Assembly: GCA_963713075.1 (NCBI GenBank)
Contig: CAVQKO010000013.1
Coordinates: forward strand, 81,487 to 145,486
Source of the DNA: an uncultured Chloroflexia bacterium
GTDB lineage: Bacteria > Chloroflexota > Limnocylindria > Limnocylindrales > CSP1-4
Reading direction: 5' to 3'
DNA length: 64,000 nt
Part shown: piece by piece, positions 1-64,000 of the stretch
Numbering within the stretch: the first letter of the stretch is position 1
Layout of the letters: each line of letters begins with the position of its first letter
Translations under genes and position numbers: made by a program
Notes under the pieces: model-generated
Told to the model about the DNA's origin: nothing
The model's database searches: none
What the model saw: the letters and a program-made list of their open reading frames with translations, nothing else

Positions 1-103
1 GGGCGCTGGATCCGACGGCGGGGTCCGAGTCGTCGACGAGTGCGATGCGGACGAGCTCTCGGGCGCGCGCCTCCAACGTGCCCGCGCCGAGCGCGGCAAT
101 CCG
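1..103 (-). CDS. partial CDS (N-terminus only, continues past window start); Rossmann-like NAD(P)-binding N-terminus
   Basis: ATG at 101-103 (minus strand) with GGGAGG about 8 nt upstream. The frame is open to position 1. The N-terminal 'MTTRIAALGAGTLEARAREL' has a GxGxxG-like signature. The ORF is too short to appear in the ORF track. Confidence 0.3.
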
Positions 104-490
104 GGTGGTCATCTCCGAATCCTCCCAGAGTCGCTTCACCGGGTCCAGGGATTGGCGCTGCCTTCGACCGCGATCCGGTCGACGATCACTCCGGTGTCCA
201 CCGTCCGTGCGCCGCGTGACCGATGGCGATCCTAAACCCTCAACGCACTCTCACCTGGATCCCCATCGCCAGGCGGCCGTGTGGTTCCACCCGGCGACGA
301 GGACGCAGCCGACGTCCCGATCCGACCGCAGCGGCGAGCGAGCGCTGGAGCACGGTCCCATGCGGCGCTCCGGTCTGGCCATCGCCCCGCCAGTCGCCGG
401 CCGTCGGATCCGCGAGCCTCGCCGCGCCAGCTCTGGCGACGTCTCGGGGGTAGGCTCCCGCCTGAACCATCCATATCGGGAGTCGTGGCG

Positions 491-736
491 ATGACGGACC
501 AGCCGATCTTCTCGAGGATCAACGCCCTGGCATCCGAGGAGGAGCAGCTCTGGGAGCGCGCCTCCGGCGGCGGCGGGCTCGCGCACTTCGAGAGGCAGCG
601 CCTAGACACGATCAAGGTCGAGCTGGACCAGTGCTACGACCTCTTGCACCAGCGGGAGGCTCGTCGCACGGCCGGGCTGGACCCAGACGCCGCCGCCACC
701 CGCCCCGTCGACGTGGTCGAGCGCTACCAGCAGTAG
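491..736 (+). CDS. DUF2630-family small protein
   Basis: ATG at 491 inside track ORF 281..736, with GGAG upstream. The 81-aa product 'MTDQPIFSRINALASEEEQLWER...VELDQCYDLLHQREARR...DPD' matches the DUF2630 pattern (LDQCWDLLRQR) as I recall it. Confidence 0.55.
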   Translation: MTDQPIFSRINALASEEEQLWERASGGGGLAHFERQRLDTIKVELDQCYDLLHQREARRTAGLDPDAAATRPVDVVERYQQ

Positions 737-1356
737 GTCCGGCGGGACCCGATCGCATCCGGCGACGGGTCCTGGACCCTCCCCCGCAACGGGGCCACCC
801 GCATCCCGCTTGATGCTGGCGGGCACACGCGCGTCGCTGGGCTGAGATCATCGAAGCGACGTGATCCCTTCAAATGGCGACCGGACAACGCCCCCTTACT
901 GATTGCAGCGATTCCGTCGACGCCTGCTTGATATGGCCACGAGCGACGAGTACAAGGTCTGGCCAAGCCGCGGCTACTCGAATCGGTCCTCCCGTCATCT
1001 ATCGAAGCTCCCGTTGGCCGCGATTTCGTCCGGCGCCTCCGATGAGGGGGGCCTCTCGAGAGGTGGTGAGCCTCAGGCGGGACTCTCTGCGGCGCCCAGG
1101 GGACCCCGTAGGCGATGGCTCGCAAAGACGCCCCGCGAGAGGACCCGCCCCCGGGTGGGGGCCACTTGGCTGTCGGCATCGCGGGCTACCTCGTCGCTCT
1201 CGCCGCCCTGCTAACGGCCGCGGCCCTCCACCAGACGACGAGCACAGCATCCGGGAGACAGCGCTTCATCGATGCTGCGGTCAGCGAGGAGGCAGCGTTC
1301 GTCCCGCACCGGCCCGTGCTACACTGAACCCGTGTAGCACGGGAAGACGTGGGACA

Positions 1357-1602
1357 ATGGCCAACCTGACGATCACGGTCGACGGGCGACTCCTGAAGCA
1401 GGCCCGGATGCGCGCCCTCGAGAACGGGACATCGGTCAACGCCGTGCTCCGGACCTACCTGGAGCGATATGCGGGGGCCGGGAACGCCGGGGAAGCCCTC
1501 GACGGGTTCGCGCGGCTCGCCCGTCTGAGCGCGGCGAGCAGCGGCGCACGCGGTCGCACCTGGGCGCGAGACGAGCTCCATGACCGATCCGGTCTTCGTT
1601 GA
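1357..1602 (+). CDS. vapB: type II antitoxin, ribbon-helix-helix (VapB-like)
   Basis: Internal ATG of track ORF 874..1602. The product 'MANLTITVDGRLLKQARMRALENGTSVNAVLRTYLERY' is RHH-like. It overlaps the downstream PIN gene by 23 nt. Confidence 0.75.
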   Translation: MANLTITVDGRLLKQARMRALENGTSVNAVLRTYLERYAGAGNAGEALDGFARLARLSAASSGARGRTWARDELHDRSGLR

Positions 1603-2005
1603 CACGAACGTCTGGGTCTACGCGGTGGACGCCGCGGACCCGACCAAGCGGGCGCGCGCCCTTGAGGTCATCGCGCCGGCACCGGGCCGCGACCTCGTGG
1701 TCTCGTCGCAGGTCCTGGCGGAGTTCTGCGCCGTTGTCACCCGCAAGCTCGCGGTGCCGCTCCCGGCCGAGGACGCCGCGGCCATGGTCCGCGAGCTCGC
1801 GGACCTGCCCGCGGTCCCGGTCGACGGCCCGCTCGTCGTCTCGGCGATCGCCGCGAGCCGCGAGTGGCAGGTCTCGATCTGGGACGCCCTGATCCTCCGA
1901 GCCGCCGAGGCCGCCGGCTGTCGGCGCGTCCTCAGCGAGGACTTGGCGGACGGCGCGACGTACGGCACGGTGGTGGTCGAGAACCCGTTCTCCGCGGCCC
2001 CCTAG
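1580..2005 (+). CDS. vapC: PIN-domain toxin VapC
   Basis: The product 'MTDPVFVDTNVWVYAVDAADPTKRARALEVI...SSQVLAEFCAVVTRK' has the acidic residues in the spacing typical of PIN ribonucleases. It is paired with the upstream RHH antitoxin. Confidence 0.85.
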   Translation: MTDPVFVDTNVWVYAVDAADPTKRARALEVIAPAPGRDLVVSSQVLAEFCAVVTRKLAVPLPAEDAAAMVRELADLPAVPVDGPLVVSAIAASREWQVSIWDALILRAAEAAGCRRVLSEDLADGATYGTVVVENPFSAAP

Positions 2006-2163
2006 GGGTCCCCGCGGCGCGCAGCCTCGGCCGCCGCTGCTTTGCCGGCGCCCGGAGCGGTCCTCCTGGCCGCACCATGGGAACGTCCCACCCCGGTGCG
2101 TTGAGATGCGACGTGACCGCGTTCAGACCTACGACATCGTGTTCGACGTCGCCGGCCGCAGCG

Positions 2164-2484
2164 CTACGGCCTCCGGGAGTCGAGCCGGATCGTCCACTCC
2201 TCGACGCTGTCGATCACCAGATGCGACCCCAGCCACGGATCGTCGGCGAGCGTTGCTCGAACGGCGGCTTCCGAGTCGGCCTCGACCGCGAGCAGGACGC
2301 GGTCGGCATCGAGTGGGCCACCGAGCACGATGAAGCCGGATTCGACCAGCTCGTCCATGAACCCCGCGTGCTCGCCCCACAGGGACTGCTCGTCCATCGG
2401 CCGCGAGTGATCCCACGCGGGACCTGCATGGAGTTCTCTGACCAGGTACATCGTCACTGCCCATCTTAGGCCCGCGATGGTCAT
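2164..2484 (-). CDS. YciI-like (YCII-related) domain protein
   Basis: Track ORF. The 'HAGPAWDH...FMDELVESGFIVLGGPL...AVEADSEAAVRATLADDPW' pattern fits the YciI family. The start is ambiguous between 2484 and 2451. Confidence 0.6.
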   Translation of the reverse strand: MTIAGLRWAVTMYLVRELHAGPAWDHSRPMDEQSLWGEHAGFMDELVESGFIVLGGPLDADRVLLAVEADSEAAVRATLADDPWLGSHLVIDSVEEWTIRLDSRRP

Positions 2485-2853
2485 GGCTTGAGCCCCGGTC
2501 GTGAAGCAACCCAGAACCGTTTCGGCTTGCGGCTCGTCTGGATGGATGCGATGCGCTCATCCATAGACCGAGGGGTCAGGCCGTCAGGAAGAGGTCGACC
2601 GGCCCTCGGCGGCCGCCCGGCGTCACGCGGCAGCCGCGGATCTGCCGGGTGCCGGAGGTCCGAGCCCTCTCGCCCCGACCAACCGGTGAACCGTCTGCCC
2701 CACTTCGGTCGCCGAGGTGGGGCTTTCTTGTTCGGTCCAGAGCGGTTGACCTACCTGGATCAGGGAGAGCGCCTCGGACGACGGCTCGGCTGCGCCTTGT
2801 GTCGTCGCGGCGTCGGCGGCTCCGCAGCGTCCGTTGGGCAAAGCAGGACTGCG

Positions 2854-3339
2854 TCAGCCCCTGAGATGCGCCAGCGCCGCGAGGATCCGGCGGTGGTCGT
2901 CGGGCGCCGGCAGGAGCTCGGGCTTCGAGCAGATGCTGGCGACGTGGGCCTCGACCGTCTTGGGCGCGAGGAAGAGACGATGGCAGATCGCCTGGTTCGA
3001 GCGACCCTCGGCCATGAGCGCAAGCACCTCTCGCTCGCGCTCAGTCAGGCCGTCGAGCGGCACCCGTGCGCGACGGCGACCCACGAGCTGGGCGACGACC
3101 TCCGGGTCGATCACCGACCCGCCCCGCGCGATCCGCCGGATGGCGCCAGCGAAGTCGTCGAGGTCGTCGACGCGGTCCTTGAGCAGGTAGCCGACATCTC
3201 CGCGCCGTCGGCGACCAGGCTCAGGGCGAACGTCGTCTCGAGGTAACTGCGAGAGCGCCAGTATCCCGACGCCCGCGCCGTGCTCGGCGCGGATCGCCTC
3301 GGCGGCCCGAAGGCCCTCGTCGGTGTGCGTCGGGGGCAT
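2854..3339 (-). pseudogene. N-terminally truncated NarL/FixJ (LuxR-type) response regulator fragment
   Basis: The ATG at 3339 begins inside the receiver domain ('MPPTHTDEGLRAAEAIRAEH...GYLLKD'). A linker and LuxR helix-turn-helix ('LTEREREVLALMAEGRSNQAICHRLFLAPKTVEAHV') follow. Translated by hand, the in-frame upstream codons read 'AGLRVVDIRMP', the conserved phospho-acceptor strand, but contain no ATG/GTG/TTG. The remaining upstream sequence is unrelated and overlaps the end of the 3390..3914 gene. Confidence 0.5.
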
Positions 3340-3389
3340 CCGGATGTCGACGACGCGGAGGCCTGCTGCGCGACACCTGCCTCCGGCCG

Positions 3390-3914
3390 TCAGGAGTACA
3401 GCGACAGTGCGATCTCGAGCAGCTGGTTCGCCGGCAATGTGTCGCTCGCGACCAGGTAGAGCATTCCCGCGTCGTGCCAGACGACGACCGCGGGCGGTCG
3501 GCCGTCGATGTCGTCTGGCTCCGGCTCGGGGCCGAGCTCGTACACCCGCCCCTCGTGGTCGGCGACCCGCTCGGCACGTCCGTCGCGGCCATAGGACACC
3601 TCGAGCGCTAGCCCGCGCGCCTCGTCCGCGGCGTGCATGGCTTCGCTCAGGACGAAGCCCCCGTAGTGAGCCTCGAGGGTGCGCGCCTCGCGCGCCAGCG
3701 TGCGAAGCCGGTGATCCATGACGTGGATGCGGAGCGACTGCAGTTCGAACCCGGCAGTCTCCGATGGTTCAACCGGTCGGAACTCCACCATGGCGCGCAC
3801 CGCCTCCCACGAGGACGCGGTCTCGAAATGCGTGTTGGTCTCGGACATCGGCGCCAGCGTATCGCCGGCGTCGATCAGCGGCCGAGCGTGGACGGGCGCT
3901 GGGCCGCGACGCAC
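3390..3914 (-). CDS. hypothetical protein
   Basis: Track ORF of 174 aa, non-repetitive and acidic, with no recognisable family. A GTG start at 3914 and an ATG at 3848 ('MSETNTHF') are both possible. Confidence 0.45.
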   Translation of the reverse strand: MRRGPAPVHARPLIDAGDTLAPMSETNTHFETASSWEAVRAMVEFRPVEPSETAGFELQSLRIHVMDHRLRTLAREARTLEAHYGGFVLSEAMHAADEARGLALEVSYGRDGRAERVADHEGRVYELGPEPEPDDIDGRPPAVVVWHDAGMLYLVASDTLPANQLLEIALSLYS

Positions 3915-4008
3915 GCCCGCCTGAAGTCGCCCTTCACCGCCGCCGCTCGCACAGGCATGTGCCGCAGCAGCCGGGCGATCCGCTCGGAGGGTGTCCCGCC
4001 GCGGCGAC

Positions 4009-4407
4009 CTATGCGCGCGCCACCAGACCCGGCCGTCTCAGGGCGAGGGCAACAATCCCCACGATGCTCACGACGGCGAGCACCGGGACCGCGGCCTTCG
4101 CCGCACGAGGTGGCAGCACAAGCTCGAAGAACGGCACCGGATCGCCCCACTCGGTCTGCAACGGCCCGACGGGGCAGTCTCCGTGACCGGCGACGAGCGC
4201 CCCTCCCTCGACGAGCAGGAAGGCGACGCCCGCCCAGACGCGTCGGCTCCTCCGCCGCTTCAGGGCCGAGACCCAGATGTCGCCGAGGCACCAGAGTTGC
4301 GCGACGGACCAGGCCGCGTGCACGACGCGCCAGGCCCGAGCTCGACCGCTGAGGGTGGCCCAGGTCACCTCCCGACGCGATGAGGGCGTTGGGCGGATCT
4401 CGCTCAC
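4009..4407 (-). CDS. possible small membrane protein
   Basis: Track ORF with two hydrophobic stretches (VAFLLVEGGALVAG; AVPVLAVVSIVGIVALAL). The region is otherwise covered only by Arg-rich artefact ORFs. Confidence 0.25.
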   Translation of the reverse strand: MSEIRPTPSSRREVTWATLSGRARAWRVVHAAWSVAQLWCLGDIWVSALKRRRSRRVWAGVAFLLVEGGALVAGHGDCPVGPLQTEWGDPVPFFELVLPPRAAKAAVPVLAVVSIVGIVALALRRPGLVARA

Positions 4408-4742
4408 AGGGCCGGGACCGCCGACGCTGGCGGATTCGGGCGGCCAGCCTCAACGCGGGCCTTGTTGCCGAGCAGCATGCACCTCTCCATGCAGTGGTGG
4501 AGCAGCTTGTCGGGACCGCGCCCTGCGCAGCGCCGCCCCTCGGCGAGCGCTGGGCCAGCTGAGGACAGGCCTTCATCCTACCCGCGGGACTGAAGGCAGC
4601 GGATGCGCGGGGCGGGCTGCGGAGCCCGGCCGGTCGAGCCGGGTTGTGCTTCTGCGGCAGCAAGCGCATCCTTGGTCCCGTCCGACCCCTGCGCCGATGC
4701 CTCGGCCCCTCGAGACTGCGTCCGGTCGGCGAAAGGCATCCC

Positions 4743-5609
4743 ATGCCGCTCAACCCCAGCCCTGCTCACGCGGCCGAGCAGGACGACGACCCTCGCCTCA
4801 TCCCCAGCCCTCGACAGGCCGCCGCGCGCGAGGTCGGGGCTTCGGCGGCGACCTCCGACGGCGCGGGCACAGACCGGTTGGCAGAGGACGAGCGCCTCCC
4901 GCCCGATGCGGCGGCCGACGCCGACGACAGGCCTTTGCGCGTGCTCGTGGTCGACGACCATGAGGTCGTCCGCGAGGGGCTCGTCGCGCTGCTGGGCAGG
5001 CGCCCCCGGTTCCAGGTGGTCGCGCAGGCTGGCACCGTGGCCGGCGCGATCATCGAGGCGCGCCGCTTTGAGCCCGAGCTCGTGCTCATGGACGTGAGCC
5101 TGCCCGACGGGTCGGGGATCGACGCCTGCCGCGCGATCCGTGCCGAGCTCCCGGGTACGCGAGTCGTCTTCCTCACGAGCTCGCCCGAGGAGGAGGACGT
5201 CTTCGCCGCGATCCTCGCGGGCGCGACCGGCTACGTGCTCAAGCAGTCCCGCGCGCGCGAGCTCGTCCGGGCGCTCCTCGCCGCCGGTCGTGGCGAGTCG
5301 CTGCTCGACCCGGGCGTCACCGGCGCGGTGATCGAGCACATCCGCCGCATCGCCACCGACGGGTCCGCGGGCGTCGCGCAGGAGCTGACCGCCCAGGAGC
5401 GCAGGATCCTGTCGCTGCTCGCCGCCGGGAATACCAACAAGGAGATCGCCGGGCAGGTGTTCCTCTCGGACAAGACGGTCAAGAACTACGTCAGCTCGAT
5501 CCTCGCGAAGCTCGGCCTCGAGCGGCGCACCCAGGCGCCGGCCTTCGTGGCGGGCCACCGACGCGAGCTGGGCGACCTCGATCGACAGGCCTCGGCCACA
5601 CGCCCCTGA
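4743..5609 (+). CDS. NarL/FixJ-family response regulator (receiver plus LuxR helix-turn-helix)
   Basis: ATG at 4743 with GAAAGG 8 nt upstream. The receiver 'RVLVVDDHEVVREGL...LVLMDVSLPDGSG...VVFLTS...GYVLK' and helix-turn-helix 'LTAQERRILSLLAAGNTNKEIAGQVFLSDKTVKNYVSSILAKL' are both present. There is an acidic N-terminal extension of about 60 aa. Confidence 0.8.
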   Translation: MPLNPSPAHAAEQDDDPRLIPSPRQAAAREVGASAATSDGAGTDRLAEDERLPPDAAADADDRPLRVLVVDDHEVVREGLVALLGRRPRFQVVAQAGTVAGAIIEARRFEPELVLMDVSLPDGSGIDACRAIRAELPGTRVVFLTSSPEEEDVFAAILAGATGYVLKQSRARELVRALLAAGRGESLLDPGVTGAVIEHIRRIATDGSAGVAQELTAQERRILSLLAAGNTNKEIAGQVFLSDKTVKNYVSSILAKLGLERRTQAPAFVAGHRRELGDLDRQASATRP

Positions 5610-5743
5610 GTCCAGGGCGCGACAGCCGCCGACCAGGTGGATCTCGGCGGGTCTCGGCGTGGCGCCATCGCCCGGTCGCTCGTGCCGCGGATGGGCAATG
5701 GGCGAGCCGCGACGCCCACCCGGACCGTGCCATCCTAGAGCGC

Positions 5744-6127
5744 GTGACTGAGCCCCCGGCTGCCGACGAGACGCGTACCGATCGCTGGCTGTGCGCGGTG
5801 CGCCTCGTGAAGACCCGCCCGCTTGCGACGCGATTGTGCGAGGGCGGCCACGTCCTCGTGAATGGACTGCCGGCGAAGCCGTCGACGAAGGTCCGCGCGG
5901 GAGATCGCGTGGAGGCCCGAATCGCGGACCGCGAGCGCGTCGTCGAGGTCGTGCGGCCGATCGAGTCCCGTGTCGGGGCCCCCGCCGCCGCGACCTGCTA
6001 CGTGGACCACAGCCCGCCGGTCGTGCCGGAGACCGGGCCGAAGGTCATGGTCGTGCGTGGGGAGGGTCGGCCCGGCAAGCGTCTCCGGCGCGAGCTCGAG
6101 CGCCTGCGCCGGGCTGCTGACCCCTGA
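5744..6127 (+). CDS. S4-domain RNA-binding protein (Hsp15-like)
   Basis: GTG start. 'DRWLCAVRLVKTRPLATRLCEGGHVLVNGLPAKPSTKVRAGDRV' is an S4 fold signature. Confidence 0.7.
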   Translation: MTEPPAADETRTDRWLCAVRLVKTRPLATRLCEGGHVLVNGLPAKPSTKVRAGDRVEARIADRERVVEVVRPIESRVGAPAAATCYVDHSPPVVPETGPKVMVVRGEGRPGKRLRRELERLRRAADP

Positions 6128-6179
6128 GTCCGGTGATCGCGCAGCGACGGCACGCCGCAGTGCGCGCTGACCAATCCGC

Positions 6180-7427
6180 TCAGCGCGGCCCGGATGGCGA
6201 GCGGCGTCGACCGGCTGTCGCCGCCGGCTGCTCGAGGAAGGGCCGCTCCTCCGGGGCGATGTGAGGTGCCCACTCGAGACGGTCCGCGCTCGCGAAGCGC
6301 AGGTACGCGCGGAGTGCGTCGTGCATGGCGTCGACGAACCCGTCCGCGCGGCGTGGCGCGAAGCCGTCCTCCCACCAGATGTCGAGGACTTGCACAACGC
6401 CCTCGTCTCGATTGATGCGGGGCTCGATCCTTCCGACGAGGCGGTCGCCGAAGACGATCGGGAGCACGTAATAGCCCCAGCGGCGCTTCGTCGGTGGAAA
6501 GAAGCCCTCCCACACGTAGTCGAAGTCGAATAGGCTCGCGAGGAGGGCGGTGTCCCACAGCAGCGAGTCGAACGGGGCGATGAACGCGACCGAGGGCGTC
6601 GGCTCCGGCGGCGCCTGCAGCAGCGCGAGCTCCTCGCGGAGGACGAGGCGCGTGCCGCGGACGCCCTCGACGTCGACGGCCACGAGCGTGCCGAGCTCGA
6701 CCAGCTCCCTGCGCAGCTCGTTGCGGTCCGCCGGGTCGGCGATGCGGGCGAACGTGCCGCCGGCGCCGCCGGGACCGAGCAGGCCGTGCGCGCGGTAGCG
6801 GGACAGGAGCTTGTGCCGAAGCTGGTCGCGGACGGGCACCTCCTGCGCGAGCACGTCGACCGGAAGCAGACGTTCGACGAGGTCGTAATAGCGGACGTTG
6901 CCTTCGCGCCGGGCGAGGCCGACCACGCCGGCGACGGTGTACGCCTCGAGCACCGAGCGGACCGCGTTCTCCGGCATCCCGAACCAGTTCTTGGTCGCTC
7001 CGGCCTCGCCCTCGAAGTCGCGTGATGACAACGGTCCTTCGGCGCGAATCCTCTCGAGCACGCGCTCCGCGACCGCTGCGTTCGCGCCGAGGGCTGCGGC
7101 ATGGAACTGCCGCCCCTTTCGGCCTGAGCTTGACCGGAACCAGGGAACCTCGCTCATGGGGATGAATGACAGGGCCTTGTTGGTCGTCTCGAAGATCTCG
7201 CCGCGCTCGTAGAGCACGTCGCACCAGGCGGGCTCGTAGTCGGCGACGCGCGCGTGCAGCACGAGGTCGTGGCTCCGGCCGGCGACCGCAATCGGGTCGA
7301 ACTGGATCGACCCGAGTCGCCGGAAGACCTCGAGGACACCGTCGAGGCCTCCCGCGAGAGACCGCGCGGGCGCGAGGAAGTGCCGTGCGACAAGGAAGCG
7401 ACGCGCCGCCTCGGCAGTGACCTTCAT
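6180..7427 (-). CDS. YcaQ-family winged-helix DNA-binding protein (DUF1006; cryptic DNA glycosylase family)
   Basis: Track ORF 6180..7493. The probable start is the internal ATG at 7427 ('MKVTAEAARRFLVARHFL'). Conserved blocks 'LGSIQFDPI', 'YYVLPIVFGDRLVGRIEPRINR' and 'VLDIWWED' are present. Confidence 0.75.
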   Translation of the reverse strand: MKVTAEAARRFLVARHFLAPARSLAGGLDGVLEVFRRLGSIQFDPIAVAGRSHDLVLHARVADYEPAWCDVLYERGEIFETTNKALSFIPMSEVPWFRSSSGRKGRQFHAAALGANAAVAERVLERIRAEGPLSSRDFEGEAGATKNWFGMPENAVRSVLEAYTVAGVVGLARREGNVRYYDLVERLLPVDVLAQEVPVRDQLRHKLLSRYRAHGLLGPGGAGGTFARIADPADRNELRRELVELGTLVAVDVEGVRGTRLVLREELALLQAPPEPTPSVAFIAPFDSLLWDTALLASLFDFDYVWEGFFPPTKRRWGYYVLPIVFGDRLVGRIEPRINRDEGVVQVLDIWWEDGFAPRRADGFVDAMHDALRAYLRFASADRLEWAPHIAPEERPFLEQPAATAGRRRSPSGPR

Positions 7428-7556
7428 GTGGACGACACTAGCTCGCAGCGGCCGACCGCGCTTGCTGGCCCCACCGCGGCTTCCGGCCGCCATCCCCGCT
7501 GGGAATGAGCGCGAGACCGGGGACCGTCGAGGCCCTGAGCCGGCATACCCGGACCC

Positions 7557-8198
7557 TCAGCGCGAGAAGGTCAGGTGCGTCACCCGGCTCGGGGCGGCGT
7601 CCGACGTCACGCGGTAGCCGTCCTCGAACCCGCGGAGGTCGTCCCACAGGCGGATGCCGCGGCCGAGCAGGATCGGGACGATGGCGACGTGGAGCCGGTC
7701 GACGAGTCCTGCCTTGAGGAACTCGCGCACCACGGTCGGGCCGCCGCCGATCCGCACGTCCTCGCCGCCCGCTGCCTCGGTCGCGAGGTCGAGCGCCTCG
7801 CGGGGCGTCGCGGACAGGAAGCGGAAGGTCGTGCCGCCCGCCATCTCGAGCGCCGGGCGCGGGCTGTGAGTCATCACGAACACAGGGCAGTGGAACGGGG
7901 GCTCGTCGCCCCACCAGCCGCGCCAGTCCGGGTCGTCCGCGGCGGCGTGGAGCCCGAACATGCCGGCGCCCATGATCTCCGCGCCGACCTCGGCGAAGTA
8001 CGCCTGCGCGTACTCGTCGTCGACGCCGGTCGTCCCCTCGCCCGAGGTGTCGTGCAGCACTCGGGCCCGGAAGGTGCGGGTTGCGACGTAGGCCTCGACC
8101 AGCCGCGCCCAGTCTGGACCGAACGGGTTCTCGGGCGTCTGGTCGGTTGTCGTCGCGAAGCCGTCCAGGGAGATGTTCAGGTCAACACGCACGGCCAT
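7557..8198 (-). CDS. dihydrofolate reductase family protein (RibD C-terminal domain)
   Basis: ATG at 8198 with GGAGGG 7 nt upstream. 'MAVRVDLNISLDGF...HCPVFVMTHSPR...DVRIGGGPTVVREFLKAGLVDRLHVAIVPILLGRG' matches the RibD_C / YwjB-like fold. Confidence 0.75.
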   Translation of the reverse strand: MAVRVDLNISLDGFATTTDQTPENPFGPDWARLVEAYVATRTFRARVLHDTSGEGTTGVDDEYAQAYFAEVGAEIMGAGMFGLHAAADDPDWRGWWGDEPPFHCPVFVMTHSPRPALEMAGGTTFRFLSATPREALDLATEAAGGEDVRIGGGPTVVREFLKAGLVDRLHVAIVPILLGRGIRLWDDLRGFEDGYRVTSDAAPSRVTHLTFSR

Positions 8199-8371
8199 CG
8201 ACGTCCCTCCGGAGCGACTGGTTGCAGGCACAGCAGTATGCCAATCATCAGTGCTGACCGACCAAGCGCGCCGTCGTCCCCCGGGCTCGGGGTCGGCGGG
8301 CCGCGCCGGCTGGCCGGCCGGCCGGGCGATGCCGTCGGGCCCGTGCAGGAGCTACCAGCCTGCCCGCGAGT

Positions 8372-8884
8372 TCATGCCCGAAGGGCAGCATCGAGTTGCT
8401 GCTGGAGCTCGTCGAGCCGTCGGCGTCCTGGCGCGCTCGGCGGGACGCGCCGGACGAGGTCGCGAATCGCGGGCGAGGCGTGCTCGACCGCCCGGCGGAC
8501 CTCCTGGTCTGCCGCTGCCGGGTCGCCGCCGGAAGCCAGATCCCGGGCGAGCGCCGCGTACGCCGCTGACCCGAGGATGTGACCCGACGTGCCGACCGTC
8601 GTCTCGCCGTGGATGTTGGCGGCTGCCGCCGCCAGACTGGCCGCCCGCGCGACGGCCAGGCCAAGCGGGTCGCCGACCTCGCGCCCGGCCCTGTGCGCGG
8701 CCAAGGCGACCTGGAAGAGCCGCCTGGTGCGCCGCCCGCCGTCCGCGAACGCGCGTGCAGCCTGGATCGCCTCGCGTGGGCGCCCGTCGCCTGGCGCGAT
8801 CGCCTCGAACAGCGGAAGCACCCGCTCAGCGGCGTCGGCGGCCCAGCGAGCGACGTCGCGGCGCTCCTCGTCGGTGATCGCCAT
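8372..8884 (-). CDS. hypothetical protein
   Basis: Track ORF 8372..8920 with an internal ATG at 8884 ('MAITDEERRDVARWAADAAERVLPLFE'). It looks like a conserved actinobacterial hypothetical. Function unknown. Confidence 0.45.
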   Translation of the reverse strand: MAITDEERRDVARWAADAAERVLPLFEAIAPGDGRPREAIQAARAFADGGRRTRRLFQVALAAHRAGREVGDPLGLAVARAASLAAAAANIHGETTVGTSGHILGSAAYAALARDLASGGDPAAADQEVRRAVEHASPAIRDLVRRVPPSAPGRRRLDELQQQLDAALRA

Positions 8885-9041
8885 GCCCGGATCGTAGCCG
8901 TCCCGCGCCCGCGCTGGCACGGGCCCGATCGACGAAGCGGAGCACAGCTACGGGACGGCCGACACGACCAAGCCGGCGATCGGGTCGAGGTGAACCAGCA
9001 ACCACCGGGGGCCGGGCCGCCGCCTCGGCGACCGTCCCGTC

Positions 9042-9341
9042 TCAGCCGAGCCGGGCCGCGATCTGCTGCGGCGAGGCGAGCGAGGGCCCTTCCTCCCGGG
9101 TCACGGCGGCGAAGAACTCGCACCGCATGCAGTTGGTCAGCTTGCTCGCGAAGCTGCCCTGGACGACGCCGCCGCACAGGGTGCCCGCGATCGCCCAGCA
9201 GGCCCGCCCGCCATTCCGGCCACCGTTGACCCCGGTGGCACGCGTTTCCGAGGACGCAACGCAGACGCCGAGCTCTGCGGCCTTCGGTCCGCCGGGCTGG
9301 CGGCCGCAGTTCTTGAATTCCCAGCAGTTCTGCTTCGACAT
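9042..9341 (-). CDS. small cysteine-rich protein with two Cys-Trp motifs (two-CW-domain-like)
   Basis: ATG at 9341 with GGAGA 6 nt upstream. The product is 'MSKQNCWEFKNCGRQPGGPKAAELGVCVAS...GRACWAIAGTLCGG...FASKLTNCMRCEFF'. It has seven Cys residues plus CW and CG motifs. Confidence 0.6.
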   Translation of the reverse strand: MSKQNCWEFKNCGRQPGGPKAAELGVCVASSETRATGVNGGRNGGRACWAIAGTLCGGVVQGSFASKLTNCMRCEFFAAVTREEGPSLASPQQIAARLG

Positions 9342-9621
9342 GGCGATCTCCACGGGCCGAGCCGCCGAGCGCGCCCGGGCGGTGCGCGCCGTGCCCTGTC
9401 CGGTAGTCGTCGGTCGAGGGCGCCGACGGCTTGAACGCGCGCCCTCGCGGACCGGGGGCGCCCGACCGCTCGCCAGGCCTGGTCATCCCGGTCGTGCTGT
9501 TGCCCCAAACCATGCAGGACGTCCCCCCCCATGTCGACCCACAGCGTCGCGTCCCTCGCGCGCTACCCGCTCGTCGGGGGCGCCTTCGACGCGACCTGGC
9601 TGTTCAGCGTCGTGTCCTGGA

Positions 9622-9640
9622 CCGCGGTACGGCCCTTGTC
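9622..9640. repeat. 19-bp direct repeat copy 1 (CCGCGGTACGGCCCTTGTC)
   Basis: An identical 19-mer recurs at 9716..9734 inside the 660-nt intergenic region. Confidence 0.6.
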
Positions 9641-9715
9641 GGCGAGGCTGTCCGTCGCCGCGCGGCGGACGGCCCCGTCCCGGGCGTGGCGCCCGGAGAC
9701 GTTTCCTGCAGATGG

Positions 9716-9734
9716 CCGCGGTACGGCCCTTGTC
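9716..9734. repeat. 19-bp direct repeat copy 2 (CCGCGGTACGGCCCTTGTC)
   Basis: See copy 1. The two copies are 94 bp apart. Confidence 0.6.
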
Positions 9735-9874
9735 CAAGAAGGCTCCGGCTACCGTCCGCTGGGCGCACATCTGCACCGAACTCGGCGCCAGTTCTCGTCA
9801 CGTGGCCGCAGGGCGGCCATCCGGCGGAAACGGGCGGGATACGGGCCGCGTGGCGCGGCAAATGAAGCTTATGG

Positions 9875-9898
9875 CCGGATGACGGGCCGTCATGACGG
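9875..9898. repeat. palindromic motif copy a (ccggATGACGGgCCGTCATGACGG)
   Basis: A perfect 7-bp inverted repeat, ATGACGG-g-CCGTCAT, overlaps the palindrome CCGTCATGACGG. It lies between the Cys-rich gene and yggT. Confidence 0.6.
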
Positions 9899-10004
9899 CA
9901 GAGCGTCCCAGGCGCTTACTGCGAGCACAGCATTGGCCGGAGTGTCGCCCGGCGACGGTCACCAGACCCCGCTTCCCCGGATGCCGAAGGCATGGGAGGC
10001 CATC

Positions 10005-10421
10005 ATGGCCATCGACCAGACCGACCGAACTGTCATCACCCAGGAGTCCACGCCGACAGGCCAGGAGTCGACGCGTATGGCGACGCGTCGCGTCACGGCG
10101 TCGGGCCCCGGCGGGGCCGAGACGGGCCGACGCATCATGGTCCTCGTCTTCGGGCTCGTCCAGATCGTCATCGGAGCGCGCATCGTCCTGCTCCTACTCG
10201 ACGCACGGGAAGCGAACGGCATCGTCTCCGCGGTCCTGAACATCAGCCAGGTGTTCGTGGCCCCATTCGAGGGCATGCTGCGGACGGACGCCCTCCACTC
10301 GGCGGGCACCACGCTCGACGTGACGGCCGTCGTCGCGCTCGTCGGCTGGACCGTCCTCGAGCTCGTCGCGCTCTGGGTCATCGGCATCTTCGCCCGCCGA
10401 TCGGCTGCGGCGGCCATCTGA
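10005..10421 (+). CDS. YggT-family membrane protein
   Basis: ATG at 10005 with GGGAGG 5 nt upstream. The product is hydrophobic ('IMVLVFGLVQIVIGARIVLLLLD...VFVAPFEGMLRTD...GTTLDVTAVVALVGWTVLE'), with YggT-like repeats. Confidence 0.6.
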   Translation: MAIDQTDRTVITQESTPTGQESTRMATRRVTASGPGGAETGRRIMVLVFGLVQIVIGARIVLLLLDAREANGIVSAVLNISQVFVAPFEGMLRTDALHSAGTTLDVTAVVALVGWTVLELVALWVIGIFARRSAAAAI

Positions 10422-10507
10422 CCACCTTCCCCATCGCGGACGGGAGCGATTCCCGCCCAGCCGCGCGGCCCGCGAACGGACGCCGCGCCACGAAAGGACC
10501 AGTCACC

Positions 10508-10777
10508 ATGGGCATCATCGCCTGGCTCGTGCTCGGCGCCATCGCCGGGTTCATCGCCAACCTGATCATGGGCGGAGGCGAGGGCCTCGTCATGATGGTC
10601 GTCCTCGGGATCGTCGGCGCCGTCGTCGGCGGCTTCGTCGCCGGGACCGTGCTCGGCATCGCCGACGTCACGGGCCTCAACGTGAGCAGCCTCCTCGTCG
10701 CCGTGTTCGGCGCGGTGATCGTCATCCTCGGCGCCCGGATCATCCGGCCGAGCGGCGTGAGCCGTGTCGCCCGATGA
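10508..10777 (+). CDS. GlsB/YeaQ/YmgE-family stress membrane protein
   Basis: ATG at 10508 with AAAGGA upstream. 'MGIIAWLVLGAIAGFIANLIMGG...GIVGAVVGGFV' carries the family signature. Confidence 0.75.
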   Translation: MGIIAWLVLGAIAGFIANLIMGGGEGLVMMVVLGIVGAVVGGFVAGTVLGIADVTGLNVSSLLVAVFGAVIVILGARIIRPSGVSRVAR

Positions 10778-10956
10778 GCGACCAGCACACCAAGGGTGCC
10801 GTCAACGAGGCCAAGGGCGCCGTGAAGGAGGCCGCCGGCAGGGTATCCGGCGACCGCAAGCTCGAGACGAAGGGCGAGGCCCAGAAGGTCCAGGGCAAGG
10901 TCCAGGGCCACATCGGAGTCGCCGCCGACGCCGTCTCTGGAGACCGCCACATCTGA
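10774..10956 (+). CDS. csbD: CsbD-family general stress protein
   Basis: ATGA overlap with the preceding gene. 'MSDQHTKGAVNEAKGAVKEAAGRVSGDRKLETKGEAQKVQGKVQG' is a CsbD repeat pattern. Confidence 0.75.
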   Translation: MSDQHTKGAVNEAKGAVKEAAGRVSGDRKLETKGEAQKVQGKVQGHIGVAADAVSGDRHI

Positions 10957-10965
10957 CCCGCGCGA

Positions 10966-11007
10966 GAGGTGCGGCGGCCATGCCGGTCGGTGTGGCCGCC
11001 GCACCTC
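10966..11007. terminator. bidirectional stem-loop terminator between convergent csbD and GH130 genes
   Basis: Perfect 15-bp inverted repeat gaggtgcggcggcca/tggccgccgcacctc with a 12-nt loop. Confidence 0.6.
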
Positions 11008-11095
11008 CGCATGGCCCTCGCCTCGACGGCCACCCGATCCCCGCCGTCGCCTCGTCCTGCCGCGAGGTGCCGCCGTCGCGCTCGAGGACTGTCGG

Positions 11096-12214
11096 TCAGC
11101 CCGATCGACGCAGGCGGGCCACTCCGATCCGCGAATCGGCCATGCCGTAGTAGACGTCGTAGGCGGCCGGTCCGTCCCCGTGAGCCGTCTCGATGGCCGT
11201 CGGGAACACGACCTCCGGGACGACCCCAGACCGCTCCTCCGCGAGCTCGGGCTCGAGTAGGGGCTCGGCCGAGCGGGCAACCACGTGCGTCACGTCGGCC
11301 GCGTCGAGGACGAGCGCCCCCGCGCTGTAGCGCAGGTCGGGCGGCGGGGTCAGGTCGCGAGTGGGTGTTCCCGAAGCTCCGTGGTAGAGGACCAGCCAGC
11401 CCTCCGCGATGCGGATCGGCGGCGTGCCGCCCCCGATCTTCAGGCCTTCCCATGCCTGCTCGGGGAGGGCCACCAGGCGGTGCCCCCCGAGGCGGGCCAG
11501 GGCGCGCAGGTCCGCCTCGACCGCCTCCGCGGCGACGAAGCTCACCCAGATCCCGGGACGCGTGTCCGTCAGCCCCGCGGGCAGCGACTCGTCCTCGCCT
11601 GGGCGGCCGAGCGAGAGGTCCCAGATCGGGCGGTGGAGCATGGCGTAGGCGGGCCTCCCGTCCGGGCCCGCGACGGGCTCTGGGAACAGGAGCGCGTCCT
11701 TGTTCGGGTACAGGTTCAGGTCGGTGGCCAGTCCGGGATCGTAGGCGAACGAGACCGGGCCGAGCCGCTCCCACCGTTCGAGGTCGGCGGATGCGGCGAG
11801 GCCGATCCGCGGGCCGAACGGGCCGTAGGCGGCATAGGTCATGAGCCAACGGCCGAGCCGCGGCACGAAGGTGATCCGCGGATCCTCGACCCCGCCGCCG
11901 CCCGCGTGCACCTCCCAGGGTTCGCGCGGCTCGAGGACCAGGCCCTGGCGCTCGACGTCAACCGGGATCCCGGTCGGATTGAAGACGACCCGGGCGCGCC
12001 CGATGCGCGAGTAGTTGCCCGCAGCGACCATCCGGGGGAAGAGGATGACGTCCTCGCCCAGCCTCGCCGTCGCCGGGTTGAGCACGCCCAGCGCCTCGGC
12101 AGGGTCGCCGGCGATCGGTGACATCAGGAGGCCGAGCCGCTCCATGCGGAAAGGGAACGGAGCCGCGGCCCTAGGACCGGCGGCCCCGTCCAGGGCGACG
12201 GCCGGTTGCGTCAT
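11096..12214 (-). CDS. glycoside hydrolase family 130 (beta-mannoside phosphorylase-like)
   Basis: ATG at 12214 overlaps the upstream permease stop (ATGA). 'VFNPTG...EDPRITFV...YAAYGP' is the GH130 five-bladed propeller pattern. Confidence 0.85.
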   Translation of the reverse strand: MTQPAVALDGAAGPRAAAPFPFRMERLGLLMSPIAGDPAEALGVLNPATARLGEDVILFPRMVAAGNYSRIGRARVVFNPTGIPVDVERQGLVLEPREPWEVHAGGGGVEDPRITFVPRLGRWLMTYAAYGPFGPRIGLAASADLERWERLGPVSFAYDPGLATDLNLYPNKDALLFPEPVAGPDGRPAYAMLHRPIWDLSLGRPGEDESLPAGLTDTRPGIWVSFVAAEAVEADLRALARLGGHRLVALPEQAWEGLKIGGGTPPIRIAEGWLVLYHGASGTPTRDLTPPPDLRYSAGALVLDAADVTHVVARSAEPLLEPELAEERSGVVPEVVFPTAIETAHGDGPAAYDVYYGMADSRIGVARLRRSG

Positions 12215-13113
12215 CCCTTGACCGCCGAGCCGAGGTTCGACTCGATGAACTCGCGCTGGAAGATGACGAAGACGACCACCGCCGGGATGACCAGCACCAC
12301 GGCGCCGGCAAGGATCGACCCGAACGGGTTCGCCGCCCGCGCGGCGACCGTCGAGATGTAGTTCGCCAGCGCGACGGCGAGTGGTTGCAGGTCGTGCTGC
12401 TTGGTGATCAAGAACGGCCACAGGAACTCGTTCCACGGCCCGATGAAGGTGACGATCATCGCCGTGACGATGGCCGGCCGCGCCAGCGGGATGGCGATCT
12501 GGCGCAGGATCGCGATCTCGGACGCACCGTCGATGCGGGCCGAGTCGAACAGGTCCCGGGGCAGCTGCAGGAAGAACTGGCGGAAGATGAACACTGCCGT
12601 GGCGTTCACCGCGAAGGGCAGGATCATCCCGAGGTAGCTGTCCGCGAGGCCATAGGAACGCACGATCAGCACGTACAGCGGGATCATGAACAGCTGGAAC
12701 GGCAGCACCAGGATCAGCATCATGGCGTTGAAGACCACGCTCCGCCCGCGGAACTCGAGCTGGGCCAGGGCATAGCCCGCTAGCAGCCCGATGAAGAAGG
12801 TCGCCAGCAGAACGCCGCCGGTGAAGAGCCCCGAGTTGACCAGCGTTCGGACCAGGTCCACCTGCGCGTTGATGTCGGCGAAGTTGGCGAGGGTCAGGTT
12901 GCCCGGGTCCGGGAACGCGCCGGAGATGCCGCTGTTCGGCGCGCGCTGCAGCGCCCCGACGATCATGTAGTAGAAGGGGAACAGGAAGAGCACCGCCCCG
13001 ACCACGAGCGCGACCACGCCAAGCGCCCGGTGCCATGAGAAGCGCCTGCGCGGCTGACTTCGGGCGCCGACGGTGGGGTGCGAGCCGGGAACGGCTGCGG
13101 CAGGTGTCGACAT
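12211..13113 (-). CDS. carbohydrate ABC transporter permease (MalG-like)
   Basis: Six transmembrane segments and an EAA-like loop ('ARIDGASEIAILRQIAIPLARPA'). Confidence 0.9.
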   Translation of the reverse strand: MSTPAAAVPGSHPTVGARSQPRRRFSWHRALGVVALVVGAVLFLFPFYYMIVGALQRAPNSGISGAFPDPGNLTLANFADINAQVDLVRTLVNSGLFTGGVLLATFFIGLLAGYALAQLEFRGRSVVFNAMMLILVLPFQLFMIPLYVLIVRSYGLADSYLGMILPFAVNATAVFIFRQFFLQLPRDLFDSARIDGASEIAILRQIAIPLARPAIVTAMIVTFIGPWNEFLWPFLITKQHDLQPLAVALANYISTVAARAANPFGSILAGAVVLVIPAVVVFVIFQREFIESNLGSAVKG

Positions 13114-13119
13114 CGTCGT

Positions 13120-14040
13120 CTAGTCCTTCTCGAGCACGAATCGGTTGATCGCGGAGATGGTCATCACGATGACCGCCAGGACGACGCCGATCGCCGCGGC
13201 ATAACCCGCGTGCCCCTGTTCGATGCCCTGCTGGTACATGTACAGGACGGGCGACATGGACGCCCCGCTCGGGCCGCCGCCACCAGTGAGCAGGTACGGC
13301 TCGGTGAACAGGTTGGCCCCGACGATGGTGGCCAGCACGACGACCAGGGTCGTCACGGACCTCACGCCCGGGATCGTGATCGACGTGAACTTCCGGACGA
13401 CGCCGGCGCCGTCGACGTCGGCCGCCTCGTACAGCTCGCGCGGGATGTTCTGCAGCGCGGCCAGGTACAGGATGACGTAGAAGCCGAGCTGCTTCCACGT
13501 CACCACGAGGGCGATGATCGGCATCGCCAGCAGGTCGTTGACGAGCCACGACGGGCTGGGGGCCAGCGGGCCGAGGACGCCGTTGATGAGCCCGCTGCCG
13601 GAGAACAGCCAGAGCCAGACGCCGATGACGGCCACGCTGGCGGTGACATACGGGATGTAGTAGGCGACGCGGAAGAAGGCCCGGAACGGGAGCTTGGCGT
13701 TCAGCGCTGAGGCGAGCACCAGCGACAGGAGCACCGTGAGGGGCACGTTGATGACGATGAACTCGGCCACGTTGAGGATCGAGCGCTGGAAGACCGGGTC
13801 GCCGAGGACCGCGGTGTAGTTGCTCAGCCCGACGAACGGGCGGTCGACGTTGGCCCCGGGTGCGGCGAAGAAGTAGTTGAAGAACGAGATGTAGAGGGCG
13901 ACCAGCAGCGGGTAGGCGAACAGGCCGCCGAGGAACAGCACGTACGGCGCGATGAACGCATAGCCGATCGGGTCGCGCCCGAACAGCCGGCGCATCCGAT
14001 CGCGATGACCGATGGGGTGTCCGGCGGCCGTGATCGCCAT
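13120..14040 (-). CDS. carbohydrate ABC transporter permease (MalF-like)
   Basis: EAA loop 'EAADVDGAGVVRKFTSITIPGVR' within a multi-transmembrane protein. Confidence 0.9.
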   Translation of the reverse strand: MAITAAGHPIGHRDRMRRLFGRDPIGYAFIAPYVLFLGGLFAYPLLVALYISFFNYFFAAPGANVDRPFVGLSNYTAVLGDPVFQRSILNVAEFIVINVPLTVLLSLVLASALNAKLPFRAFFRVAYYIPYVTASVAVIGVWLWLFSGSGLINGVLGPLAPSPSWLVNDLLAMPIIALVVTWKQLGFYVILYLAALQNIPRELYEAADVDGAGVVRKFTSITIPGVRSVTTLVVVLATIVGANLFTEPYLLTGGGGPSGASMSPVLYMYQQGIEQGHAGYAAAIGVVLAVIVMTISAINRFVLEKD

Positions 14041-14044
14041 CGCG

Positions 14045-15367
14045 TCAGTTCCCGCTGACGAGGGTCTTGATCTTGTCGGCCGCGGTCTGGAAGGCCTGGT
14101 CGACCGGCGTCTTGCCGAAGATCACCGACGAGGTGTAGGCGTCGCGGAACGTCTGCCACATCTCGACAGAGTTGGCCACGCTCGGCACCTCGACCGTGCG
14201 ACTCGCCTGGTCGGCGAAGGCGGCGTACTCAGGATGCGCCGCGAAGTAGTCCGGGTACGCAGCTGCGAGGTCCGTCCGCATCGGCATCTGGCCGGTCAGC
14301 GTGAGCAGCTGGCTGTCGCTGTCCTTGCTCGTGGTGAACTTGAGGAACGACCAGGCGGTGCCGAGATTCGTGCAGCTCGAGTACAGCCCGATCGACTTCT
14401 CGTCGCTGAAGGTGTGGATGTCGCCCGCTGCCATGCCGTCCTTGGTCGGCACCGGAACGGCTCCCCACTTGATCTTGTCGCCGTAGACCGCGATCGCCCA
14501 CGGCCCGACGATCGCCATGGCCGCCTTCTGGTCAGCAAAGGAATCGCCCTGGTACGCCTCGTTGGGGACGAGCTTCTGGTCGTAGAGGCTCTTCCAGAAG
14601 TTCGCGACCGCCAGTCCATCCGGGCCGTTGAACTGCGGGACGCCCCCCTCGACCAGCTGCTTGCCGCCGGTCTGGGCGATGAACAGCGGGTAGAAGTCGA
14701 ACCACGGCTGATAGAAGTCGGAGCTCGGCGAAGGCCAGATCGCCGCCTGCACCCCGCCCTTGGCCACGAGGGTCTTGGCGGTCGCGAGGAAGTCCGCGTA
14801 GGTCGTGAGCGGCGGGTTGTCCGTCGGCAGGCCGGCCTTGGCGAAGACCGTCTTGTTGTAGAAGATCATGACGGGGTTGGTCTTCCACGGCATCTGGTAG
14901 AACTTGCCGTCGGTGAACTTGTACTGGTCCGCGCGGGCACCGGTACGGGCCTCGATGTAGCTGACGCCGTCGGGGAAGGAGTCGAGCGCCACAAGGCCGC
15001 CCTGCTTCTCGAACTGGGGCACGGCCGCCGGCGACGTGTTGTAGATCAGGCACGGGGTGTTGCCGGCCGTGATCGAGGCGCCGATGACCTCCTCGGAGCT
15101 CTTGCCCGCGGGGATCTGATCGCCGGTGACCAGCTGGTCCGGGTGGTCCTTGTTCCAGGCGGCCACCATGGCCTCGCCCCAGGCGACCTCCTCGGCGTTG
15201 TTCGAGTACCAGATCTTGATCGGCCCGGTGGCGCTCATGGCGCTCGCGGCGGCACTGCTACCGCCACTCGCGGGCGCGCCGCCCCCGCCGTTGTCGCTGA
15301 TGCACCCTGCGGTGAGCAGGACCAGGGCGGCGGCGATGCCGCCGACGCGGAGCCACGTGCGAGCCAT
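14045..15367 (-). CDS. ABC transporter sugar-binding lipoprotein (family 1 solute-binding protein)
   Basis: ATG at 15367 with GAGAGG 7 nt upstream. Signal peptide plus lipobox 'LLTAGC'. The length and composition are typical of a solute-binding protein. Confidence 0.85.
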   Translation of the reverse strand: MARTWLRVGGIAAALVLLTAGCISDNGGGGAPASGGSSAAASAMSATGPIKIWYSNNAEEVAWGEAMVAAWNKDHPDQLVTGDQIPAGKSSEEVIGASITAGNTPCLIYNTSPAAVPQFEKQGGLVALDSFPDGVSYIEARTGARADQYKFTDGKFYQMPWKTNPVMIFYNKTVFAKAGLPTDNPPLTTYADFLATAKTLVAKGGVQAAIWPSPSSDFYQPWFDFYPLFIAQTGGKQLVEGGVPQFNGPDGLAVANFWKSLYDQKLVPNEAYQGDSFADQKAAMAIVGPWAIAVYGDKIKWGAVPVPTKDGMAAGDIHTFSDEKSIGLYSSCTNLGTAWSFLKFTTSKDSDSQLLTLTGQMPMRTDLAAAYPDYFAAHPEYAAFADQASRTVEVPSVANSVEMWQTFRDAYTSSVIFGKTPVDQAFQTAADKIKTLVSGN

Positions 15368-15524
15368 GGCCATACCTCTCGTCTGCTGGGCGGCTTCAGG
15401 GAGAGCCATGGCGGCACCGCACTCGGCGAGCTCCGCGCGGCGGCTGCGCTCCTGAACCTCCTCACCCTTCCCGCCAAGCCAGGCAGTTGAAGGGACACGG
15501 CAAGTGTCGCGTAGGCCACCCTGG

Positions 15525-15545
15525 CGTCATTACGACCCGTCATGG
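15525..15545. repeat. palindromic motif copy g (degenerate: cGTCATtaCGACccGTCATGg)
   Basis: Shares the GTCAT...GTCATG core. It lies immediately 3' of the PRC-barrel remnant and about 160 nt upstream of the sugar-operon start. Confidence 0.4.
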
Positions 15546-15640
15546 AGCCGCGCGCGGCCCGAGACCCTCTTGGCGTTGTCGCCCAGCCGGCTGAGCGTGG
15601 GGAGCGCCCACGAGGCGTCGCGGTCGTCCGCAGCTCCTCG
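15530..15640 (-). pseudogene. decayed N-terminal fragment of a PRC-barrel gene
   Basis: About 57 nt are roughly 88% identical to the 5' end of the intact PRC-barrel gene at 20049-20106. The fragment encodes 'LPTLSRLGDNAKRVSG', compared with 'LPTLSRLGDNDKTVSG' in the intact gene. The upstream 'ATGTGGATCGAGGAG' resembles 'ATGACCATCGAGAAG' but is frameshifted, and the fragment ends in a stop after about 30 codons. Confidence 0.35.
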
Positions 15641-15719
15641 ATCCACATGAGCACAACGTCCTGAGCAGGCACGAAAGCCGTCAGCAGCGCGATAGGACGT
15701 CCCGGCTCGCGACGCCTGG

Positions 15720-15742
15720 CCGGATGACGCACCTTCATGACG
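15720..15742. repeat. palindromic motif copy h (ccggATGACGcaccTTCATGACG)
   Basis: Matches the consensus. It sits upstream, on the minus strand, of the PRC-barrel remnant. A 7-bp GGCTCGC sequence flanks it on both sides. Confidence 0.5.
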
Positions 15743-15905
15743 ACGCGGGCTCGCAGAGCATGCTTGCTGGCGCACGGCGCGGTGCATCGACCTCGAGCGA
15801 CCCCACGATCTCTCCGCAGGGCGGGGACGCGACGCCGAGTCGATCGTCGCGCCCCATCGGGAAGGGGATCACGATGCAGATCGAACTCGCCACGGTGGTG
15901 GATCG

Positions 15906-16151
15906 ATGATGGGGTACGACTGGGCAGGCGGGGGCAGCTGGGTCTGGATGCTCGGCGGACTCCTGCTCGTGATCGGCGTCATCGTCCTCGTCGTCTGGGC
16001 GTTCACGAGGGGCTCGCGCGCTGGCGCGACGCCAACGCTGGGTCCGTCGGGCCCGAACGCGAGCCAGATCCTCAGTGAACGGTTCGCCCGCGGCGAGATC
16101 ACCGAGCAGGAGTTCGAGCACGCAAAGAAGGCCCTCGGCCTGGACCGATGA
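15906..16151 (+). CDS. SHOCT-domain membrane protein
   Basis: N-terminal transmembrane segment followed by 'SQILSERFARGEITEQEFEHAKKALGL', which matches SHOCT. Confidence 0.6.
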   Translation: MMGYDWAGGGSWVWMLGGLLLVIGVIVLVVWAFTRGSRAGATPTLGPSGPNASQILSERFARGEITEQEFEHAKKALGLDR

Positions 16152-16669
16152 CCAGGCGAGCGCCTCTCTGGCTCGGCCTCGGCCTCGTCGCAGCGGCGCT
16201 CGTCATCCTTGGGATCGGACCCGTCGCCGGCACGCTCGGACTCGCTGGTCCGGGCCCCCGGAACCCCGGTGGCCCCGGGTCGATGATGGGGGGTGAGCCG
16301 ACGGCCGGCACGATGGCGGATCCCAATTCGTCCGACTTCGTTCCGGGCAGTGCAGCAGCGCCGCGAACCGTCAGCATCCTCGCCACGGCGCAGCTGCGCT
16401 TCGTGCCCGACGCCGTGACCGTCAGGCAGGGCGAGACGATCACCTTCGAGGTGACCACGATGGGCCCGCTCACCCATGAGTTCATGGTCGGGCCGGCGGC
16501 CGACGTCGCTGCCGACAGACCGGGAACCCCCGAGATCGCCGATCTCGGGATGATGGACACGCAGTCACTGACGTACACGTTCGCGGGCCCGGGTCCCTAC
16601 GCCTTCGCGTGCCACGCGACGGGTCACTACGAGGCGGGGATGACGGGGACGGTCGTCGTCGTTCCCTGA
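16148..16669 (+). CDS. cupredoxin (blue-copper) domain protein
   Basis: ATGA overlap with SHOCT. Signal-peptide-like N-terminus. Cu ligands 'HEFMVGP ... ACHATGHYEAGMTGTVVVV' (His, Cys, His, Met). Confidence 0.7.
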   Translation: MTRRAPLWLGLGLVAAALVILGIGPVAGTLGLAGPGPRNPGGPGSMMGGEPTAGTMADPNSSDFVPGSAAAPRTVSILATAQLRFVPDAVTVRQGETITFEVTTMGPLTHEFMVGPAADVAADRPGTPEIADLGMMDTQSLTYTFAGPGPYAFACHATGHYEAGMTGTVVVVP

Positions 16670-16721
16670 TCGGTCGGCGCGGGCGACGCCGGGATCGGCC
16701 CGGCGGGCGGGGAATGCTCCG

Positions 16722-18794
16722 TTACCCGCTGGCGCCCGCGGCGTCGCCCTGGTTGTCGCGCAGACGAAGACGCCGCAGGAGCTGGGCGTTCGCGGCGACG
16801 ATGATCGTCGATAGGCTCATCGCGATCGCTCCGACCGCCATGCCCAGGTCGATCCCCCAGGGAACGAGCACGCCGGCCGCGATCGGGATCGCCACGAGGT
16901 TGTAGCCGGTCGCCCAGACGAGGTTCTGGACCATCTTCCGGTAGGTCGCCCGCGAGAGGACGATCGCGCCCACGACGTCGCGCGGATCGCTCCGCACGAG
17001 CACGATGCCGGCCGACTCGATCGCCACGTCGGTGCCGGCGCCGATCGCGATCCCGACGTCCGCGGTGGCGAGGGCGGGCGCGTCGTTGACCCCGTCGCCG
17101 ACCATGGCGACCTTGCGGCCGCCGGCCTGGAAGCGCTTGACGGCGTCGGCCTTGTCGGCCGGCAGCACCTGGGCCGCCACCTCGTCGATCCCGAGCCTCC
17201 GGGCCACCGAGTCGGCGACCGCCCGGGCGTCGCCGGTGATCATGGCCACCTTCAGGCCCATCGCGTGGAGCCGCTCGACCGCCCCGGCCGACTCCGGGCG
17301 GATCTCGTCCTCGACCGCGAGGGCGCCGATGACCGCGCCGTCGGCGACGACGTGGAGGACGGTCCGGCCCCCCTCCGCCCAGGCCTCGCTCTCGGGCGCC
17401 GGCTGGAGCCCTGCGTCGGCCAGGAGCCGCGGGCCGCCCACGGCCACCTGCCGCCCGCCGACCGTCGCCCGGGCGCCGCGCCCGGCCAGCGCCTCGAACC
17501 CGGTGGCGGCGGCCGGCTCGATGCCGCGCGACCTCGCCCCGGCGACGATCGCCCGGGCGATCGGGTGCTCCGAGTCGGCCTCGACCGAGGCCGCCAGCCG
17601 GAGGAGCCCGGCCTCGTCGGCGCCGCTCACGGCGGCCAGCACCGGCTCGCCCTTCGTGAGGGTGCCCGTCTTGTCGAAGATCACCATGTCGAGCTGGCGC
17701 GCCCGCTCGAGGGCGATCCGGTCCTTGACGAGGAGGCCGTTCCGGGCGCCGAGCGAGGTCGAGATCGCGATGACGAGCGGGATCGCCAGGCCCAGCGCGT
17801 GCGGGCAGGCGATGACGAGCACGGTTGCCGTCCGCACCAGCGCTCCCTGGGGGTCCCCCGCGAGCCACCAGAAGCCGAGCGTGAGCGCGGCGGAGGCGAG
17901 CGCGACGTAGAACAGGATCGCGGCCGCCCGGTCCGCGAGGGCCTGGGCCCGCGATGCGGAGGCCTGCGCCGTCGCGACCATCTGCATGATCCCCGAGAGC
18001 GCCGTCTCCTCCCCGACGGCGGAGACGCGGACCCGCAGGCTGCCGCCCGCGGCGACGGTCCCGGCGATGACCTTCGCCCCCGCCTCCTTGGCGACCGCCC
18101 GGGACTCGCCCGTGATCATCGACTCGTCTGCGTCGGCCGAGCCCTCGGCCACCTCTCCGTCGGCAGGTACCCGTGTGCCCGGCCGGACGAGGACGAGGTC
18201 GCCCACGGCGAGCGCGTCGAGCGGGACCGTCTCGATCCCGCTGTCGGTCACCCGCTCGGCGGTGTCGGGCAGGAGCTCCGCCAGCGCCGAGAGCGCGCCG
18301 CGGGCCTGGGCGATCGAGCGCATCTCGAGCCAGTGGCCGAGCAGCATGATCGTGATGAGCGACGCGAGCTCCCACCAGATCTCGACCTTGAACAGCCCCA
18401 GGGTCCCGGCCCAGCTCGTGGCGAAGGCGACGAGGATCGCGAGGCTGATCAGCGTCATCATCCCGGGCTTGCGGCCGGCGAGCTCGCCGCGCGCGCCGCG
18501 CAGGAACACGAGGCCGCCGTAGAGGAAGACCACCGTGCCCAGGACCGGCGGGATCAGCGCGCCGCCCGGGAACGCAGGGGCGGTGTAGCCGAGCCAGTGC
18601 TCGAGGTCGGGGCTCCAGACCACGACCGGGACCGTCAGTGCCAGGCTCAGCCAGAACTTGTCGCGGAACATCGCGACGGAGTGGCCCTCGTGCCGGTCAT
18701 GCGCAGTGCCGGCTGCCGACGCATGGGCGTTGTGGTCGGGGTCAGCCGGGGCGTTCGTGGCCTGTTCGCGGCGGCCGTGCGTCGTGTGATCCAT
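16722..18794 (-). CDS. P1B-type heavy-metal (copper) translocating ATPase, CopB-like (CPH motif, His-rich N-terminus)
   Basis: Motifs 'DKTGTLT', 'GDGVNDAPAL' and TM6 'CPH'. The N-terminal tail is His-rich (HGRRE...DHNAHASAAGTAHDRHEGH). Confidence 0.9.
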   Translation of the reverse strand: MDHTTHGRREQATNAPADPDHNAHASAAGTAHDRHEGHSVAMFRDKFWLSLALTVPVVVWSPDLEHWLGYTAPAFPGGALIPPVLGTVVFLYGGLVFLRGARGELAGRKPGMMTLISLAILVAFATSWAGTLGLFKVEIWWELASLITIMLLGHWLEMRSIAQARGALSALAELLPDTAERVTDSGIETVPLDALAVGDLVLVRPGTRVPADGEVAEGSADADESMITGESRAVAKEAGAKVIAGTVAAGGSLRVRVSAVGEETALSGIMQMVATAQASASRAQALADRAAAILFYVALASAALTLGFWWLAGDPQGALVRTATVLVIACPHALGLAIPLVIAISTSLGARNGLLVKDRIALERARQLDMVIFDKTGTLTKGEPVLAAVSGADEAGLLRLAASVEADSEHPIARAIVAGARSRGIEPAAATGFEALAGRGARATVGGRQVAVGGPRLLADAGLQPAPESEAWAEGGRTVLHVVADGAVIGALAVEDEIRPESAGAVERLHAMGLKVAMITGDARAVADSVARRLGIDEVAAQVLPADKADAVKRFQAGGRKVAMVGDGVNDAPALATADVGIAIGAGTDVAIESAGIVLVRSDPRDVVGAIVLSRATYRKMVQNLVWATGYNLVAIPIAAGVLVPWGIDLGMAVGAIAMSLSTIIVAANAQLLRRLRLRDNQGDAAGASG

Positions 18795-18821
18795 CTCGCC
18801 TCTGGTCGACGGCCCCTGTCC

Positions 18822-19022
18822 CTACCAGCGGAAGGTGCCGCTCACGAACAGGCCTGTCATCGCGACCATCATGATGATGGCGATCACGGCCGCCGTACCC
18901 CGAACGGCCCTCGAGAGGTGGTACGGGTTCCCGGTCGTCGCCTCGTAGGCGCGAGTCTCCCGATCGTGCTCCTGGCGGTCGTTCCTGTTCCGGCGGCTCT
19001 CGCTCTCGCTCTCGCCGGGCAT
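18822..19022 (-). CDS. small protein with C-terminal transmembrane segment (hypothetical)
   Basis: The ATG at 19022 directly abuts the TAG of the upstream DUF1269 gene (TAGATG), suggesting coupling. The C-terminus is hydrophobic ('AAVIAIIMMVAMTGLFV'). Confidence 0.35.
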   Translation of the reverse strand: MPGESESESRRNRNDRQEHDRETRAYEATTGNPYHLSRAVRGTAAVIAIIMMVAMTGLFVSGTFRW

Positions 19023-19544
19023 CTACCGCGGCCCCCCGGCAGGGGTGGTGACGGCGGCCTTGTCGGCTTCGAGCACGGCGTTGATCTCGTCGGTCGCAGC
19101 AGCCGAGAGCGACGTCTTGATGACCTCGCCGCCGAAGGGCGCCAGCGCGGCCAGCGCCTTGTCCTCGGTCCACTTCTCGAGGAAGAGGACGAGCGCCGCG
19201 GTGCCGGGCTTGAGGACGTCCTGGGTCCGCTGGCGGAAGTCGTCCCTGATGCCCCAGCCGCGCATCGTTCCCAGGACGGCACCCCAGATGCCGCCGGCGA
19301 TGAGGCCGCCAATCGGGAAGAGGAAGAGGAGCCCGAACAGGAGGCCGAGGAAGCCGCCCATCAGCGCTCCAGAGCTCGTGGCCCCGGTCTTGGTCACCAT
19401 CTTGGTCTGGCCGTCGGCGTGCTTGACGACGACGGCGGCCCCGTGCACCTGCACGACCAGGTCGTGCTCGAGCTGGCCCACCACCGCGTAGGCCTTCTCC
19501 GCCGTGGCTTCGTCCGGATAGCCGATGACGACGAGATCTGCCAT
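19023..19544 (-). CDS. DUF1269-family membrane protein
   Basis: ATG at 19544 with GGAGA 7 nt upstream. 'MADLVVIGYPDEATAEKAYAVV...GALMGGFLGLLFGLLFLFPIGGLIAGGIWGAVLG'. Confidence 0.7.
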   Translation of the reverse strand: MADLVVIGYPDEATAEKAYAVVGQLEHDLVVQVHGAAVVVKHADGQTKMVTKTGATSSGALMGGFLGLLFGLLFLFPIGGLIAGGIWGAVLGTMRGWGIRDDFRQRTQDVLKPGTAALVLFLEKWTEDKALAALAPFGGEVIKTSLSAAATDEINAVLEADKAAVTTPAGGPR

Positions 19545-19745
19545 GGACTTGTTCTCCGTACTGGTCGTGCCTGTGGATGCGCGGCGCACGGCTGCGCGCT
19601 TCGCTGCACTGCGGGAGCGCTCCGCCGGCCCGGGCGGCTGGGCGAGTGCCGCGGCCGCCCTGCCTGGCCCCGGTCTGCGCCGGTGGCTGGCGAGATCGCA
19701 CACGCGACTCGCCTCCTCGTCCTTGAGTCTGTCGTCCCGCGCCTT

Positions 19746-19766
19746 GACGTCATGACGGCCCGTCAT
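19746..19766. repeat. palindromic motif copy b1 (GACGTCATGACGGcCCGTCAT)
   Basis: CCGTCATGACGG-type palindrome in the divergent DUF1269 / PRC-barrel intergenic region. Confidence 0.55.
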
Positions 19767-19825
19767 CCGTCGTCGGCCGCTCCCGGTGACGGTGCTGGCC
19801 CGGCCATCCGCGATCGGACCGCCGG

Positions 19826-19848
19826 CCGGATGACGCGTCGTCATGACC
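19826..19848. repeat. palindromic motif copy b2 (ccggATGACGcgtCGTCATGACC)
   Basis: Flanked by the direct 9-mer TCGGACCGC on both sides. It lies about 165 nt upstream of the PRC-barrel start. Confidence 0.55.
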
Positions 19849-20013
19849 GCGCGGAGGTCGGACCGCACAGTGGCGATCGGACCACGGACCGCCCCTGTCT
19901 CCGGATCGAGCCTGCCGTGCTCGACTTGGGCGGTGGGGCGGGACCCTCGGCGGGACGCCGAAACCCATCAGGTGGAGGATCGGCCGCTTCAAACGTGCTC
20001 GGGAGATCCGCAC

Positions 20014-20478
20014 ATGACCATCGAGAAGACCTCAATCCCCTCCGACCCGCCGGAGACGCTCCCCACGCTCAGCCGGCTCGGCGACAACGACAAGACGGTC
20101 TCGGGCGCCGACGAGGACATCCGGGGGCGGACCGTCAGGGACAAGGACGGCCACGAGCTCGGCAAGGTCGACGGCCTCCTGGTCGACGACGTCGAGCAGA
20201 GGGTCCGATTCATGGAGGTCGCGACGGGCGGCTTCCTGGGCCTCGGCGGGAGCAGGACCCTGATTCCGGTCGAGGCGATCACGCGGATCGAGGCCGAGGA
20301 GGTCCACATCAGTCACACCCGCGAGCACGTGGCCGGCGCGCCGCACTACGACCCGCAGCTGACCGTCGTTCAAGACGCGAGCTTCTGGTCGGGCCTGTAC
20401 CCCTACTACGGCTACGGGGTGGGGATGGCCCCGTGGATCACGAGCTGGCGGTCGAGACAGCACGGGCAGGGTCGCTGA
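20014..20478 (+). CDS. PRC-barrel domain protein
   Basis: ATG at 20014 with GGGAGA 8 nt upstream. 'GRTVRDKDGHELGKVDGLLVDDVEQRVRFMEV...LIPVEAI' is PRC-barrel-like. Confidence 0.7.
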   Translation: MTIEKTSIPSDPPETLPTLSRLGDNDKTVSGADEDIRGRTVRDKDGHELGKVDGLLVDDVEQRVRFMEVATGGFLGLGGSRTLIPVEAITRIEAEEVHISHTREHVAGAPHYDPQLTVVQDASFWSGLYPYYGYGVGMAPWITSWRSRQHGQGR

Positions 20479-20536
20479 TCACGCGATCGTGTCTGGGCCG
20501 CGTCGGGGAACAGGGATGCGCAGGAAGAGACAGAGC

Positions 20537-21556
20537 ATGCAGGTCGGACTCGTGGGCCTGGGCAGGATGGGCGCCAGCATGTCGCGGCGATGGCTCGGGG
20601 CGGGCCACACGGTCGTGGGCTACGCGCGCCACGCCGAGACGGTGGACGGGCTGGTCGCCGACGGGGCGATCTCTGCCGGCGCCAGCTCTCTCGAGGGCCT
20701 GGTCGGCCAGCTGACCGCGCCGAGGGTCGTGTGGCTGATGGTGCCGGCTGCGGCCGTCGATGCCACGCTCGCCGACCTGGCGCCGCTCCTGGCGCGGGGC
20801 GACGTCGTCGTGGACGGCGGCAACTCCCACTACGTCGACGACATCCGGCGGTCCGGCGAGCTGGCGACACTGGGGATCAGCTACCTCGACTGCGGAACGA
20901 GCGGCGGCGTCGCGGGCCTCGAGCGCGGGTACTGCCTCATGATCGGCGGCGCGGCGGAGGCGGTGGAGCGCCTCGACCCGGTCTTCCGGGCCCTCGCGCC
21001 CGGCGTGGACGCGGCGCCCCGGACGCCCGGCCGGACCGGCGACCCCGACCCGGCCGAGGACGGCTACCTCCACTGCGGCCCGAGCGGTGCCGGGCACTTC
21101 GTGAAGATGGTCCACAACGGCATCGAGTACGGGCTGATGGCCGCCTACGCCGAGGGCCTCAACATCCTCGCGCACGCCGACGCGGGCCTCCACGAGCGCG
21201 AGGTCAGCGCCGAGGTCACGCCGCTGCGCGACCCGACGCTCTACCAGTACCAGCTGGACATCCCGGCCGTGGCCGAGGTGTGGCGCCGGGGCAGCGTGGT
21301 CGCCTCGTGGCTGCTCGACCTCGCCGCCCAGTCCCTACGGCATAGCAGCGACCTCTCGGACTTCGCGGGCCGCGTCTCGGACTCCGGCGAGGGACGCTGG
21401 ACGAGTATCGCCGCCATCGACGTCGGTGCCCCGGCGCCCGTCCTGACAACGGCGCTCTACGAGCGGTTCTCGTCGAGAGGAGAGGCGGACTTCGCGGACC
21501 GGGTGCTCTCAGCGATGCGCCTCGGCTTCGGCGGCCACGAGGAAGGAAAGGGCTGA
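20537..21556 (+). CDS. 6-phosphogluconate dehydrogenase (decarboxylating), short GndA/YqeC-like form
   Basis: ATG at 20537 with GGAAGAGA upstream. 'MQVGLVGLGRMGASM' dinucleotide-binding fold. 'HFVKMVHNGIEYGLMAAYAEGLNIL' is the 6PGDH C-terminal domain signature. Confidence 0.8.
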   Translation: MQVGLVGLGRMGASMSRRWLGAGHTVVGYARHAETVDGLVADGAISAGASSLEGLVGQLTAPRVVWLMVPAAAVDATLADLAPLLARGDVVVDGGNSHYVDDIRRSGELATLGISYLDCGTSGGVAGLERGYCLMIGGAAEAVERLDPVFRALAPGVDAAPRTPGRTGDPDPAEDGYLHCGPSGAGHFVKMVHNGIEYGLMAAYAEGLNILAHADAGLHEREVSAEVTPLRDPTLYQYQLDIPAVAEVWRRGSVVASWLLDLAAQSLRHSSDLSDFAGRVSDSGEGRWTSIAAIDVGAPAPVLTTALYERFSSRGEADFADRVLSAMRLGFGGHEEGKG

Positions 21557-21615
21557 GGGCGCATGGGCGCGCGTGTGGTCCAGTTCGACGATCACTGGCC
21601 CGGTCCGGTGGCCGC

Positions 21616-24063
21616 ATGAGCGAATCCGACGGCCCGGCTGCGCCCGGCGGGCCCGGCATCCCGCCGACCTGGTCGAGCAGCGACAAGGACGCTGTCGGGA
21701 CGTCGCACTACTCCAGCCGCGTCTGGTTCACGGTCGGGCGAGGCGTCCTCAACGAGGTCTACTGGCCGCACGTCGACCGGCCGCAGGTCCGCGACCTGGG
21801 GTTCATCGTGGCCGACGATGCGGGCTTCTGGAGCGAGGTCAAGCGCGACGCGACACACGAGGTCCGCCACGAGGCCCGGGGTGTGCCCGCGATCACGGCG
21901 GTCCACGCCCACGCCCGCTACCAGCTCACCCTCCGCATCTGCGCGGACGACCACGCCGACGTCGTCCGCATCGAGGCGCGGCTCGAGGATCTCCGGGACC
22001 CGGCCGACCCTGGGCGGACGGCCCACCCGCTGCGGCTCTACCCGCTCCTAGCACCACACCTCGGGTTCACCGGCCTCCACGGCCGCGCATGGGTCGACAC
22101 GCACAAGGGCCGCCCGATGCTGTTCGCCCAGGACGGTCCGTGGGCCCTCGCGCTCGCATCCGACCCTGTCCCGGCTCGCCAGTCCGTCGGCTACGTGGGC
22201 GTTTCGGACGGGTGGCAGGACTTCGCGGCGAACGGCCGCATGACCTGGACGTATTCACGCGCCGGCGCCGGCAACGTGGCGGGCATGACCGAGCTCGCGC
22301 TCGACGGTGGCGCGGCCCAGGTCGCCCTCGCGTTCGCGGCCCGGCCCGAGGAGGCCGGCCTCGAGGCGTCGGCCGCGCTCGCTGGCCCCTTCGAGAGCGC
22401 TTGGCAGGAGTACCTCGGCAACTGGCAGGGATTCGTCCGGACCGTGGTCGATCCGCCCGCAGCCCTGGCGGCGGAGGCGCGCGACCTGTACCTGACCTCG
22501 GCGACCGTGCTGCGGTCGCACCAGGACCGGACCCTGCCCGGCGCGACCGTGGCCAGCCTGTCCATTCCCTGGGGCAACACGCGCAACGACCTCGGCGGCT
22601 ACCACCTGGTCTGGTCACGCGACCTCGTGGAGTCGGCGGGCGCGTTTGTCGCGCTGGGTGCAGCGGCCACGGCCCGACGCACGCTGGCCTACCTCGTCGC
22701 GTCGCAGGAGCCGGACGGCCACTGGCCCCAGAACCAGTGGGTGGACGGGGTGCCCTACTGGACCGGCCTCCAGCTCGACGAGGCCGCCTACCCGCTCCTG
22801 CTCGCGGGGGCGGTCCGCACGGGCGCCGGGCACATGCACGGCAAGACCGGCCCGCACGAGGAGGCATTCCAGAACCTGGTCAGCCAGGCCGCGCTCGACC
22901 GCATGATCGCCCAGGCCGCCGGGTTCATCGCGAGGACCGGACCGGCCACGAGCCAGGACCGCTGGGAGGAGACCGCGGGGCTTACGCCGTCGACCCTCGC
23001 GCCCGTGATCGCCGCCCTGGTGGTGGCTGCCGGACACCTCCCCGAGCCCTCCGCCTCCTACTGCCTGGAGCTTGCGGACGACTGGAACGCCTCGATCGAG
23101 GACTGGACCTATGCCCGCGACACGCGGCTTGCGCGCGAGCAGGGCGTCGACGGCCACTACGTCCGGATCGCCTCGCCAGAGGTGCTCGCGGGGGCTCCGC
23201 TCTCCACGCCGGTCTCGCTCCGCAATCAGCCTCCGGGCGCGGGGACGGTGCCCGGCGACGAGATGGTCGGGACCGACTTCCTCGCCCTCGTGCGGTTCGG
23301 GCTGCGACTCCCGGACGACCCGCGGATCGTGTCGAGCCTCGCGGTCGCGGATGCCCTCCTCCGCACGGAGACGCCGAGCGGGCCGGTCTGGCACCGCTAC
23401 AACGGCGACGGCTACGGCGAGCACGAGGACGGAAGCGCCTACGACGGGACTGGCATCGGACGCGGCTGGCCGCTGCTCGTGGGCGAGCGCGGCCACTACG
23501 AGCTCGACGCCGGGCGGGACCCGGGGCCGTGCCTCGCGGCGATGCAGCGCATGGCGTCGGGCGGGGGGATGCTGCCGGAGCAGGTCTGGGACGCGGACCC
23601 GATCCCCGAGCGCCACCTCGCGCCCGGCCGGCCGGCCGGCTCGGCGATGCCGCTCGCCTGGGCGCACGCGGAATACGTGAAGCTCGTGCGGTCGATCGCC
23701 CTGGGCCATTCGATCGACCGCCCGGAGGCGGCCTGGCGGCGCTACCGGGGCGTCGCCCCGAAGGCCACGCGGGCGACATGGCGGTTCACGGCGCCGCGGC
23801 CCTCGATGCAGGCGGCGCGAACGCTGCGCCTGGAGCTGATGGCTCCTGCTCGTGTCCGGTTCTCGACTGACGGGTGGCGGGCCTGGACAGATCTCGAAGC
23901 GCGGGACACGGGACTCGGCGTGTGGCTGGTCGACGTGCCCGGCTCGGACCGACTGACGCCCGGCGGGGCCGTGGACTTCACGATCTGGTGGCCGGAGGCC
24001 GGCCGATGGGAGGGCCGCGACCTTCGCGTTGAGGTCGTCGCGCCGAGCGGGGATGCCCCGTGA
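21616..24063 (+). CDS. glycoside hydrolase family 15 (glucoamylase / glucodextranase-like) with N-terminal beta-sandwich domain
   Basis: 815 aa. The '(alpha/alpha)6' core 'LVWSRDLVESAGAF...YHRYNGDGYGEHEDGS...GRGWPLLVGERGHYEL' is bacterial GH15. Confidence 0.85.
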   Translation: MSESDGPAAPGGPGIPPTWSSSDKDAVGTSHYSSRVWFTVGRGVLNEVYWPHVDRPQVRDLGFIVADDAGFWSEVKRDATHEVRHEARGVPAITAVHAHARYQLTLRICADDHADVVRIEARLEDLRDPADPGRTAHPLRLYPLLAPHLGFTGLHGRAWVDTHKGRPMLFAQDGPWALALASDPVPARQSVGYVGVSDGWQDFAANGRMTWTYSRAGAGNVAGMTELALDGGAAQVALAFAARPEEAGLEASAALAGPFESAWQEYLGNWQGFVRTVVDPPAALAAEARDLYLTSATVLRSHQDRTLPGATVASLSIPWGNTRNDLGGYHLVWSRDLVESAGAFVALGAAATARRTLAYLVASQEPDGHWPQNQWVDGVPYWTGLQLDEAAYPLLLAGAVRTGAGHMHGKTGPHEEAFQNLVSQAALDRMIAQAAGFIARTGPATSQDRWEETAGLTPSTLAPVIAALVVAAGHLPEPSASYCLELADDWNASIEDWTYARDTRLAREQGVDGHYVRIASPEVLAGAPLSTPVSLRNQPPGAGTVPGDEMVGTDFLALVRFGLRLPDDPRIVSSLAVADALLRTETPSGPVWHRYNGDGYGEHEDGSAYDGTGIGRGWPLLVGERGHYELDAGRDPGPCLAAMQRMASGGGMLPEQVWDADPIPERHLAPGRPAGSAMPLAWAHAEYVKLVRSIALGHSIDRPEAAWRRYRGVAPKATRATWRFTAPRPSMQAARTLRLELMAPARVRFSTDGWRAWTDLEARDTGLGVWLVDVPGSDRLTPGGAVDFTIWWPEAGRWEGRDLRVEVVAPSGDAP

Positions 24064-24124
24064 TGCGTGGCGCAGCCGGCACGGGACCTTGCGCGGAGCG
24101 TGGCCGCGCTGGACTCGGCGTCTG

Positions 24125-25357
24125 ATGGGGGAATCGGCTGTGCGCTCCGCTGGATCCCGCATCCTCGCGGTCAATGGCGGCTCGTCGAGCATCAAGTTCG
24201 CGCTGTTCGACGCGGGCGACGGGCTCCGGCGAATCCTCGAGGGCGGGATCGAGGGGATTGGGCTGCCGGTAACCACCATGCGCGTGACGAGCGAGGACCC
24301 GGGCAACACCTTCGAACGTTCGGTGACGGCGTCGGGCCACACGGCGGCGGTGGGCGTCCTGATGGACTGGATCGAGGAGCGCGACTGGCGTTCCCGGCTG
24401 AGCGCGGTGGGGCACCGCGTCGTCCACGGGGGACCGAAGTACAGCGGGCCGCAGCGGATCACCGCGGCCATGGTCGAGGACCTGCACCAGCTCAGTCCGT
24501 TCGATCCGGACCACCTTCCGGAGGAGATCCTGCTGACCGAGGCGTTCCATCGCCGGTTCCCCGATGTGCCCCAGGTGGCGTGCTTCGACACGGCATTCCA
24601 CCACGACATGCCCCGCGTGGCGCAGCTGCTGCCGATCCCGCGCCGGTTCGAGGCGCAGGGAGTGCGGCGGTACGGCTTCCACGGCCTGTCGTACGCGTTC
24701 CTCGTGGAGGAGCTGACCCGCCTGGCCGGGACGGAGGCGGGCGACGGCCGGGTCATCCTCGCCCACCTCGGCAGTGGCGCGAGCCTGGCGGCCGTGCACC
24801 ACGGGAGGTCCGTGGACACCAGCATGGGCCTCACCCCGACGGCCGGCGTGCCGATGGGCACACGCTCCGGCGATCTCGATCCCGGACTGGCCTGGTACCT
24901 GGCGCGCGCCGACGGGATCGACGCAAAGCAGTTCAACGAGATGGTCAACAGCGAGTCCGGTCTGCTCGGCGTGTCGGAGACCAGCTCGGACATGCGCGAC
25001 CTGCTCCACCGCGAGGCGCACGACGTCCGCGCGGCCGAAGCGGTGGCGCTCTTCTGCTACCAGGTCAAGAAGTGGATCGGCGCATTCGCCGCCGCCCTCG
25101 GCGGCCTCGACGCGCTCGTGTTCGCGGGCGGCATCGGGGAGAACGCGCCCACGGTCCGCGCCCGGATCTGCGACGGGCTGGGCTTCCTGGGCGTTGTCCT
25201 CGCCGACCAGCCCAACGCCGCCAGCGAGAGCGTGATTTCCGCAGGGGCGAGCCGGGTCGCGGTCCGGGTCATCCACACGGACGAGGAACGGATGATCGCC
25301 AAGCTGGTCTGCGACGTCCTCGGTTTCGGCCCAGCGAAGGAGCGAGTGGACCAATGA
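24125..25357 (+). CDS. ackA: acetate kinase
   Basis: '[16 protein letters not shown]', 'VGHRVVHGG' and '[11 protein letters not shown]' motifs. The start is ATG 24125, or GTG 24140 with GGGGGA 7 nt upstream. Confidence 0.85.
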
Positions 25358-27723
25358 CGAGTCAGCCGATCTCCCCGGACGTGCTCGCGAGGATGGATGC
25401 GTACTGGCGCGCGGCCAACTACCTCTCGGTCGGCCAGATCTACCTCTACGACAATCCGCTCCTGAGGGAGCCGCTCAGGCTCTCGCACGTGAAGCCACTG
25501 GTGGTCGGGCACTGGGGCACGACCCCCGGCCAGAACTTCATCTACGTGCACCTCAACCGTGTCATCAAGAAGTACGACCTCGACATGTTCTATGTCGCGG
25601 GTCCCGGGCACGGTGGGCCGGCGATCGTCGGCAACGTGTACCTCGAGGGCACCTGGAGCGAGGTCTACCCGAGCATCACCCAGGACGAGGCCGGCCTGCG
25701 GAAGCTGTTCACGCAGTTCTCGTTCCCCGGCGGCATCTCCAGCCACGTCGCGCCGACAACACCCGGGTCCATCCACGAGGGCGGCGAGCTCGGGTACTCG
25801 CTCAGCCACGCCTTCGGCGCCGCATTCGACAACCCGGGGCTCGTCGTCGCCTGCGTGATCGGCGACGGGGAGGCCGAGACCGGGCCGCTCGCGACCGCCT
25901 GGCAGTCCACCAAGTTCCTGAGCCCGATCTCCGACGGCGCGGTGCTCCCGATCCTCCACCTCAACGGCTACAAGATCAGCAACCCGACCGTCCTCGCCCG
26001 GATCGAGCACGAGGAGCTTGAGCAGTTCCTCCGCGGCTGCGGCTGGATGCCGTACTTCGTCGAGGGCGATGACCCCGACGCGATGCACGAGCTGATGGCG
26101 AGCACGCTCGACGACGCGATCGAGGAGATCGGGCGCATCCAGGCCCACGCCCGGACCACCAACAATTCGACCCGCCCACGCTGGCCGATGATCGTCCTGC
26201 GCTCGCCCAAGGGCTGGACGGGTCCCAAGGTGGTTGACGGCCTGCAGATTGAGGGCACCTTCCGTGCGCACCAGGTGCCGCTCCTGGTCGATGCCGCGCA
26301 TCCCGGGCACGTGGAGCAGCTCGAGGCGTGGCTGAAGAGCTACCGGCCCGAGGAGCTGTTCGACTCGGACGGTCGGCTCAAGCCGGAGCTCGCCGAGCTC
26401 GCGCCGATCGGCGACCGGCGGATGGGCGCCAACCCCCACGCCAACGGCGGCGCGCTGCTCCGCGACCTGCGCATGCCGGACTTCGGGGACCACGCCGTGG
26501 CCGTGCCCGCCCCGGGTGCCGTCGCGGCCCAGGACACGCTCGTCCTCGGCGGCTTCCTGCGCGATGTGGCCCAGCTGAACCTCGAGCAGCGCAACTTCCG
26601 CGTGTTCGGTCCCGATGAGACGGTGTCGAACCTCCTGCAGGCGGTCTTCGAGGTCACCAACCGCCAGTGGGAGCTCCCGGTCGAGACGAGCGACGAGTTT
26701 CTCGCTGCCGAGGGGCAGGTGCACGACTCCATGCTCAGCGAGCACCAGTGCGAGGGCTGGCTGGAGGGGTATCTCCTGACCGGCCGGCACGGCCTCTTCA
26801 ACTGCTACGAGGCGTTCGTCCGCATCGTCGACTCCATGTTCAGCCAGCACGCCAAGTGGCTCAAAGTCTGCGCCGAGCTGCCCTGGCGCCGCGACATCTC
26901 GTCGTTGAACTACGTCCTCGCATCCCATGTCTGGCAGCAGGACCACAACGGGTTCACGCACCAGGACCCGGGCTTCCTCGACCACGTGGTGAACAAGAAG
27001 GCGAGCATCGTCCGCGTCTACCTGCCGCCGGATGCGAACTGCCTGCTGTCGGTGATGGACCACTGTCTGCGAAGCCGCAACTACGTCAACGTCGTCGTGG
27101 CCGGCAAGCACGCCCTGCCCCAGTGGCTCTCGATGGACGAGGCCGTGATCCACTGCACCGAGGGGATCGGCATCTGGCCGTGGGCCAGCAACGACCAGGA
27201 TGGCGGGCCGGACGTCGTCATGGCCTGCTGCGGCGACACGCCCACCCTCGAGGTCCTGGCCGCGGTGTCGATCCTGCATGAGCACCTGCCCGACCTGAAG
27301 GTCCGCGTCGTCAACGTCGTCGACCTGATGAAGCTGCAGTCGAGCACCGAGCACCCGCACGGGTTGAGCGACCTGGACTACGACGCCCTCTTCACGCGGG
27401 ACAAGCACATCATCTTCGCCTTCCACGGCTACCCCTGGCTGATCCACCGCCTCACCTATCGCCGGACGAACCGCAACCTGCACGTCCGCGGGTACATCGA
27501 GGAGGGCACGATCACCACGGCCTTCGACGTGCGCGTGCAGAACAAGCTCGACCGGTTCCACCTCGTCACCGACGTCGTGGACCGGCTGCCCGGCTTGGGC
27601 GCCCGGGGCGACTACCTCAAGCAGCTCATGGCGGACAAGCTCGTCGAGCACAAGGTGTACATCAACACGCACGGGGAGGACCTCCCGGAGGTCCGGAACT
27701 GGACCTGGGGCGACCCCTCGTGA
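25354..27723 (+). CDS. xfp: xylulose-5-phosphate/fructose-6-phosphate phosphoketolase
   Basis: ATGA overlap with ackA. The 789-aa product has '[20 protein letters not shown]', '[20 protein letters not shown]' and '[10 protein letters not shown]', which are hallmark XFP blocks. Confidence 0.95.
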
Positions 27724-28742
27724 AGGCCGATGTGCTCGCCGAGACGGCGAAGGCCCTTGTCAACGACCACAAGGGCCTGCTGGCGATCGACGAGAGCAAT
27801 CCGACCTGCAACACACGCTTCGCGGCTGCCGGGATCCCGCAGACCGAGGCGGCCAGGCGCGCGTATCGCGAACTGATCGTGACCACGCCGGGTCTGAGCG
27901 AGTCCATCAGCGGTCTGATCCTCTACGACGAGACGATCCGCCAGCGGGCCACGGACGGCACGCCCCTGGTCAAGGTCGTCATCGACGCGGGGCTCATCCC
28001 CGGCATCAAGGTCGACACCGGCGCCAAGCCGCTGGCGGGTCATCCCGGCGAGCGCATCACCGAGGGCCTCGACGGGCTGCGCGAGCGACTCGTCGACTAC
28101 GCCCGGCTGGGCGCCCGGTTCGCCAAGTGGCGTGCCGTGATCGCCATCGGCGTCGGGATGCCGAGCCTGGCCTGCATCGAGGCGAACGCCCATGCGCTGG
28201 CTCGCTACGGCGCGATGTGTCAGGAGGCTGGCCTCGTCCCCGTCATCGAGCCCGACGTGCTCATGGCGGGCGAACACAGCCTCGAGCGGTGCGCCGAAGT
28301 GACCGAGGACGTCCTGCGGGCGGTGTTCATCGGGCTGCACGCACAGGGCGTGGCGCTCGAGGGCATGATCCTCAAGCCCAGCATGGTGCTGCCGGGTCTC
28401 GCCGCGGCCACGCAGCGCCCGGTCGACGAGGTCGCCGACGCGACCGTGACCTGCCTCCTGCGAGCCGTCCCGGCTGCCGTTCCGGGCGTCGCCTTCCTGT
28501 CCGGCGGGCAACCGGCCGAGCTTGCCACGGCACGGCTGAACGCGATGAACACGCGGCACCGGGCCCGCCTGCCCTGGGCGCTGGCGTTCTCGTTCGCCCG
28601 GGCCATCCAGCAGCCGGCCCTCGAGATCTGGCGCGGCGACGAAGCCAACGTGTCGGCGGCCCAGCGCGCCCTCGCGCATCGAGCCCGGTGCAACAGCGCC
28701 GCGCGCCGCGGCGAGTACACAGCCGCGATGGAGAGTGCATGA
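27720..28742 (+). CDS. class I fructose-bisphosphate aldolase
   Basis: GTGA overlap with xfp. '[15 protein letters not shown]', 'ILYDETIRQ' and '[11 protein letters not shown]' (Schiff-base Lys region) are class I FBA signatures. Confidence 0.85.
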
Positions 28743-29755
28743 GCATCCCCACACGGGCCGATGCCGCAGCCCGGGAGCCCCTCTACCCCCTGCGCTTCGA
28801 GCCGATCTACGAGTACCGACTGTGGGGTGGCCGGCGGCTCGCTGACCTGCTCACGGCACCGCTCCCGGGCGACGGCCCGATCGGAGAGGCGTGGGTCCTG
28901 AGCGACCGCGACGACCACGCGAGCCGGGTCGCCAACGGGCCGCTCAAGGGGAGAACCCTCCGCGAGGTGCTGACGGCGTGGCCCGAGCCGATGCTGGGGA
29001 CGCTCGCCGGCCGGTTCTGCCGCTTCCCGCTCCTGCTCAAGTTCCTCGACGCCCGCGAGCTCCTCTCGGTCCAGGTCCACCCCGCAGATACGCAGGCGGA
29101 CGTGCTGCCAGCCGGGGAGACCGGCAAGACCGAGGCATGGGTCGTCCTCGAGGCGGCCCCGGAGAGTCGGATCTATGCGGGCCTCAAGCCCGGCACGACC
29201 GCCGACGACCTGCGACAGGCGGCCGCGAGCGGGGCCGTCGCGGACCGCCTCGCCTCCTTCGCCCCGAGGCCCGGCGATGCCGTCTTCCTGCAGGCCGGCA
29301 CCGTTCACACGCTGGGCGGCGTCGTGGTGTTCGAGGTCCAGCAGAACAGCGACGTCACGTTCCGCCTGTACGACTGGGACCACGTGGATCCGACGACCGG
29401 GCAGCCCCGTCCCCTCCAGGTCGATCGGGCACTGCGCTCTGTCGACTTCTCCCAGCATGCGCTCGGCCCGGTGGCACCGGTGGTGGAGGCGACGACACCG
29501 GTCGAGCGCATGCGCCTCTTCGATTGCGAGCAGTTCAAGGTCTGGCGCCTGCGCGGCGGCTCACCGTTCAGCGTCGGCGAGCCGGGCCTGCCGCGTGCGC
29601 TCGTCTGCCTCGAGGGATCAGGGAATCTGGGGCATTCCGGCGTGATGCACCCGGTGGGCCGCGGCGACGTCTGGCTCCTGCCGGCAGTGGTCGGGGCCTG
29701 CGAGTTGCTGCCCGACGGGAACGTGACGGTGCTCGAAGTGGGGCTCCCCGAATGA
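28739..29755 (+). CDS. manA: mannose-6-phosphate isomerase, class I (cupin)
   Basis: ATGA overlap with the upstream gene. 'GEAWVLSDRDDHASRV', 'LLLKFLDARELLSVQVHP', 'KTEAWVVLEA', 'GTVHTLGGVVVFEVQQNSDVTFRLYDWD'. Confidence 0.8.
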   Translation: MSIPTRADAAAREPLYPLRFEPIYEYRLWGGRRLADLLTAPLPGDGPIGEAWVLSDRDDHASRVANGPLKGRTLREVLTAWPEPMLGTLAGRFCRFPLLLKFLDARELLSVQVHPADTQADVLPAGETGKTEAWVVLEAAPESRIYAGLKPGTTADDLRQAAASGAVADRLASFAPRPGDAVFLQAGTVHTLGGVVVFEVQQNSDVTFRLYDWDHVDPTTGQPRPLQVDRALRSVDFSQHALGPVAPVVEATTPVERMRLFDCEQFKVWRLRGGSPFSVGEPGLPRALVCLEGSGNLGHSGVMHPVGRGDVWLLPAVVGACELLPDGNVTVLEVGLPE

Positions 29756-30507
29756 AGCAACTGATTGTCTTCGATCTCGACGGCACGCTTGCCGAGAGCA
29801 AGTCGTCCGTGGGGCCCGCGGTGGCGGGCTTGATCCACGACCTCCTCGGGATCGTCAAGGTGGCCGTCATCTCGGGGGGCAACTGGCCGCAGTTCGAGGA
29901 GCAGGTGCTCGCCGGCCTCCCGTGCGACGAGCGGCTGGCGAACCTGTCCCTGCTCCCGACGTGTGGGACGAAGTTCCTCCGCTACGACGACGGCAAGTGG
30001 GCCGAGATCTACTCGGAGGACCTCAGCCCGGCCGAGCGGCGCAAGATCATCAGCTCGCTGGAGCAGGCGTTCGACACCGCGGGGCTCACCGTCGAGCGGG
30101 TCTGGGGCGAGGTGGTGGAGGACAGGGGAAGCCAGGTCACCTTCTCCGCCCTTGGGCAGCAGGCCCCCCTCGACGCCAAGACCGCCTGGGACCCCGACTT
30201 CGCCAAGCGCCGGAAGATCGTCGGGATCCTCGACACGCTGATCCCCGAGTTCTCCGTCCGGATGGGCGGCGCGACCTCGATCGACGTCACCAAGCCCGGC
30301 ATCGACAAGGCCTACGGGATCCGCAAGCTCCGCGACACGCTCGGCATTCCGCTCAGCGACATGATCTTCATCGGCGACGCCCTGTTCCCGGGCGGGAACG
30401 ACTATCCGGCCGAGGAGGCAGGGGTGGACTCGATCCCGGTGAAAGGGCCCGAGGAGACCAGGCTGGTGGTCCAGACGATCATCGCGTGCCTGGCTCCCGA
30501 ACCATGA
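29752..30507 (+). CDS. HAD-IIB family hydrolase, phosphomannomutase-like
   Basis: ATGA overlap. 'FDLDGTL', 'ISGG', 'GDALFPGGNDY' and a cap resembling eukaryotic-type phosphomannomutase or sugar phosphatases. Confidence 0.7.
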   Translation: MKQLIVFDLDGTLAESKSSVGPAVAGLIHDLLGIVKVAVISGGNWPQFEEQVLAGLPCDERLANLSLLPTCGTKFLRYDDGKWAEIYSEDLSPAERRKIISSLEQAFDTAGLTVERVWGEVVEDRGSQVTFSALGQQAPLDAKTAWDPDFAKRRKIVGILDTLIPEFSVRMGGATSIDVTKPGIDKAYGIRKLRDTLGIPLSDMIFIGDALFPGGNDYPAEEAGVDSIPVKGPEETRLVVQTIIACLAPEP

Positions 30508-30604
30508 TCGCACCCGCGCCCGCCAGGACAGGCTTCGAGCTCCACCGCCTGGGGACTGTGATGGAGCTTGCTCGTACGGCGGCCAGAACAGGAAGGTCGC
30601 GATC

Positions 30605-33295
30605 ATGAGTCCGAAGGCAGTCGTGGCCGAGGCGAAGCCGGCGGCCACGCCGGGATCGAAGGACGACCTCAAGACGCTCCCCATGCCGGAGCTGCTGGCG
30701 AAGCTCGGGTCCTCGGCCGACGGCCTCACGCAGGCCGAGGCCCAGAAGCGCCTGGCCCAGTACGGGCCCAACGAGATCGAGGAGAAGAAGGACAACCCGT
30801 TCCTGAAGTTCCTGACCTACTTCTGGGGCCCGATCCCGTGGATGATCGAGGCGGCGGTCGTGCTCTCGGCGCTGGCCCAGCACTGGCCCGACTTCTTCAT
30901 CATCCTGCTGCTGCTGCTGGCCAACGCCGTGGTCGGATTCTGGGAGGAGCACCAGGCCGGCAACGCGATCGCGGCCCTGAAGGCCAAGCTCGCCGTCGAG
31001 GCCACGGCGAGGCGCGACGGGACGTGGGTGACCCCGCCGGCGCGCGAGCTGGTGCCGGGCGACGTCATCCGCCTGCGCCTGGGCGCGATCGTGCCCGCGG
31101 ACGCCCGCCTGCTCGCCGGCGATCCCGTCGAGGTGGACCAGTCCGCGCTGACAGGGGAATCGCTGCCGGCGACGCGCAAGCCCGGCGAGGCCGTGTTCTC
31201 GGGGTCGATCGTGCGCCAGGGCGAGATCGACGCGATGGTCTACGCCACCGGGGCGAACACCTACTTCGGCAGGACCGCGCAGCTCGTGCAGGAGGCGCAG
31301 ACCATCAGCCACTTCCAGCGGGCGGTGCTCAAGATCGGGGACTACCTGATCGTCCTCGCGGTGGCGCTCGTCGCCATCATCATCTTGGTCGCGCTGTTCC
31401 GCGGCGACCATATGCTCACCACGCTGCAGTTCGCGCTCGTGCTGACCGTCGCCGCGATCCCGGTGGCGATGCCGACGGTGCTGTCGGTGACGATGGCCGT
31501 CGGCGCGCGCAAGCTGGCCGGGCGCGAGGCGATTGTCACCCGCCTCGCGGCGATCGAGGAGCTCGCGGGCGTGGACGTCCTGTGCGCGGACAAGACCGGC
31601 ACGCTCACCCAGAACAAGCTGACGCTCGGCGACCCGTTCAGCGTGAGCGGCGTCCCCGGCGACCAGGTGGTCCTCTGCGCCGCGCTGGCGTCACGCGCCG
31701 AGGACAAGGACACCATCGACCTCGCCGTGCTGGGCGGGATCACCGACGACCAGGCCCTCAAGGACTACACGGTGGTCCACTTCCAGCCGTTCGACCCGGT
31801 CCACAAGCGCACCGAGGCCACCGTCAAGGGCCCAGACGGCAAGCAGTTCCGCGTCGCCAAGGGCGCGCCGCAGGTGATCCTGGAGATGTCAGCCGACGCT
31901 GGGAAGGTGAAGACTGCGGTCGACGGGGCGGTCGACGAGTTCGCGGCCCGGGGCTTCCGGTCGCTCGGCGTCGCCAGGGCGGGCAGTCGCGGCGACTGGC
32001 ACTTCATCGGCGTGCTGCCCCTCTTCGATCCGCCGCGCGACGAGGCCAAGGCGACCATCGCGAGCGCCCGCCAGATGGGCGTGGCGGTCAAGATGGTGAC
32101 GGGAGACGCCATCGCCATCGCCCGGGAGACGGCCGGCAAGCTCGGCATGGGGACCGACATCCTCGACGCCGGCGGCTTCGGCGACGCCAAGCACCACGAG
32201 ACCGCGCAGCTCGCGGCGTCGATCGAGCACGCCGACGGCTTCGCCCAGGTGTTCCCCGAGCACAAGTTCCACATCATCGACGTCCTGCAGCGGGGCGGCC
32301 ACATCGTGGGTATGACGGGCGACGGGGTGAACGACGCCCCAGCCCTCAAGAAGGCCGACTGCGGGATCGCCGTCTCGGGCGCCACGGACGCGGCCCGCGC
32401 GGCGGCCTCCATCGTGCTCCTGACGCCCGGCCTCTCGGTGATCATCGACGCGATCAGGGAGAGCCGCCGCATCTTCCAGCGGATGAACAGCTACGCGATC
32501 TACCGGATCGCCGAGACGCTGCGCGTCCTGCTGTTCATGACGCTCGCGATCCTGGTGTTCAACTTCTACCCGGTCACCGCGGTGATGATCGTGATGCTGG
32601 CGCTGCTCAACGACGGCGCCATCCTGTCCATCGCCTACGACAACGTCCACTACAAGCTCAAGCCCGAGGCGTGGAACATGCGCCTCGTGCTGGGCGTCGC
32701 CACCGTCCTCGGCGTCGCGGGCGTCGTCGCCGCGTTCGGCCTGTTCTATCTCGGCGAGCGCGTCTTCAACCTCGACCGCGACCACATCCAGACGCTGATG
32801 TACCTCAAGCTGTCGGTAGCCGGCCACCTGACGATCTTCCTCACCCGCACGCGCGGCCCGTTCTGGTCCATCCGCCCCGCGAAGGTGCTGCTCCTCGCCG
32901 TGTTCGGCACGCAGGCGGTGGCGACGCTGATCGCCGTGTTCGGCATCTTCATGACGCCGCTCGGCTGGGGCTGGGCGCTGTTCGTGTGGGCCTACGCGCT
33001 TGCCTGGTTCCTCGTCAACGACCGTGTGAAGCTGCTCGCGTACCGGATCCTCGATCCCACGAAGGAGCCGCTGCTGGCCAAGCGGCCGCGAGATCGGCGG
33101 CCGCAGATCGCCGCACGGGCATACGAGCTGTACCAGCAGAGAGTCCGCGGCGAAGGCCAGGCAGATCGAGACTGGCTCCAGGCGGAGCGCGAGGTGGGCG
33201 CGCCCGACGCCGAGGCGAGCCGCCCGGCCGAGCCCGCGCCCGACGCGACGCCTGACCGCCCGACCGAGCCTGCGCCAAAGGCCACAGCTCGTTGA
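30605..33295 (+). CDS. P3A-type plasma-membrane H+-ATPase-like P-type ATPase with C-terminal DUF2934-like tail
   Basis: GGAAGG upstream. 'CADKTGTLTQNKLT', 'GDGVNDAPALKKADCGIAV' and ten transmembrane segments. The C-terminal 'ARAYELYQQRVRGEGQADRDWLQAEREV' resembles DUF2934. Confidence 0.9.
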   Translation: MSPKAVVAEAKPAATPGSKDDLKTLPMPELLAKLGSSADGLTQAEAQKRLAQYGPNEIEEKKDNPFLKFLTYFWGPIPWMIEAAVVLSALAQHWPDFFIILLLLLANAVVGFWEEHQAGNAIAALKAKLAVEATARRDGTWVTPPARELVPGDVIRLRLGAIVPADARLLAGDPVEVDQSALTGESLPATRKPGEAVFSGSIVRQGEIDAMVYATGANTYFGRTAQLVQEAQTISHFQRAVLKIGDYLIVLAVALVAIIILVALFRGDHMLTTLQFALVLTVAAIPVAMPTVLSVTMAVGARKLAGREAIVTRLAAIEELAGVDVLCADKTGTLTQNKLTLGDPFSVSGVPGDQVVLCAALASRAEDKDTIDLAVLGGITDDQALKDYTVVHFQPFDPVHKRTEATVKGPDGKQFRVAKGAPQVILEMSADAGKVKTAVDGAVDEFAARGFRSLGVARAGSRGDWHFIGVLPLFDPPRDEAKATIASARQMGVAVKMVTGDAIAIARETAGKLGMGTDILDAGGFGDAKHHETAQLAASIEHADGFAQVFPEHKFHIIDVLQRGGHIVGMTGDGVNDAPALKKADCGIAVSGATDAARAAASIVLLTPGLSVIIDAIRESRRIFQRMNSYAIYRIAETLRVLLFMTLAILVFNFYPVTAVMIVMLALLNDGAILSIAYDNVHYKLKPEAWNMRLVLGVATVLGVAGVVAAFGLFYLGERVFNLDRDHIQTLMYLKLSVAGHLTIFLTRTRGPFWSIRPAKVLLLAVFGTQAVATLIAVFGIFMTPLGWGWALFVWAYALAWFLVNDRVKLLAYRILDPTKEPLLAKRPRDRRPQIAARAYELYQQRVRGEGQADRDWLQAEREVGAPDAEASRPAEPAPDATPDRPTEPAPKATAR

Positions 33296-33312
33296 CCGTG
33301 AAGGCTGAGACG

Positions 33313-33930
33313 ATGAGCGAAGCGCCTTCCACGACCTGCCTGTTCCTGGACATCGGCGGCGTTCTGCTGACTAACGGGTGGGATCACGAGGCCCGTCAAC
33401 GGGCGGCCACGAACTTCCAGTTGGACGCGGCCGAGACGGAGGAACGGCATCAGCTGGTCGTCGACACCTACGAGGAGGGAAGGCTCACGCTCGAGGCGTA
33501 CCTGGACCGGGTGATCTTCCATCAGCAGCGAACCTTCACTCGAGCGCAGTTTCAGCGCTTCATGTTCGCGCAATCCCACGCCTACCCCGAGATGCTCGAC
33601 CTGATCGCTCGGCTCAAGGTCCGTCACAGGCTGAAGATCGTCGTGGTGAGCAATGAGGGCCGCGAGCTGAACGAGCACCGGATCCGCACCTTCGAGCTGG
33701 CCGGGTTGGTGGATGCGTTCATCACCTCCTGCTTCGTCCACGTCCGCAAGCCCGACGCCGACATCTTTCGGCTCGCGCTGGACATTGCACAGGCGCCGCC
33801 CGGGAACGTGGTCTACATCGAGAACACCCCGATGTTCGTCGAGATCGCGGAAGCCCTTGGGCTTCGAGGCATTCACCACACGGATTACGAGACCACTCGC
33901 GCCAAGCTGGCCGCGCTGGGTCTGGCCTGA
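33313..33930 (+). CDS. HAD-IA family hydrolase
   Basis: 'CLFLDIGGVLLTNGWD...VVVSNEGRELNEHRI...VHVRKPDADIF...VVYIENT'. A TTG at 33292 would give a 4-nt overlap with the ATPase stop. Confidence 0.7.
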   Translation: MSEAPSTTCLFLDIGGVLLTNGWDHEARQRAATNFQLDAAETEERHQLVVDTYEEGRLTLEAYLDRVIFHQQRTFTRAQFQRFMFAQSHAYPEMLDLIARLKVRHRLKIVVVSNEGRELNEHRIRTFELAGLVDAFITSCFVHVRKPDADIFRLALDIAQAPPGNVVYIENTPMFVEIAEALGLRGIHHTDYETTRAKLAALGLA

Positions 33931-33999
33931 GGGGCACGCTCGGCCCGTACGACGCAAAGGCCGGGACTCCGCCGGTCGTGATCGGAAAGGAAGGCCACC

Positions 34000-34560
34000 G
34001 TGAATGGATCCGGACATCCGGCCGCCGGGGAGCCGCCCGATGACCTCGCAGGGGTCGATGCCCGCGTGGCGGAGTTGGCCAACAACGACGACTCCGTTCG
34101 CAAGGAGGCCCGGTTGGCGCTAGTGCGTGCCGGGCACCCTGCTGTGGCCGGACTCGTCGAGGCACTCGCGGACCCGCGTCGACAGGTGCGGTGGGAGGCC
34201 GCCATGACGCTTGAATGGATGGCGGACCCCGATGCGGCTGCGGCACTCGTGGGCGCGCTCAGGGATCGGGACTTCTCCGTCCGCTGGCTGGCAGCCAAAG
34301 GGATCGTGGCCCTCGGCGATGAGGGTCTGGCGCCGCTCCTTCGGGAGCTCGTGGAGCATTCCGACTCCAACGCCCTGCGGGAGAGCGCCCGACACGTTCT
34401 GCACGACCTGTCCAACAGGGGAGGGCGGCGCCGTCGGACGCTGCTTCAGCCGCTGCTCGCCGCGCTCGATGACGTCGAGCCGGTGCTGGCGGTGCCGCCC
34501 GCGGCAGCGGCCGTCCTTCAGGCTGTGATCCGCGCACGTCCCGAAGGCGACCGGCACTGA
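34000..34560 (+). CDS. HEAT-repeat (PBS-lyase-like) protein
   Basis: GTG start with AAGGAAGG 6 nt upstream. Repeats of 'VRxxAAxALxxxGDPxAVxxLxxALxDxDxxVRxxAA'. Confidence 0.6.
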   Translation: MNGSGHPAAGEPPDDLAGVDARVAELANNDDSVRKEARLALVRAGHPAVAGLVEALADPRRQVRWEAAMTLEWMADPDAAAALVGALRDRDFSVRWLAAKGIVALGDEGLAPLLRELVEHSDSNALRESARHVLHDLSNRGGRRRRTLLQPLLAALDDVEPVLAVPPAAAAVLQAVIRARPEGDRH

Positions 34561-34679
34561 CCCGACCACCACGGAGCCGGTCGGGCGTGGGCATCGACCC
34601 ACAAAGGGCTGCGCGGTCGACATGTACGGTGCCGGCATCCATCCACGCTGGGGGCCGCCACCCCCGCTCGTGGGCGCGC

Positions 34680-35069
34680 TCAGGGACCGCGACTGCTCCC
34701 GCCCCGGCGGTCGAGGGCCGACTGCTCGTCGACGGTACGCTCGGCGAGCGGATCGGCCGCCAACCGGTCAGGCGGGATGGGGGCGCCGCTCTCGACGGAC
34801 TTGCCATACGTGCCCGCGTCGAGGCGCTGTGCTGCCCGGTCGGCTTCGAGCAGTCGGCCGCGCAGGCCGGCCGCGACGGCCATGGCGACTTCCTCGGCGG
34901 CCACCTCGGTGCCAGACTCCGAGGTGTCGCCAGCCTGCTGGCTCTGCAGGTCACCCTCGGCCCGCACGGCACCGTCGACGTCAGCGAGCGCCGACTCGAT
35001 GCGGGCCCGCTCCGCGGCCACGAGGCGGCGGGCGCGCGTGACATCGATGCCGTCCTTGTCAGCCATCAT
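34680..35069 (-). CDS. DksA/TraR-family protein lacking the Cys4 zinc finger
   Basis: ATGATG start with GGAG upstream. The C-terminal 'RLDAGTYGKSVESGAPIPPDRLAADPLAERTV' aligns to the DksA 'ADGTYGxCExCGExIpxxRLxAxPxAxxC' region with Cys replaced by K/S/A. Confidence 0.5.
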   Translation of the reverse strand: MMADKDGIDVTRARRLVAAERARIESALADVDGAVRAEGDLQSQQAGDTSESGTEVAAEEVAMAVAAGLRGRLLEADRAAQRLDAGTYGKSVESGAPIPPDRLAADPLAERTVDEQSALDRRGGSSRGP

Positions 35070-35270
35070 GCAACTCCGGCGTCGGCGAGGACGGGCCTCA
35101 CCGCCGCGATCGGCACCGTCTGCGCGAGAACGAAGTGCGCGGGGTCGAGCTGCCAGGGTGCCATCGCGTCTCCTTGTCGATACCTCCCCTGTGGCGAGTC
35201 GACGATGCCCGCGGATGGGGCTCGCGACAAGGGTGGGGTCCTCCTGGGCCCGGTCCAGTCTCCGACCGCG

Positions 35271-35293
35271 GGCGCACCGGGGTCATGACCGTC
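35271..35293. repeat. palindromic motif copy c (gGTCATGACCgtcCGTCATGACG)
   Basis: Two GTCATGAC palindromes, nested in a larger inverted repeat GGCGCACCGG...CCGGTGCGCC (35262-35309). It lies in the divergent DksA-like / cupin intergenic region. Confidence 0.6.
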
Positions 35294-35399
35294 CGTCATG
35301 ACGCGACACCCGGTGCGCCGCAAGATCCGATCGGCGGCATGGCGCCGGGCGCCCGTCGGGCGCCCGCCAGCGGCCGTGCCCGCCGAGAGCAGGTCCACC

Positions 35400-35786
35400 A
35401 TGGCGCTCAACGTCGACATCATCGGGGCCGCACGCGCGAACTCCAACTTCCGCAAGGTCCTCTCCACTGGCCCGCATGCCCAGGTCGTGGTGATGAGCAT
35501 CCCGCCCGGCGGCGAGATCGGCGCGGAGGCGCACGACCATCTCGACCAGGTCCTGGTGTTCGTGGATGGCGTCGGCATCGCACAGCTGGGCGGCGAGGAG
35601 AGCGCGGTCAGCGCCGGACGCCTCGTCCTCGTCCCGGCCGGCATGCACCACAACGTCGTCAACACCGGCACGGCCGACCTGCGGCTGTACACGATCTATG
35701 CGCCGCCGCAGCATGCCCCGGGCACGGTGCACCGCACCAAGGCTGTGGCAGACGCCGACGAGGCTGACCACTTCGTCCCGGCCTGA
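35400..35786 (+). CDS. cupin-domain protein
   Basis: 'VVVMSIPPGGEIGAEAHDHLDQVLVFVDGVGIAQLGGEE...LVLVPAGMHHNVVNTG' carries both cupin motifs. Confidence 0.7.
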   Translation: MALNVDIIGAARANSNFRKVLSTGPHAQVVVMSIPPGGEIGAEAHDHLDQVLVFVDGVGIAQLGGEESAVSAGRLVLVPAGMHHNVVNTGTADLRLYTIYAPPQHAPGTVHRTKAVADADEADHFVPA

Positions 35787-35839
35787 GCAATCCTCGGCGC
35801 CGATCTCGTCGGCGCGGGCCAGCAGAAAGGAACCATCCA

Positions 35840-36106
35840 ATGGGCATCCTCGCCTGGATCGTCATCGGTGCAATCGCCGGCTTCCTGGCCAAGACCATCA
35901 TGGGCTCCCGCGAGGGCCTCGTGATGACGGTCGTGCTGGGCGTGGCCGGCGGACTCGTCGGCGGCTTCATCGCGACCCGCCTCCTGAAGGTGGGCTCGGT
36001 GGACGGCGTCAACGTCGAGAGCGTCGCCATTGCCACTCTGGGCGCCGTGGCGGTCCTTGTCGCTGCAAGGCTGCTGCAGGGCTCGCGCCGACTCCGGCTC
36101 CGCTGA
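35840..36106 (+). CDS. GlsB/YeaQ/YmgE-family stress membrane protein (second paralog)
   Basis: AAAGGA upstream. 'MGILAWIVIGAIAGFLAKTIMG...GGLVGGFIATRLL'. Confidence 0.75.
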   Translation: MGILAWIVIGAIAGFLAKTIMGSREGLVMTVVLGVAGGLVGGFIATRLLKVGSVDGVNVESVAIATLGAVAVLVAARLLQGSRRLRLR

Positions 36107-36138
36107 GGCTCCCGCTCTCTCCGCTGAGACTCCCGCTC
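36097..36138. repeat. 21-bp tandem repeat x2 (TCCGCTGAGgCTCCCGCTCTC / TCCGCTGAGaCTCCCGCTCTC)
   Basis: Two tandem copies with one mismatch, beginning in the last codons of the glsB paralog. Confidence 0.5.
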
Positions 36139-36383
36139 TCGGCGGCGACGCGGCACCCGCCTGGACAGGTGGCTGGATCAGGTCGTCTCGTCGAGCGACC
36201 GAACCCCTCCCAGGTCGGCTCGTCCGCCTCCAATCACGAAGGCTCAGCCATCGCGCGCGTCGCGGCGGCGCACGCGGCTCGGCGAGTACCATCGGCACTC
36301 GTCAGGTCCGTTCGATCAGCCCTGCCGGACGACGGCCAACCCGTGGGATAATCCAAGCGCATCATCGAGTGCCTGGAGCAGCA

Positions 36384-37166
36384 GTGTCCGCGGACCCCAC
36401 GATCGAGCAGAGCACCGACGCGCGCCGCGCGCTCGTGCTCCACGACCGCGAGCTCGTCGTGGACCTGATCGAGCTGACGCTGAACCACGGCCTGTTCGTG
36501 GTGCGGGCAGCGCGGGACCTGGCCGAGGCCGACGCGATCCTGGCGGACTGGCACCCGCACCTCGCCGTCGTCGACATGGACCACGACGACAGCACGGCCT
36601 TGCTCGGGCACCTCGGGGAGTCGAACCGGCTGCGGGAGCGGACCACGCCGGCCCTCGGCCTGACCCGCCGCGGCGACCTGCGGACCAAGCTCCGCGCGTT
36701 CGACCTCGGGGTCGACGACATCATCACGGTGCCGTTCTCGCCCGAGGAGCTGCTCGCGCGCGCGATCGTCATCACCCGGCGGGCCACCGGCTCGGACCGG
36801 CCGATGGTGCCGACGATCCGCCTGGGCGAGATGGAGATCGACATCCTCGGCCGCGAGGTGCGCACCGGCACGTCCGTCATCCACCTGACCGGCATCGAGC
36901 AGAGCCTGCTGTACCTGCTCGCGAGCCGGGCCGGGCGCGTGGTGACGCGGGACGAGATCCTCGACGCGGTCTGGGGCACCGACTTCGTGGCCGAGTCCAA
37001 CATCGTCGACCGGCACATCCGCAGCCTGCGCATCAAGCTCCAGAACGACTACCGCCACCCGCGGTTCATCGCGACGGTCCCGGGCGGCGGGTACCGGTTC
37101 ATCCCGGTGTTCTCCAACACGGGCTGGGGCGGCAGCGGGCCGGAGGGCGAGCACCCGGCGCACTGA
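36384..37166 (+). CDS. OmpR/PhoB-family response regulator with atypical receiver (orphan)
   Basis: GTG start with GGAG upstream. A GTG at 36369 is also possible. The winged helix 'LTGIEQSLLYLLASRAGRVVTRDEILDAVWG...VDRHIRSLRIKL...GGGYRF' is intact. The receiver has 'HDRE' in place of the DD pair and 'TVPF' in place of KPF. Confidence 0.75.
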   Translation: MSADPTIEQSTDARRALVLHDRELVVDLIELTLNHGLFVVRAARDLAEADAILADWHPHLAVVDMDHDDSTALLGHLGESNRLRERTTPALGLTRRGDLRTKLRAFDLGVDDIITVPFSPEELLARAIVITRRATGSDRPMVPTIRLGEMEIDILGREVRTGTSVIHLTGIEQSLLYLLASRAGRVVTRDEILDAVWGTDFVAESNIVDRHIRSLRIKLQNDYRHPRFIATVPGGGYRFIPVFSNTGWGGSGPEGEHPAH

Positions 37167-37183
37167 CCGGCCGACGTCCGGGC

Positions 37184-37202
37184 ATGACGGACCGTCATGA
37201 CG
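37184..37202. repeat. palindromic motif copy d (ATGACGGaCCGTCATGACG)
   Basis: A 7-bp inverted repeat with a 1-nt spacer plus the CGTCATGACG palindrome. It lies 18 nt after the response-regulator stop and 95 nt before a small membrane ORF. Flanked by GCGCAC...GTGCGC. Confidence 0.6.
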
Positions 37203-37297
37203 CGCACCGTGCGCTGACGGAGTCTCTGAGGCATGCCGCCACCCACCGCCGCCCGTCGGGCGGCTTGCCGGCGCCGCGGCACTGACGGAGCCGTCCC

Positions 37298-37474
37298 ATG
37301 GCGACCCTTGCACGCCCCAGCGACCACGCGCCGGAGCGCATCCGCGACTTGCCTGCCGCGTCGCCGGTCACGCGGCGACAGTCGGCCGAGGCGGTCGGGC
37401 TGCTGGTCGGGCTCCTCCTCGTCCTCCTCGCGGTGGCGCTGAGCACCGGCGCCCCGATCGGCATCGGGCAGTGA
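37298..37474 (+). CDS. possible small membrane protein (58 aa)
   Basis: Not in the ORF track because it is under 60 aa. High third-position GC. The product ends in a hydrophobic helix (VGLLVGLLLVLLAVALS). Confidence 0.3.
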   Translation: MATLARPSDHAPERIRDLPAASPVTRRQSAEAVGLLVGLLLVLLAVALSTGAPIGIGQ

Positions 37475-37656
37475 GCGTCCGCTCGCCGGTCGTGCGCGCC
37501 GGGTTTGCCGATGCCGTGCCGCCCGTCGGCCCGGCGCCGCAGGAGGTGCCGGTGCTCCACGCGGCCGTGCGGAGTGCCGTGCTCGTGGCCCTCGCGGTCA
37601 TGCTGGTCTTCGTCCTGCTGCCGGCGCTGCTCGGCGCCGCCAGCCACGGGATGTAG
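37471..37656 (+). CDS. possible small membrane protein (61 aa)
   Basis: GTGA overlap with the preceding small ORF. C-terminal transmembrane segment 'VLVALAVMLVFVLLPALLGAA'. Confidence 0.3.
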   Translation: MSVRSPVVRAGFADAVPPVGPAPQEVPVLHAAVRSAVLVALAVMLVFVLLPALLGAASHGM

Positions 37657-37899
37657 GTAGCGACCTCCCTCATGGGCGCGGGCGGGCAGGCCGCCTTGCC
37701 AGTGCTCGGCGATGCCCGGTCGCGCCGGGCAATCGCCCTGCCGGCGGCCCATGATTGGCCGTCCGGTCATCGGACCCCGTCGCACGGACGGCGGCGCTGG
37801 CCCGGACCCGGTCTCCGGACCGTGGCATCCGGCCGGCGAAGCCCGGCGCGGCGGGGTCCCTCCACGTGTCGCCGGCCACGCACTGCGCGGACCCGAATG

Positions 37900-37921
37900 A
37901 CGCAGCGTCATGACGTCCCGT
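37900..37921. repeat. palindromic motif copy e (ATGACGcagCGTCATGACGtcc)
   Basis: ATGACG/CGTCAT inverted repeat plus the CGTCATGACG palindrome. It lies in the 620-nt intergenic region upstream of the ComB-like gene. Confidence 0.55.
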
Positions 37922-38082
37922 AGCGTCAGGTCCATCGTCGCTCGGGCCCGGCGGGACTCACTGACTGACAGCGATTTCAGCCGGGTGTTCCCGTTGCCGC
38001 CGGCCCGGGGCCGGGGCGCCTCGGGCGCCAGCGATGCGGCGAATCCGGGTCGCGCTGAAGGGGGCGCGTGCTCACCCCGCGG

Positions 38083-38100
38083 CGGACCGATGACGGACCG
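38083..38100. repeat. palindromic motif copy f (degenerate: ATGACGGaCCGCCATGG)
   Basis: One mismatch relative to copy d. Confidence 0.4.
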
Positions 38101-38275
38101 CCATGGGCCCTGGTAGCCGACGTCACGGGCGCACGGCCGCGTTGCGCACCAGGCCGGCCACCACGACCGCTTCCGGAGCAGAGCGCATGGACCGGGGCCG
38201 CCAATCGCCGGGCTCCTCCTCGCGGGTGGGCGACGGCAGCGGGGATGCGACGGGCGCAGCAGCGCCGTGTAGCCC

Positions 38276-39031
38276 TCAGCCGGGCTCCGCGCGCCCGAGC
38301 CGCTCGATCCGCAGGGTCGGGCCGTCGTGCAGGACCGGCACGGTGGCCGTCACGTCGACGGCGGCGCAGAACGCAATGTCGGCGGCCTGCCCGATCTGGT
38401 GCAGGGTGCGGCCGCCGTCCGAGGCCTCGAGGGCAGCCTCCATCGACGCATAGCCGGCGCCCAGCCGGCGCGCGGCGGTCGCCGCGTCGGTGAGCGACGT
38501 CTCCGTGCCCTGCCGCTCGGCGTGCTCGACGATGCGGGACGCGATGAGGCCCGCCGCGACGGCGTCCTCGAGCACGAACCGGCGCTCGCGGCCGGCGCAC
38601 ACGATCCGGATCCCCGTGTCGTGCGCCCGGGCGAGGTCGATGGCCGCCTCTGCGCAGGCGCGGGCGTTGCGGAGACACCCGACGAGCACGTGCGGCGAGC
38701 CGCGAACGGCGCGCAGGATTGCCGTGCCGTTCGTCGTGGACAGCACGACGCTGCGGCCCTGCAGGTCCGCACGCTCCAGCATCGTGGGCGAGTTGTCGAA
38801 GTCGAAGCCGCGGGGCCGAAGCGCATGGCGCTCGCCGACGAGGATGCTGTCCGTGGCGCGGCCGAGCCTTCGGGCCGCATCGAGCCCGCCCTCGATATAG
38901 ACGGTGGTCGCCCCGAGGTCGAGGAGCGTTGTCAGGGTTGTGCTCGCCCGGATCTCGTCGACGACGACCAGCACGGCCGCGCTGTGGGCGGGCACCGCGT
39001 CCGGCACCAGCGCGACGTCGAGCTCGATCAT
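38276..39031 (-). CDS. 2-phosphosulfolactate phosphatase (ComB) family protein
   Basis: ATG at 39031 with GAGGGG 7 nt upstream. 'MIELDVALVPD...VVVVDEIRASTTLTTLLDLGA...FDFDNSP...LSTTNGT'. Confidence 0.7.
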   Translation of the reverse strand: MIELDVALVPDAVPAHSAAVLVVVDEIRASTTLTTLLDLGATTVYIEGGLDAARRLGRATDSILVGERHALRPRGFDFDNSPTMLERADLQGRSVVLSTTNGTAILRAVRGSPHVLVGCLRNARACAEAAIDLARAHDTGIRIVCAGRERRFVLEDAVAAGLIASRIVEHAERQGTETSLTDAATAARRLGAGYASMEAALEASDGGRTLHQIGQAADIAFCAAVDVTATVPVLHDGPTLRIERLGRAEPG

Positions 39032-39435
39032 CGCGGCACCCCTCGCACCGTCCCGACGGAGGCCGCGCGCCGCGGTCGAGCGCGCACAGGCCGGGACGAC
39101 CACGCTGCCCCCAGGGTCACGGTGAGCGGCAGAGGGCCCAGGCGATCCATGACGCCATTCTTGCATCCGCGGACGACGCACCCGGCTGCGGGCTCCCACG
39201 GCGCCGGCTCGACCGACTCGCCGGACTGGACCGCCTCCGCTCGCTCTCTGGTGGCGGCCGTCGCCGCGCGATGCGACGATCAGACCCGGGTGTCCTTGCG
39301 ATCGTTCTGCGATCGGCCGCCGCGACGCTGCCGACCTGCGGACGCGGCCCGCCGGCGCCGCGACAGACGAAGTGCGGACGGTGGCGCCGAAAGCCGTCGA
39401 TGGCTCTCGGCACCGTCAGAACAGCGACGGCTCCG

Positions 39436-40101
39436 ATGACCGGTCGAGCACACAGACGCCTCAGCCGCCGGGCCGGTTGCGCGGAGCGGCCCGGGCGGGT
39501 CCGTCGGGGGATCGCCGTCGGATTCCTCGCATGCCTCCTCCTGGCAGCCTGTTCGGGAGCCGCCGCCACGACCCCCGTGCCAGGGAGCACCGGGCCGGGC
39601 ACCCCGAGCGACACGCCGCAGACGGGGACGACCGAGCCCGTGTCCGCCGCAGGTGCGATCGACGTCTGCGCCGTCGTGACGGCGGCCGACGTCGCCCCGC
39701 TCTTCTCGGGCGCCGTGACGGCGACCGCCGAGCAGGGCCTGACCGGCACGGCATCCGGCTGCTCGTACGCCTCGACGCAGACCGGCGAGGGCATCGCGAT
39801 GGAGGTCGTGACAGGAGACGCGGCGTCCACCTACTGGAGTGGGAACACGCCGCCGAGCGGCAACGCTGACACGATCCCCGTGGCCGGCATCGGGGACAAG
39901 GCGATGCGCGCGCCGGACGGGCCGGACTTCGTGTCGATCAAGGGCTCCGTCTTCTGCGAGATCGAGGACGGGTCCGAGAACCCCGCAACGTTCAACGGCC
40001 TGCCGACCCCGGACGCGAACAACACCTGGGCGGCCGACGCGGCGACGGCTTTCGCCCAGAAGGTCGGATCGCTCTGCAACAAGGTCTTCGCCAGCCAGTG
40101 A
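39436..40101 (+). CDS. lipoprotein (DUF3558-like)
   Basis: Lipobox 'LLAACSG'. The mature region is Pro/Thr-rich, with 'CAVVTAADVAPLF...GCSY...CE...LCN' conserved Cys residues. Confidence 0.6.
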   Translation: MTGRAHRRLSRRAGCAERPGRVRRGIAVGFLACLLLAACSGAAATTPVPGSTGPGTPSDTPQTGTTEPVSAAGAIDVCAVVTAADVAPLFSGAVTATAEQGLTGTASGCSYASTQTGEGIAMEVVTGDAASTYWSGNTPPSGNADTIPVAGIGDKAMRAPDGPDFVSIKGSVFCEIEDGSENPATFNGLPTPDANNTWAADAATAFAQKVGSLCNKVFASQ

Positions 40102-40274
40102 GGTTGCGGCAGTCCTTGGTCCACGGGAGGGACGACGGCCCACCCGCGGCGGGCGGCTGGGCCGACAGCATCGCTTGACCGTTCGCGCGGCGAGGGCCAG
40201 AGTGACCCCAAGATCCATCCGGCCCGCGAGGCGCGTCCCGCCGACCGGCAGCTCGACAGACCGGAGCCGCTCGC

Positions 40275-41471
40275 ATGACCAAGACCGTTCACGATCCCGC
40301 CCCGGCGGGCCCGATCGGCACGCCCGCCGCCAACCAGTCGGGCGCCCGCGTCAACCCTGACGCCTACGCGGAGGCCGAGGACTTCCTCCCGCTCGACGGG
40401 ATCGACCACGTCGAGTTCTGGGTCGGCAACGCCCGCCAGGCGTCGGCCTACTTCCGCGCCTTGTGGGGCTTCACCCCAGTTGCCTTCGCCGGCCTCGAGA
40501 CAGGCGTCCGCGATCGCGCCAGCTACGTTCTCCAGCAGCACGACATCCGCCTCGTGATCACGGCGCCGCTCACCCCGGACGGCGAGATCGCCGAGCATGT
40601 CCGGCTCCACGGCGACGGCGTGCACGACATCGCCTTCGCGGTCGGGGACGCCGCGGCGGCGTGGCGCGAGACGACCGCCCGCGGGGCGCGCTCGGCCGCC
40701 GTCCCGCGCGAGCTCGACGGGGGTGAGGACGGTGTCCTGCGGGTCAGCTCGGTGTTCACCTACGGCGAGGTCCGCCACTCCTTCGTGGACCGCCGCGAGT
40801 ATCGCGGCGTCTTCGCGCCGGGCTATCGCCGGATCCGCAAGCCCGCGCGCGCCGCCGGCGGCCTGAGCCTGCTCGAGATCGACCACTGCGTCGGCAACGT
40901 CGACCTCGGCGAGATGGACCGGTTCGTGGAGTTCTACCGCGACGTGTTCGGCTTCGCGCAGCTGATCCACTATGACGACAAGGTCATCCACACCGAGTAC
41001 AGCGCCCTGATGTCCAAGGTGATGACCAACGGCAACGGGCGCATCAAGTTCCCGATCAACGAGCCGGCGACTGGACGCAAGAAGAGCCAGATCCAGGAGT
41101 TCCTCGACTGGTACCACGCGGCGGGCACGCAGCACATCGCGCTGCGCACCGACGACATCGTGGCCACGGTCCGCCAGCTGCGCGACAACGGCGTCGAGTT
41201 CCTGGGCATGCCGCACGCCTACTACGAGTCCCTCGCGGGCCGGGTGGGCGACGTCGGCGTGCCGATGGACGTGCTCGAGGAGCTCGGGATCGAGGCCGAC
41301 CGCGACGAGGAGGGCTACCTCCTCCAGATCTTCACGCGGCCGATCCAGGACCGTCCGACGTTCTTCTTCGAGATCATCGAGCGCCACGGGTCGCGCGGCT
41401 TCGGGGTGGGCAATTTCAAGGCCCTGTTCGAGGCGATCGAGCTCGAGCAGCGCCGGCGCGGCAACCTGTAG
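40275..41471 (+). CDS. hppD: 4-hydroxyphenylpyruvate dioxygenase
   Basis: Two VOC modules: 'IDHVEFWVGNARQ' and 'IDHCVGNV', followed by 'GTQHIALRTDDI...LLQIFT...FFFEIIERHGSRGFGVGNFKALFEAIE'. Confidence 0.9.
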   Translation: MTKTVHDPAPAGPIGTPAANQSGARVNPDAYAEAEDFLPLDGIDHVEFWVGNARQASAYFRALWGFTPVAFAGLETGVRDRASYVLQQHDIRLVITAPLTPDGEIAEHVRLHGDGVHDIAFAVGDAAAAWRETTARGARSAAVPRELDGGEDGVLRVSSVFTYGEVRHSFVDRREYRGVFAPGYRRIRKPARAAGGLSLLEIDHCVGNVDLGEMDRFVEFYRDVFGFAQLIHYDDKVIHTEYSALMSKVMTNGNGRIKFPINEPATGRKKSQIQEFLDWYHAAGTQHIALRTDDIVATVRQLRDNGVEFLGMPHAYYESLAGRVGDVGVPMDVLEELGIEADRDEEGYLLQIFTRPIQDRPTFFFEIIERHGSRGFGVGNFKALFEAIELEQRRRGNL

Positions 41472-41526
41472 CCGAGACATCCCGCAGGGACATGGCGAGG
41501 TTGCCCGCGGTGGCTACCATCGCGCG

Positions 41527-42390
41527 ATGGCCGCGCTCGATGACTTCTGGGGCTTCGACGACCCGATCGCCTACGAGGCCCGCTGCCGGGAGGCGATCAC
41601 CGAAGCCGAGGGCGCCGGCAACGCCCCCGCCGCAGACGAGGCCAGGACGCAGCTCGCTCGAGCGCTGGGCCTCCAAGGCCGGTTCGACGAGGCGCACGCG
41701 GTTCTCGACGCCGTGGATGCCGCGCACGCAGGCGTGGATCGGGTCCGGGTCCGTGCTCGCCTCGAGCGTGGCCGCCTCCGCCGGACCAGTGGCGACGTGC
41801 CGGCTTCGGTGCCCCACTTCGAGGCGGCCTGGACGCTCGCGCAGACGCTGGGCGAGGACGGGCTCGCGGTCGACGCCGCCCACATGCTCGCCATCGTCGA
41901 TGCCGCGCCTGGCGAGCCTGCCTGGCACGAGCGCGCTCTCGCGCTCGCAGGGACCTCGCCCGATCCGGCGGCGCGACGCTGGCGCGGCAGCCTGTGGAAC
42001 AACGTCGGCTGGGCCCGTTTCGAGGCAGGCGAGTACGAGCAGGCGCTGGCAGCCTTCCAGACGGCGCTTTCCGCGCGGCGCGAGCAGGGCAGGCCCAAGG
42101 AGACGCGCATCGCCGAGTGGTGCGTGGCCCGGGCACAACGGGCGCTCGGGCGCACCGAGGAGGCACTCGCCATCCAGCTGCGCCTTGCGGACGAGGTGGC
42201 GGCCGCGGGCGACGCCGAGGACGGGTACCTGTCCGAGGAGATCGGCGAGTGCCTGCTGGAGCTCGGTCGGGCGGACGAGGCGCGCCCGGCATTCGCACGG
42301 GCGGCCGAGCTGTTGGGCGCCGACGGGTGGCTCGCGGAGCACGAGCCCGAGCGGATCGCCCGACTCCGGGAGATCGGCGCCCGCGGCTGA
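41527..42390 (+). CDS. tetratricopeptide-repeat protein
   Basis: Repeated helical 'A..L..A..L.G..D.A' pattern in a 287-aa acidic protein. Confidence 0.55.
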   Translation: MAALDDFWGFDDPIAYEARCREAITEAEGAGNAPAADEARTQLARALGLQGRFDEAHAVLDAVDAAHAGVDRVRVRARLERGRLRRTSGDVPASVPHFEAAWTLAQTLGEDGLAVDAAHMLAIVDAAPGEPAWHERALALAGTSPDPAARRWRGSLWNNVGWARFEAGEYEQALAAFQTALSARREQGRPKETRIAEWCVARAQRALGRTEEALAIQLRLADEVAAAGDAEDGYLSEEIGECLLELGRADEARPAFARAAELLGADGWLAEHEPERIARLREIGARG

Positions 42391-42457
42391 CCGGGGAGGA
42401 CGCCACGCCGTGCTGACCCTGCAGCGCCGTTGCCGCGCCCGCGTACACTCCAAGGCC

Positions 42458-43501
42458 ATGCGCCTCGCACACATCCGCGAACGCCACGCGCCCGCCGGCG
42501 CTCCGTGGCGCCTCGCCGCCGCGCTCGACCCCGCCGCGACGAGCTGGCTCGACATCGAGGTCGCGCGTCGCCGGGCGGTCGCTGCCAATCGCAACCTCGC
42601 CCATGACAGCGCCCTCCACCGCCAGCCGGTGACGACCCTCGACGACCACCTCGCCCGCGGGCTCCGCGTGGAGGCCCTGGAGGACCTCGTCCTGGCCTTC
42701 ACCCCGCGTGCGGACGAGGACGAGGACGACGCTATCCTCGATGCTGACGATCTCGACTTCGGGCCGCCGATCCTGCGGCCCCCGTCGGTCCGCGACTTCT
42801 ACGCCTTCGAGGGGCACGTGGGAACGATGTGGCGGCGGCGGGGCCAGGAGATCCCCGAGGCGTGGTACCGGCTGCCGATCTTCTACTTCTCGAACACGTC
42901 CGAGCTGCGCGGGCCGGGCGAGGCTGTCTGGGCGCCCCGCGGCAGCAGCGAGCTCGACTACGAGCTGGAGGTGGCCGCCCTGATCGACGCGCCGGTCCTG
43001 AACCTGTCCGAGGAGCAGTGTGAGGAGGCGATCGGCGGCTTCTTCGTGCTCAACGACTGGTCGGCGCGCGATCTCCAGCGCGACGAGTCGACGGTCCGGC
43101 TGGGCCCCGCCAAGGGCAAGGACTTCGCGACCTCGCTGGGCCCGTGGCTGGTGACGCCCGAGGAGCTGGCCGACCGCCGCGCGCCGGGCTATGCGATGCC
43201 CGACCTCGTCATGACCGCCACCGTCCGGACGCCGGACGGTCGGGTTGTCGAAACGTCGCGGGGGACGCTCGCGTCCGCGCACCACGGGTTCGGCGCGATG
43301 GTGGCCCGCGCCTCGGCGGACGTGCACCTGCGTCCGGGCGAGGTCCTCGGCAGCGGGACGGTTGGCGGTGGCTGCCTGCTCGAGGTCCGGGAGGCGACCC
43401 TCGGCCGCTACCTCGAGCCGGGCGACGAGGTCACGCTCGAGGTGGAGCGGCTCGGGCGCCTCGTGACCCCGGTGATCGCCGACCCTGCGGGTCGCTCCTA
43501 G
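42458..43501 (+). CDS. fumarylacetoacetate hydrolase (FAH) family protein
   Basis: Internal ATG of track ORF 41492..43501. 'YELEVAALI', 'GFFVLNDWSARDLQ' and 'GPAKGKDFATSLGPWLVT' are FAH-fold blocks. Confidence 0.8.
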   Translation: MRLAHIRERHAPAGAPWRLAAALDPAATSWLDIEVARRRAVAANRNLAHDSALHRQPVTTLDDHLARGLRVEALEDLVLAFTPRADEDEDDAILDADDLDFGPPILRPPSVRDFYAFEGHVGTMWRRRGQEIPEAWYRLPIFYFSNTSELRGPGEAVWAPRGSSELDYELEVAALIDAPVLNLSEEQCEEAIGGFFVLNDWSARDLQRDESTVRLGPAKGKDFATSLGPWLVTPEELADRRAPGYAMPDLVMTATVRTPDGRVVETSRGTLASAHHGFGAMVARASADVHLRPGEVLGSGTVGGGCLLEVREATLGRYLEPGDEVTLEVERLGRLVTPVIADPAGRS

Positions 43502-43534
43502 ACTGGTGCCCTGACGCGAGGAGGCCTTCGTCCC

Positions 43535-44758
43535 ATGTTCTACGTCTCCCGCGGGAGCGTCCCGCCCACGCGGCACACGCAGCACCGCGCGCCCGACGGC
43601 AGCCTGTACGCGGAGGAGCTGTTCGGCGTCGAGGGGTTCACCGGCCGGAGCTCGCTGCTCTACCACCTCGTCCCGCCGACGCGCGTGACGCGCATCGAGC
43701 CGCTTGGCGCGGTGGCCGTCGAGACTGCCGATGACGGATCGCACCACCACCAGCTCATCGACGCCGCCGGACTCGAGCCCGCAGGCGACGCCCTCAGCGG
43801 GCGCGTGCCGCTGTTCCACAACGCCGATGTCGTGATGGGCGTGGTCCGCCCCAGCGAGGCGATGCCCGCCGACACCTTCTACCGCAATGGCGAGGGCGAC
43901 GAGATGCTCTTCGTCCATGAGGGGACGGGCACGCTGCGGACCAGCTTCGGCGACCTGGTCTACCACCCGGGCGACTACCTGGTCCTGCCGATCGGCACCA
44001 CATGGCGCCTGGATCCCGACCCAGGTTCCGCGCAGCGGATGCTCTACCTCGAGTGCCCCTCGGAGCTCGAGCCGCCACGCCGCTACCGCAACGAGTACGG
44101 GCAGCTCCTGGAGCACTCGCCCTACTCGCAGCGCGACATCCGTGTGCCGGAGCTTGGGGACGCGCACGCCGAGCAGGGCGACTACCGGGTGATCGTGCGC
44201 GCGCGCGGCCGCCACACCGCCTACCACTTCGCCAGCCACCCGTTCGACGTGGTGGGCTGGGACGGCTACCTGTGGCCGTTCGCCTTCGACATCGCCGACT
44301 TCCAGCCCATCACCGGCCGCGTCCACCAGCCGCCGCCCGTGCACCAGACGTTCCAGGCCCGCAACTTCGTGGTCTGCTCGTTCGTGCCCCGCAAGTTCGA
44401 CTACCACCCGCTCGCGATCCCCGCCCCGTACAACCACTCGAACATCAACAGCGACGAGGTCATCTACTACGTGGCCGGCAACTTCATGAGCCGGCGCGGC
44501 GTGGGCGTGGCGTCGTTCACGCTCCACCCGGGCGGCATCCCGCACGGGCCGCACCCGGGGACCGTCGAGGCATCCATCGGCAAGGAGGCCACCGAGGAGC
44601 TGGCGGTGATGGTGGACACGTTCCGGCCGCTGTACCTGACCCCGCAGGCTGCGGCGCTCGAGAACCCGGCCTACCCGTACACCTGGCTCGAATCGACCGA
44701 GGCTTCCGAGGAGGCGCGTGGTCTGGCCGAGCGGGGCCCGGAAGCATTCCCGGACTGA
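43535..44758 (+). CDS. hmgA: homogentisate 1,2-dioxygenase
   Basis: 'NGEGDEMLFVHEGTGTLRTSFGDL', 'FVPRKFDYHP' and 'SFTLHPGGIPHGPHPG'. Confidence 0.9.
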   Translation: MFYVSRGSVPPTRHTQHRAPDGSLYAEELFGVEGFTGRSSLLYHLVPPTRVTRIEPLGAVAVETADDGSHHHQLIDAAGLEPAGDALSGRVPLFHNADVVMGVVRPSEAMPADTFYRNGEGDEMLFVHEGTGTLRTSFGDLVYHPGDYLVLPIGTTWRLDPDPGSAQRMLYLECPSELEPPRRYRNEYGQLLEHSPYSQRDIRVPELGDAHAEQGDYRVIVRARGRHTAYHFASHPFDVVGWDGYLWPFAFDIADFQPITGRVHQPPPVHQTFQARNFVVCSFVPRKFDYHPLAIPAPYNHSNINSDEVIYYVAGNFMSRRGVGVASFTLHPGGIPHGPHPGTVEASIGKEATEELAVMVDTFRPLYLTPQAAALENPAYPYTWLESTEASEEARGLAERGPEAFPD

Positions 44759-44763
44759 TCGCC

Positions 44764-45939
44764 ATGGACTTCGACCACCACGACCCGGCATTCGTCCGCG
44801 ACCCCGCGAGCATCTTCGAGCCCATCCGGGAGGAGCACCCGCTCCTGCACTCGGACCGGTACGGCGGCTTCTGGCTGCTCACGCGCTACGAGGACGTGGC
44901 CGCCGCGGCGATCGACCACGAGGCGTTCACCTCAGCCGTGGCGGGGACAACGCTCATCCCGCCGACGCAGCCGCGGACCGACCCGCTGCTCCCGATCGAG
45001 CTCGACCCGCCTGAGCACACGCGGTACCGGGCGCTCGTCAACCCGGTCTTCGCCAAGCCGCGGATCGACGCGCTGCGCTCCGACCTCGAGGCGCTCGCCA
45101 CGCGGCTCCTGGAGCCGTTCGCGCGCAAGGGCGGGGGCGACGTGATGGCCGAGTTCGCGTACCCGATGTCGCTCGGCTCGCTCGCGCGCCTGATGGACCT
45201 GCCGGAGGAGGACGAGGACCGCTGGTTCGACTGGGTGGAGCGGATGTACTCGAATGCGCTGCTCGACGCGGACGACCACGCAGCGGCGGCGCGCGACGCG
45301 GAGGCGTACATCGGAGAGCGCATCGCCGAGCGCAGGGAGGACCGGCGCGACGACTTCCTCGGGATGCTCCTGACGGCCGAGGTCGAGGGCCGCCGCCTGT
45401 CCGACCTCGAGGTGCGCCAGTTCGGGATGCTGATGCTCCTCGCGGGCTACGAGACGACGTCGGGCGCGATGGGCATGAGCCTGCTCCACCTCGCGCAGCA
45501 CCCGGAGCTGCGTGCGCAGCTGTTCGGCGACGCGGACGGGCTCAAGCACACCGCGGTCAACGAGCTCCTGCGGTACGTCTCGCCGGTGCAGGTCTTCGGC
45601 CGGAACGCGGCCCACGATGTCAGACTCCACGGACAGACGATCCCCGCCGGCGACGTGGTCCTGCTCGGGTACGGCGCGGCGAACCGGGATCCGCGCGTCT
45701 TCGACGAGCCCGGACGCTGCATCCTCGACCGCCACCCGAACCGCCATGTGGCGTTCGGCCACGGCCGCCACCTGTGCCTCGGCGCGAACCTCGCGAGGCT
45801 CGAGCTCACGATCATGATCGAGCACTTCGCGGCCCTGTTCCCGGAGTTCCGGGTCGATCCCCAGCTTGCCCCAACATGGAAGCCACGCGGCGACGTCCGG
45901 GCGCTCGCGTCGCTGCACCTTCTGGCCGAGCCCGGGTAG
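44764..45939 (+). CDS. cytochrome P450
   Basis: 'AGYETTS' in the I-helix, an 'ELLRY' ExxR motif, and heme ligand loop 'FGHGRHLCLGANLARLE'. Confidence 0.85.
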   Translation: MDFDHHDPAFVRDPASIFEPIREEHPLLHSDRYGGFWLLTRYEDVAAAAIDHEAFTSAVAGTTLIPPTQPRTDPLLPIELDPPEHTRYRALVNPVFAKPRIDALRSDLEALATRLLEPFARKGGGDVMAEFAYPMSLGSLARLMDLPEEDEDRWFDWVERMYSNALLDADDHAAAARDAEAYIGERIAERREDRRDDFLGMLLTAEVEGRRLSDLEVRQFGMLMLLAGYETTSGAMGMSLLHLAQHPELRAQLFGDADGLKHTAVNELLRYVSPVQVFGRNAAHDVRLHGQTIPAGDVVLLGYGAANRDPRVFDEPGRCILDRHPNRHVAFGHGRHLCLGANLARLELTIMIEHFAALFPEFRVDPQLAPTWKPRGDVRALASLHLLAEPG

Positions 45940-46010
45940 GCGGGGCATGGGCGGGCTGCCCGCCGTGCGCACGAGGGAGCGAGGTCGAACCGCCGTGAGA
46001 TACTCCGGCC

Positions 46011-47165
46011 GTGGATCTCGACCTCCCCGGCGAGCACGCGCTCCTCCGCACCACCGTCCGCGAGTTCATGGCCGACGAGGTTGCGCCCCTCGTGGACGCC
46101 CACGAGCGCGAGCGCCGCTTCCCGGTTGAGGTCGTGCGCCGGATCGGCGAGATGGGGTGGCTGGGCATCCCCGTGCCGGAGCGCTGGGGCGGCGCCGGGA
46201 TGGACACCCTCGCGTATGCGGTCGCGGTCGAGGAGATCGCCCGCGTGTGGGGCTCCCTCGCGCTGATCGTTGCGGCCCACACGTCGCTCGCGTGCGGCGG
46301 CGTGCTCCTGGCTGGGACCGACGAGCAGCGCGACGCCTACCTGCGGTCGATGGCCAGTGGCCAGGTCCTCGGCGGGTACGGGCTGACCGAGCCGGGAGCG
46401 GGCTCGGACGCGGGCGGGATCCGTACGACCGCCAGCCGGGACGGCGACGGCTGGGTCATCGACGGGTCGAAGCGGTTCATCACCAATGCCGGCCAGGCCG
46501 GCACGTACGTGGTGGCGGCGCGGACCGGGACCGCCGCCGACGGCCGGCCGCAGGTCGGCGCCTTCATCGTCCCTGCCGACACGCCCGGCTTCTCGGTCGG
46601 GCGGCTGGAGGACAAGCTCGGGCTGCACGCGTCGGCAACGGGCGAGCTGCAATTCGACGCGGTGCGGGTGCCGGGCGCCAACGTCCTCGGCGACCCGACA
46701 GCCGGGTACCGGCTGTTCCTGCAGATCCTCGACGGCGGGCGCATCTCGATCGGCGCCCTCGCGGTCGGGCTGGGCCAGGCGGCGCTCGACGCGGCCGTCC
46801 CGTACGCGCGCGAGCGCTCCCAGTTCGGCCGGCCGATCGGCACGTTCGAGGCGGTGGCCTTCCGGATCGCGGACATGGCCACCGAGATCGAGGCCGCGCG
46901 CGCGCTCGTCTACCGGGCGGCGTGGCTGCGGGACCAGGGCCGCGAGTTCGGGCTGGCGGCATCGCAGGCCAAGCTGTTCGCGTCGGAGGCGGCGGCGCGG
47001 GCGACCAACGCCGCGCTGCTCACCCACGGCGGCTACGGGTACATCGAGGACTACCCGGTGGGGCGCTTCCTGCGCGACGCGAAGCTGACCGAGATCGGCG
47101 AGGGGACCAGCGACATCCAGCGGCTCGTCATCGCGCGCCACATCCTCGGCCTTCGCGTGGCCTAG
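46011..47165 (+). CDS. acyl-CoA dehydrogenase (isovaleryl-CoA dehydrogenase-like)
   Basis: 'GLTEPGAGSD', 'GSKRFITNA' and 'EIGEGTSDIQRLVIAR'. GTG start. Confidence 0.9.
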   Translation: MDLDLPGEHALLRTTVREFMADEVAPLVDAHERERRFPVEVVRRIGEMGWLGIPVPERWGGAGMDTLAYAVAVEEIARVWGSLALIVAAHTSLACGGVLLAGTDEQRDAYLRSMASGQVLGGYGLTEPGAGSDAGGIRTTASRDGDGWVIDGSKRFITNAGQAGTYVVAARTGTAADGRPQVGAFIVPADTPGFSVGRLEDKLGLHASATGELQFDAVRVPGANVLGDPTAGYRLFLQILDGGRISIGALAVGLGQAALDAAVPYARERSQFGRPIGTFEAVAFRIADMATEIEAARALVYRAAWLRDQGREFGLAASQAKLFASEAAARATNAALLTHGGYGYIEDYPVGRFLRDAKLTEIGEGTSDIQRLVIARHILGLRVA

Positions 47166-48800
47166 GTGGTCGTCCTCGCGTCGCGCCTGGACCCCGCCTC
47201 GCCCGACGCGCGTGCCAACGAGGCCGCGATGCGCGGGCTGGTCGAGGAGCTGCGGGCCAAGACAGCCGCTGTGGCCGGTCGCGGCGCCGCCGGCGACGAC
47301 GAGGCGATCGCACGCCACCGCTCCCGCGGCAAGCTGCGGGTCCGCGAGCGGATCGAGCGGCTGCTCGACCCGGGCGCCGCGTTCCTCGAGCTCTCGCCGC
47401 TCGCCGCCGACGGGATGCACGAGGGCCAGGCGCCCGGGGCCGGCATCGTCACCGGCCTCGGCCCGGTTGAGGGCCGGCTGTGCGTCATCGTGGCCAACGA
47501 CGCCACGGTCAAGGGCGGCAGCTACCTGCCCGAGACCGTCAAGAAGCACCTGCGGGCGCAGGAGGTGGCGCTCGAGAACCGGCTCCCGTGCCTGTACCTC
47601 GTCGATTCCGGCGGCGCCTACCTGCCGCTCCAGGCGGAGGTGTTCCCCGACCGCGACCACTTCGGCCGGATCTTCTACAACCAGGCACGCATGTCGGCCC
47701 TGGGCATCCCGCAGGTGGCCCTGGTGATGGGCTCGTGCACCGCGGGCGGCGCGTACATCCCGGCGATGAGCGACGAGACGGTGATCGTGCGCGGCACCGG
47801 GACGATCTTCCTGGGCGGCCCGCCGCTCGTGCGCGCCGCGACGGGCGAGGTCGTGAGCGCCGAGGAGCTCGGGGGCTCGGCGGTGCACGCGCGGACGAGC
47901 GGCGTGGCCGACCACGAGGCGCTCGACGACGACCACGCGCTCGCGATCGCCCGCTCCATCGTGCGCCACCTGGGCGGCCGGACGCCCGTGCCGCCGTGGG
48001 AGCGGCTCGCCCCGCGACCCCCGGCGATCGACCCGGCCGGCGGCGACGGCGTGGCGTCGCTGTACGGCGCGGTCTCCGCCGATCCCCGCCGCGCCGTCGG
48101 CGTGCGGGAGGTGATCGCCCGCCTCGTCGACGGCTCCGAGCTCCACGAGTTCAAGGCCGCGTACGGCGAGACGCTCGTCTGCGGGTTCGCCCACCTCGAC
48201 GGCTGGCCGGTCGCGATCCTGGCCAACGACGGAATCCTGTTCTCTGCGTCCGCCCTCAAGGGCGCCCATTTCATCGAGCTGGCGGCCCAGCGCCGTGTGC
48301 CGCTGGTGTTCCTCCAGAACATCACCGGGTTCATGGTCGGGCGCGACGCCGAGGCGGGCGGGATCGCGAAGGACGGGGCCAAGCTGGTGACCGCCGTCGC
48401 GGGCGCCGAGGTGCCCAAGTTCACGGTGCTGATCGGCGGGTCGTTCGGCGCCGGCAACTATGCGATGGCGGGCCGGGCATACGCGCCGCGCTTCCTCTGG
48501 AGCTGGCCGAACGCCCGCATCTCGGTCATGGGCGGTCGCCAGGCGGCGCGCGTGCTCTCGACCGTGCGCGCGTCGTCACTCCCGGGCGGGGCATGGGCGT
48601 CCGACGAAGAGCGGGACGCCTTCGAGTCGCCGATCCTCGAGCGTTACGAGGCGGAGGGCAACCCCTACTACGCCACGGCGCGGCTGTGGGACGACGGGAT
48701 CATCGACCCGCTCGACACGCGCCGCGTGCTGGCGATGGGCATCGAGGCGGCGGTGCAGGCGCCGATCCCGGCGTCTCGCTTCGGCGTGTTCCGGATGTGA
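47166..48800 (+). CDS. methylcrotonyl-CoA carboxylase beta subunit (carboxyltransferase)
   Basis: GTG directly after the upstream TAG. '[16 protein letters not shown]', '[14 protein letters not shown]' and 'RISVMGG' are carboxyltransferase blocks. Confidence 0.9.
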
Positions 48801-49645
48801 GCGGCCCTGCCGAGGCCGGGCGGTCCCCGCTCCGCGTGGAGCGGAGCGGGCCCGGGTGCGTGATCGCGCGGATCGTGCTGGCCCGGCCCGAGCGGCGCAA
48901 CGCCCTCGACGCCAGCACGATCGCGGCCCTCGGCGAGGTGTTCCGGACGCTGCGCGACGAGCCCGCGGCCGACCTCCGGGCGATCGTGCTGGCCGGCGAG
49001 GGGCGTGCCTTCTGCGCTGGCGCGGACATCGCCTGGATGCGGGCGGCGATGGAGCTCTCGCCGGCCGAGAACGTGGAGGACGCGCTGGGGCTCGCCGACA
49101 CGCTCGCCGCGATCGACGCCTGCCCGGTGCCGGTCATCGTCCGGGCGCAGGGCGCGGCGCTGGGCGGCGGCGCCGGCCTGTGCGCGGTGGCCGACGTGGT
49201 CGTGGCCGAGGCAGCCCTGCGCCTGGGGTTCCCGGAGGTCCGGCTCGGGCTGGTCGGCGCCACCATCGCGCCGTTCGTGGTCCGCCGGATCGGCGAGGGT
49301 GCCACGCGCGCCCTGTTCGCGACCGGCGAGCGGATCGACGCGACCGAGGGGCGGCGGATCGGGCTGGTGCACCGCATCGCCGAGGGCGAGGCCGCGCTCG
49401 ACGCGGTGGTGGACGACGTCGTGGCGGACGTCCTTGCGGGAGGCCCGGAGGCGGTCCGGGCGGCCAAGGCGCTCACGCGCGAGGTTGCCTCGGCCATGCG
49501 GGCAGGGACGAGTCCCGCGAAGCTGGCACCGTGGACGGCGCGGCAGCTCGCGGAGCGCCGGGCCTCGGCCGAGGCTGCGGAGGGCCTCGCCGCGTTCGAG
49601 CAGCGCCGCCGGCCGTCGTGGGCGCCCTCCGGGGACGGGTCGTGA
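48797..49645 (+). CDS. enoyl-CoA hydratase (methylglutaconyl-CoA hydratase-like)
   Basis: GTGA overlap with the upstream gene. An alternative GTG lies at 48836. '[16 protein letters not shown]', 'RAFCAGADI' and '[16 protein letters not shown]'. Confidence 0.8.
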
Positions 49646-51567
49646 GGCGGCTGTTCGTCGCCAACCGCGGCGAGATCGCCCGCCGGATCGCCGCGAGCGC
49701 ACTGCGGGGCGGGATCGCACCCGTCGTCCCGCCGCTCGACGGGCCCGATGCCGTGGACCTGCTCGACACTGCGGCCGTGGTGCGAGCGGCCGTGGCAGCG
49801 GGCGCCGACGCCGTGCACCCAGGGTACGGGTTCCTCGCGGAGAGCCCGGACCTGGCGCGAGCGGTCCTCGACGCAGGCCTGGCCTGGGTGGGCCCGTCGC
49901 CGGAGGCGATCGCCGCGCTGGGCGACAAGGCGGGCGCCCGCGCCACCGCGCGGCGGGCGGAGGTGCCCGTGGCGGACGGCGAGGCGCCGGCCGACCAGTC
50001 AGACACCGCGCTTGCGTCCTGTGCCGCCCGGATCGGCTACCCGGTGCTCGCGAAGCCGGTCGCCGGGGGCGGCGGGAAGGGCATCCGGGTGGTGCGCGTG
50101 GCGCCGGAGCTCGCCCCGGCACTCGCCGCCGGCCGCCGGGAGGCCACGCGGGCGTTCGGCGACGCGCGCCTGCTGATCGAGCGCTATGTCGACAACGCGC
50201 GTCATGTCGAGGTCCAGGTGCTCGGGGATCGCCACGGGTCGCTCGTCCACCTCGGCGACCGCGACTGCTCGCTGCAGCGCCGGCACCAGAAGCTCCTCGA
50301 GGAGGCGCCGGCGCCCGGGCTGCCGCGCGAGCTCCGCACGGCGCTGTGGGCCGCGGCGCTTCGTCTCGCTGGCGCCGTGCTCTACACGAGTGCGGGCACC
50401 TGCGAGTTCCTCGTCGGCGGTGACGGCGCCTTCGTGTTCCTCGAGATGAACGCCCGGCTCCAGGTGGAGCACCCGGTGACCGAGCTCGTGCTCGGGCGGG
50501 ACCTCGTTGCCGACCAGCTCGCGATCGCCGACGGCGCCCGGCTCGGTGACATCGGCCTCGACCAGCACGATGTGGAGGAGCGCCTCGCGCACGGAGGCCA
50601 TGCCGTCGAGGTGCGGCTCAACGCGGAGGATCCCGGCCGTGGATTCCTGCCCTCCGCAGGCCGGGTCGTTGCCGTGCGCTGGCCGGAGGGCGCGACCGCG
50701 TTCGGCCCCGCGGGCGAGGCGGGCCTTCGCGTCGACGCCGGGATCGCGGAGGGCGACGAGGTTGGCGGGCGGTTCGACCCGCTCCTCGCGAAGGTGATCA
50801 CCATCGGACCCGACCGGGCGACCGCCCTCGCGCGACTGGGCGACGCGCTGGACCGGACCGAGGTGCTCGGCCTGGCCACCAACCTCGCGTTCCTGCGGCG
50901 GCTCGTCCGGCTGCCGGCCGTCCGGGAGGGGCGGGCCCGGATCGACACGGTGGAGTCCGACCCCGACGTCGTGGCGGCGGCGCGCTCCGGCCTCGACGAG
51001 GTCCCGCTGGACGCCGCCTGGCTCGCGGCGGCTCGGGCACTGACGCCGGACGCCGGCCCGGCGTGGCCGTGGGGCGGGGGCTGGCGGGCCAGCACAGCGG
51101 GCCGACTGCGGCTGGCCGCACCCTGCGGCGAGGGGATGCTCGAGCGCTCGGTGGCCGTGGCGTCCCCGGACCCGTCCGCCCCGGCGCCGCTCGCGGTGCT
51201 CTCGGACGGGCTCGCCCACGTCTCGATCGCTGGCGCCAGCGTGGCGTTCGGGCTGGCACCGCCGCCGGACCTCGAGACGGCGGCCCGCGCCGCCGCCGGC
51301 GTCGCATCGACGCCCGGGGTCGCCGGGCCGGTCGACGCGCGATCGCCGCTGCCGGGCACCGTGCTCGCCGTCCACGTGCGCCCCGGCGACCTGGTCGAGG
51401 CCGGGGCACCGCTGGCCACGATCGAGGCGATGAAGATGGAGCACGTGGTGACGGCGCCCGGGCCGGCGCGAGTCGAGGCGGTCCTCGTCGGCGCGGGCGA
51501 CCCGGTCGACCGCGGCCGCCCGCTGGCGCGGCTCCGCGGCTCGCCCGACACGGCGGGCGGGTCATGA
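49642..51567 (+). CDS. methylcrotonyl-CoA carboxylase alpha subunit (biotin carboxylase plus biotin carrier domain)
   Basis: GTGA overlap. '[12 protein letters not shown]', an ATP-grasp fold, and C-terminal biotinyl-Lys motif 'IEAMKMEH'. Confidence 0.9.
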   Translation: MRRLFVANRGEIARRIAASALRGGIAPVVPPLDGPDAVDLLDTAAVVRAAVAAGADAVHPGYGFLAESPDLARAVLDAGLAWVGPSPEAIAALGDKAGARATARRAEVPVADGEAPADQSDTALASCAARIGYPVLAKPVAGGGGKGIRVVRVAPELAPALAAGRREATRAFGDARLLIERYVDNARHVEVQVLGDRHGSLVHLGDRDCSLQRRHQKLLEEAPAPGLPRELRTALWAAALRLAGAVLYTSAGTCEFLVGGDGAFVFLEMNARLQVEHPVTELVLGRDLVADQLAIADGARLGDIGLDQHDVEERLAHGGHAVEVRLNAEDPGRGFLPSAGRVVAVRWPEGATAFGPAGEAGLRVDAGIAEGDEVGGRFDPLLAKVITIGPDRATALARLGDALDRTEVLGLATNLAFLRRLVRLPAVREGRARIDTVESDPDVVAAARSGLDEVPLDAAWLAAARALTPDAGPAWPWGGGWRASTAGRLRLAAPCGEGMLERSVAVASPDPSAPAPLAVLSDGLAHVSIAGASVAFGLAPPPDLETAARAAAGVASTPGVAGPVDARSPLPGTVLAVHVRPGDLVEAGAPLATIEAMKMEHVVTAPGPARVEAVLVGAGDPVDRGRPLARLRGSPDTAGGS

Positions 51568-52475
51568 CCGGCGACCGCGTCAGGATCTACGAGGTGGGAC
51601 CGCGCGACGGCCTCCAGAACGAGGCGGGCGTGATCCCGACCGAGGACAAGCGCCGGTTCATCGAGGCGCTCGTGGCTGCCGGGCTTCGTGAGGTGGAGGC
51701 GACGAGCTTCGTGCGCCCCGACCGCGTCCCGCAGCTCGCCGACGCCGACCTGCTGCTGCCCTCGCTGCCGCGTCGCGACGGCGTCCGCTACCCGGTGCTC
51801 GTGGCGAACCGCGCTGGTCTCGAGCGGGCGGCGGCCGCGGGGGCGGACGCGGTCGCGGTGTTCACCGCGGCCACCGACGGCTTCGCCCGCCGCAACATCG
51901 GGACGGACGTCCGCGGCTCGCTGGACGCCTTCGCGCCGCTCCTGGCCGAGGCCCGCGCGCGCGGCTGGTGGCGGCGCAGCTACGTGTCCACCGCGTTCGG
52001 CTGCCCGTACGAGGGCCGGGTCGATCCGCGGCGTCCGGTCGAGGTGGCGCTCCGGCTCCTCGAGCTCGGCGCAGACGAGGTCTGCTTCGGCGACACGATC
52101 GGGGTGGGCGTGCCGGCCCAGGTGGCCGAGGTGACGGGCCACGCCCTCGACGCGGGGATCCCGGCCGACCGGATCGCCTACCACTTCCACGACACGCGCG
52201 GGACGGCGATCGCGAACGTCTCGGCCGCCCTCGCGGCCGGCATCCGCACCTTCGACGCCTCGACCGGCGGCACCGGCGGCTGCCCGTATGCGCCGGGCGC
52301 GGCGGGCAACCTCGCCACCGAGGACCTGGTCTACCTGCTCGACGGCGAGGGCTACGAGCACGGCGTCTCGCTCGAGGGCGTGCTCGAGGCGGCGCGACTC
52401 GTGGCCGGCATGCTGGGGCGGCCCGTGACCTCGAAGGTGGGGCAGGCGGGGGGCTGGCCGCCGCCGGGGGCGTAG
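51564..52475 (+). CDS. hydroxymethylglutaryl-CoA lyase
   Basis: ATGA overlap. 'VRIYEVGPRDGLQNE', 'FGDTIGVG' and 'HFHDTRGTAIAN'. Confidence 0.9.
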   Translation: MTGDRVRIYEVGPRDGLQNEAGVIPTEDKRRFIEALVAAGLREVEATSFVRPDRVPQLADADLLLPSLPRRDGVRYPVLVANRAGLERAAAAGADAVAVFTAATDGFARRNIGTDVRGSLDAFAPLLAEARARGWWRRSYVSTAFGCPYEGRVDPRRPVEVALRLLELGADEVCFGDTIGVGVPAQVAEVTGHALDAGIPADRIAYHFHDTRGTAIANVSAALAAGIRTFDASTGGTGGCPYAPGAAGNLATEDLVYLLDGEGYEHGVSLEGVLEAARLVAGMLGRPVTSKVGQAGGWPPPGA

Positions 52476-52581
52476 CTGCCCCGCCGCGGCTGCAGGCGAG
52501 ACGGGCGTCCCGGGCGCGCCACGGGGTCGTCGGTCCCGGCCCCGTGCGCCGACGCCGGTTGTCGTGCGCGCCCTTGGCCCG

Positions 52582-54596
52582 CTACCCGCCCTCGCCAGTG
52601 GTGCTGGCGGTCTCGGCGATCGAGACGACCGCACCCGGGTTCTCGAGGGCGGACAGGTCGCCCGGATCGAGGCCCATCCAGGCGGCCCGGGCCACGCGCC
52701 GCATGATCTTGCCGCTCCGCGTCCTCGGCAGGTCGGCGACCACGACCACCGCCTTGGGCCGCAGCGGCTTGCCCAGCGAGTCGACGATGCGCGCCGCGAT
52801 CTCGGCAGCGAGCTCGATCGGGTCTGCACCGGCGTCGGGCCGCACGACCACGAGCACGACCGGCACCTCCCCCTTGATGGGGTCCGGGGCGCCGATGGCC
52901 GCCGCCTCGACGACGGCGGGATGGCTGACCGCCACCGCCTCGAGCTCGGATGGCCCGACCCGCTTGCCGGCCACCTTGAGCGTGTCGTCGGAGCGGCCGT
53001 GGAGGTACCAGAACCCGTCGCCGTCGCGAAGGGCCCAGTCACCGTGGAGCCACGTGCCGGGGAGGCGTCGCCAGTAGGCGTCGAGGTAGCGCTCGCGGTC
53101 GTCCGGGGTGCCGCCCCAGAAGCCGCGGGTCATGCCCGGCCACGGCCCGCGGATGGCAAGCTCGCCCACCGCGTCCACGACCGGCGACCCGTCGACGCCC
53201 AGCACGTCCGCGGCCATGCCGAGGCACGGCCCGTTGAACGACGAGGGCCGGATCGGGCGGAGCGCCGTCGCGCCCAGGATCCCGCCGCTGACCTCGGTCC
53301 CGCCGGTGTAGTTGACGATCGGCAGCCGGCCGCCGCCGGCCACCCGGAACAGCCACCACCACGGGTCTGGGTTCCAGGGCTCGCCGGTCGACCCGAGCGC
53401 GCGGAGCGATGACCGGTCGGCGCCGAGCACGGGCGCATCGCCATGGACGAGCAGCGCCCGCACCAGCGTCGGGCTGACGCCGAGGTGCGTGACCCGGTGC
53501 CGCTCGACAAGCCGCCACACCCGCCCGGCGTCGGGATGGTCGGGTGCGCCCTCGAACAGCACGAGCCGCGCCCCGAGCAGCAGCGCTCCGCTGATGGCCC
53601 ACGGCCCCATCATCCAGCCGAGGTCGGTGACCCAGCAGAGCGCATCGCCGGCCCGAAGGTCGAACGTGTGGGCGAGGTCCTGGGCAGCCTTGATGGGGAA
53701 ACCGCCGTGGACGTGGACCGTGCCTTTCGGCGCCCCCGTGGTGCCCGACGTGTAGATGACCATGTACGGGGTCTCAGGGTCGACGACGCCATCGGGTCGG
53801 GGGACGGGCGGCACCGCGTCCGCCTGGGCGCGGGTCGGCTCCGACGACCAGCGCGCAACGCGGACCGGATCGCCCAGGGCGCCGGGCAGGCTGCTGTCGG
53901 CTGCCAGTCGATCGACCACGAGCACGCGCCGCAGCGTCGGGGTGTCGGCGACTGCCGCCGCCGCGACGGACGCGAGGTCCACGACGCCGCCGCGCCGCCG
54001 GAACCCGTCCGCGGTCACGAGGTGCGTCGCCTCGAACGCGCGGAGCCTGGCCGCCACCGCGGGCGCCGCGTAGCCGCTGAACAGCGGCGTGAACACCGCC
54101 TGCAGGCGGCCGAGCGCGAGCACCGTCACCACCGTCTCGGGGAGCATCGGCAGCAGGATCCCGACGCGTGTTCCCGGGCCGATCCCGTGCGCCGCGAACC
54201 GGTCAGCCGCGGCCTCGACGGCAGTCGCGAGCTCGCGGCCGGTCAGCACGCGGACGATCCCGTCGTCGCCCTCCCAGTCCACCGCGACTGCGTCGCGCCG
54301 CGCGGCCCCCGACCAGCGGGCGATCACGGCGGCGGCGTGGTCGAAGGCGCCCCCGATCCACCAGCGGGGCAGCTCTGGACCGTCCCGCAGGTCGAGCACC
54401 CGCTCCCACGGGCGCTGCCAGGCGAGCTCGAGGTCCGCCACCGCCTCGCCCCAGAACCGGGCCGGGTCGGCCACCGCGCGCGCCTGCAGTGTCTCCAGGT
54501 CGCCGGCACCGGCCCGCTCGATCAGGCGGGCGGCACGATGCTCTGCCAGGAGCGCCCGGTCCGGGCGCCATGCTGCGTCGGCATCGGGACGCGCGA
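52582..54596 (-). CDS. acetoacetyl-CoA synthetase-like AMP-forming ligase
   Basis: GTG at 54596 is the first in-frame start of track ORF 52582..54903. 'YTSGTTGAPKG', 'YTGGTE' and 'SGKIMRRV' are present. The length and N-terminal domain match acetoacetate-CoA ligases. Confidence 0.8.
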
Positions 54597-54997
54597 AGGC
54601 CTGCACGCTCTCGATCCTACCGCGATGGCGACCCTGCGGCGACCGGCGCGGCTGCCCGGCCGGGCTCGACTCGCCAGCGCGGCCGAGCCTGACACCGCCA
54701 GATGGCCCGACGGATGGGGCGTCGGCTGAGACGGCCGTGGCCCGGGTCCGAGGCCGCGAGTCGGCCGCGTCGCGCTCCACGGAGCCCTGCCCAGACCGCG
54801 TGCGCCAGGAAGCCCTCCAGGGCGATTTGAAGGCAGGCTCTTGACCATCGGCGCAGATTCCGTGAGGATATGCATGGCCCCCGGCGTTGCCGGGTGACAT
54901 CACCCATATCCGGCCTCATCCCTCGGAACTCCTTTCTCTCGCCGCAACGCGGGCATCAGGAACCCGCCCGACGGCCGGAGCAAGGAGTTTTTCGTTC

Positions 54998-55336
54998 ATG
55001 ACCATGGACCGCACCCTGACCTGCGCCGACTGCCGGTCGGAGTTCACCTTCACTGCCAGCGAGCAGGACTTCTTCGCGGAGAAGGGCTTCTCGGAGCCCC
55101 GCCGCTGCCCGTCGTGCCGAGCGGCCAAGAAGGCAGCCCGCGACGGCGGCTCGTCGTCGTACGGCGGCTCTTCGTACGGCGGCTCGTCCTACGGGTCCGG
55201 CCGCTCCTCGTACAGCTCGGGGCCGCGTGAGATGTTCACCGCGACCTGCTCGAGCTGCGGCCGCGAGGCGAGGGTCCCGTTCAACCCCACCAGCGGCAAG
55301 CCCGTCTACTGCTCGGACTGCTTCCGCAGCCGCTAA
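54998..55336 (+). CDS. zinc-ribbon protein with two CxxC...CxxC knuckles and a Gly/Ser/Tyr-repeat linker
   Basis: AAGGAG 11 nt upstream. 'CADC...CPSC' and 'CSSC...CSDC', separated by '[26 protein letters not shown]'. Confidence 0.6.
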
Positions 55337-55460
55337 GCCGCAGCACTCGGCATCACGCAGACGGCCCCGGAGGTTCCCCCCGGGGCCGTCTCGATTCCTC
55401 CCTCGCCGCGACATGCACGGTCGCACGGGCCCCCGTTCGGCGGTGCCCCTCGCAGGGTCC

Positions 55461-56927
55461 CTAGTCCTCGAGATACCCGCGGAGCTTCCGGCTGCGCGAG
55501 GGGTGGCGCAGCTTGCGCAGCGCCTTCGCCTCGATCTGGCGGATCCGCTCGCGGGTGACGTTGAACTCCTTCCCCACCTCCTCGAGGGTCCGGGACCGCC
55601 CGTCCTCAAGGCCGAAGCGGAGCTGGAGGACCCGCCGCTCGCGGCCGGTCAGCGAGTCGAGCACCGCCCCCACCTGCTCCTTGAGCAGCTGGCGCGACGC
55701 CGCCTCGGCCGGGGCGAGCGCCCCGGGGTCCTCGATGAAGTCTCCGATGGTCACGTCCGCTTCGTCGCCGACCGGCGTGTCGAGCGAGATCGCCTGCCGT
55801 CCCGCGCGGATGATCTCCCGCACCCTGTCTGGCGTCACGGCCGTGGGCTGGCCGACGGACATCGCATCGGCCATCTCGTCGATCGACGGCTCTCGACCCA
55901 GCTCCTGCGTCAGCTGGCGGGAGATCCGGCCAAGGCGGTGGACGGCCTCCACCATGTGCACCGGGATGCGGATCGTTCGGGCCTGGTCGGCGATGGCGCG
56001 GCTGATGGCCTGCCGGATCCACCACGTGGCGTAGGTGGAGAACTTGAATCCGCGCTCGTAGTCGAACTTCTCCACCGCCCGGATGAGGCCGATGTTGCCC
56101 TCCTGGATGATCGAGAGGAAGCTCATCCCCCGGCCGAAGTACCGCTTGGCGATCGACACGACCAGCCGCAGGTTCGCCACGGTCAGCTGCTCCTTGGCGT
56201 CCCGGCCCACCTGCACCAGCTCCCCGTCGCGATCGTGGAACTTGGTGTCACGCGGGACCGCCGTGTCGTAGCCCATCCGCCTGAGCAGGACGGCGTCATG
56301 GCCGGCATCGATCCAGCGCTCCAGCGCCGGGAACGCCACGGCCTCGCGGGTCCAGTCGTAGACACTCCGCAGACCGGGGTTGTCGCGGGCGTCGATGTCG
56401 CCGCTGTGGACGGCGAGGTAGGCGAAGTCGAGGAGCGCCAGGAAGGCGTCGGGCGAACACGCGCGGTCGTACGAGTCGAGGAGCCTGCGGGCCTCCTCGA
56501 GGAGCGCGATGGTCGCTGCCGACTCCGTGCCCCTCGCGGCCTCGGGGAGGTCGAAGTCGGGCGAGGCGACGAGCAGGTCCCGGCAGGCCCCGTCGCCGAT
56601 GGCGTCGTGCACCATTGCGGCCGCCTCCGGTCCGAATCGAAGGCGGTGCTGCGGCTTTGCGAGCCGTGTGGCCCGCTCGGTGTCGTGAGTCGTCCACTCG
56701 CGGAGCGAGACCATTCCCCGCCACGGCGCCCACGCCACATCCTCGCCGAGCTCGATCGCCTTGGCGAGGACGACCTCCTCCTCGGAGCTGAGCAGGGCGA
56801 TCCTGCCGATCTCACTCATGTACAGGCGGACGGAATCGTCCATCCCGGGCTCCGCGACGGCCGGGACGAGGAGTTCTGTCTCGGCGGGATCCGCGAGCTC
56901 ACCCGCCGTGGGCTCGCGGATGTCCAT
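55461..56927 (-). CDS. RpoD-family (group 1/2) sigma-70 factor
   Basis: Region 1.2 '[29 protein letters not shown]', region 2 '[43 protein letters not shown]' and region 4 '[28 protein letters not shown]'. A non-conserved insert of about 190 aa lies between regions 1.2 and 2. There is no acidic region 1.1. Confidence 0.85.
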
Positions 56928-57302
56928 GTCGTCGACCGCGGTGGACGCTTCGGCGGTCAGCCCCGCTTCCGGGACAGGCGCGTGTCTGATGATCCCGCAC
57001 CTCGTAGCAGAGGCCGGCCGACAGCCGGGTCACTACTCTACGCCCGATCCGGGCGAACCAGTCCCGGACTTGCCCGGGGATCCGCCCCTCTGGCGCCCAG
57101 GCGACCTCCCCGCATCCGACGAGCGCCACGCGCCCGATCGAGCCCGCCCGGCGGTGTCAGTGACGCCATGCTGTACACTTGCGGTCTTCGCGCTCGACGG
57201 ACGCCCCGGTCTGCGTCCGCGGCCCCGGCCGCTCGACCTCGATCCACTTGCTGCCCTGACCGGGCCCCGCTGCTGCGGGAGGGCCCTCAGGAGCGCCCCT
57301 AC

Positions 57303-58706
57303 ATGCCCTTCGACAGCCTCGGGCTGGAGCCCCACCTTCTGCGCGCCGTGGCGGACGAGGGCTACACCGAGCCCACCCCCGTCCAGCGCGAGGCGATCCC
57401 GCTCGTCCTCGCGGGTCGCGACCTGCTCGCCGCGGCGCAGACGGGTACCGGCAAGACGGCCGCCTTCGTCCTCCCCATGCTCCAGCGCCTCGCCGCGACC
57501 GATCCCGATTCGGGCGTCGCCCACCCGACCCGATCGAGGGTCGTGCGCCCACCCGTCCGGGCCCTCGTGGTGACCCCGACGCGCGAGCTCGCCCTCCAGG
57601 TGGAGGAGAGCTTCCGCACCTACGGCCGGCACCGCCCGGTCCGCTCGGTCGCGATCTACGGCGGGGTCGGCTTCAACCCGCAGGCGAGCGCGCTGCGCAA
57701 GGGCGCGTCCGTCGTGGTGGCCACGCCGGGGCGCCTGCTCGACCATGTGTCCCAGCAGACGATCGACCTCTCGCGCGTCGAGATCCTCGTCCTCGACGAG
57801 GCGGACCGGATGCTCGACATGGGGTTCATCCGCGACATCCGGCGGGTGCTCGCGCTGCTGCCGGCACGTCGTCAGAGCCTGCTGTTCTCGGCCACGTTCT
57901 CCGACGAGATCCGCGACCTCGCCGAGGGCCTGCTCATCGACCCGGCCACGGTGGACGTCTCACCCCGGAACACCGCGCCTGAGCTCGTGGACCAGCTGGT
58001 CATCCCGGTGGACCGCGAGCGCAAGCGCGACCTCCTGGCCCACCTCGTCGGCTCTGGCCGCGTCTCGCAGGCGCTCGTGTTCACGCGCACCAAGCACGGG
58101 GCGAGCCGCCTGGCGGACCAGCTGGGCCGCGACGGGATCGCGGCGGCGGCAATCCACGGCAACAAGAGCCAGGCGCAGCGCATCCGCGCCCTCGACGATT
58201 TCAAGGCAGGGCGGGTCGGCATCCTCGTCGCCACCGACATCGCGGCCCGCGGCATCGACATCGAGGCGCTGCCCCACGTCGTGAACTACGACCTGCCGAT
58301 GGTCGCCTCCGACTACGTCCATCGGATCGGCCGGACTGGCCGGGCCGGCGTGGGCGGCCGCGCGATCTCGCTCGTCTCGGTCGACGAGGCGGAGCTGCTG
58401 CGCGCGATCCAGCGGCTGCTGCGGCGCCCGCTGCCGTCGACCGTCGTCCCCGGCTTCGAGCCCGATCGCTCCGCGGGCGGTGAGCCGCCCCGGACGCGCT
58501 CAGGCGAGCCGAACCGCCGCCCCGGCGACGGGCGCCGCCGGGGCCAAGCCCCCCGGCACGCCGGCCGGCCGGCCGGCACCGACCATCGTGGCGGCACTGT
58601 GCACCAGCCTGTCGCCCTGCCCGGCGAGCGGCTCCGCCGCGCGGGCGGGGCCACCCGGGCCATCGAGCTGAGCGTCGCCAGCGCAAAAGGGAGGTCGAAC
58701 CGATGA
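57303..58706 (+). CDS. DEAD-box ATP-dependent RNA helicase with Arg/Gly-rich C-terminal tail
   Basis: Q-motif 'YTEPTPVQ', 'AQTGTGKT', 'DEAD', 'SAT' and '[10 protein letters not shown]'. Confidence 0.9.
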
Positions 58707-58966
58707 CCAAGCACTCCCCCTACGAGCGCGCACAGCGCGCTGCCGAGACGGAGCGGATGAAGCAGATCGAGGCAGCCTGGTACGCGGCGATCCCGGCCGA
58801 CGCAGCCCGGGCGTTCGAGCGTGACGTGGAGGCGGCGCGCGAACGCGGACCGCTGGCCCCGCCGCCGAACCAGGAGCCCGGGACCCTGCCGAACCCGCCG
58901 CATCCGGGCCGCGAGCCCAAGCCGCCCAAGGTCGAGCGCCCGGGCGGCCGCGGGCGACGCTCATGA
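58703..58966 (+). CDS. hypothetical small protein
   Basis: ATGA overlap with the helicase stop. The N-terminal half is a charged helix and the C-terminal half is Pro-rich. Confidence 0.4.
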
Positions 58967-59277
58967 CGAAGAAGCGACGCCAGTTCCCGCCGCCCCGCAA
59001 GTCCAGGGGTCCGGCACCGGTGTACACCCCGCCGCCCACGCCGCCCACGGTGGCGGTCATCAACCGCCAGGCAGGCGCGGGCCGCCCGGGGATCGAGGTG
59101 GGGATGCGCGTGACCATCCTCGGTGGCGGCCTGTACGCGGGGGAGACGGCCGTCGTGGAATCGGTCGCCGCCGGCGTGATCCCCGCGGCAAGCGTCCGCA
59201 CCGAGGCAGGACGGACGCGTCGCGTCCGGACGGTCGACCTCGCGCCCGCAGCAGGCGGCGAGAGCAGCCGCCCCTAG
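58963..59277 (+). CDS. hypothetical small protein (possible KOW-like segment)
   Basis: ATGA overlap with the previous ORF. 'GMRVTILGGGLYAGETAVVESV' resembles a KOW motif. Confidence 0.4.
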   Translation: MTKKRRQFPPPRKSRGPAPVYTPPPTPPTVAVINRQAGAGRPGIEVGMRVTILGGGLYAGETAVVESVAAGVIPAASVRTEAGRTRRVRTVDLAPAAGGESSRP

Positions 59278-59430
59278 GCCCTGGTCCGGGGAACGACGGC
59301 CTGGGCCCGTATCCTTGCGCGTGACCGAACGCGCTCGCAGGGTCGCGAGGTCATTGACAACGTTGAATCGCCACGAGCACGGAGGCGCCGAGGACCGGCG
59401 CGCCGGGCATATCCGACGACCGTCGCCCCG

Positions 59431-60795
59431 ATGACCGCCCCGCCGACGCTCGAGCTCGACCCGGTCCGCCTGGGCCGCAAGTTCCCGGCCGGCTTCACCT
59501 GGGGCTTTGCCGCCTCCGCCTACCAGATCGAGGGCGCCGCGGCCGAGGACGGCAGGGGTCCGTCGATCTGGGACGCCTTCGCCCGCCAGCCGGGCGCCAT
59601 CGCCGACGGCAGCACCGGTGACGTGGCCTGCGACCACTACCACCGCTACGCCGAGGACGTCCGGCTGATGGCCGACCTCGGCGCGCGCGCCTACCGGTTC
59701 AGCATCAGCTGGCCGCGCATCCTGCCCTCTGGCACCGGCGCTGGCAACGAGCGTGGCCTCGACTTCTACCAGCGCCTCGTCGACGCGCTGCTCGAGGCGG
59801 GCGTCCAGCCGATGGCCAACCTCTTCCACTGGGACCTGCCGCAGCCGCTGCAGGACCGCGGCGGGTTCGCGAACCCCGAGGTCGTGAGCTGGTTCACCGA
59901 CTACGCGGCGCTGGTCTCCTCGAGACTGGGCGACCGCGTCAGGGACTGGATGACGTTCAACGAGCCGGCCGTGTACGCCTTCCTCGGCCATGCCGACGGC
60001 ATCCACGCGCCGGGCCTGCGCGACTGGCCGACGGCCATCCGGGTGGCCGACAACGAGCTGCGCGCCCATGCCGCCGCCTCGCGGGCCATCCGCGCCCTGG
60101 TCCGCGACGCGAGGATCGGCATGGCGATCGACGTCAACCAGGTCGCGCCGGCGACCGGTTCAGAGCGCGATCGCGTCGCGGCAGAGCGGTGGGGCTCCGC
60201 CCGCGACGGGTGGTTCCTCGATCCGCTGTTCGGCCGTCCCTACCCGGCCCTGGGCCTGGACGCCCACCGCGAGGCGGGCCACCTCGACGGCGTCGACCTT
60301 GCCCAGCCGCCGGCCGGAGACCTCGACTACCTGGGCCTCAACTACTACCGGCGTGACTCAGTGCGTGCCAGGTCGGACCGCGCCTTCGACTGGGAGGTCG
60401 GCGCCGTGGCGGGCTCGGACCAGACGCAGATGGGCTGGCATGTCGCGCCCGACGGCCTGCGCGACGTGCTGCTCGAGCTCAACGGCAAGTACGCACCGCC
60501 CGAGATCGTGCTCACCGAGAACGGCGCGGCCTACCCCGACACCGTCGATCCGGACGGGCGGGTGCGCGACACACGTCGGATCGAGTACCTGGCACGGCAC
60601 GTCACGGCTGCCGCCGACGCGCTCCACGCCGGCGTGCCGCTGACCGGGTACCACGTCTGGTCGCTGCTCGACAACTACGAGTGGAGCCTCGGCTACGCCC
60701 GGCGGTTCGGCCTGGTCCACGTCGACTACGGCAGCCAGCGCCGCACGCTCAAGGACAGCGCGGCCTGGTATCGGCGGCTCGTCACCGGAGCGTAG
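59431..60795 (+). CDS. GH1 beta-glucosidase
   Basis: 'FTWGFAASAYQIEGA', acid/base 'TFNEP' and nucleophile 'ITENGAAY'. Confidence 0.9.
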   Translation: MTAPPTLELDPVRLGRKFPAGFTWGFAASAYQIEGAAAEDGRGPSIWDAFARQPGAIADGSTGDVACDHYHRYAEDVRLMADLGARAYRFSISWPRILPSGTGAGNERGLDFYQRLVDALLEAGVQPMANLFHWDLPQPLQDRGGFANPEVVSWFTDYAALVSSRLGDRVRDWMTFNEPAVYAFLGHADGIHAPGLRDWPTAIRVADNELRAHAAASRAIRALVRDARIGMAIDVNQVAPATGSERDRVAAERWGSARDGWFLDPLFGRPYPALGLDAHREAGHLDGVDLAQPPAGDLDYLGLNYYRRDSVRARSDRAFDWEVGAVAGSDQTQMGWHVAPDGLRDVLLELNGKYAPPEIVLTENGAAYPDTVDPDGRVRDTRRIEYLARHVTAAADALHAGVPLTGYHVWSLLDNYEWSLGYARRFGLVHVDYGSQRRTLKDSAAWYRRLVTGA

Positions 60796-60845
60796 CCGGC
60801 GCCCGGCGCCGACTGGTGGTCGCCAGCTCAGTCGGGCCCGGGCGG

Positions 60846-60915
60846 CCCGCCCGTCGAGCCCCTTCGGGTCTGGCGCCCGGTTCTGGCGCCCGCCCGTCGG
60901 GCCCCTTCGGGTCGA
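60846..60915. repeat. tandem duplicated GC-rich hairpin (CGCCCGTCGrGCCCCTTCGGGTC x2)
   Basis: Two copies of about 23 bp, 47 bp apart, each able to fold gaCCCGAAGGGgc. They lie between convergent genes and are terminator-like. Confidence 0.45.
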
Positions 60916-60919
60916 GCGC

Positions 60920-61957
60920 TCAGAGCGTCTCGGTGACCTTGCTGATCGTCCGGGGGTGATCCGGGCTGAAGCCGCGCGCGAGGGTGAGGTGATAGGCGTA
61001 CAGCTGGGCGGGCACGACCTCGACGACCGGCGCCAGCCATGGCGGGACGCCGTCCGGCAGGACCAGCGACTCGTCGATGGCCCGCGCCGCCGGCGCGTCC
61101 GAGATGACGAGCAGTCGCGCACCGTGGTCCGCCTTGAGCCGGGCCAGCAGGGCGAGCTGCGCCTCCAGCTCGGGCCCGCTCGGCGCCACCGCCAGCACCG
61201 GCAGGCCGGGCTCCGCGAGCGCGAGCGGCCCGTGCTCGAAGTCGGCCGCCGAATACGCCATCGCGGCGACCAGCGCCATCTCCTGCAGCTTGAGCGCCCA
61301 CTCGCGCGCGGTCGCGTAGCTGTAGCCGCGGCCGAGCACCACGGCGCGCTGGCGTCCCGCGTGCGCGGCGGCCAGATCGCGGGCGGCGGGCTCCGCGGCC
61401 AGCGCAGCCGAGACGAGGGCGGGCACGGTGCCCAGCTCTGCCGTCTCGCCGGGCGAGGGCGGGTCGAGGGCCGCCGACAGCAGCGCCACCGCCAGCAGTT
61501 CGGCCGTGTAGGTCTTGGTGGCGGCGGTCGACCGCTCCGGGCCCGCGAGGAGCTCGACGACGTGGTCGGCCGTCGCGGCCAGCGGGGAGGCGGCGTCGTT
61601 GGTCAGGGCGACCGTCAGCGCGCCCTGCCGTCGCGCCTCTTCAACCACCGCGACCATGTCCGGCGAGCGGCCTGACTGGGAGATGCCGACCACCAGCGCC
61701 TCGCGCATGTCCGGCCGCGCCCCGAGGAGCGTGATGGTCGACGGGGCCGCGAGGGCGACGATGGTGCGGTTGCGGACGGCCAGCAGGTACTGCGCATAGA
61801 TGCCGGCATGGTCCGACGAGCCGCGGGCGACGATGACCGCGAACCGTGGGCGGCGCGAACTCAGCGCAGCCGCGATCGGGGCGAACGCCGCGGGCGCAGC
61901 GTCGAGGAGCCGCTGCGCCGCGGCCGGCTGCTCGAGGATCTCGTCCCTGACGCTCAC
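60920..61957 (-). CDS. SIS-domain sugar-phosphate isomerase/deaminase-like protein
   Basis: The GTG at 61957 overlaps the upstream TGA (GTGA). 'VIVARGSSDHAGIYAQY...VVGISQSGRSPDMV' is a SIS fold, and there is a second SIS-like half. Confidence 0.75.
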   Translation of the reverse strand: MSVRDEILEQPAAAQRLLDAAPAAFAPIAAALSSRRPRFAVIVARGSSDHAGIYAQYLLAVRNRTIVALAAPSTITLLGARPDMREALVVGISQSGRSPDMVAVVEEARRQGALTVALTNDAASPLAATADHVVELLAGPERSTAATKTYTAELLAVALLSAALDPPSPGETAELGTVPALVSAALAAEPAARDLAAAHAGRQRAVVLGRGYSYATAREWALKLQEMALVAAMAYSAADFEHGPLALAEPGLPVLAVAPSGPELEAQLALLARLKADHGARLLVISDAPAARAIDESLVLPDGVPPWLAPVVEVVPAQLYAYHLTLARGFSPDHPRTISKVTETL

Positions 61958-63528
61958 GCGGCCAGCCCGTGCCCGCGCGGGTACAGCCCGCCGATGCCGA
62001 CGGGCAGACGCCCGGTGAACGGCGCCTCGCCCAACAGCGCGGCCGCGAGCGCCTCCGTCGTCGGCGGCAGGATGCCGTAGCTGCAGACGTGGGTCCTGGC
62101 AGCCGGGTAGGCGAGCAGGTCCCACGGCGTGCGGAGGGCGACGGTGACGGTGGGCCTGCCCGACGCGAGGGCTGCGGCGGCCACTGCCGCCTGCGCCGGC
62201 TGGAGGTGGGCGGCGTACGTCCCGACGACCACGATGTCGACGGCCTCGAGCCGCCCGCGCAACCCAGCGATGTCCGCCTGGCCCGGCACCGCCGGGAGCA
62301 GGATCTCCTCCACGCCACCGAGCCGCCGCCGCAGGGCCGCTGCCAGCGTGGGCGGCACCGCCGACGAGGTGTCGGCCGGCGTCAGGTCGGCCGGCATCGA
62401 CTGGACGACCGCGATCCGCGCGTCGGCGGCGGGCCTCAGCGGCAGCAGCCGGTCCTCGTCGCGGACGAGCGTGATCGACCGTCGGGCCAGCTCGGCGGCG
62501 AGGCCCCGGTGATCGGCGCACCCGACGACGTCGAGCGGCGGCTGGTCGCGGCGTTCGAGCCATCGTCGCAGCTCGCCCAGCCGGAGCTTCGCCGCAGCGT
62601 CGTCGTGGCGATCGAGGAGGCCCCGGCGCTGCGCCTGCTCGAGGCCCTCCCCCAACCGGTCCAGCGCCCGCTCGTCGGCGGTTCCGAGCAGCAGGTCCTC
62701 GCCGGCTCTGAGGGCGGCGATGGCGTCGACGACCTGCGCCGACCCCTGGGCCAGGGCGTGCATGTCCAGGGCGTCGGTGATGGTCACGCCGCCGAAGTGC
62801 AGCTGTCCGCGGAGCAGGTCGCGCAGCACATCGGGGGACAGGCTGGCCGGCAGGTCGTCACGCTGGCCCGAGAGCGTGACGTGCCCGGTCATGACCATCC
62901 GTGCGCCTGCGTCGAGCGCCGCCCGGAACGGCACGAGCTCGCGCTCGGCGAGCTCGACGGCGGTCCGGCGCACCCGTGGGAGCTCGTGGTGCGGGTCGGC
63001 TGCTGTGTCGCCCGCGCCCGGGAAGTGCTTGGCCGTCGCGGCCACGCCGTGGGCCTGGAGGCCCCGCACGGTCGCGGCCGCGAGCCTGCCCACGGCGTCG
63101 GGGTCGTCGCCGAAGCTGCGGATCCCGAGCGCCGGATTGGCGGGGTCGACGGCCACGTCGCAGACCGGCGCGTAGTTGGCGTTGACGCCGAGGGCCCGCA
63201 ACTCGCGAGCCGTCGCCCCGGCAACGCGCTCCGCGAGGTCCTCGTCGCCGGTCGCACCGAGCGCCATGGCGCCTGCGAACGCCGTGGTTCCGACCCCGAT
63301 GCCGATGAGCTGGCCGCCCTCCTGGTCGGCGGCGACGACCAGCGGCGGGGCGCCGGCCGGCCGAGCGCACTGGATGGCCTCGGTCAGCCGGCGGACCTGG
63401 GGTGGATCGACGATGTTGTGGGCTGGGAACAGCGTGACCCCGGCGACGCCGCCCTCGTGGATCCGCGCCGCCGCCGACGGCGGCAGCTCGGCGCCCGCGA
63501 AGGCGATCATCAGCCGGGCGAGGGTCAT
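61954..63528 (-). CDS. GH3 beta-N-acetylhexosaminidase (NagZ-like)
   Basis: ATG at 63528 overlaps the upstream stop (ATGA). 'KHFPGAGDTAADPHHELP' and the 'ITDALDM' Asp nucleophile region. Confidence 0.85.
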   Translation of the reverse strand: MTLARLMIAFAGAELPPSAAARIHEGGVAGVTLFPAHNIVDPPQVRRLTEAIQCARPAGAPPLVVAADQEGGQLIGIGVGTTAFAGAMALGATGDEDLAERVAGATARELRALGVNANYAPVCDVAVDPANPALGIRSFGDDPDAVGRLAAATVRGLQAHGVAATAKHFPGAGDTAADPHHELPRVRRTAVELAERELVPFRAALDAGARMVMTGHVTLSGQRDDLPASLSPDVLRDLLRGQLHFGGVTITDALDMHALAQGSAQVVDAIAALRAGEDLLLGTADERALDRLGEGLEQAQRRGLLDRHDDAAAKLRLGELRRWLERRDQPPLDVVGCADHRGLAAELARRSITLVRDEDRLLPLRPAADARIAVVQSMPADLTPADTSSAVPPTLAAALRRRLGGVEEILLPAVPGQADIAGLRGRLEAVDIVVVGTYAAHLQPAQAAVAAAALASGRPTVTVALRTPWDLLAYPAARTHVCSYGILPPTTEALAAALLGEAPFTGRLPVGIGGLYPRGHGLAA

Positions 63529-64000
63529 GCCTTCACCGAGCCCGCCAGGATCCCGCGCACGAACGCCCGCTGGAGCACCAGGAAGACGAGCATCGGGAGC
63601 ACCATGGTGATGAACGCGCCCGCCGTCAGGAGTTGCCACTGGCCACCGCGGCTGCCGAGCAGGGCGAACAGGGCCATGGGCATCACCCGCAGATCGGTGG
63701 CCGGACCCAGGAAGGTGATCGCCACGAGGAGGTCGTTCCAGACCCACAGGAACTGGAAGATGGCGAACGCGCCCAGCGCCGGGACCGTGAGCGGCAGCAC
63801 GAGCCGGATGAAGATCTGCAGGTGCGAGGCCCCGTCGAGGGCCGCCGATTCGAACAGGTCGCGGGGCAGCTGGGAGATGAAGTTGTACAGCAGGAAGATC
63901 GCGAGCGGCAGGCCGAAGCCGGTGTGGGCGAGCCAGATGCCGACGAACGTGCCGTAGAGCGACGCGCCGCTGTAGAGCTTGAGGATCGGGATCAGCGACA
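63525..64000 (-). CDS. carbohydrate ABC transporter permease, partial (N-terminus beyond window end)
   Basis: The frame is open to position 64000. The listed start at 63800 is internal. Upstream codons encode 'LPRDLFESAALDGAS..QIFIRLVLPLTVPAL', an EAA loop. Confidence 0.8.
   Translation of the reverse strand, partial: SLIPILKLYSGASLYGTFVGIWLAHTGFGLPLAIFLLYNFISQLPRDLFESAALDGASHLQIFIRLVLPLTVPALGAFAIFQFLWVWNDLLVAITFLGPATDLRVMPMALFALLGSRGGQWQLLTAGAFITMVLPMLVFLVLQRAFVRGILAGSVKA

What the first reader, a model, noticed from the sequence alone, without database searches (positions are those of the whole stretch)
30605..37656. Stress or dormancy-like gene island led by a P3A-type H+-ATPase with a DUF2934-like tail
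The contiguous block contains:
- a plasma-membrane-type proton ATPase, rare in bacteria, whose C-terminus resembles DUF2934 (ARAYELYQQRVRGEGQADRDWLQAEREV)
- a HAD-IA hydrolase
- a HEAT-repeat protein
- a DksA/TraR-like protein that has lost all four zinc-finger Cys residues
- a cupin
- a GlsB/YeaQ paralog
- an orphan OmpR-type response regulator with a degenerate receiver
- two overlapping ~60-aa membrane ORFs

Several members have palindromic-motif copies in their promoters. This composition resembles a hypoxia or energy-stress regulon, but the associated motif is unlike the DosR box.
Basis: partly seen in the sequence, partly recalled or inferred. Interest (0 to 1): 0.55.

Follow-up and report, generated by a model that had tools for sequence, protein, structure and literature searches.

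The report
Stress regulon around a bacterial proton pump
The flagged genes are real, but they are not a self-contained island: they are parts of a scattered stress or dormancy regulon switched by one newly recognised promoter signal, and the proton pump belongs to a sugar-to-acetate "emergency power" gene cassette shared across many bacterial phyla.

Summary
Two of its readings fail.

**The pump is not rare.** Homologues that are 78-88% identical occur in at least seven phylum- or class-level labels.

**The pump does not lead an island.** It is gene 9 of an 11-gene, same-strand train (19.9-34.6 kb). In 60 of 80 species-representative genomes it sits next to phosphoketolase, commonly also with acetate kinase, class I aldolase, a mannose-6-P isomerase-like gene and HAD genes.

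**The palindromic motif is real and turns out to be a composite promoter.**
- The sequence is ATGACGGnCCGTCAT, followed by GACG, 17 nt, then cAcAcT.
- Nine copies lie in the window; ten shuffles gave none.
- In 99 independent metagenome copies, the -10-like hexamer sits at one fixed offset in 73.
- This places the palindrome at about -41, the position of an activator site.

**What the promoter heads.** In this lineage it heads the ATPase cassette in six of six loci. It also heads operons for GlsB, CsbD, DUF1269, PRC-barrel, cupin, DksA-like and small membrane proteins.

**Best candidate activator.** This is the atypical orphan OmpR-type regulator at 36384-37166. It is the commonest gene family next to the motif. 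Binding and the inducing signal are untested.

The parts
19830..19871 (+). Composite promoter heading the long operon: palindrome 19830-19844, GAC, and the -10-like hexamer CACAGT at 19866-19871
19933..20478 (+). PRC-barrel protein, first gene of the train (an alternative ATG lies at 20014)
   Evidence: PF05239, E = 2.5e-10
20489..21556 (+). gnd_rel-type 6-phosphogluconate dehydrogenase
   Evidence: TIGR00872, 397 bits against a cut-off of 297
21616..24063 (+). GH15 glucoamylase/glucodextranase
   Evidence: PF09137 and PF00723. TIGR01535 scores 606 bits, below its cut-off
24125..25357 (+). Acetate kinase (start approximate)
   Evidence: PF00871, E = 1.4e-109
25354..27723 (+). Phosphoketolase Xfp
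   Evidence: XFP_N, XFP and XFP_C domains. Next to the ATPase in 60 of 80 genomes
27720..28742 (+). Class I fructose-bisphosphate aldolase
   Evidence: PF00274, E = 5.9e-125
28739..29755 (+). Type I mannose-6-phosphate isomerase-like protein
   Evidence: PF20511. TIGR00218 scores 109.7 bits, just under its cut-off of 116.2
29746..30507 (+). HAD-IIB hydrolase resembling eukaryotic-type phosphomannomutase
   Evidence: TIGR01484, 74 bits. PF03332 scores 31.6 bits against a gathering score of 22.4
30605..33295 (+). P3A-type H+-ATPase. The DUF2934 tail is encoded at 33095-33196, followed by a Pro/Ala-rich end
33292..33930 (+). HAD-IA hydrolase. Its start overlaps the ATPase stop codon
   Evidence: A cassette member in 14 of 80 genomes
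34000..34560 (+). HEAT-repeat protein, last gene of the train; specific to this strain
   Evidence: PF13646, 95.5 bits. 0 of 80 loci
34680..35164 (-). 32-aa ORF (35066-35164) translationally coupled to the Cys-free DksA/yteA-like gene (34680-35069)
35257..35326 (.). Bidirectional composite promoter: palindrome 35285-35299, -10 hexamer CAAGAT at 35321-35326 (+), and GAGACT at 35257-35262 (-)
35400..35786 (+). Cupin_2 protein
   Evidence: A 72% identical homologue follows a YggT-like/GlsB pair in L110
35840..36106 (+). GlsB/YeaQ membrane stress protein
36384..37166 (+). Atypical orphan OmpR/PhoB-family response regulator; candidate activator that binds the palindrome
37184..37225 (+). Composite promoter 18 nt after the regulator's stop codon: palindrome 37184-37198, -10 hexamer GAGTCT at 37220-37225
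37298..37656 (+). Two overlapping small single-pass membrane ORFs (37298-37474 and 37471-37656)
37897..37938 (+). Composite promoter with no recognisable gene downstream
9879..10956 (+). Composite promoter (9879-9920) followed by a YggT-like membrane protein (10005-10421), a second GlsB (10508-10777) and CsbD (10774-10956)
11096..15543 (-). Composite promoter (15503-15543) followed by a sugar ABC binding protein, two permeases and a GH130 mannoside phosphorylase
15724..16669 (+). Composite promoter (15724-15764) followed by a SHOCT protein and a CopI-like cupredoxin
16722..19766 (-). Composite promoter (19726-19766) followed by DUF1269 (19023-19544), a 66-aa ORF and a copper-type P1B ATPase (16722-18794)

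Best explanation
The flagged stretch is a juxtaposition of several transcription units of one dispersed stress or dormancy regulon.

**Shown: the control signal**
- Each unit is headed by the same composite promoter.
- It consists of a 15-bp palindrome ATGACGGnCCGTCAT, whose last two bases plus GACG form a -35-like ATGACG, then a 17-nt spacer, then a -10-like cAcAcT.
- This puts the palindrome at about -48 to -34, centred near -41.

**Inferred: how the promoter works**
- A homodimeric activator binds the palindrome and recruits RNA polymerase carrying a housekeeping-type sigma factor to an otherwise weak promoter.
- The best candidate is the atypical, probably phosphorylation-independent OmpR/PhoB-family regulator at 36384-37166. 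It would bind head-to-head, as HP1043 of Helicobacter does.

**Shown: where the ATPase sits**
- The ATPase belongs to a cassette conserved across phyla.
- The commonest full gene order, seen in four loci, is HAD-IA, acetate kinase, phosphoketolase, class I aldolase, PMI-like, PMM-like HAD, then the P3A ATPase with its DUF2934 tail.

**Inferred: what the cassette does**
- Stored or imported sugars are split by phosphoketolase to acetyl-phosphate.
- Acetate kinase converts acetyl-phosphate into ATP without needing an electron acceptor.
- The P-type pump spends that ATP to expel protons. This would keep the membrane potential and cytoplasmic pH when respiration stops, for example under anoxia, freezing or drying.
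- The small proteins (GlsB, CsbD, DUF1269, PRC-barrel, YggT-like, cupin, DksA-like and the two small membrane ORFs) would protect the envelope and reprogramme transcription in the same state.
For: **Promoter**
- The bare palindrome gives 9 copies against 0.74 expected.
- A separate stricter scan found 9 composite promoter arrangements at 7 positions in the window (two sites are read on both strands, and site 9879 falls outside this scan). Ten shuffles gave 0.
- In 99 unique high-GC metagenome copies selected only on the 19-mer, A at +23 and T at +27 co-occur in 73. At any other offset the count is 0-6.
- The orientation of every site points to a gene.

**Regulon conservation**
- The same families follow the promoter in metagenome contigs and MAGs.
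- The ATPase or its cassette is headed by the motif in the window and in L001, L002, L044, L065 and L080.

**Cassette**
- Within 10 kb of the ATPase, Xfp occurs in 60 of 80 genomes (56 on the same strand), AckA in 24, FBA in 25, PMI in 24, HAD-IIB in 29 and HAD-IA in 14.

**Pump identity**
- TIGR01647 scores above its cut-off.
- The motifs DKTGT, TGES and GDGVNDAP are present.
- The equivalents of AHA2 Asn106, Arg655 and Asp684 are conserved.

**Regulator**
- It is the most frequent gene family in motif-fetched contigs, at about 23 of 100.
- In the majority of 26 regulator loci, a correctly oriented motif lies within about 160 nt after the regulator's stop codon.
- In the four loci fetched through the regulator rather than the motif, a palindrome lies 17, 70 and 55 nt after the stop in L203, L205 and L206, and about 410 nt after it in L204. 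Only the L203 copy has the full promoter arrangement on the regulator's strand.
- Its DNA-binding end is almost invariant across homologues.
- No kinase gene lies next to it.

**Precedent**
- HP1043 is an atypical OmpR-family regulator that binds head-to-head to TTTAAG-5bp-CTTAAA overlapping the -35 and activates transcription (PMC8345958).
Against: - There are no expression, transcription-start or binding data.
- The regulator is under the motif only in L161 and L174, so autoregulation is not general.
- A Crp/Fnr-like gene is also linked to the regulator and the motif in some genomes.
- A repressor, or a dedicated sigma factor, could use the same sequence.
- The 97-nt gap before the ATPase could hide an internal promoter, although none matched.
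- The cassette lacks several enzymes needed for a complete pathway: hexokinase, transketolase and epimerase.
- The roles assigned to the two HAD proteins and the PMI-like protein are guesses.
- The ion specificity of prokaryotic P3A pumps has not been established experimentally (PMC10654040).
Confidence: 0.55

Rival explanations
1. The palindrome is bound by the 233-aa Crp/Fnr-like regulator, not by the OmpR-type protein. It would act as a classical Class II activator centred near -41.
For: - The site geometry equals that of Class II CRP/FNR promoters.
- A conserved Crp-like gene (HTH_Crp_2) lies divergent from the regulator in 6 motif-fetched contigs.
- It lies within 5-7 kb of the regulator in L203 and L205.
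Against: - It is absent from the 64-kb window, from L044 and L080, and from the called genes of L204 and L206. The OmpR-type gene is present in all of these.
- Known Crp/Fnr sites are even-length dyads such as 5-N6-5 or 5-N4-5 (from my own knowledge). This site is odd-length, with a central base pair.
- It is far less often adjacent to the motif: 6 contigs against about 23.
Confidence: 0.2
2. The palindrome is an operator for a repressor that blocks the -35. The regulon would be switched on by loss of repression.
For: - The palindrome overlaps the -35-like hexamer by two bases.
- Many palindromic operators work in this way (general knowledge).
Against: - The phase relative to the -35 and -10 is rigid.
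- The -10 is weak: it has no T at position 1, which is C or G in most copies. This is typical of activator-dependent promoters.
- Repressor sites usually vary in position.
- The bidirectional site at 35285 serves two promoters symmetrically.
Confidence: 0.12
3. The conserved sequence is simply the promoter of a dedicated alternative sigma factor, with no separate DNA-binding regulator.
For: - General-stress regulons in Bacillus and the Alphaproteobacteria are sigma-factor driven (general knowledge).
- The TGACG and cAcAcT elements are unusual hexamers.
Against: - A sigma factor reads its -35 as a monomer, which would not conserve a perfect upstream dyad including the G6/C10 pair.
- The A2, A4 and T6 pattern fits housekeeping-type -10 elements.
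- The EcfG-type motif is absent.
- No sigma factor gene is recurrently linked to the motif.
Confidence: 0.08
4. One reading: a contiguous, horizontally acquired hypoxia island whose lead gene is the ATPase.
For: - The genes are adjacent in this window.
- The ATPase cassette is clearly transferred horizontally, being 78-88% identical across phyla.
Against: - There is no compositional break at 30.6 or 37.7 kb.
- The ATPase has no promoter of its own.
- The downstream genes are not its neighbours elsewhere.
- The regulon extends from 9.9 to 37.9 kb.
Confidence: 0.05

Closest known systems
Plant and fungal plasma-membrane H+-ATPases (AHA2, Pma1; P3A subfamily)
   Same: - The full-length alignment to AHA2 scores 700 bits.
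- The catalytic motifs are present.
- The proton-path residues equivalent to Asn106, Arg655 and Asp684 are conserved.
   Different: - The protein is bacterial and lacks the eukaryotic regulatory tails. It has a DUF2934 domain plus a Pro/Ala-rich tail instead.
- It is embedded in a phosphoketolase/acetate kinase operon.
- Its transport activity has not been tested.
HP1043 (HsrA) of Helicobacter pylori, an atypical orphan OmpR/PhoB regulator
   Same: - It has a degenerate receiver and no partner kinase.
- Its site is an odd-length dyad that overlaps the -35.
- It acts as an activator (PMC8345958).
   Different: - The recognition sequence is unrelated: ATGACGG-n-CCGTCAT against TTTAAG-N5-CTTAAA.
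- Here binding is only inferred from gene-motif linkage.
- The regulon is stress or dormancy, not essential housekeeping.
DosR/DevR dormancy regulon of mycobacteria
   Same: - The theme is survival without respiration.
- The activator site overlaps the -35.
- The regulon contains many small proteins of unknown function.
   Different: - The DosR box is absent.
- The candidate regulator belongs to the OmpR family, not the NarL family.
- The dyad has a 5-nt gap, against 4 nt between the GAC and GTC of the DosR box.
General stress regulons (sigma-B of Bacillus; EcfG/PhyR of the Alphaproteobacteria)
   Same: The gene content is similar: CsbD, GlsB/YeaQ, DUF1269, PRC-barrel and DksA-like proteins (from my own knowledge of those regulons).
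   Different: - Control appears to work through a dyad-binding activator at a housekeeping-type promoter, not an alternative sigma factor.
- The EcfG-type promoter is absent.
Phosphoketolase (bifid-shunt type) fermentation operons xfp-ackA
   Same: Xfp and acetate kinase are adjacent, giving ATP by substrate-level phosphorylation.
   Different: - They are coupled here, in 60 of 80 genomes, to a P-type proton pump, often also with class I aldolase, PMI-like and HAD genes.
- My searches of the held papers found no paper describing this linkage.

Membership tests
P3A plasma-membrane-type H+-ATPase | Equivalog model TIGR01647 scores above its curated cut-off | tested here: met
   1052.4 bits against 615.5
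P3A plasma-membrane-type H+-ATPase | P-type catalytic motifs, and the proton-path residues Asn in TM2, Arg in TM5 and Asp in TM6 | tested here: met
   DKTGT, TGES and GDGVNDAP are present in the sequence. The alignment to AHA2 (5ksd) conserves the residues in the motifs N(A)VVGF, ETLRV and LLNDG.
P3A plasma-membrane-type H+-ATPase | ATP-driven electrogenic proton export | not testable with these tools
   This needs proteoliposome or complementation assays. A review states that the function of prokaryotic P3A pumps is undetermined.
DUF2934 (PF11154) | Match above the Pfam gathering score | tested here: met
   33.4 bits against 22, at residues 831-864. The domain is present in 116 of the best 120 homologue clusters.
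OmpR/PhoB response regulators | Winged-helix Trans_reg_C domain plus a receiver domain | tested here: met
   PF00486 scores 84 bits. PF00072 scores 32.8 bits against a gathering score of 30.2.
OmpR/PhoB response regulators (canonical, phosphorylation-dependent) | Complete phospho-acceptor pocket (acidic pair, Asp, Thr/Ser, Lys) and a partner kinase | tested here: not met
   In the alignment to RpaA the first acidic residue is His and the Lys is Val; the Asp and Thr are kept. No kinase gene lies next to the regulator in the window or in L203-L206.
DksA/TraR family | C4 zinc finger and a PF01258 match above the gathering score | tested here: not met
   17 bits against 24.9. The protein contains no Cys. 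There is only sub-threshold similarity to yteA and DksA. It can therefore be called DksA-like but not a member.
DosR/DevR regulon | DosR box (GGGAC-N4-GTCCC core) in the promoters | tested here: not met
   4 hits against 8.3 expected, none at these promoters
EcfG-type general stress regulon | GGAAC-N16-17-CGTT promoters | tested here: not met
   One hit, inside a coding region
Class II activator-dependent promoters | Dyad site centred near -41 and abutting the -35 | tested here: inconclusive
   The geometry follows from the fixed 21-nt distance between the palindrome and the -10-like hexamer. Transcription starts and activation have not been measured.

The most novel reading that the evidence does not exclude
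There may be a horizontally mobile "emergency power" cassette in soil and wetland bacteria of many phyla. It would couple redox-neutral phosphoketolase fermentation (acetyl-phosphate to ATP) directly to a P-type proton pump with a DUF2934 regulatory tail, giving membrane energisation without respiration. In one uncultured high-GC lineage it would be wired into a dormancy regulon run by a previously unrecognised master regulator: an atypical OmpR-family protein that reads an inverted repeat at -41.
Probability: 0.35. Interest if true: 0.8.

Novelty: new variant of a known kind. Interest (0 to 1): 0.62.

Why it matters
**Bacterial P3A pumps.** A 2023 review says prokaryotic P3A pumps occur mainly in methanogens and have unknown function. 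The data here show them to be common and highly conserved in soil bacteria, and they suggest a concrete, testable role: maintaining the proton-motive force on fermentative ATP.

**A regulon for uncultured bacteria.** The composite promoter gives a sequence handle for finding the stress or dormancy regulon of an abundant uncultured lineage in peat, permafrost and soil metagenomes. It comes with a named candidate regulator. This would allow predicted dormancy responses to be read directly in metatranscriptomes.

Tried and rejected
**Known motifs**
- The BldD box (TNAC-N5-GTNA) matches formally. I dropped it because the motif is much more specific and is rigidly phased with a -10, and because no BldD-like gene recurred near the motif. 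An unrelated 121-aa XRE-family protein occurs in only 3 contigs.
- The DosR box and the EcfG promoter are absent.

**RNA and canonical signals**
- Rfam gave no match and there are no tRNAs.
- Canonical sigma-70 promoter and terminator scans found nothing in 19-38.5 kb.

**Source and taxonomy**
- Exact look-ups of the window's ATPase and regulator found no contig on record.
- Cluster look-up and a sigma-factor search gave no organism names.
- Taxonomy therefore rests on the record titles of related loci, such as "uncultured Chloroflexia bacterium" and "Chloroflexi bacterium fen_1079".

**Other dead ends**
- tblastx of 37657-38275 found no conserved ORF.
- Literature searches for the motif sequence and for the phosphoketolase/ATPase linkage found nothing relevant.

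**Errors of my own**
- Two of my tblastn queries, the regulator from 36385 and HAD-IIB from 29745, were out of frame. They still marked the homologous loci.
- The regulator result was re-derived independently by gene calling and clustering and with the correct frame.
- HAD-IIB was re-annotated in the correct frame.

Full report
**1. Observation**

The window has 72% G+C and shows no compositional break around the flagged range. Pfam and NCBIfam confirm every listed gene:
- The P3A H+-ATPase lies at 30605-33295. TIGR01647 scores 1052 bits against a cut-off of 615.5.
- Its DUF2934 tail covers residues 831-864. PF11154 scores 33.4 bits against a gathering score of 22.
- The remaining features are a HAD-IA hydrolase, a HEAT_2 protein, a cupin, a GlsB/YeaQ protein and an OmpR-type regulator.
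- The DksA/yteA-like protein contains no Cys and scores below the family thresholds.
- The two small membrane ORFs have no family match. The first has clear relatives elsewhere; the second aligns only weakly.

Alignment to a solved regulator shows the receiver is degenerate. The first acidic residue is His and the conserved Lys is Val, while the phospho-Asp and Thr are kept.

The ATPase keeps the catalytic motifs and the equivalents of AHA2 Asn106, Arg655 and Asp684.

**2. The ATPase is neither rare nor the head of an island**

The best 120 homologue clusters are 81-88% identical, and 116 carry DUF2934.

The best 80 come from records labelled Acidobacteriota, Chloroflexi/Chloroflexia, alpha-, beta-, gamma- and delta-proteobacteria (including Methylobacter, Methylomicrobium, Gallionella and Thiobacillus), Nitrospirota and Acidimicrobiaceae.

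In the window the ATPase is gene 9 of an 11-gene, same-strand train with gaps of at most 97 nt. The order is:
1. PRC-barrel protein
2. gnd_rel 6-phosphogluconate dehydrogenase
3. GH15 glucoamylase
4. acetate kinase
5. phosphoketolase
6. class I aldolase
7. PMI-like protein
8. PMM-like HAD-IIB
9. ATPase
10. HAD-IA
11. HEAT protein

.

I ran tblastn with the window's proteins against the 80 loci:

| Protein | Loci with a homologue within 10 kb of the ATPase (of 80) |
|---|---|
| Phosphoketolase | 60 (56 on the same strand; most of the best matches 82-87% identical) |
| HAD-IIB | 29 |
| Class I aldolase | 25 |
| Acetate kinase | 24 |
| PMI-like | 24 |
| HAD-IA | 14 |
| GlsB | 4 |
| DksA-like | 2 |
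| OmpR-type regulator | 2 |
| Cupin | 1 |
| HEAT | 0 |

The fullest recurring order is HAD-IA, AckA, Xfp, FBA, PMI, HAD-IIB, ATPase, as in L044, L046, L062 and L074.

The conserved functional unit is therefore the sugar-to-acetate cassette plus the pump. Apart from the ATPase and the HAD-IA gene, it lies upstream of the flagged range.

**3. The palindrome is part of a composite promoter**

ATGAC-N5-GTCAT occurs 9 times with at most 1 mismatch, against 0.74 expected.

When the copies are aligned and oriented, each is followed by GAC(G) and, 21 nt after the palindrome, by a hexamer of the form nAnnnT: CACACT, GACACT, CAGACT or GAGACT. A scan for the whole arrangement found 9 in the window and 0 in ten shuffles.

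An independent test scanned metagenomes for ATGACGNNCCGTCATGACG and returned 120 stretches. Among 99 unique high-GC copies, selected on nothing downstream of the 19-mer:

| Position after the palindrome | Base | Copies (of 99) |
|---|---|---|
| +23 | A | 78 |
| +25 | A | 59 |
| +26 | C | 64 |
| +27 | T | 73 |

A at +23 and T at +27 co-occur at offset +22 in 73 copies, against 0-6 at every other offset.

Reading ATGACG as a -35 relative (compare TTGACA), with a 17-nt spacer and cAcAcT as the -10, the palindrome spans about -48 to -34 and is centred at -41. That is the geometry of a Class II activator site. The site at 35285 is bidirectional.

**4. Transcription units in the window**

| Promoter | Genes it heads |
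|---|---|
| 9879 (+) | YggT-like membrane protein, GlsB, CsbD |
| 15529 (-) | sugar ABC transporter, GH130 mannoside phosphorylase |
| 15724 (+) | SHOCT protein, CopI-like cupredoxin |
| 19752 (-) | DUF1269, 66-aa ORF, copper-type P1B ATPase |
| 19830 (+) | the 11-gene train containing the H+-ATPase |
| 35285 (-) | 32-aa ORF, DksA-like protein |
| 35285 (+) | cupin, GlsB |
| 37184 (+) | the two small membrane ORFs |
| 37897 (+) | no recognisable gene |

.

The regulator gene itself is preceded by a GATAAT -10-like hexamer and not by the motif. This is my reading of the sequence.

**5. Conservation of the regulon**

Among the fetched loci, exact copies of the motif occur only in high-GC loci deposited as "uncultured Chloroflexia bacterium", plus L001, a metagenome contig for which no organism title is held. 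They do not occur in the 70-odd loci from other phyla that carry the ATPase. A Stordalen "Chloroflexi" MAG has degenerate variants with one mismatch.

In all six loci of this lineage the ATPase or its cassette is headed by the motif.

In metagenome contigs the genes after the promoter are:
- the same families as in the window: YggT-like, GlsB, CsbD, DUF1269, PRC-barrel, relatives of the two small ORFs, HAD-IA, PMI and a sugar-binding protein;
- additional families: ice-binding-like proteins, a putative zinc peptidase family (the L206 member carries PF04228), DUF5661 and a PAS sensor kinase

.

Co-regulation is therefore supported by comparative genomics even though gene positions are scattered. 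In L203 the regulator, small ORFs, YggT-like, GlsB and CsbD genes form one cluster beside tyrosine-degradation genes, with no ATPase within 10 kb.

**6. Candidate regulator**

Clustering all called genes of the 100 high-GC motif-fetched contigs makes the OmpR-type family the most frequent, at about 23 contigs. The YggT-like family is next with 15 and GlsB with 14.

In the majority of 26 regulator loci a correctly oriented motif lies within about 160 nt after the regulator's stop codon, as in the window, where the distance is 18 nt.

Four loci were fetched through the regulator protein rather than the motif (79-88% identity). They again carry palindromes:
- L203: 17 nt after the stop.
- L205: 70 nt after the stop.
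- L206: 55 nt after the stop.
- L204: 235 nt before the start and about 410 nt after the stop.

Only the L203 copy has the full promoter arrangement on the regulator's strand. The L205 and L206 copies have GCC in place of GAC, although they keep the -10-like hexamer.

The family is very abundant and tightly conserved: the best 119 further clusters are 79-92% identical to the window's protein. The DNA-binding end is almost invariant.

Two supporting points come from outside the data. The half-site CCGTCAT resembles the PhoB 7-mer CTGTCAT; this is from memory and is a lead only. The HP1043 precedent shows that an atypical OmpR-family protein can bind a dyad overlapping the -35 and activate transcription.

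The main rival is a Crp/Fnr-like gene. It lies divergent from the regulator in 6 contigs and nearby in L203 and L205. It is absent from the window, L044, L080, L204 and L206.

**7. Mechanism: what is shown and what is inferred**

Shown:
- The promoter architecture.
- Its distribution, and the gene families it heads.
- The cross-phylum cassette.
- The regulator-motif linkage.

Inferred:
- Activation by the regulator.
- The operon status of the 11-gene train.
- The physiological logic:
  - Storage or imported glycans are degraded by GH15 and GH130.
  - The PMM-like and PMI-like enzymes feed sugar phosphates to phosphoketolase.
  - Acetate kinase converts the resulting acetyl-phosphate into ATP.
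  - The P3A pump spends that ATP to maintain the membrane potential and pH without respiration.
- The trigger, which is unknown. Anoxia, cold and desiccation are all possible.

**8. Comparison with what is known, and novelty**

The pump is a member of the P3A family by every sequence test I could run. The DUF2934 fusion is already recorded in precomputed domain tables.

A 2023 review places prokaryotic P3A pumps mainly in methanogens and calls their function undetermined. None of my searches of the held open-access papers found a paper that links these pumps to phosphoketolase or that mentions the motif.

The regulon resembles general-stress and DosR-type regulons in content, but not in its control element.

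I rate this a new variant of known kinds: an activator-dependent stress regulon, and a phosphoketolase operon newly found coupled to a proton pump.

Noticed in passing
window 37657-38275: This is a stretch of about 620 bp with no coding signal, lying between the second small ORF and the convergent ComB-like gene. It holds a well-formed composite promoter at 37897 and a degenerate palindrome at 38090. The predicted transcript would run antisense into the ComB-like gene. No conserved ORF or Rfam match was found.
   Followed up: partly
window 16722-18794 (-) and 15906-16669 (+): A copper-type P1B ATPase (TIGR01511, 565 bits) with no metal-binding domain match reported lies downstream of DUF1269 in a motif-driven unit. 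A CopI-like cupredoxin and a SHOCT protein lie in the facing motif-driven unit. Copper handling may therefore belong to the same regulon.
   Followed up: partly
window 11096-12205 (-): A GH130 mannoside phosphorylase lies at the end of the motif-driven sugar ABC operon. Its product, mannose-1-phosphate, would feed the PMM-like and PMI-like enzymes of the ATPase cassette.
   Followed up: no
window 34246-34278 and 34667-34699: A 33-nt segment of the HEAT gene is repeated at 91% identity 421 nt downstream, where it overlaps the 3' end of the DksA-like gene on the other strand. It may be a remnant of a longer HEAT-repeat gene.
   Followed up: no
window 33199-33270: A 36-nt tandem duplication lies inside the ATPase's Pro/Ala-rich extreme C-terminus (APDAEASRPAEP / APDATPDRPTEP).
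   Followed up: no
window 36107-36140: A direct repeat (GGCTCCCGCTCTCTCCGCTGAGACTCCCGCTCTC) lies just after the GlsB stop codon. A GATAAT -10-like hexamer lies at about 36343, ahead of the regulator gene.
   Followed up: no
window 9042-9353 (-): A two-CW domain protein (NF045718, 106 bits) is encoded upstream of, and on the opposite strand from, the 9879 promoter.
   Followed up: no
L205 8001-8783 and 14638-15423; L204 6492-7583; L206 11980-12807: Some relatives carry two paralogues of the atypical regulator, one of them divergent from the Crp-like gene. GGDEF proteins lie next to motif sites in two loci.
   Followed up: no
L002 12613-16096: In one relative the motif-driven ATPase is followed by glycogen phosphorylase and PPK2 instead of the phosphoketolase set. 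This is another link between the pump and the mobilisation of energy reserves.
   Followed up: no
window 4644-5609 (+) and 2854-3339 (-): A NarL/MadR-like response regulator and a GerE-only protein lie 4-7 kb upstream of the first motif site. Neither has close homologues in the motif-bearing loci.
   Followed up: partly
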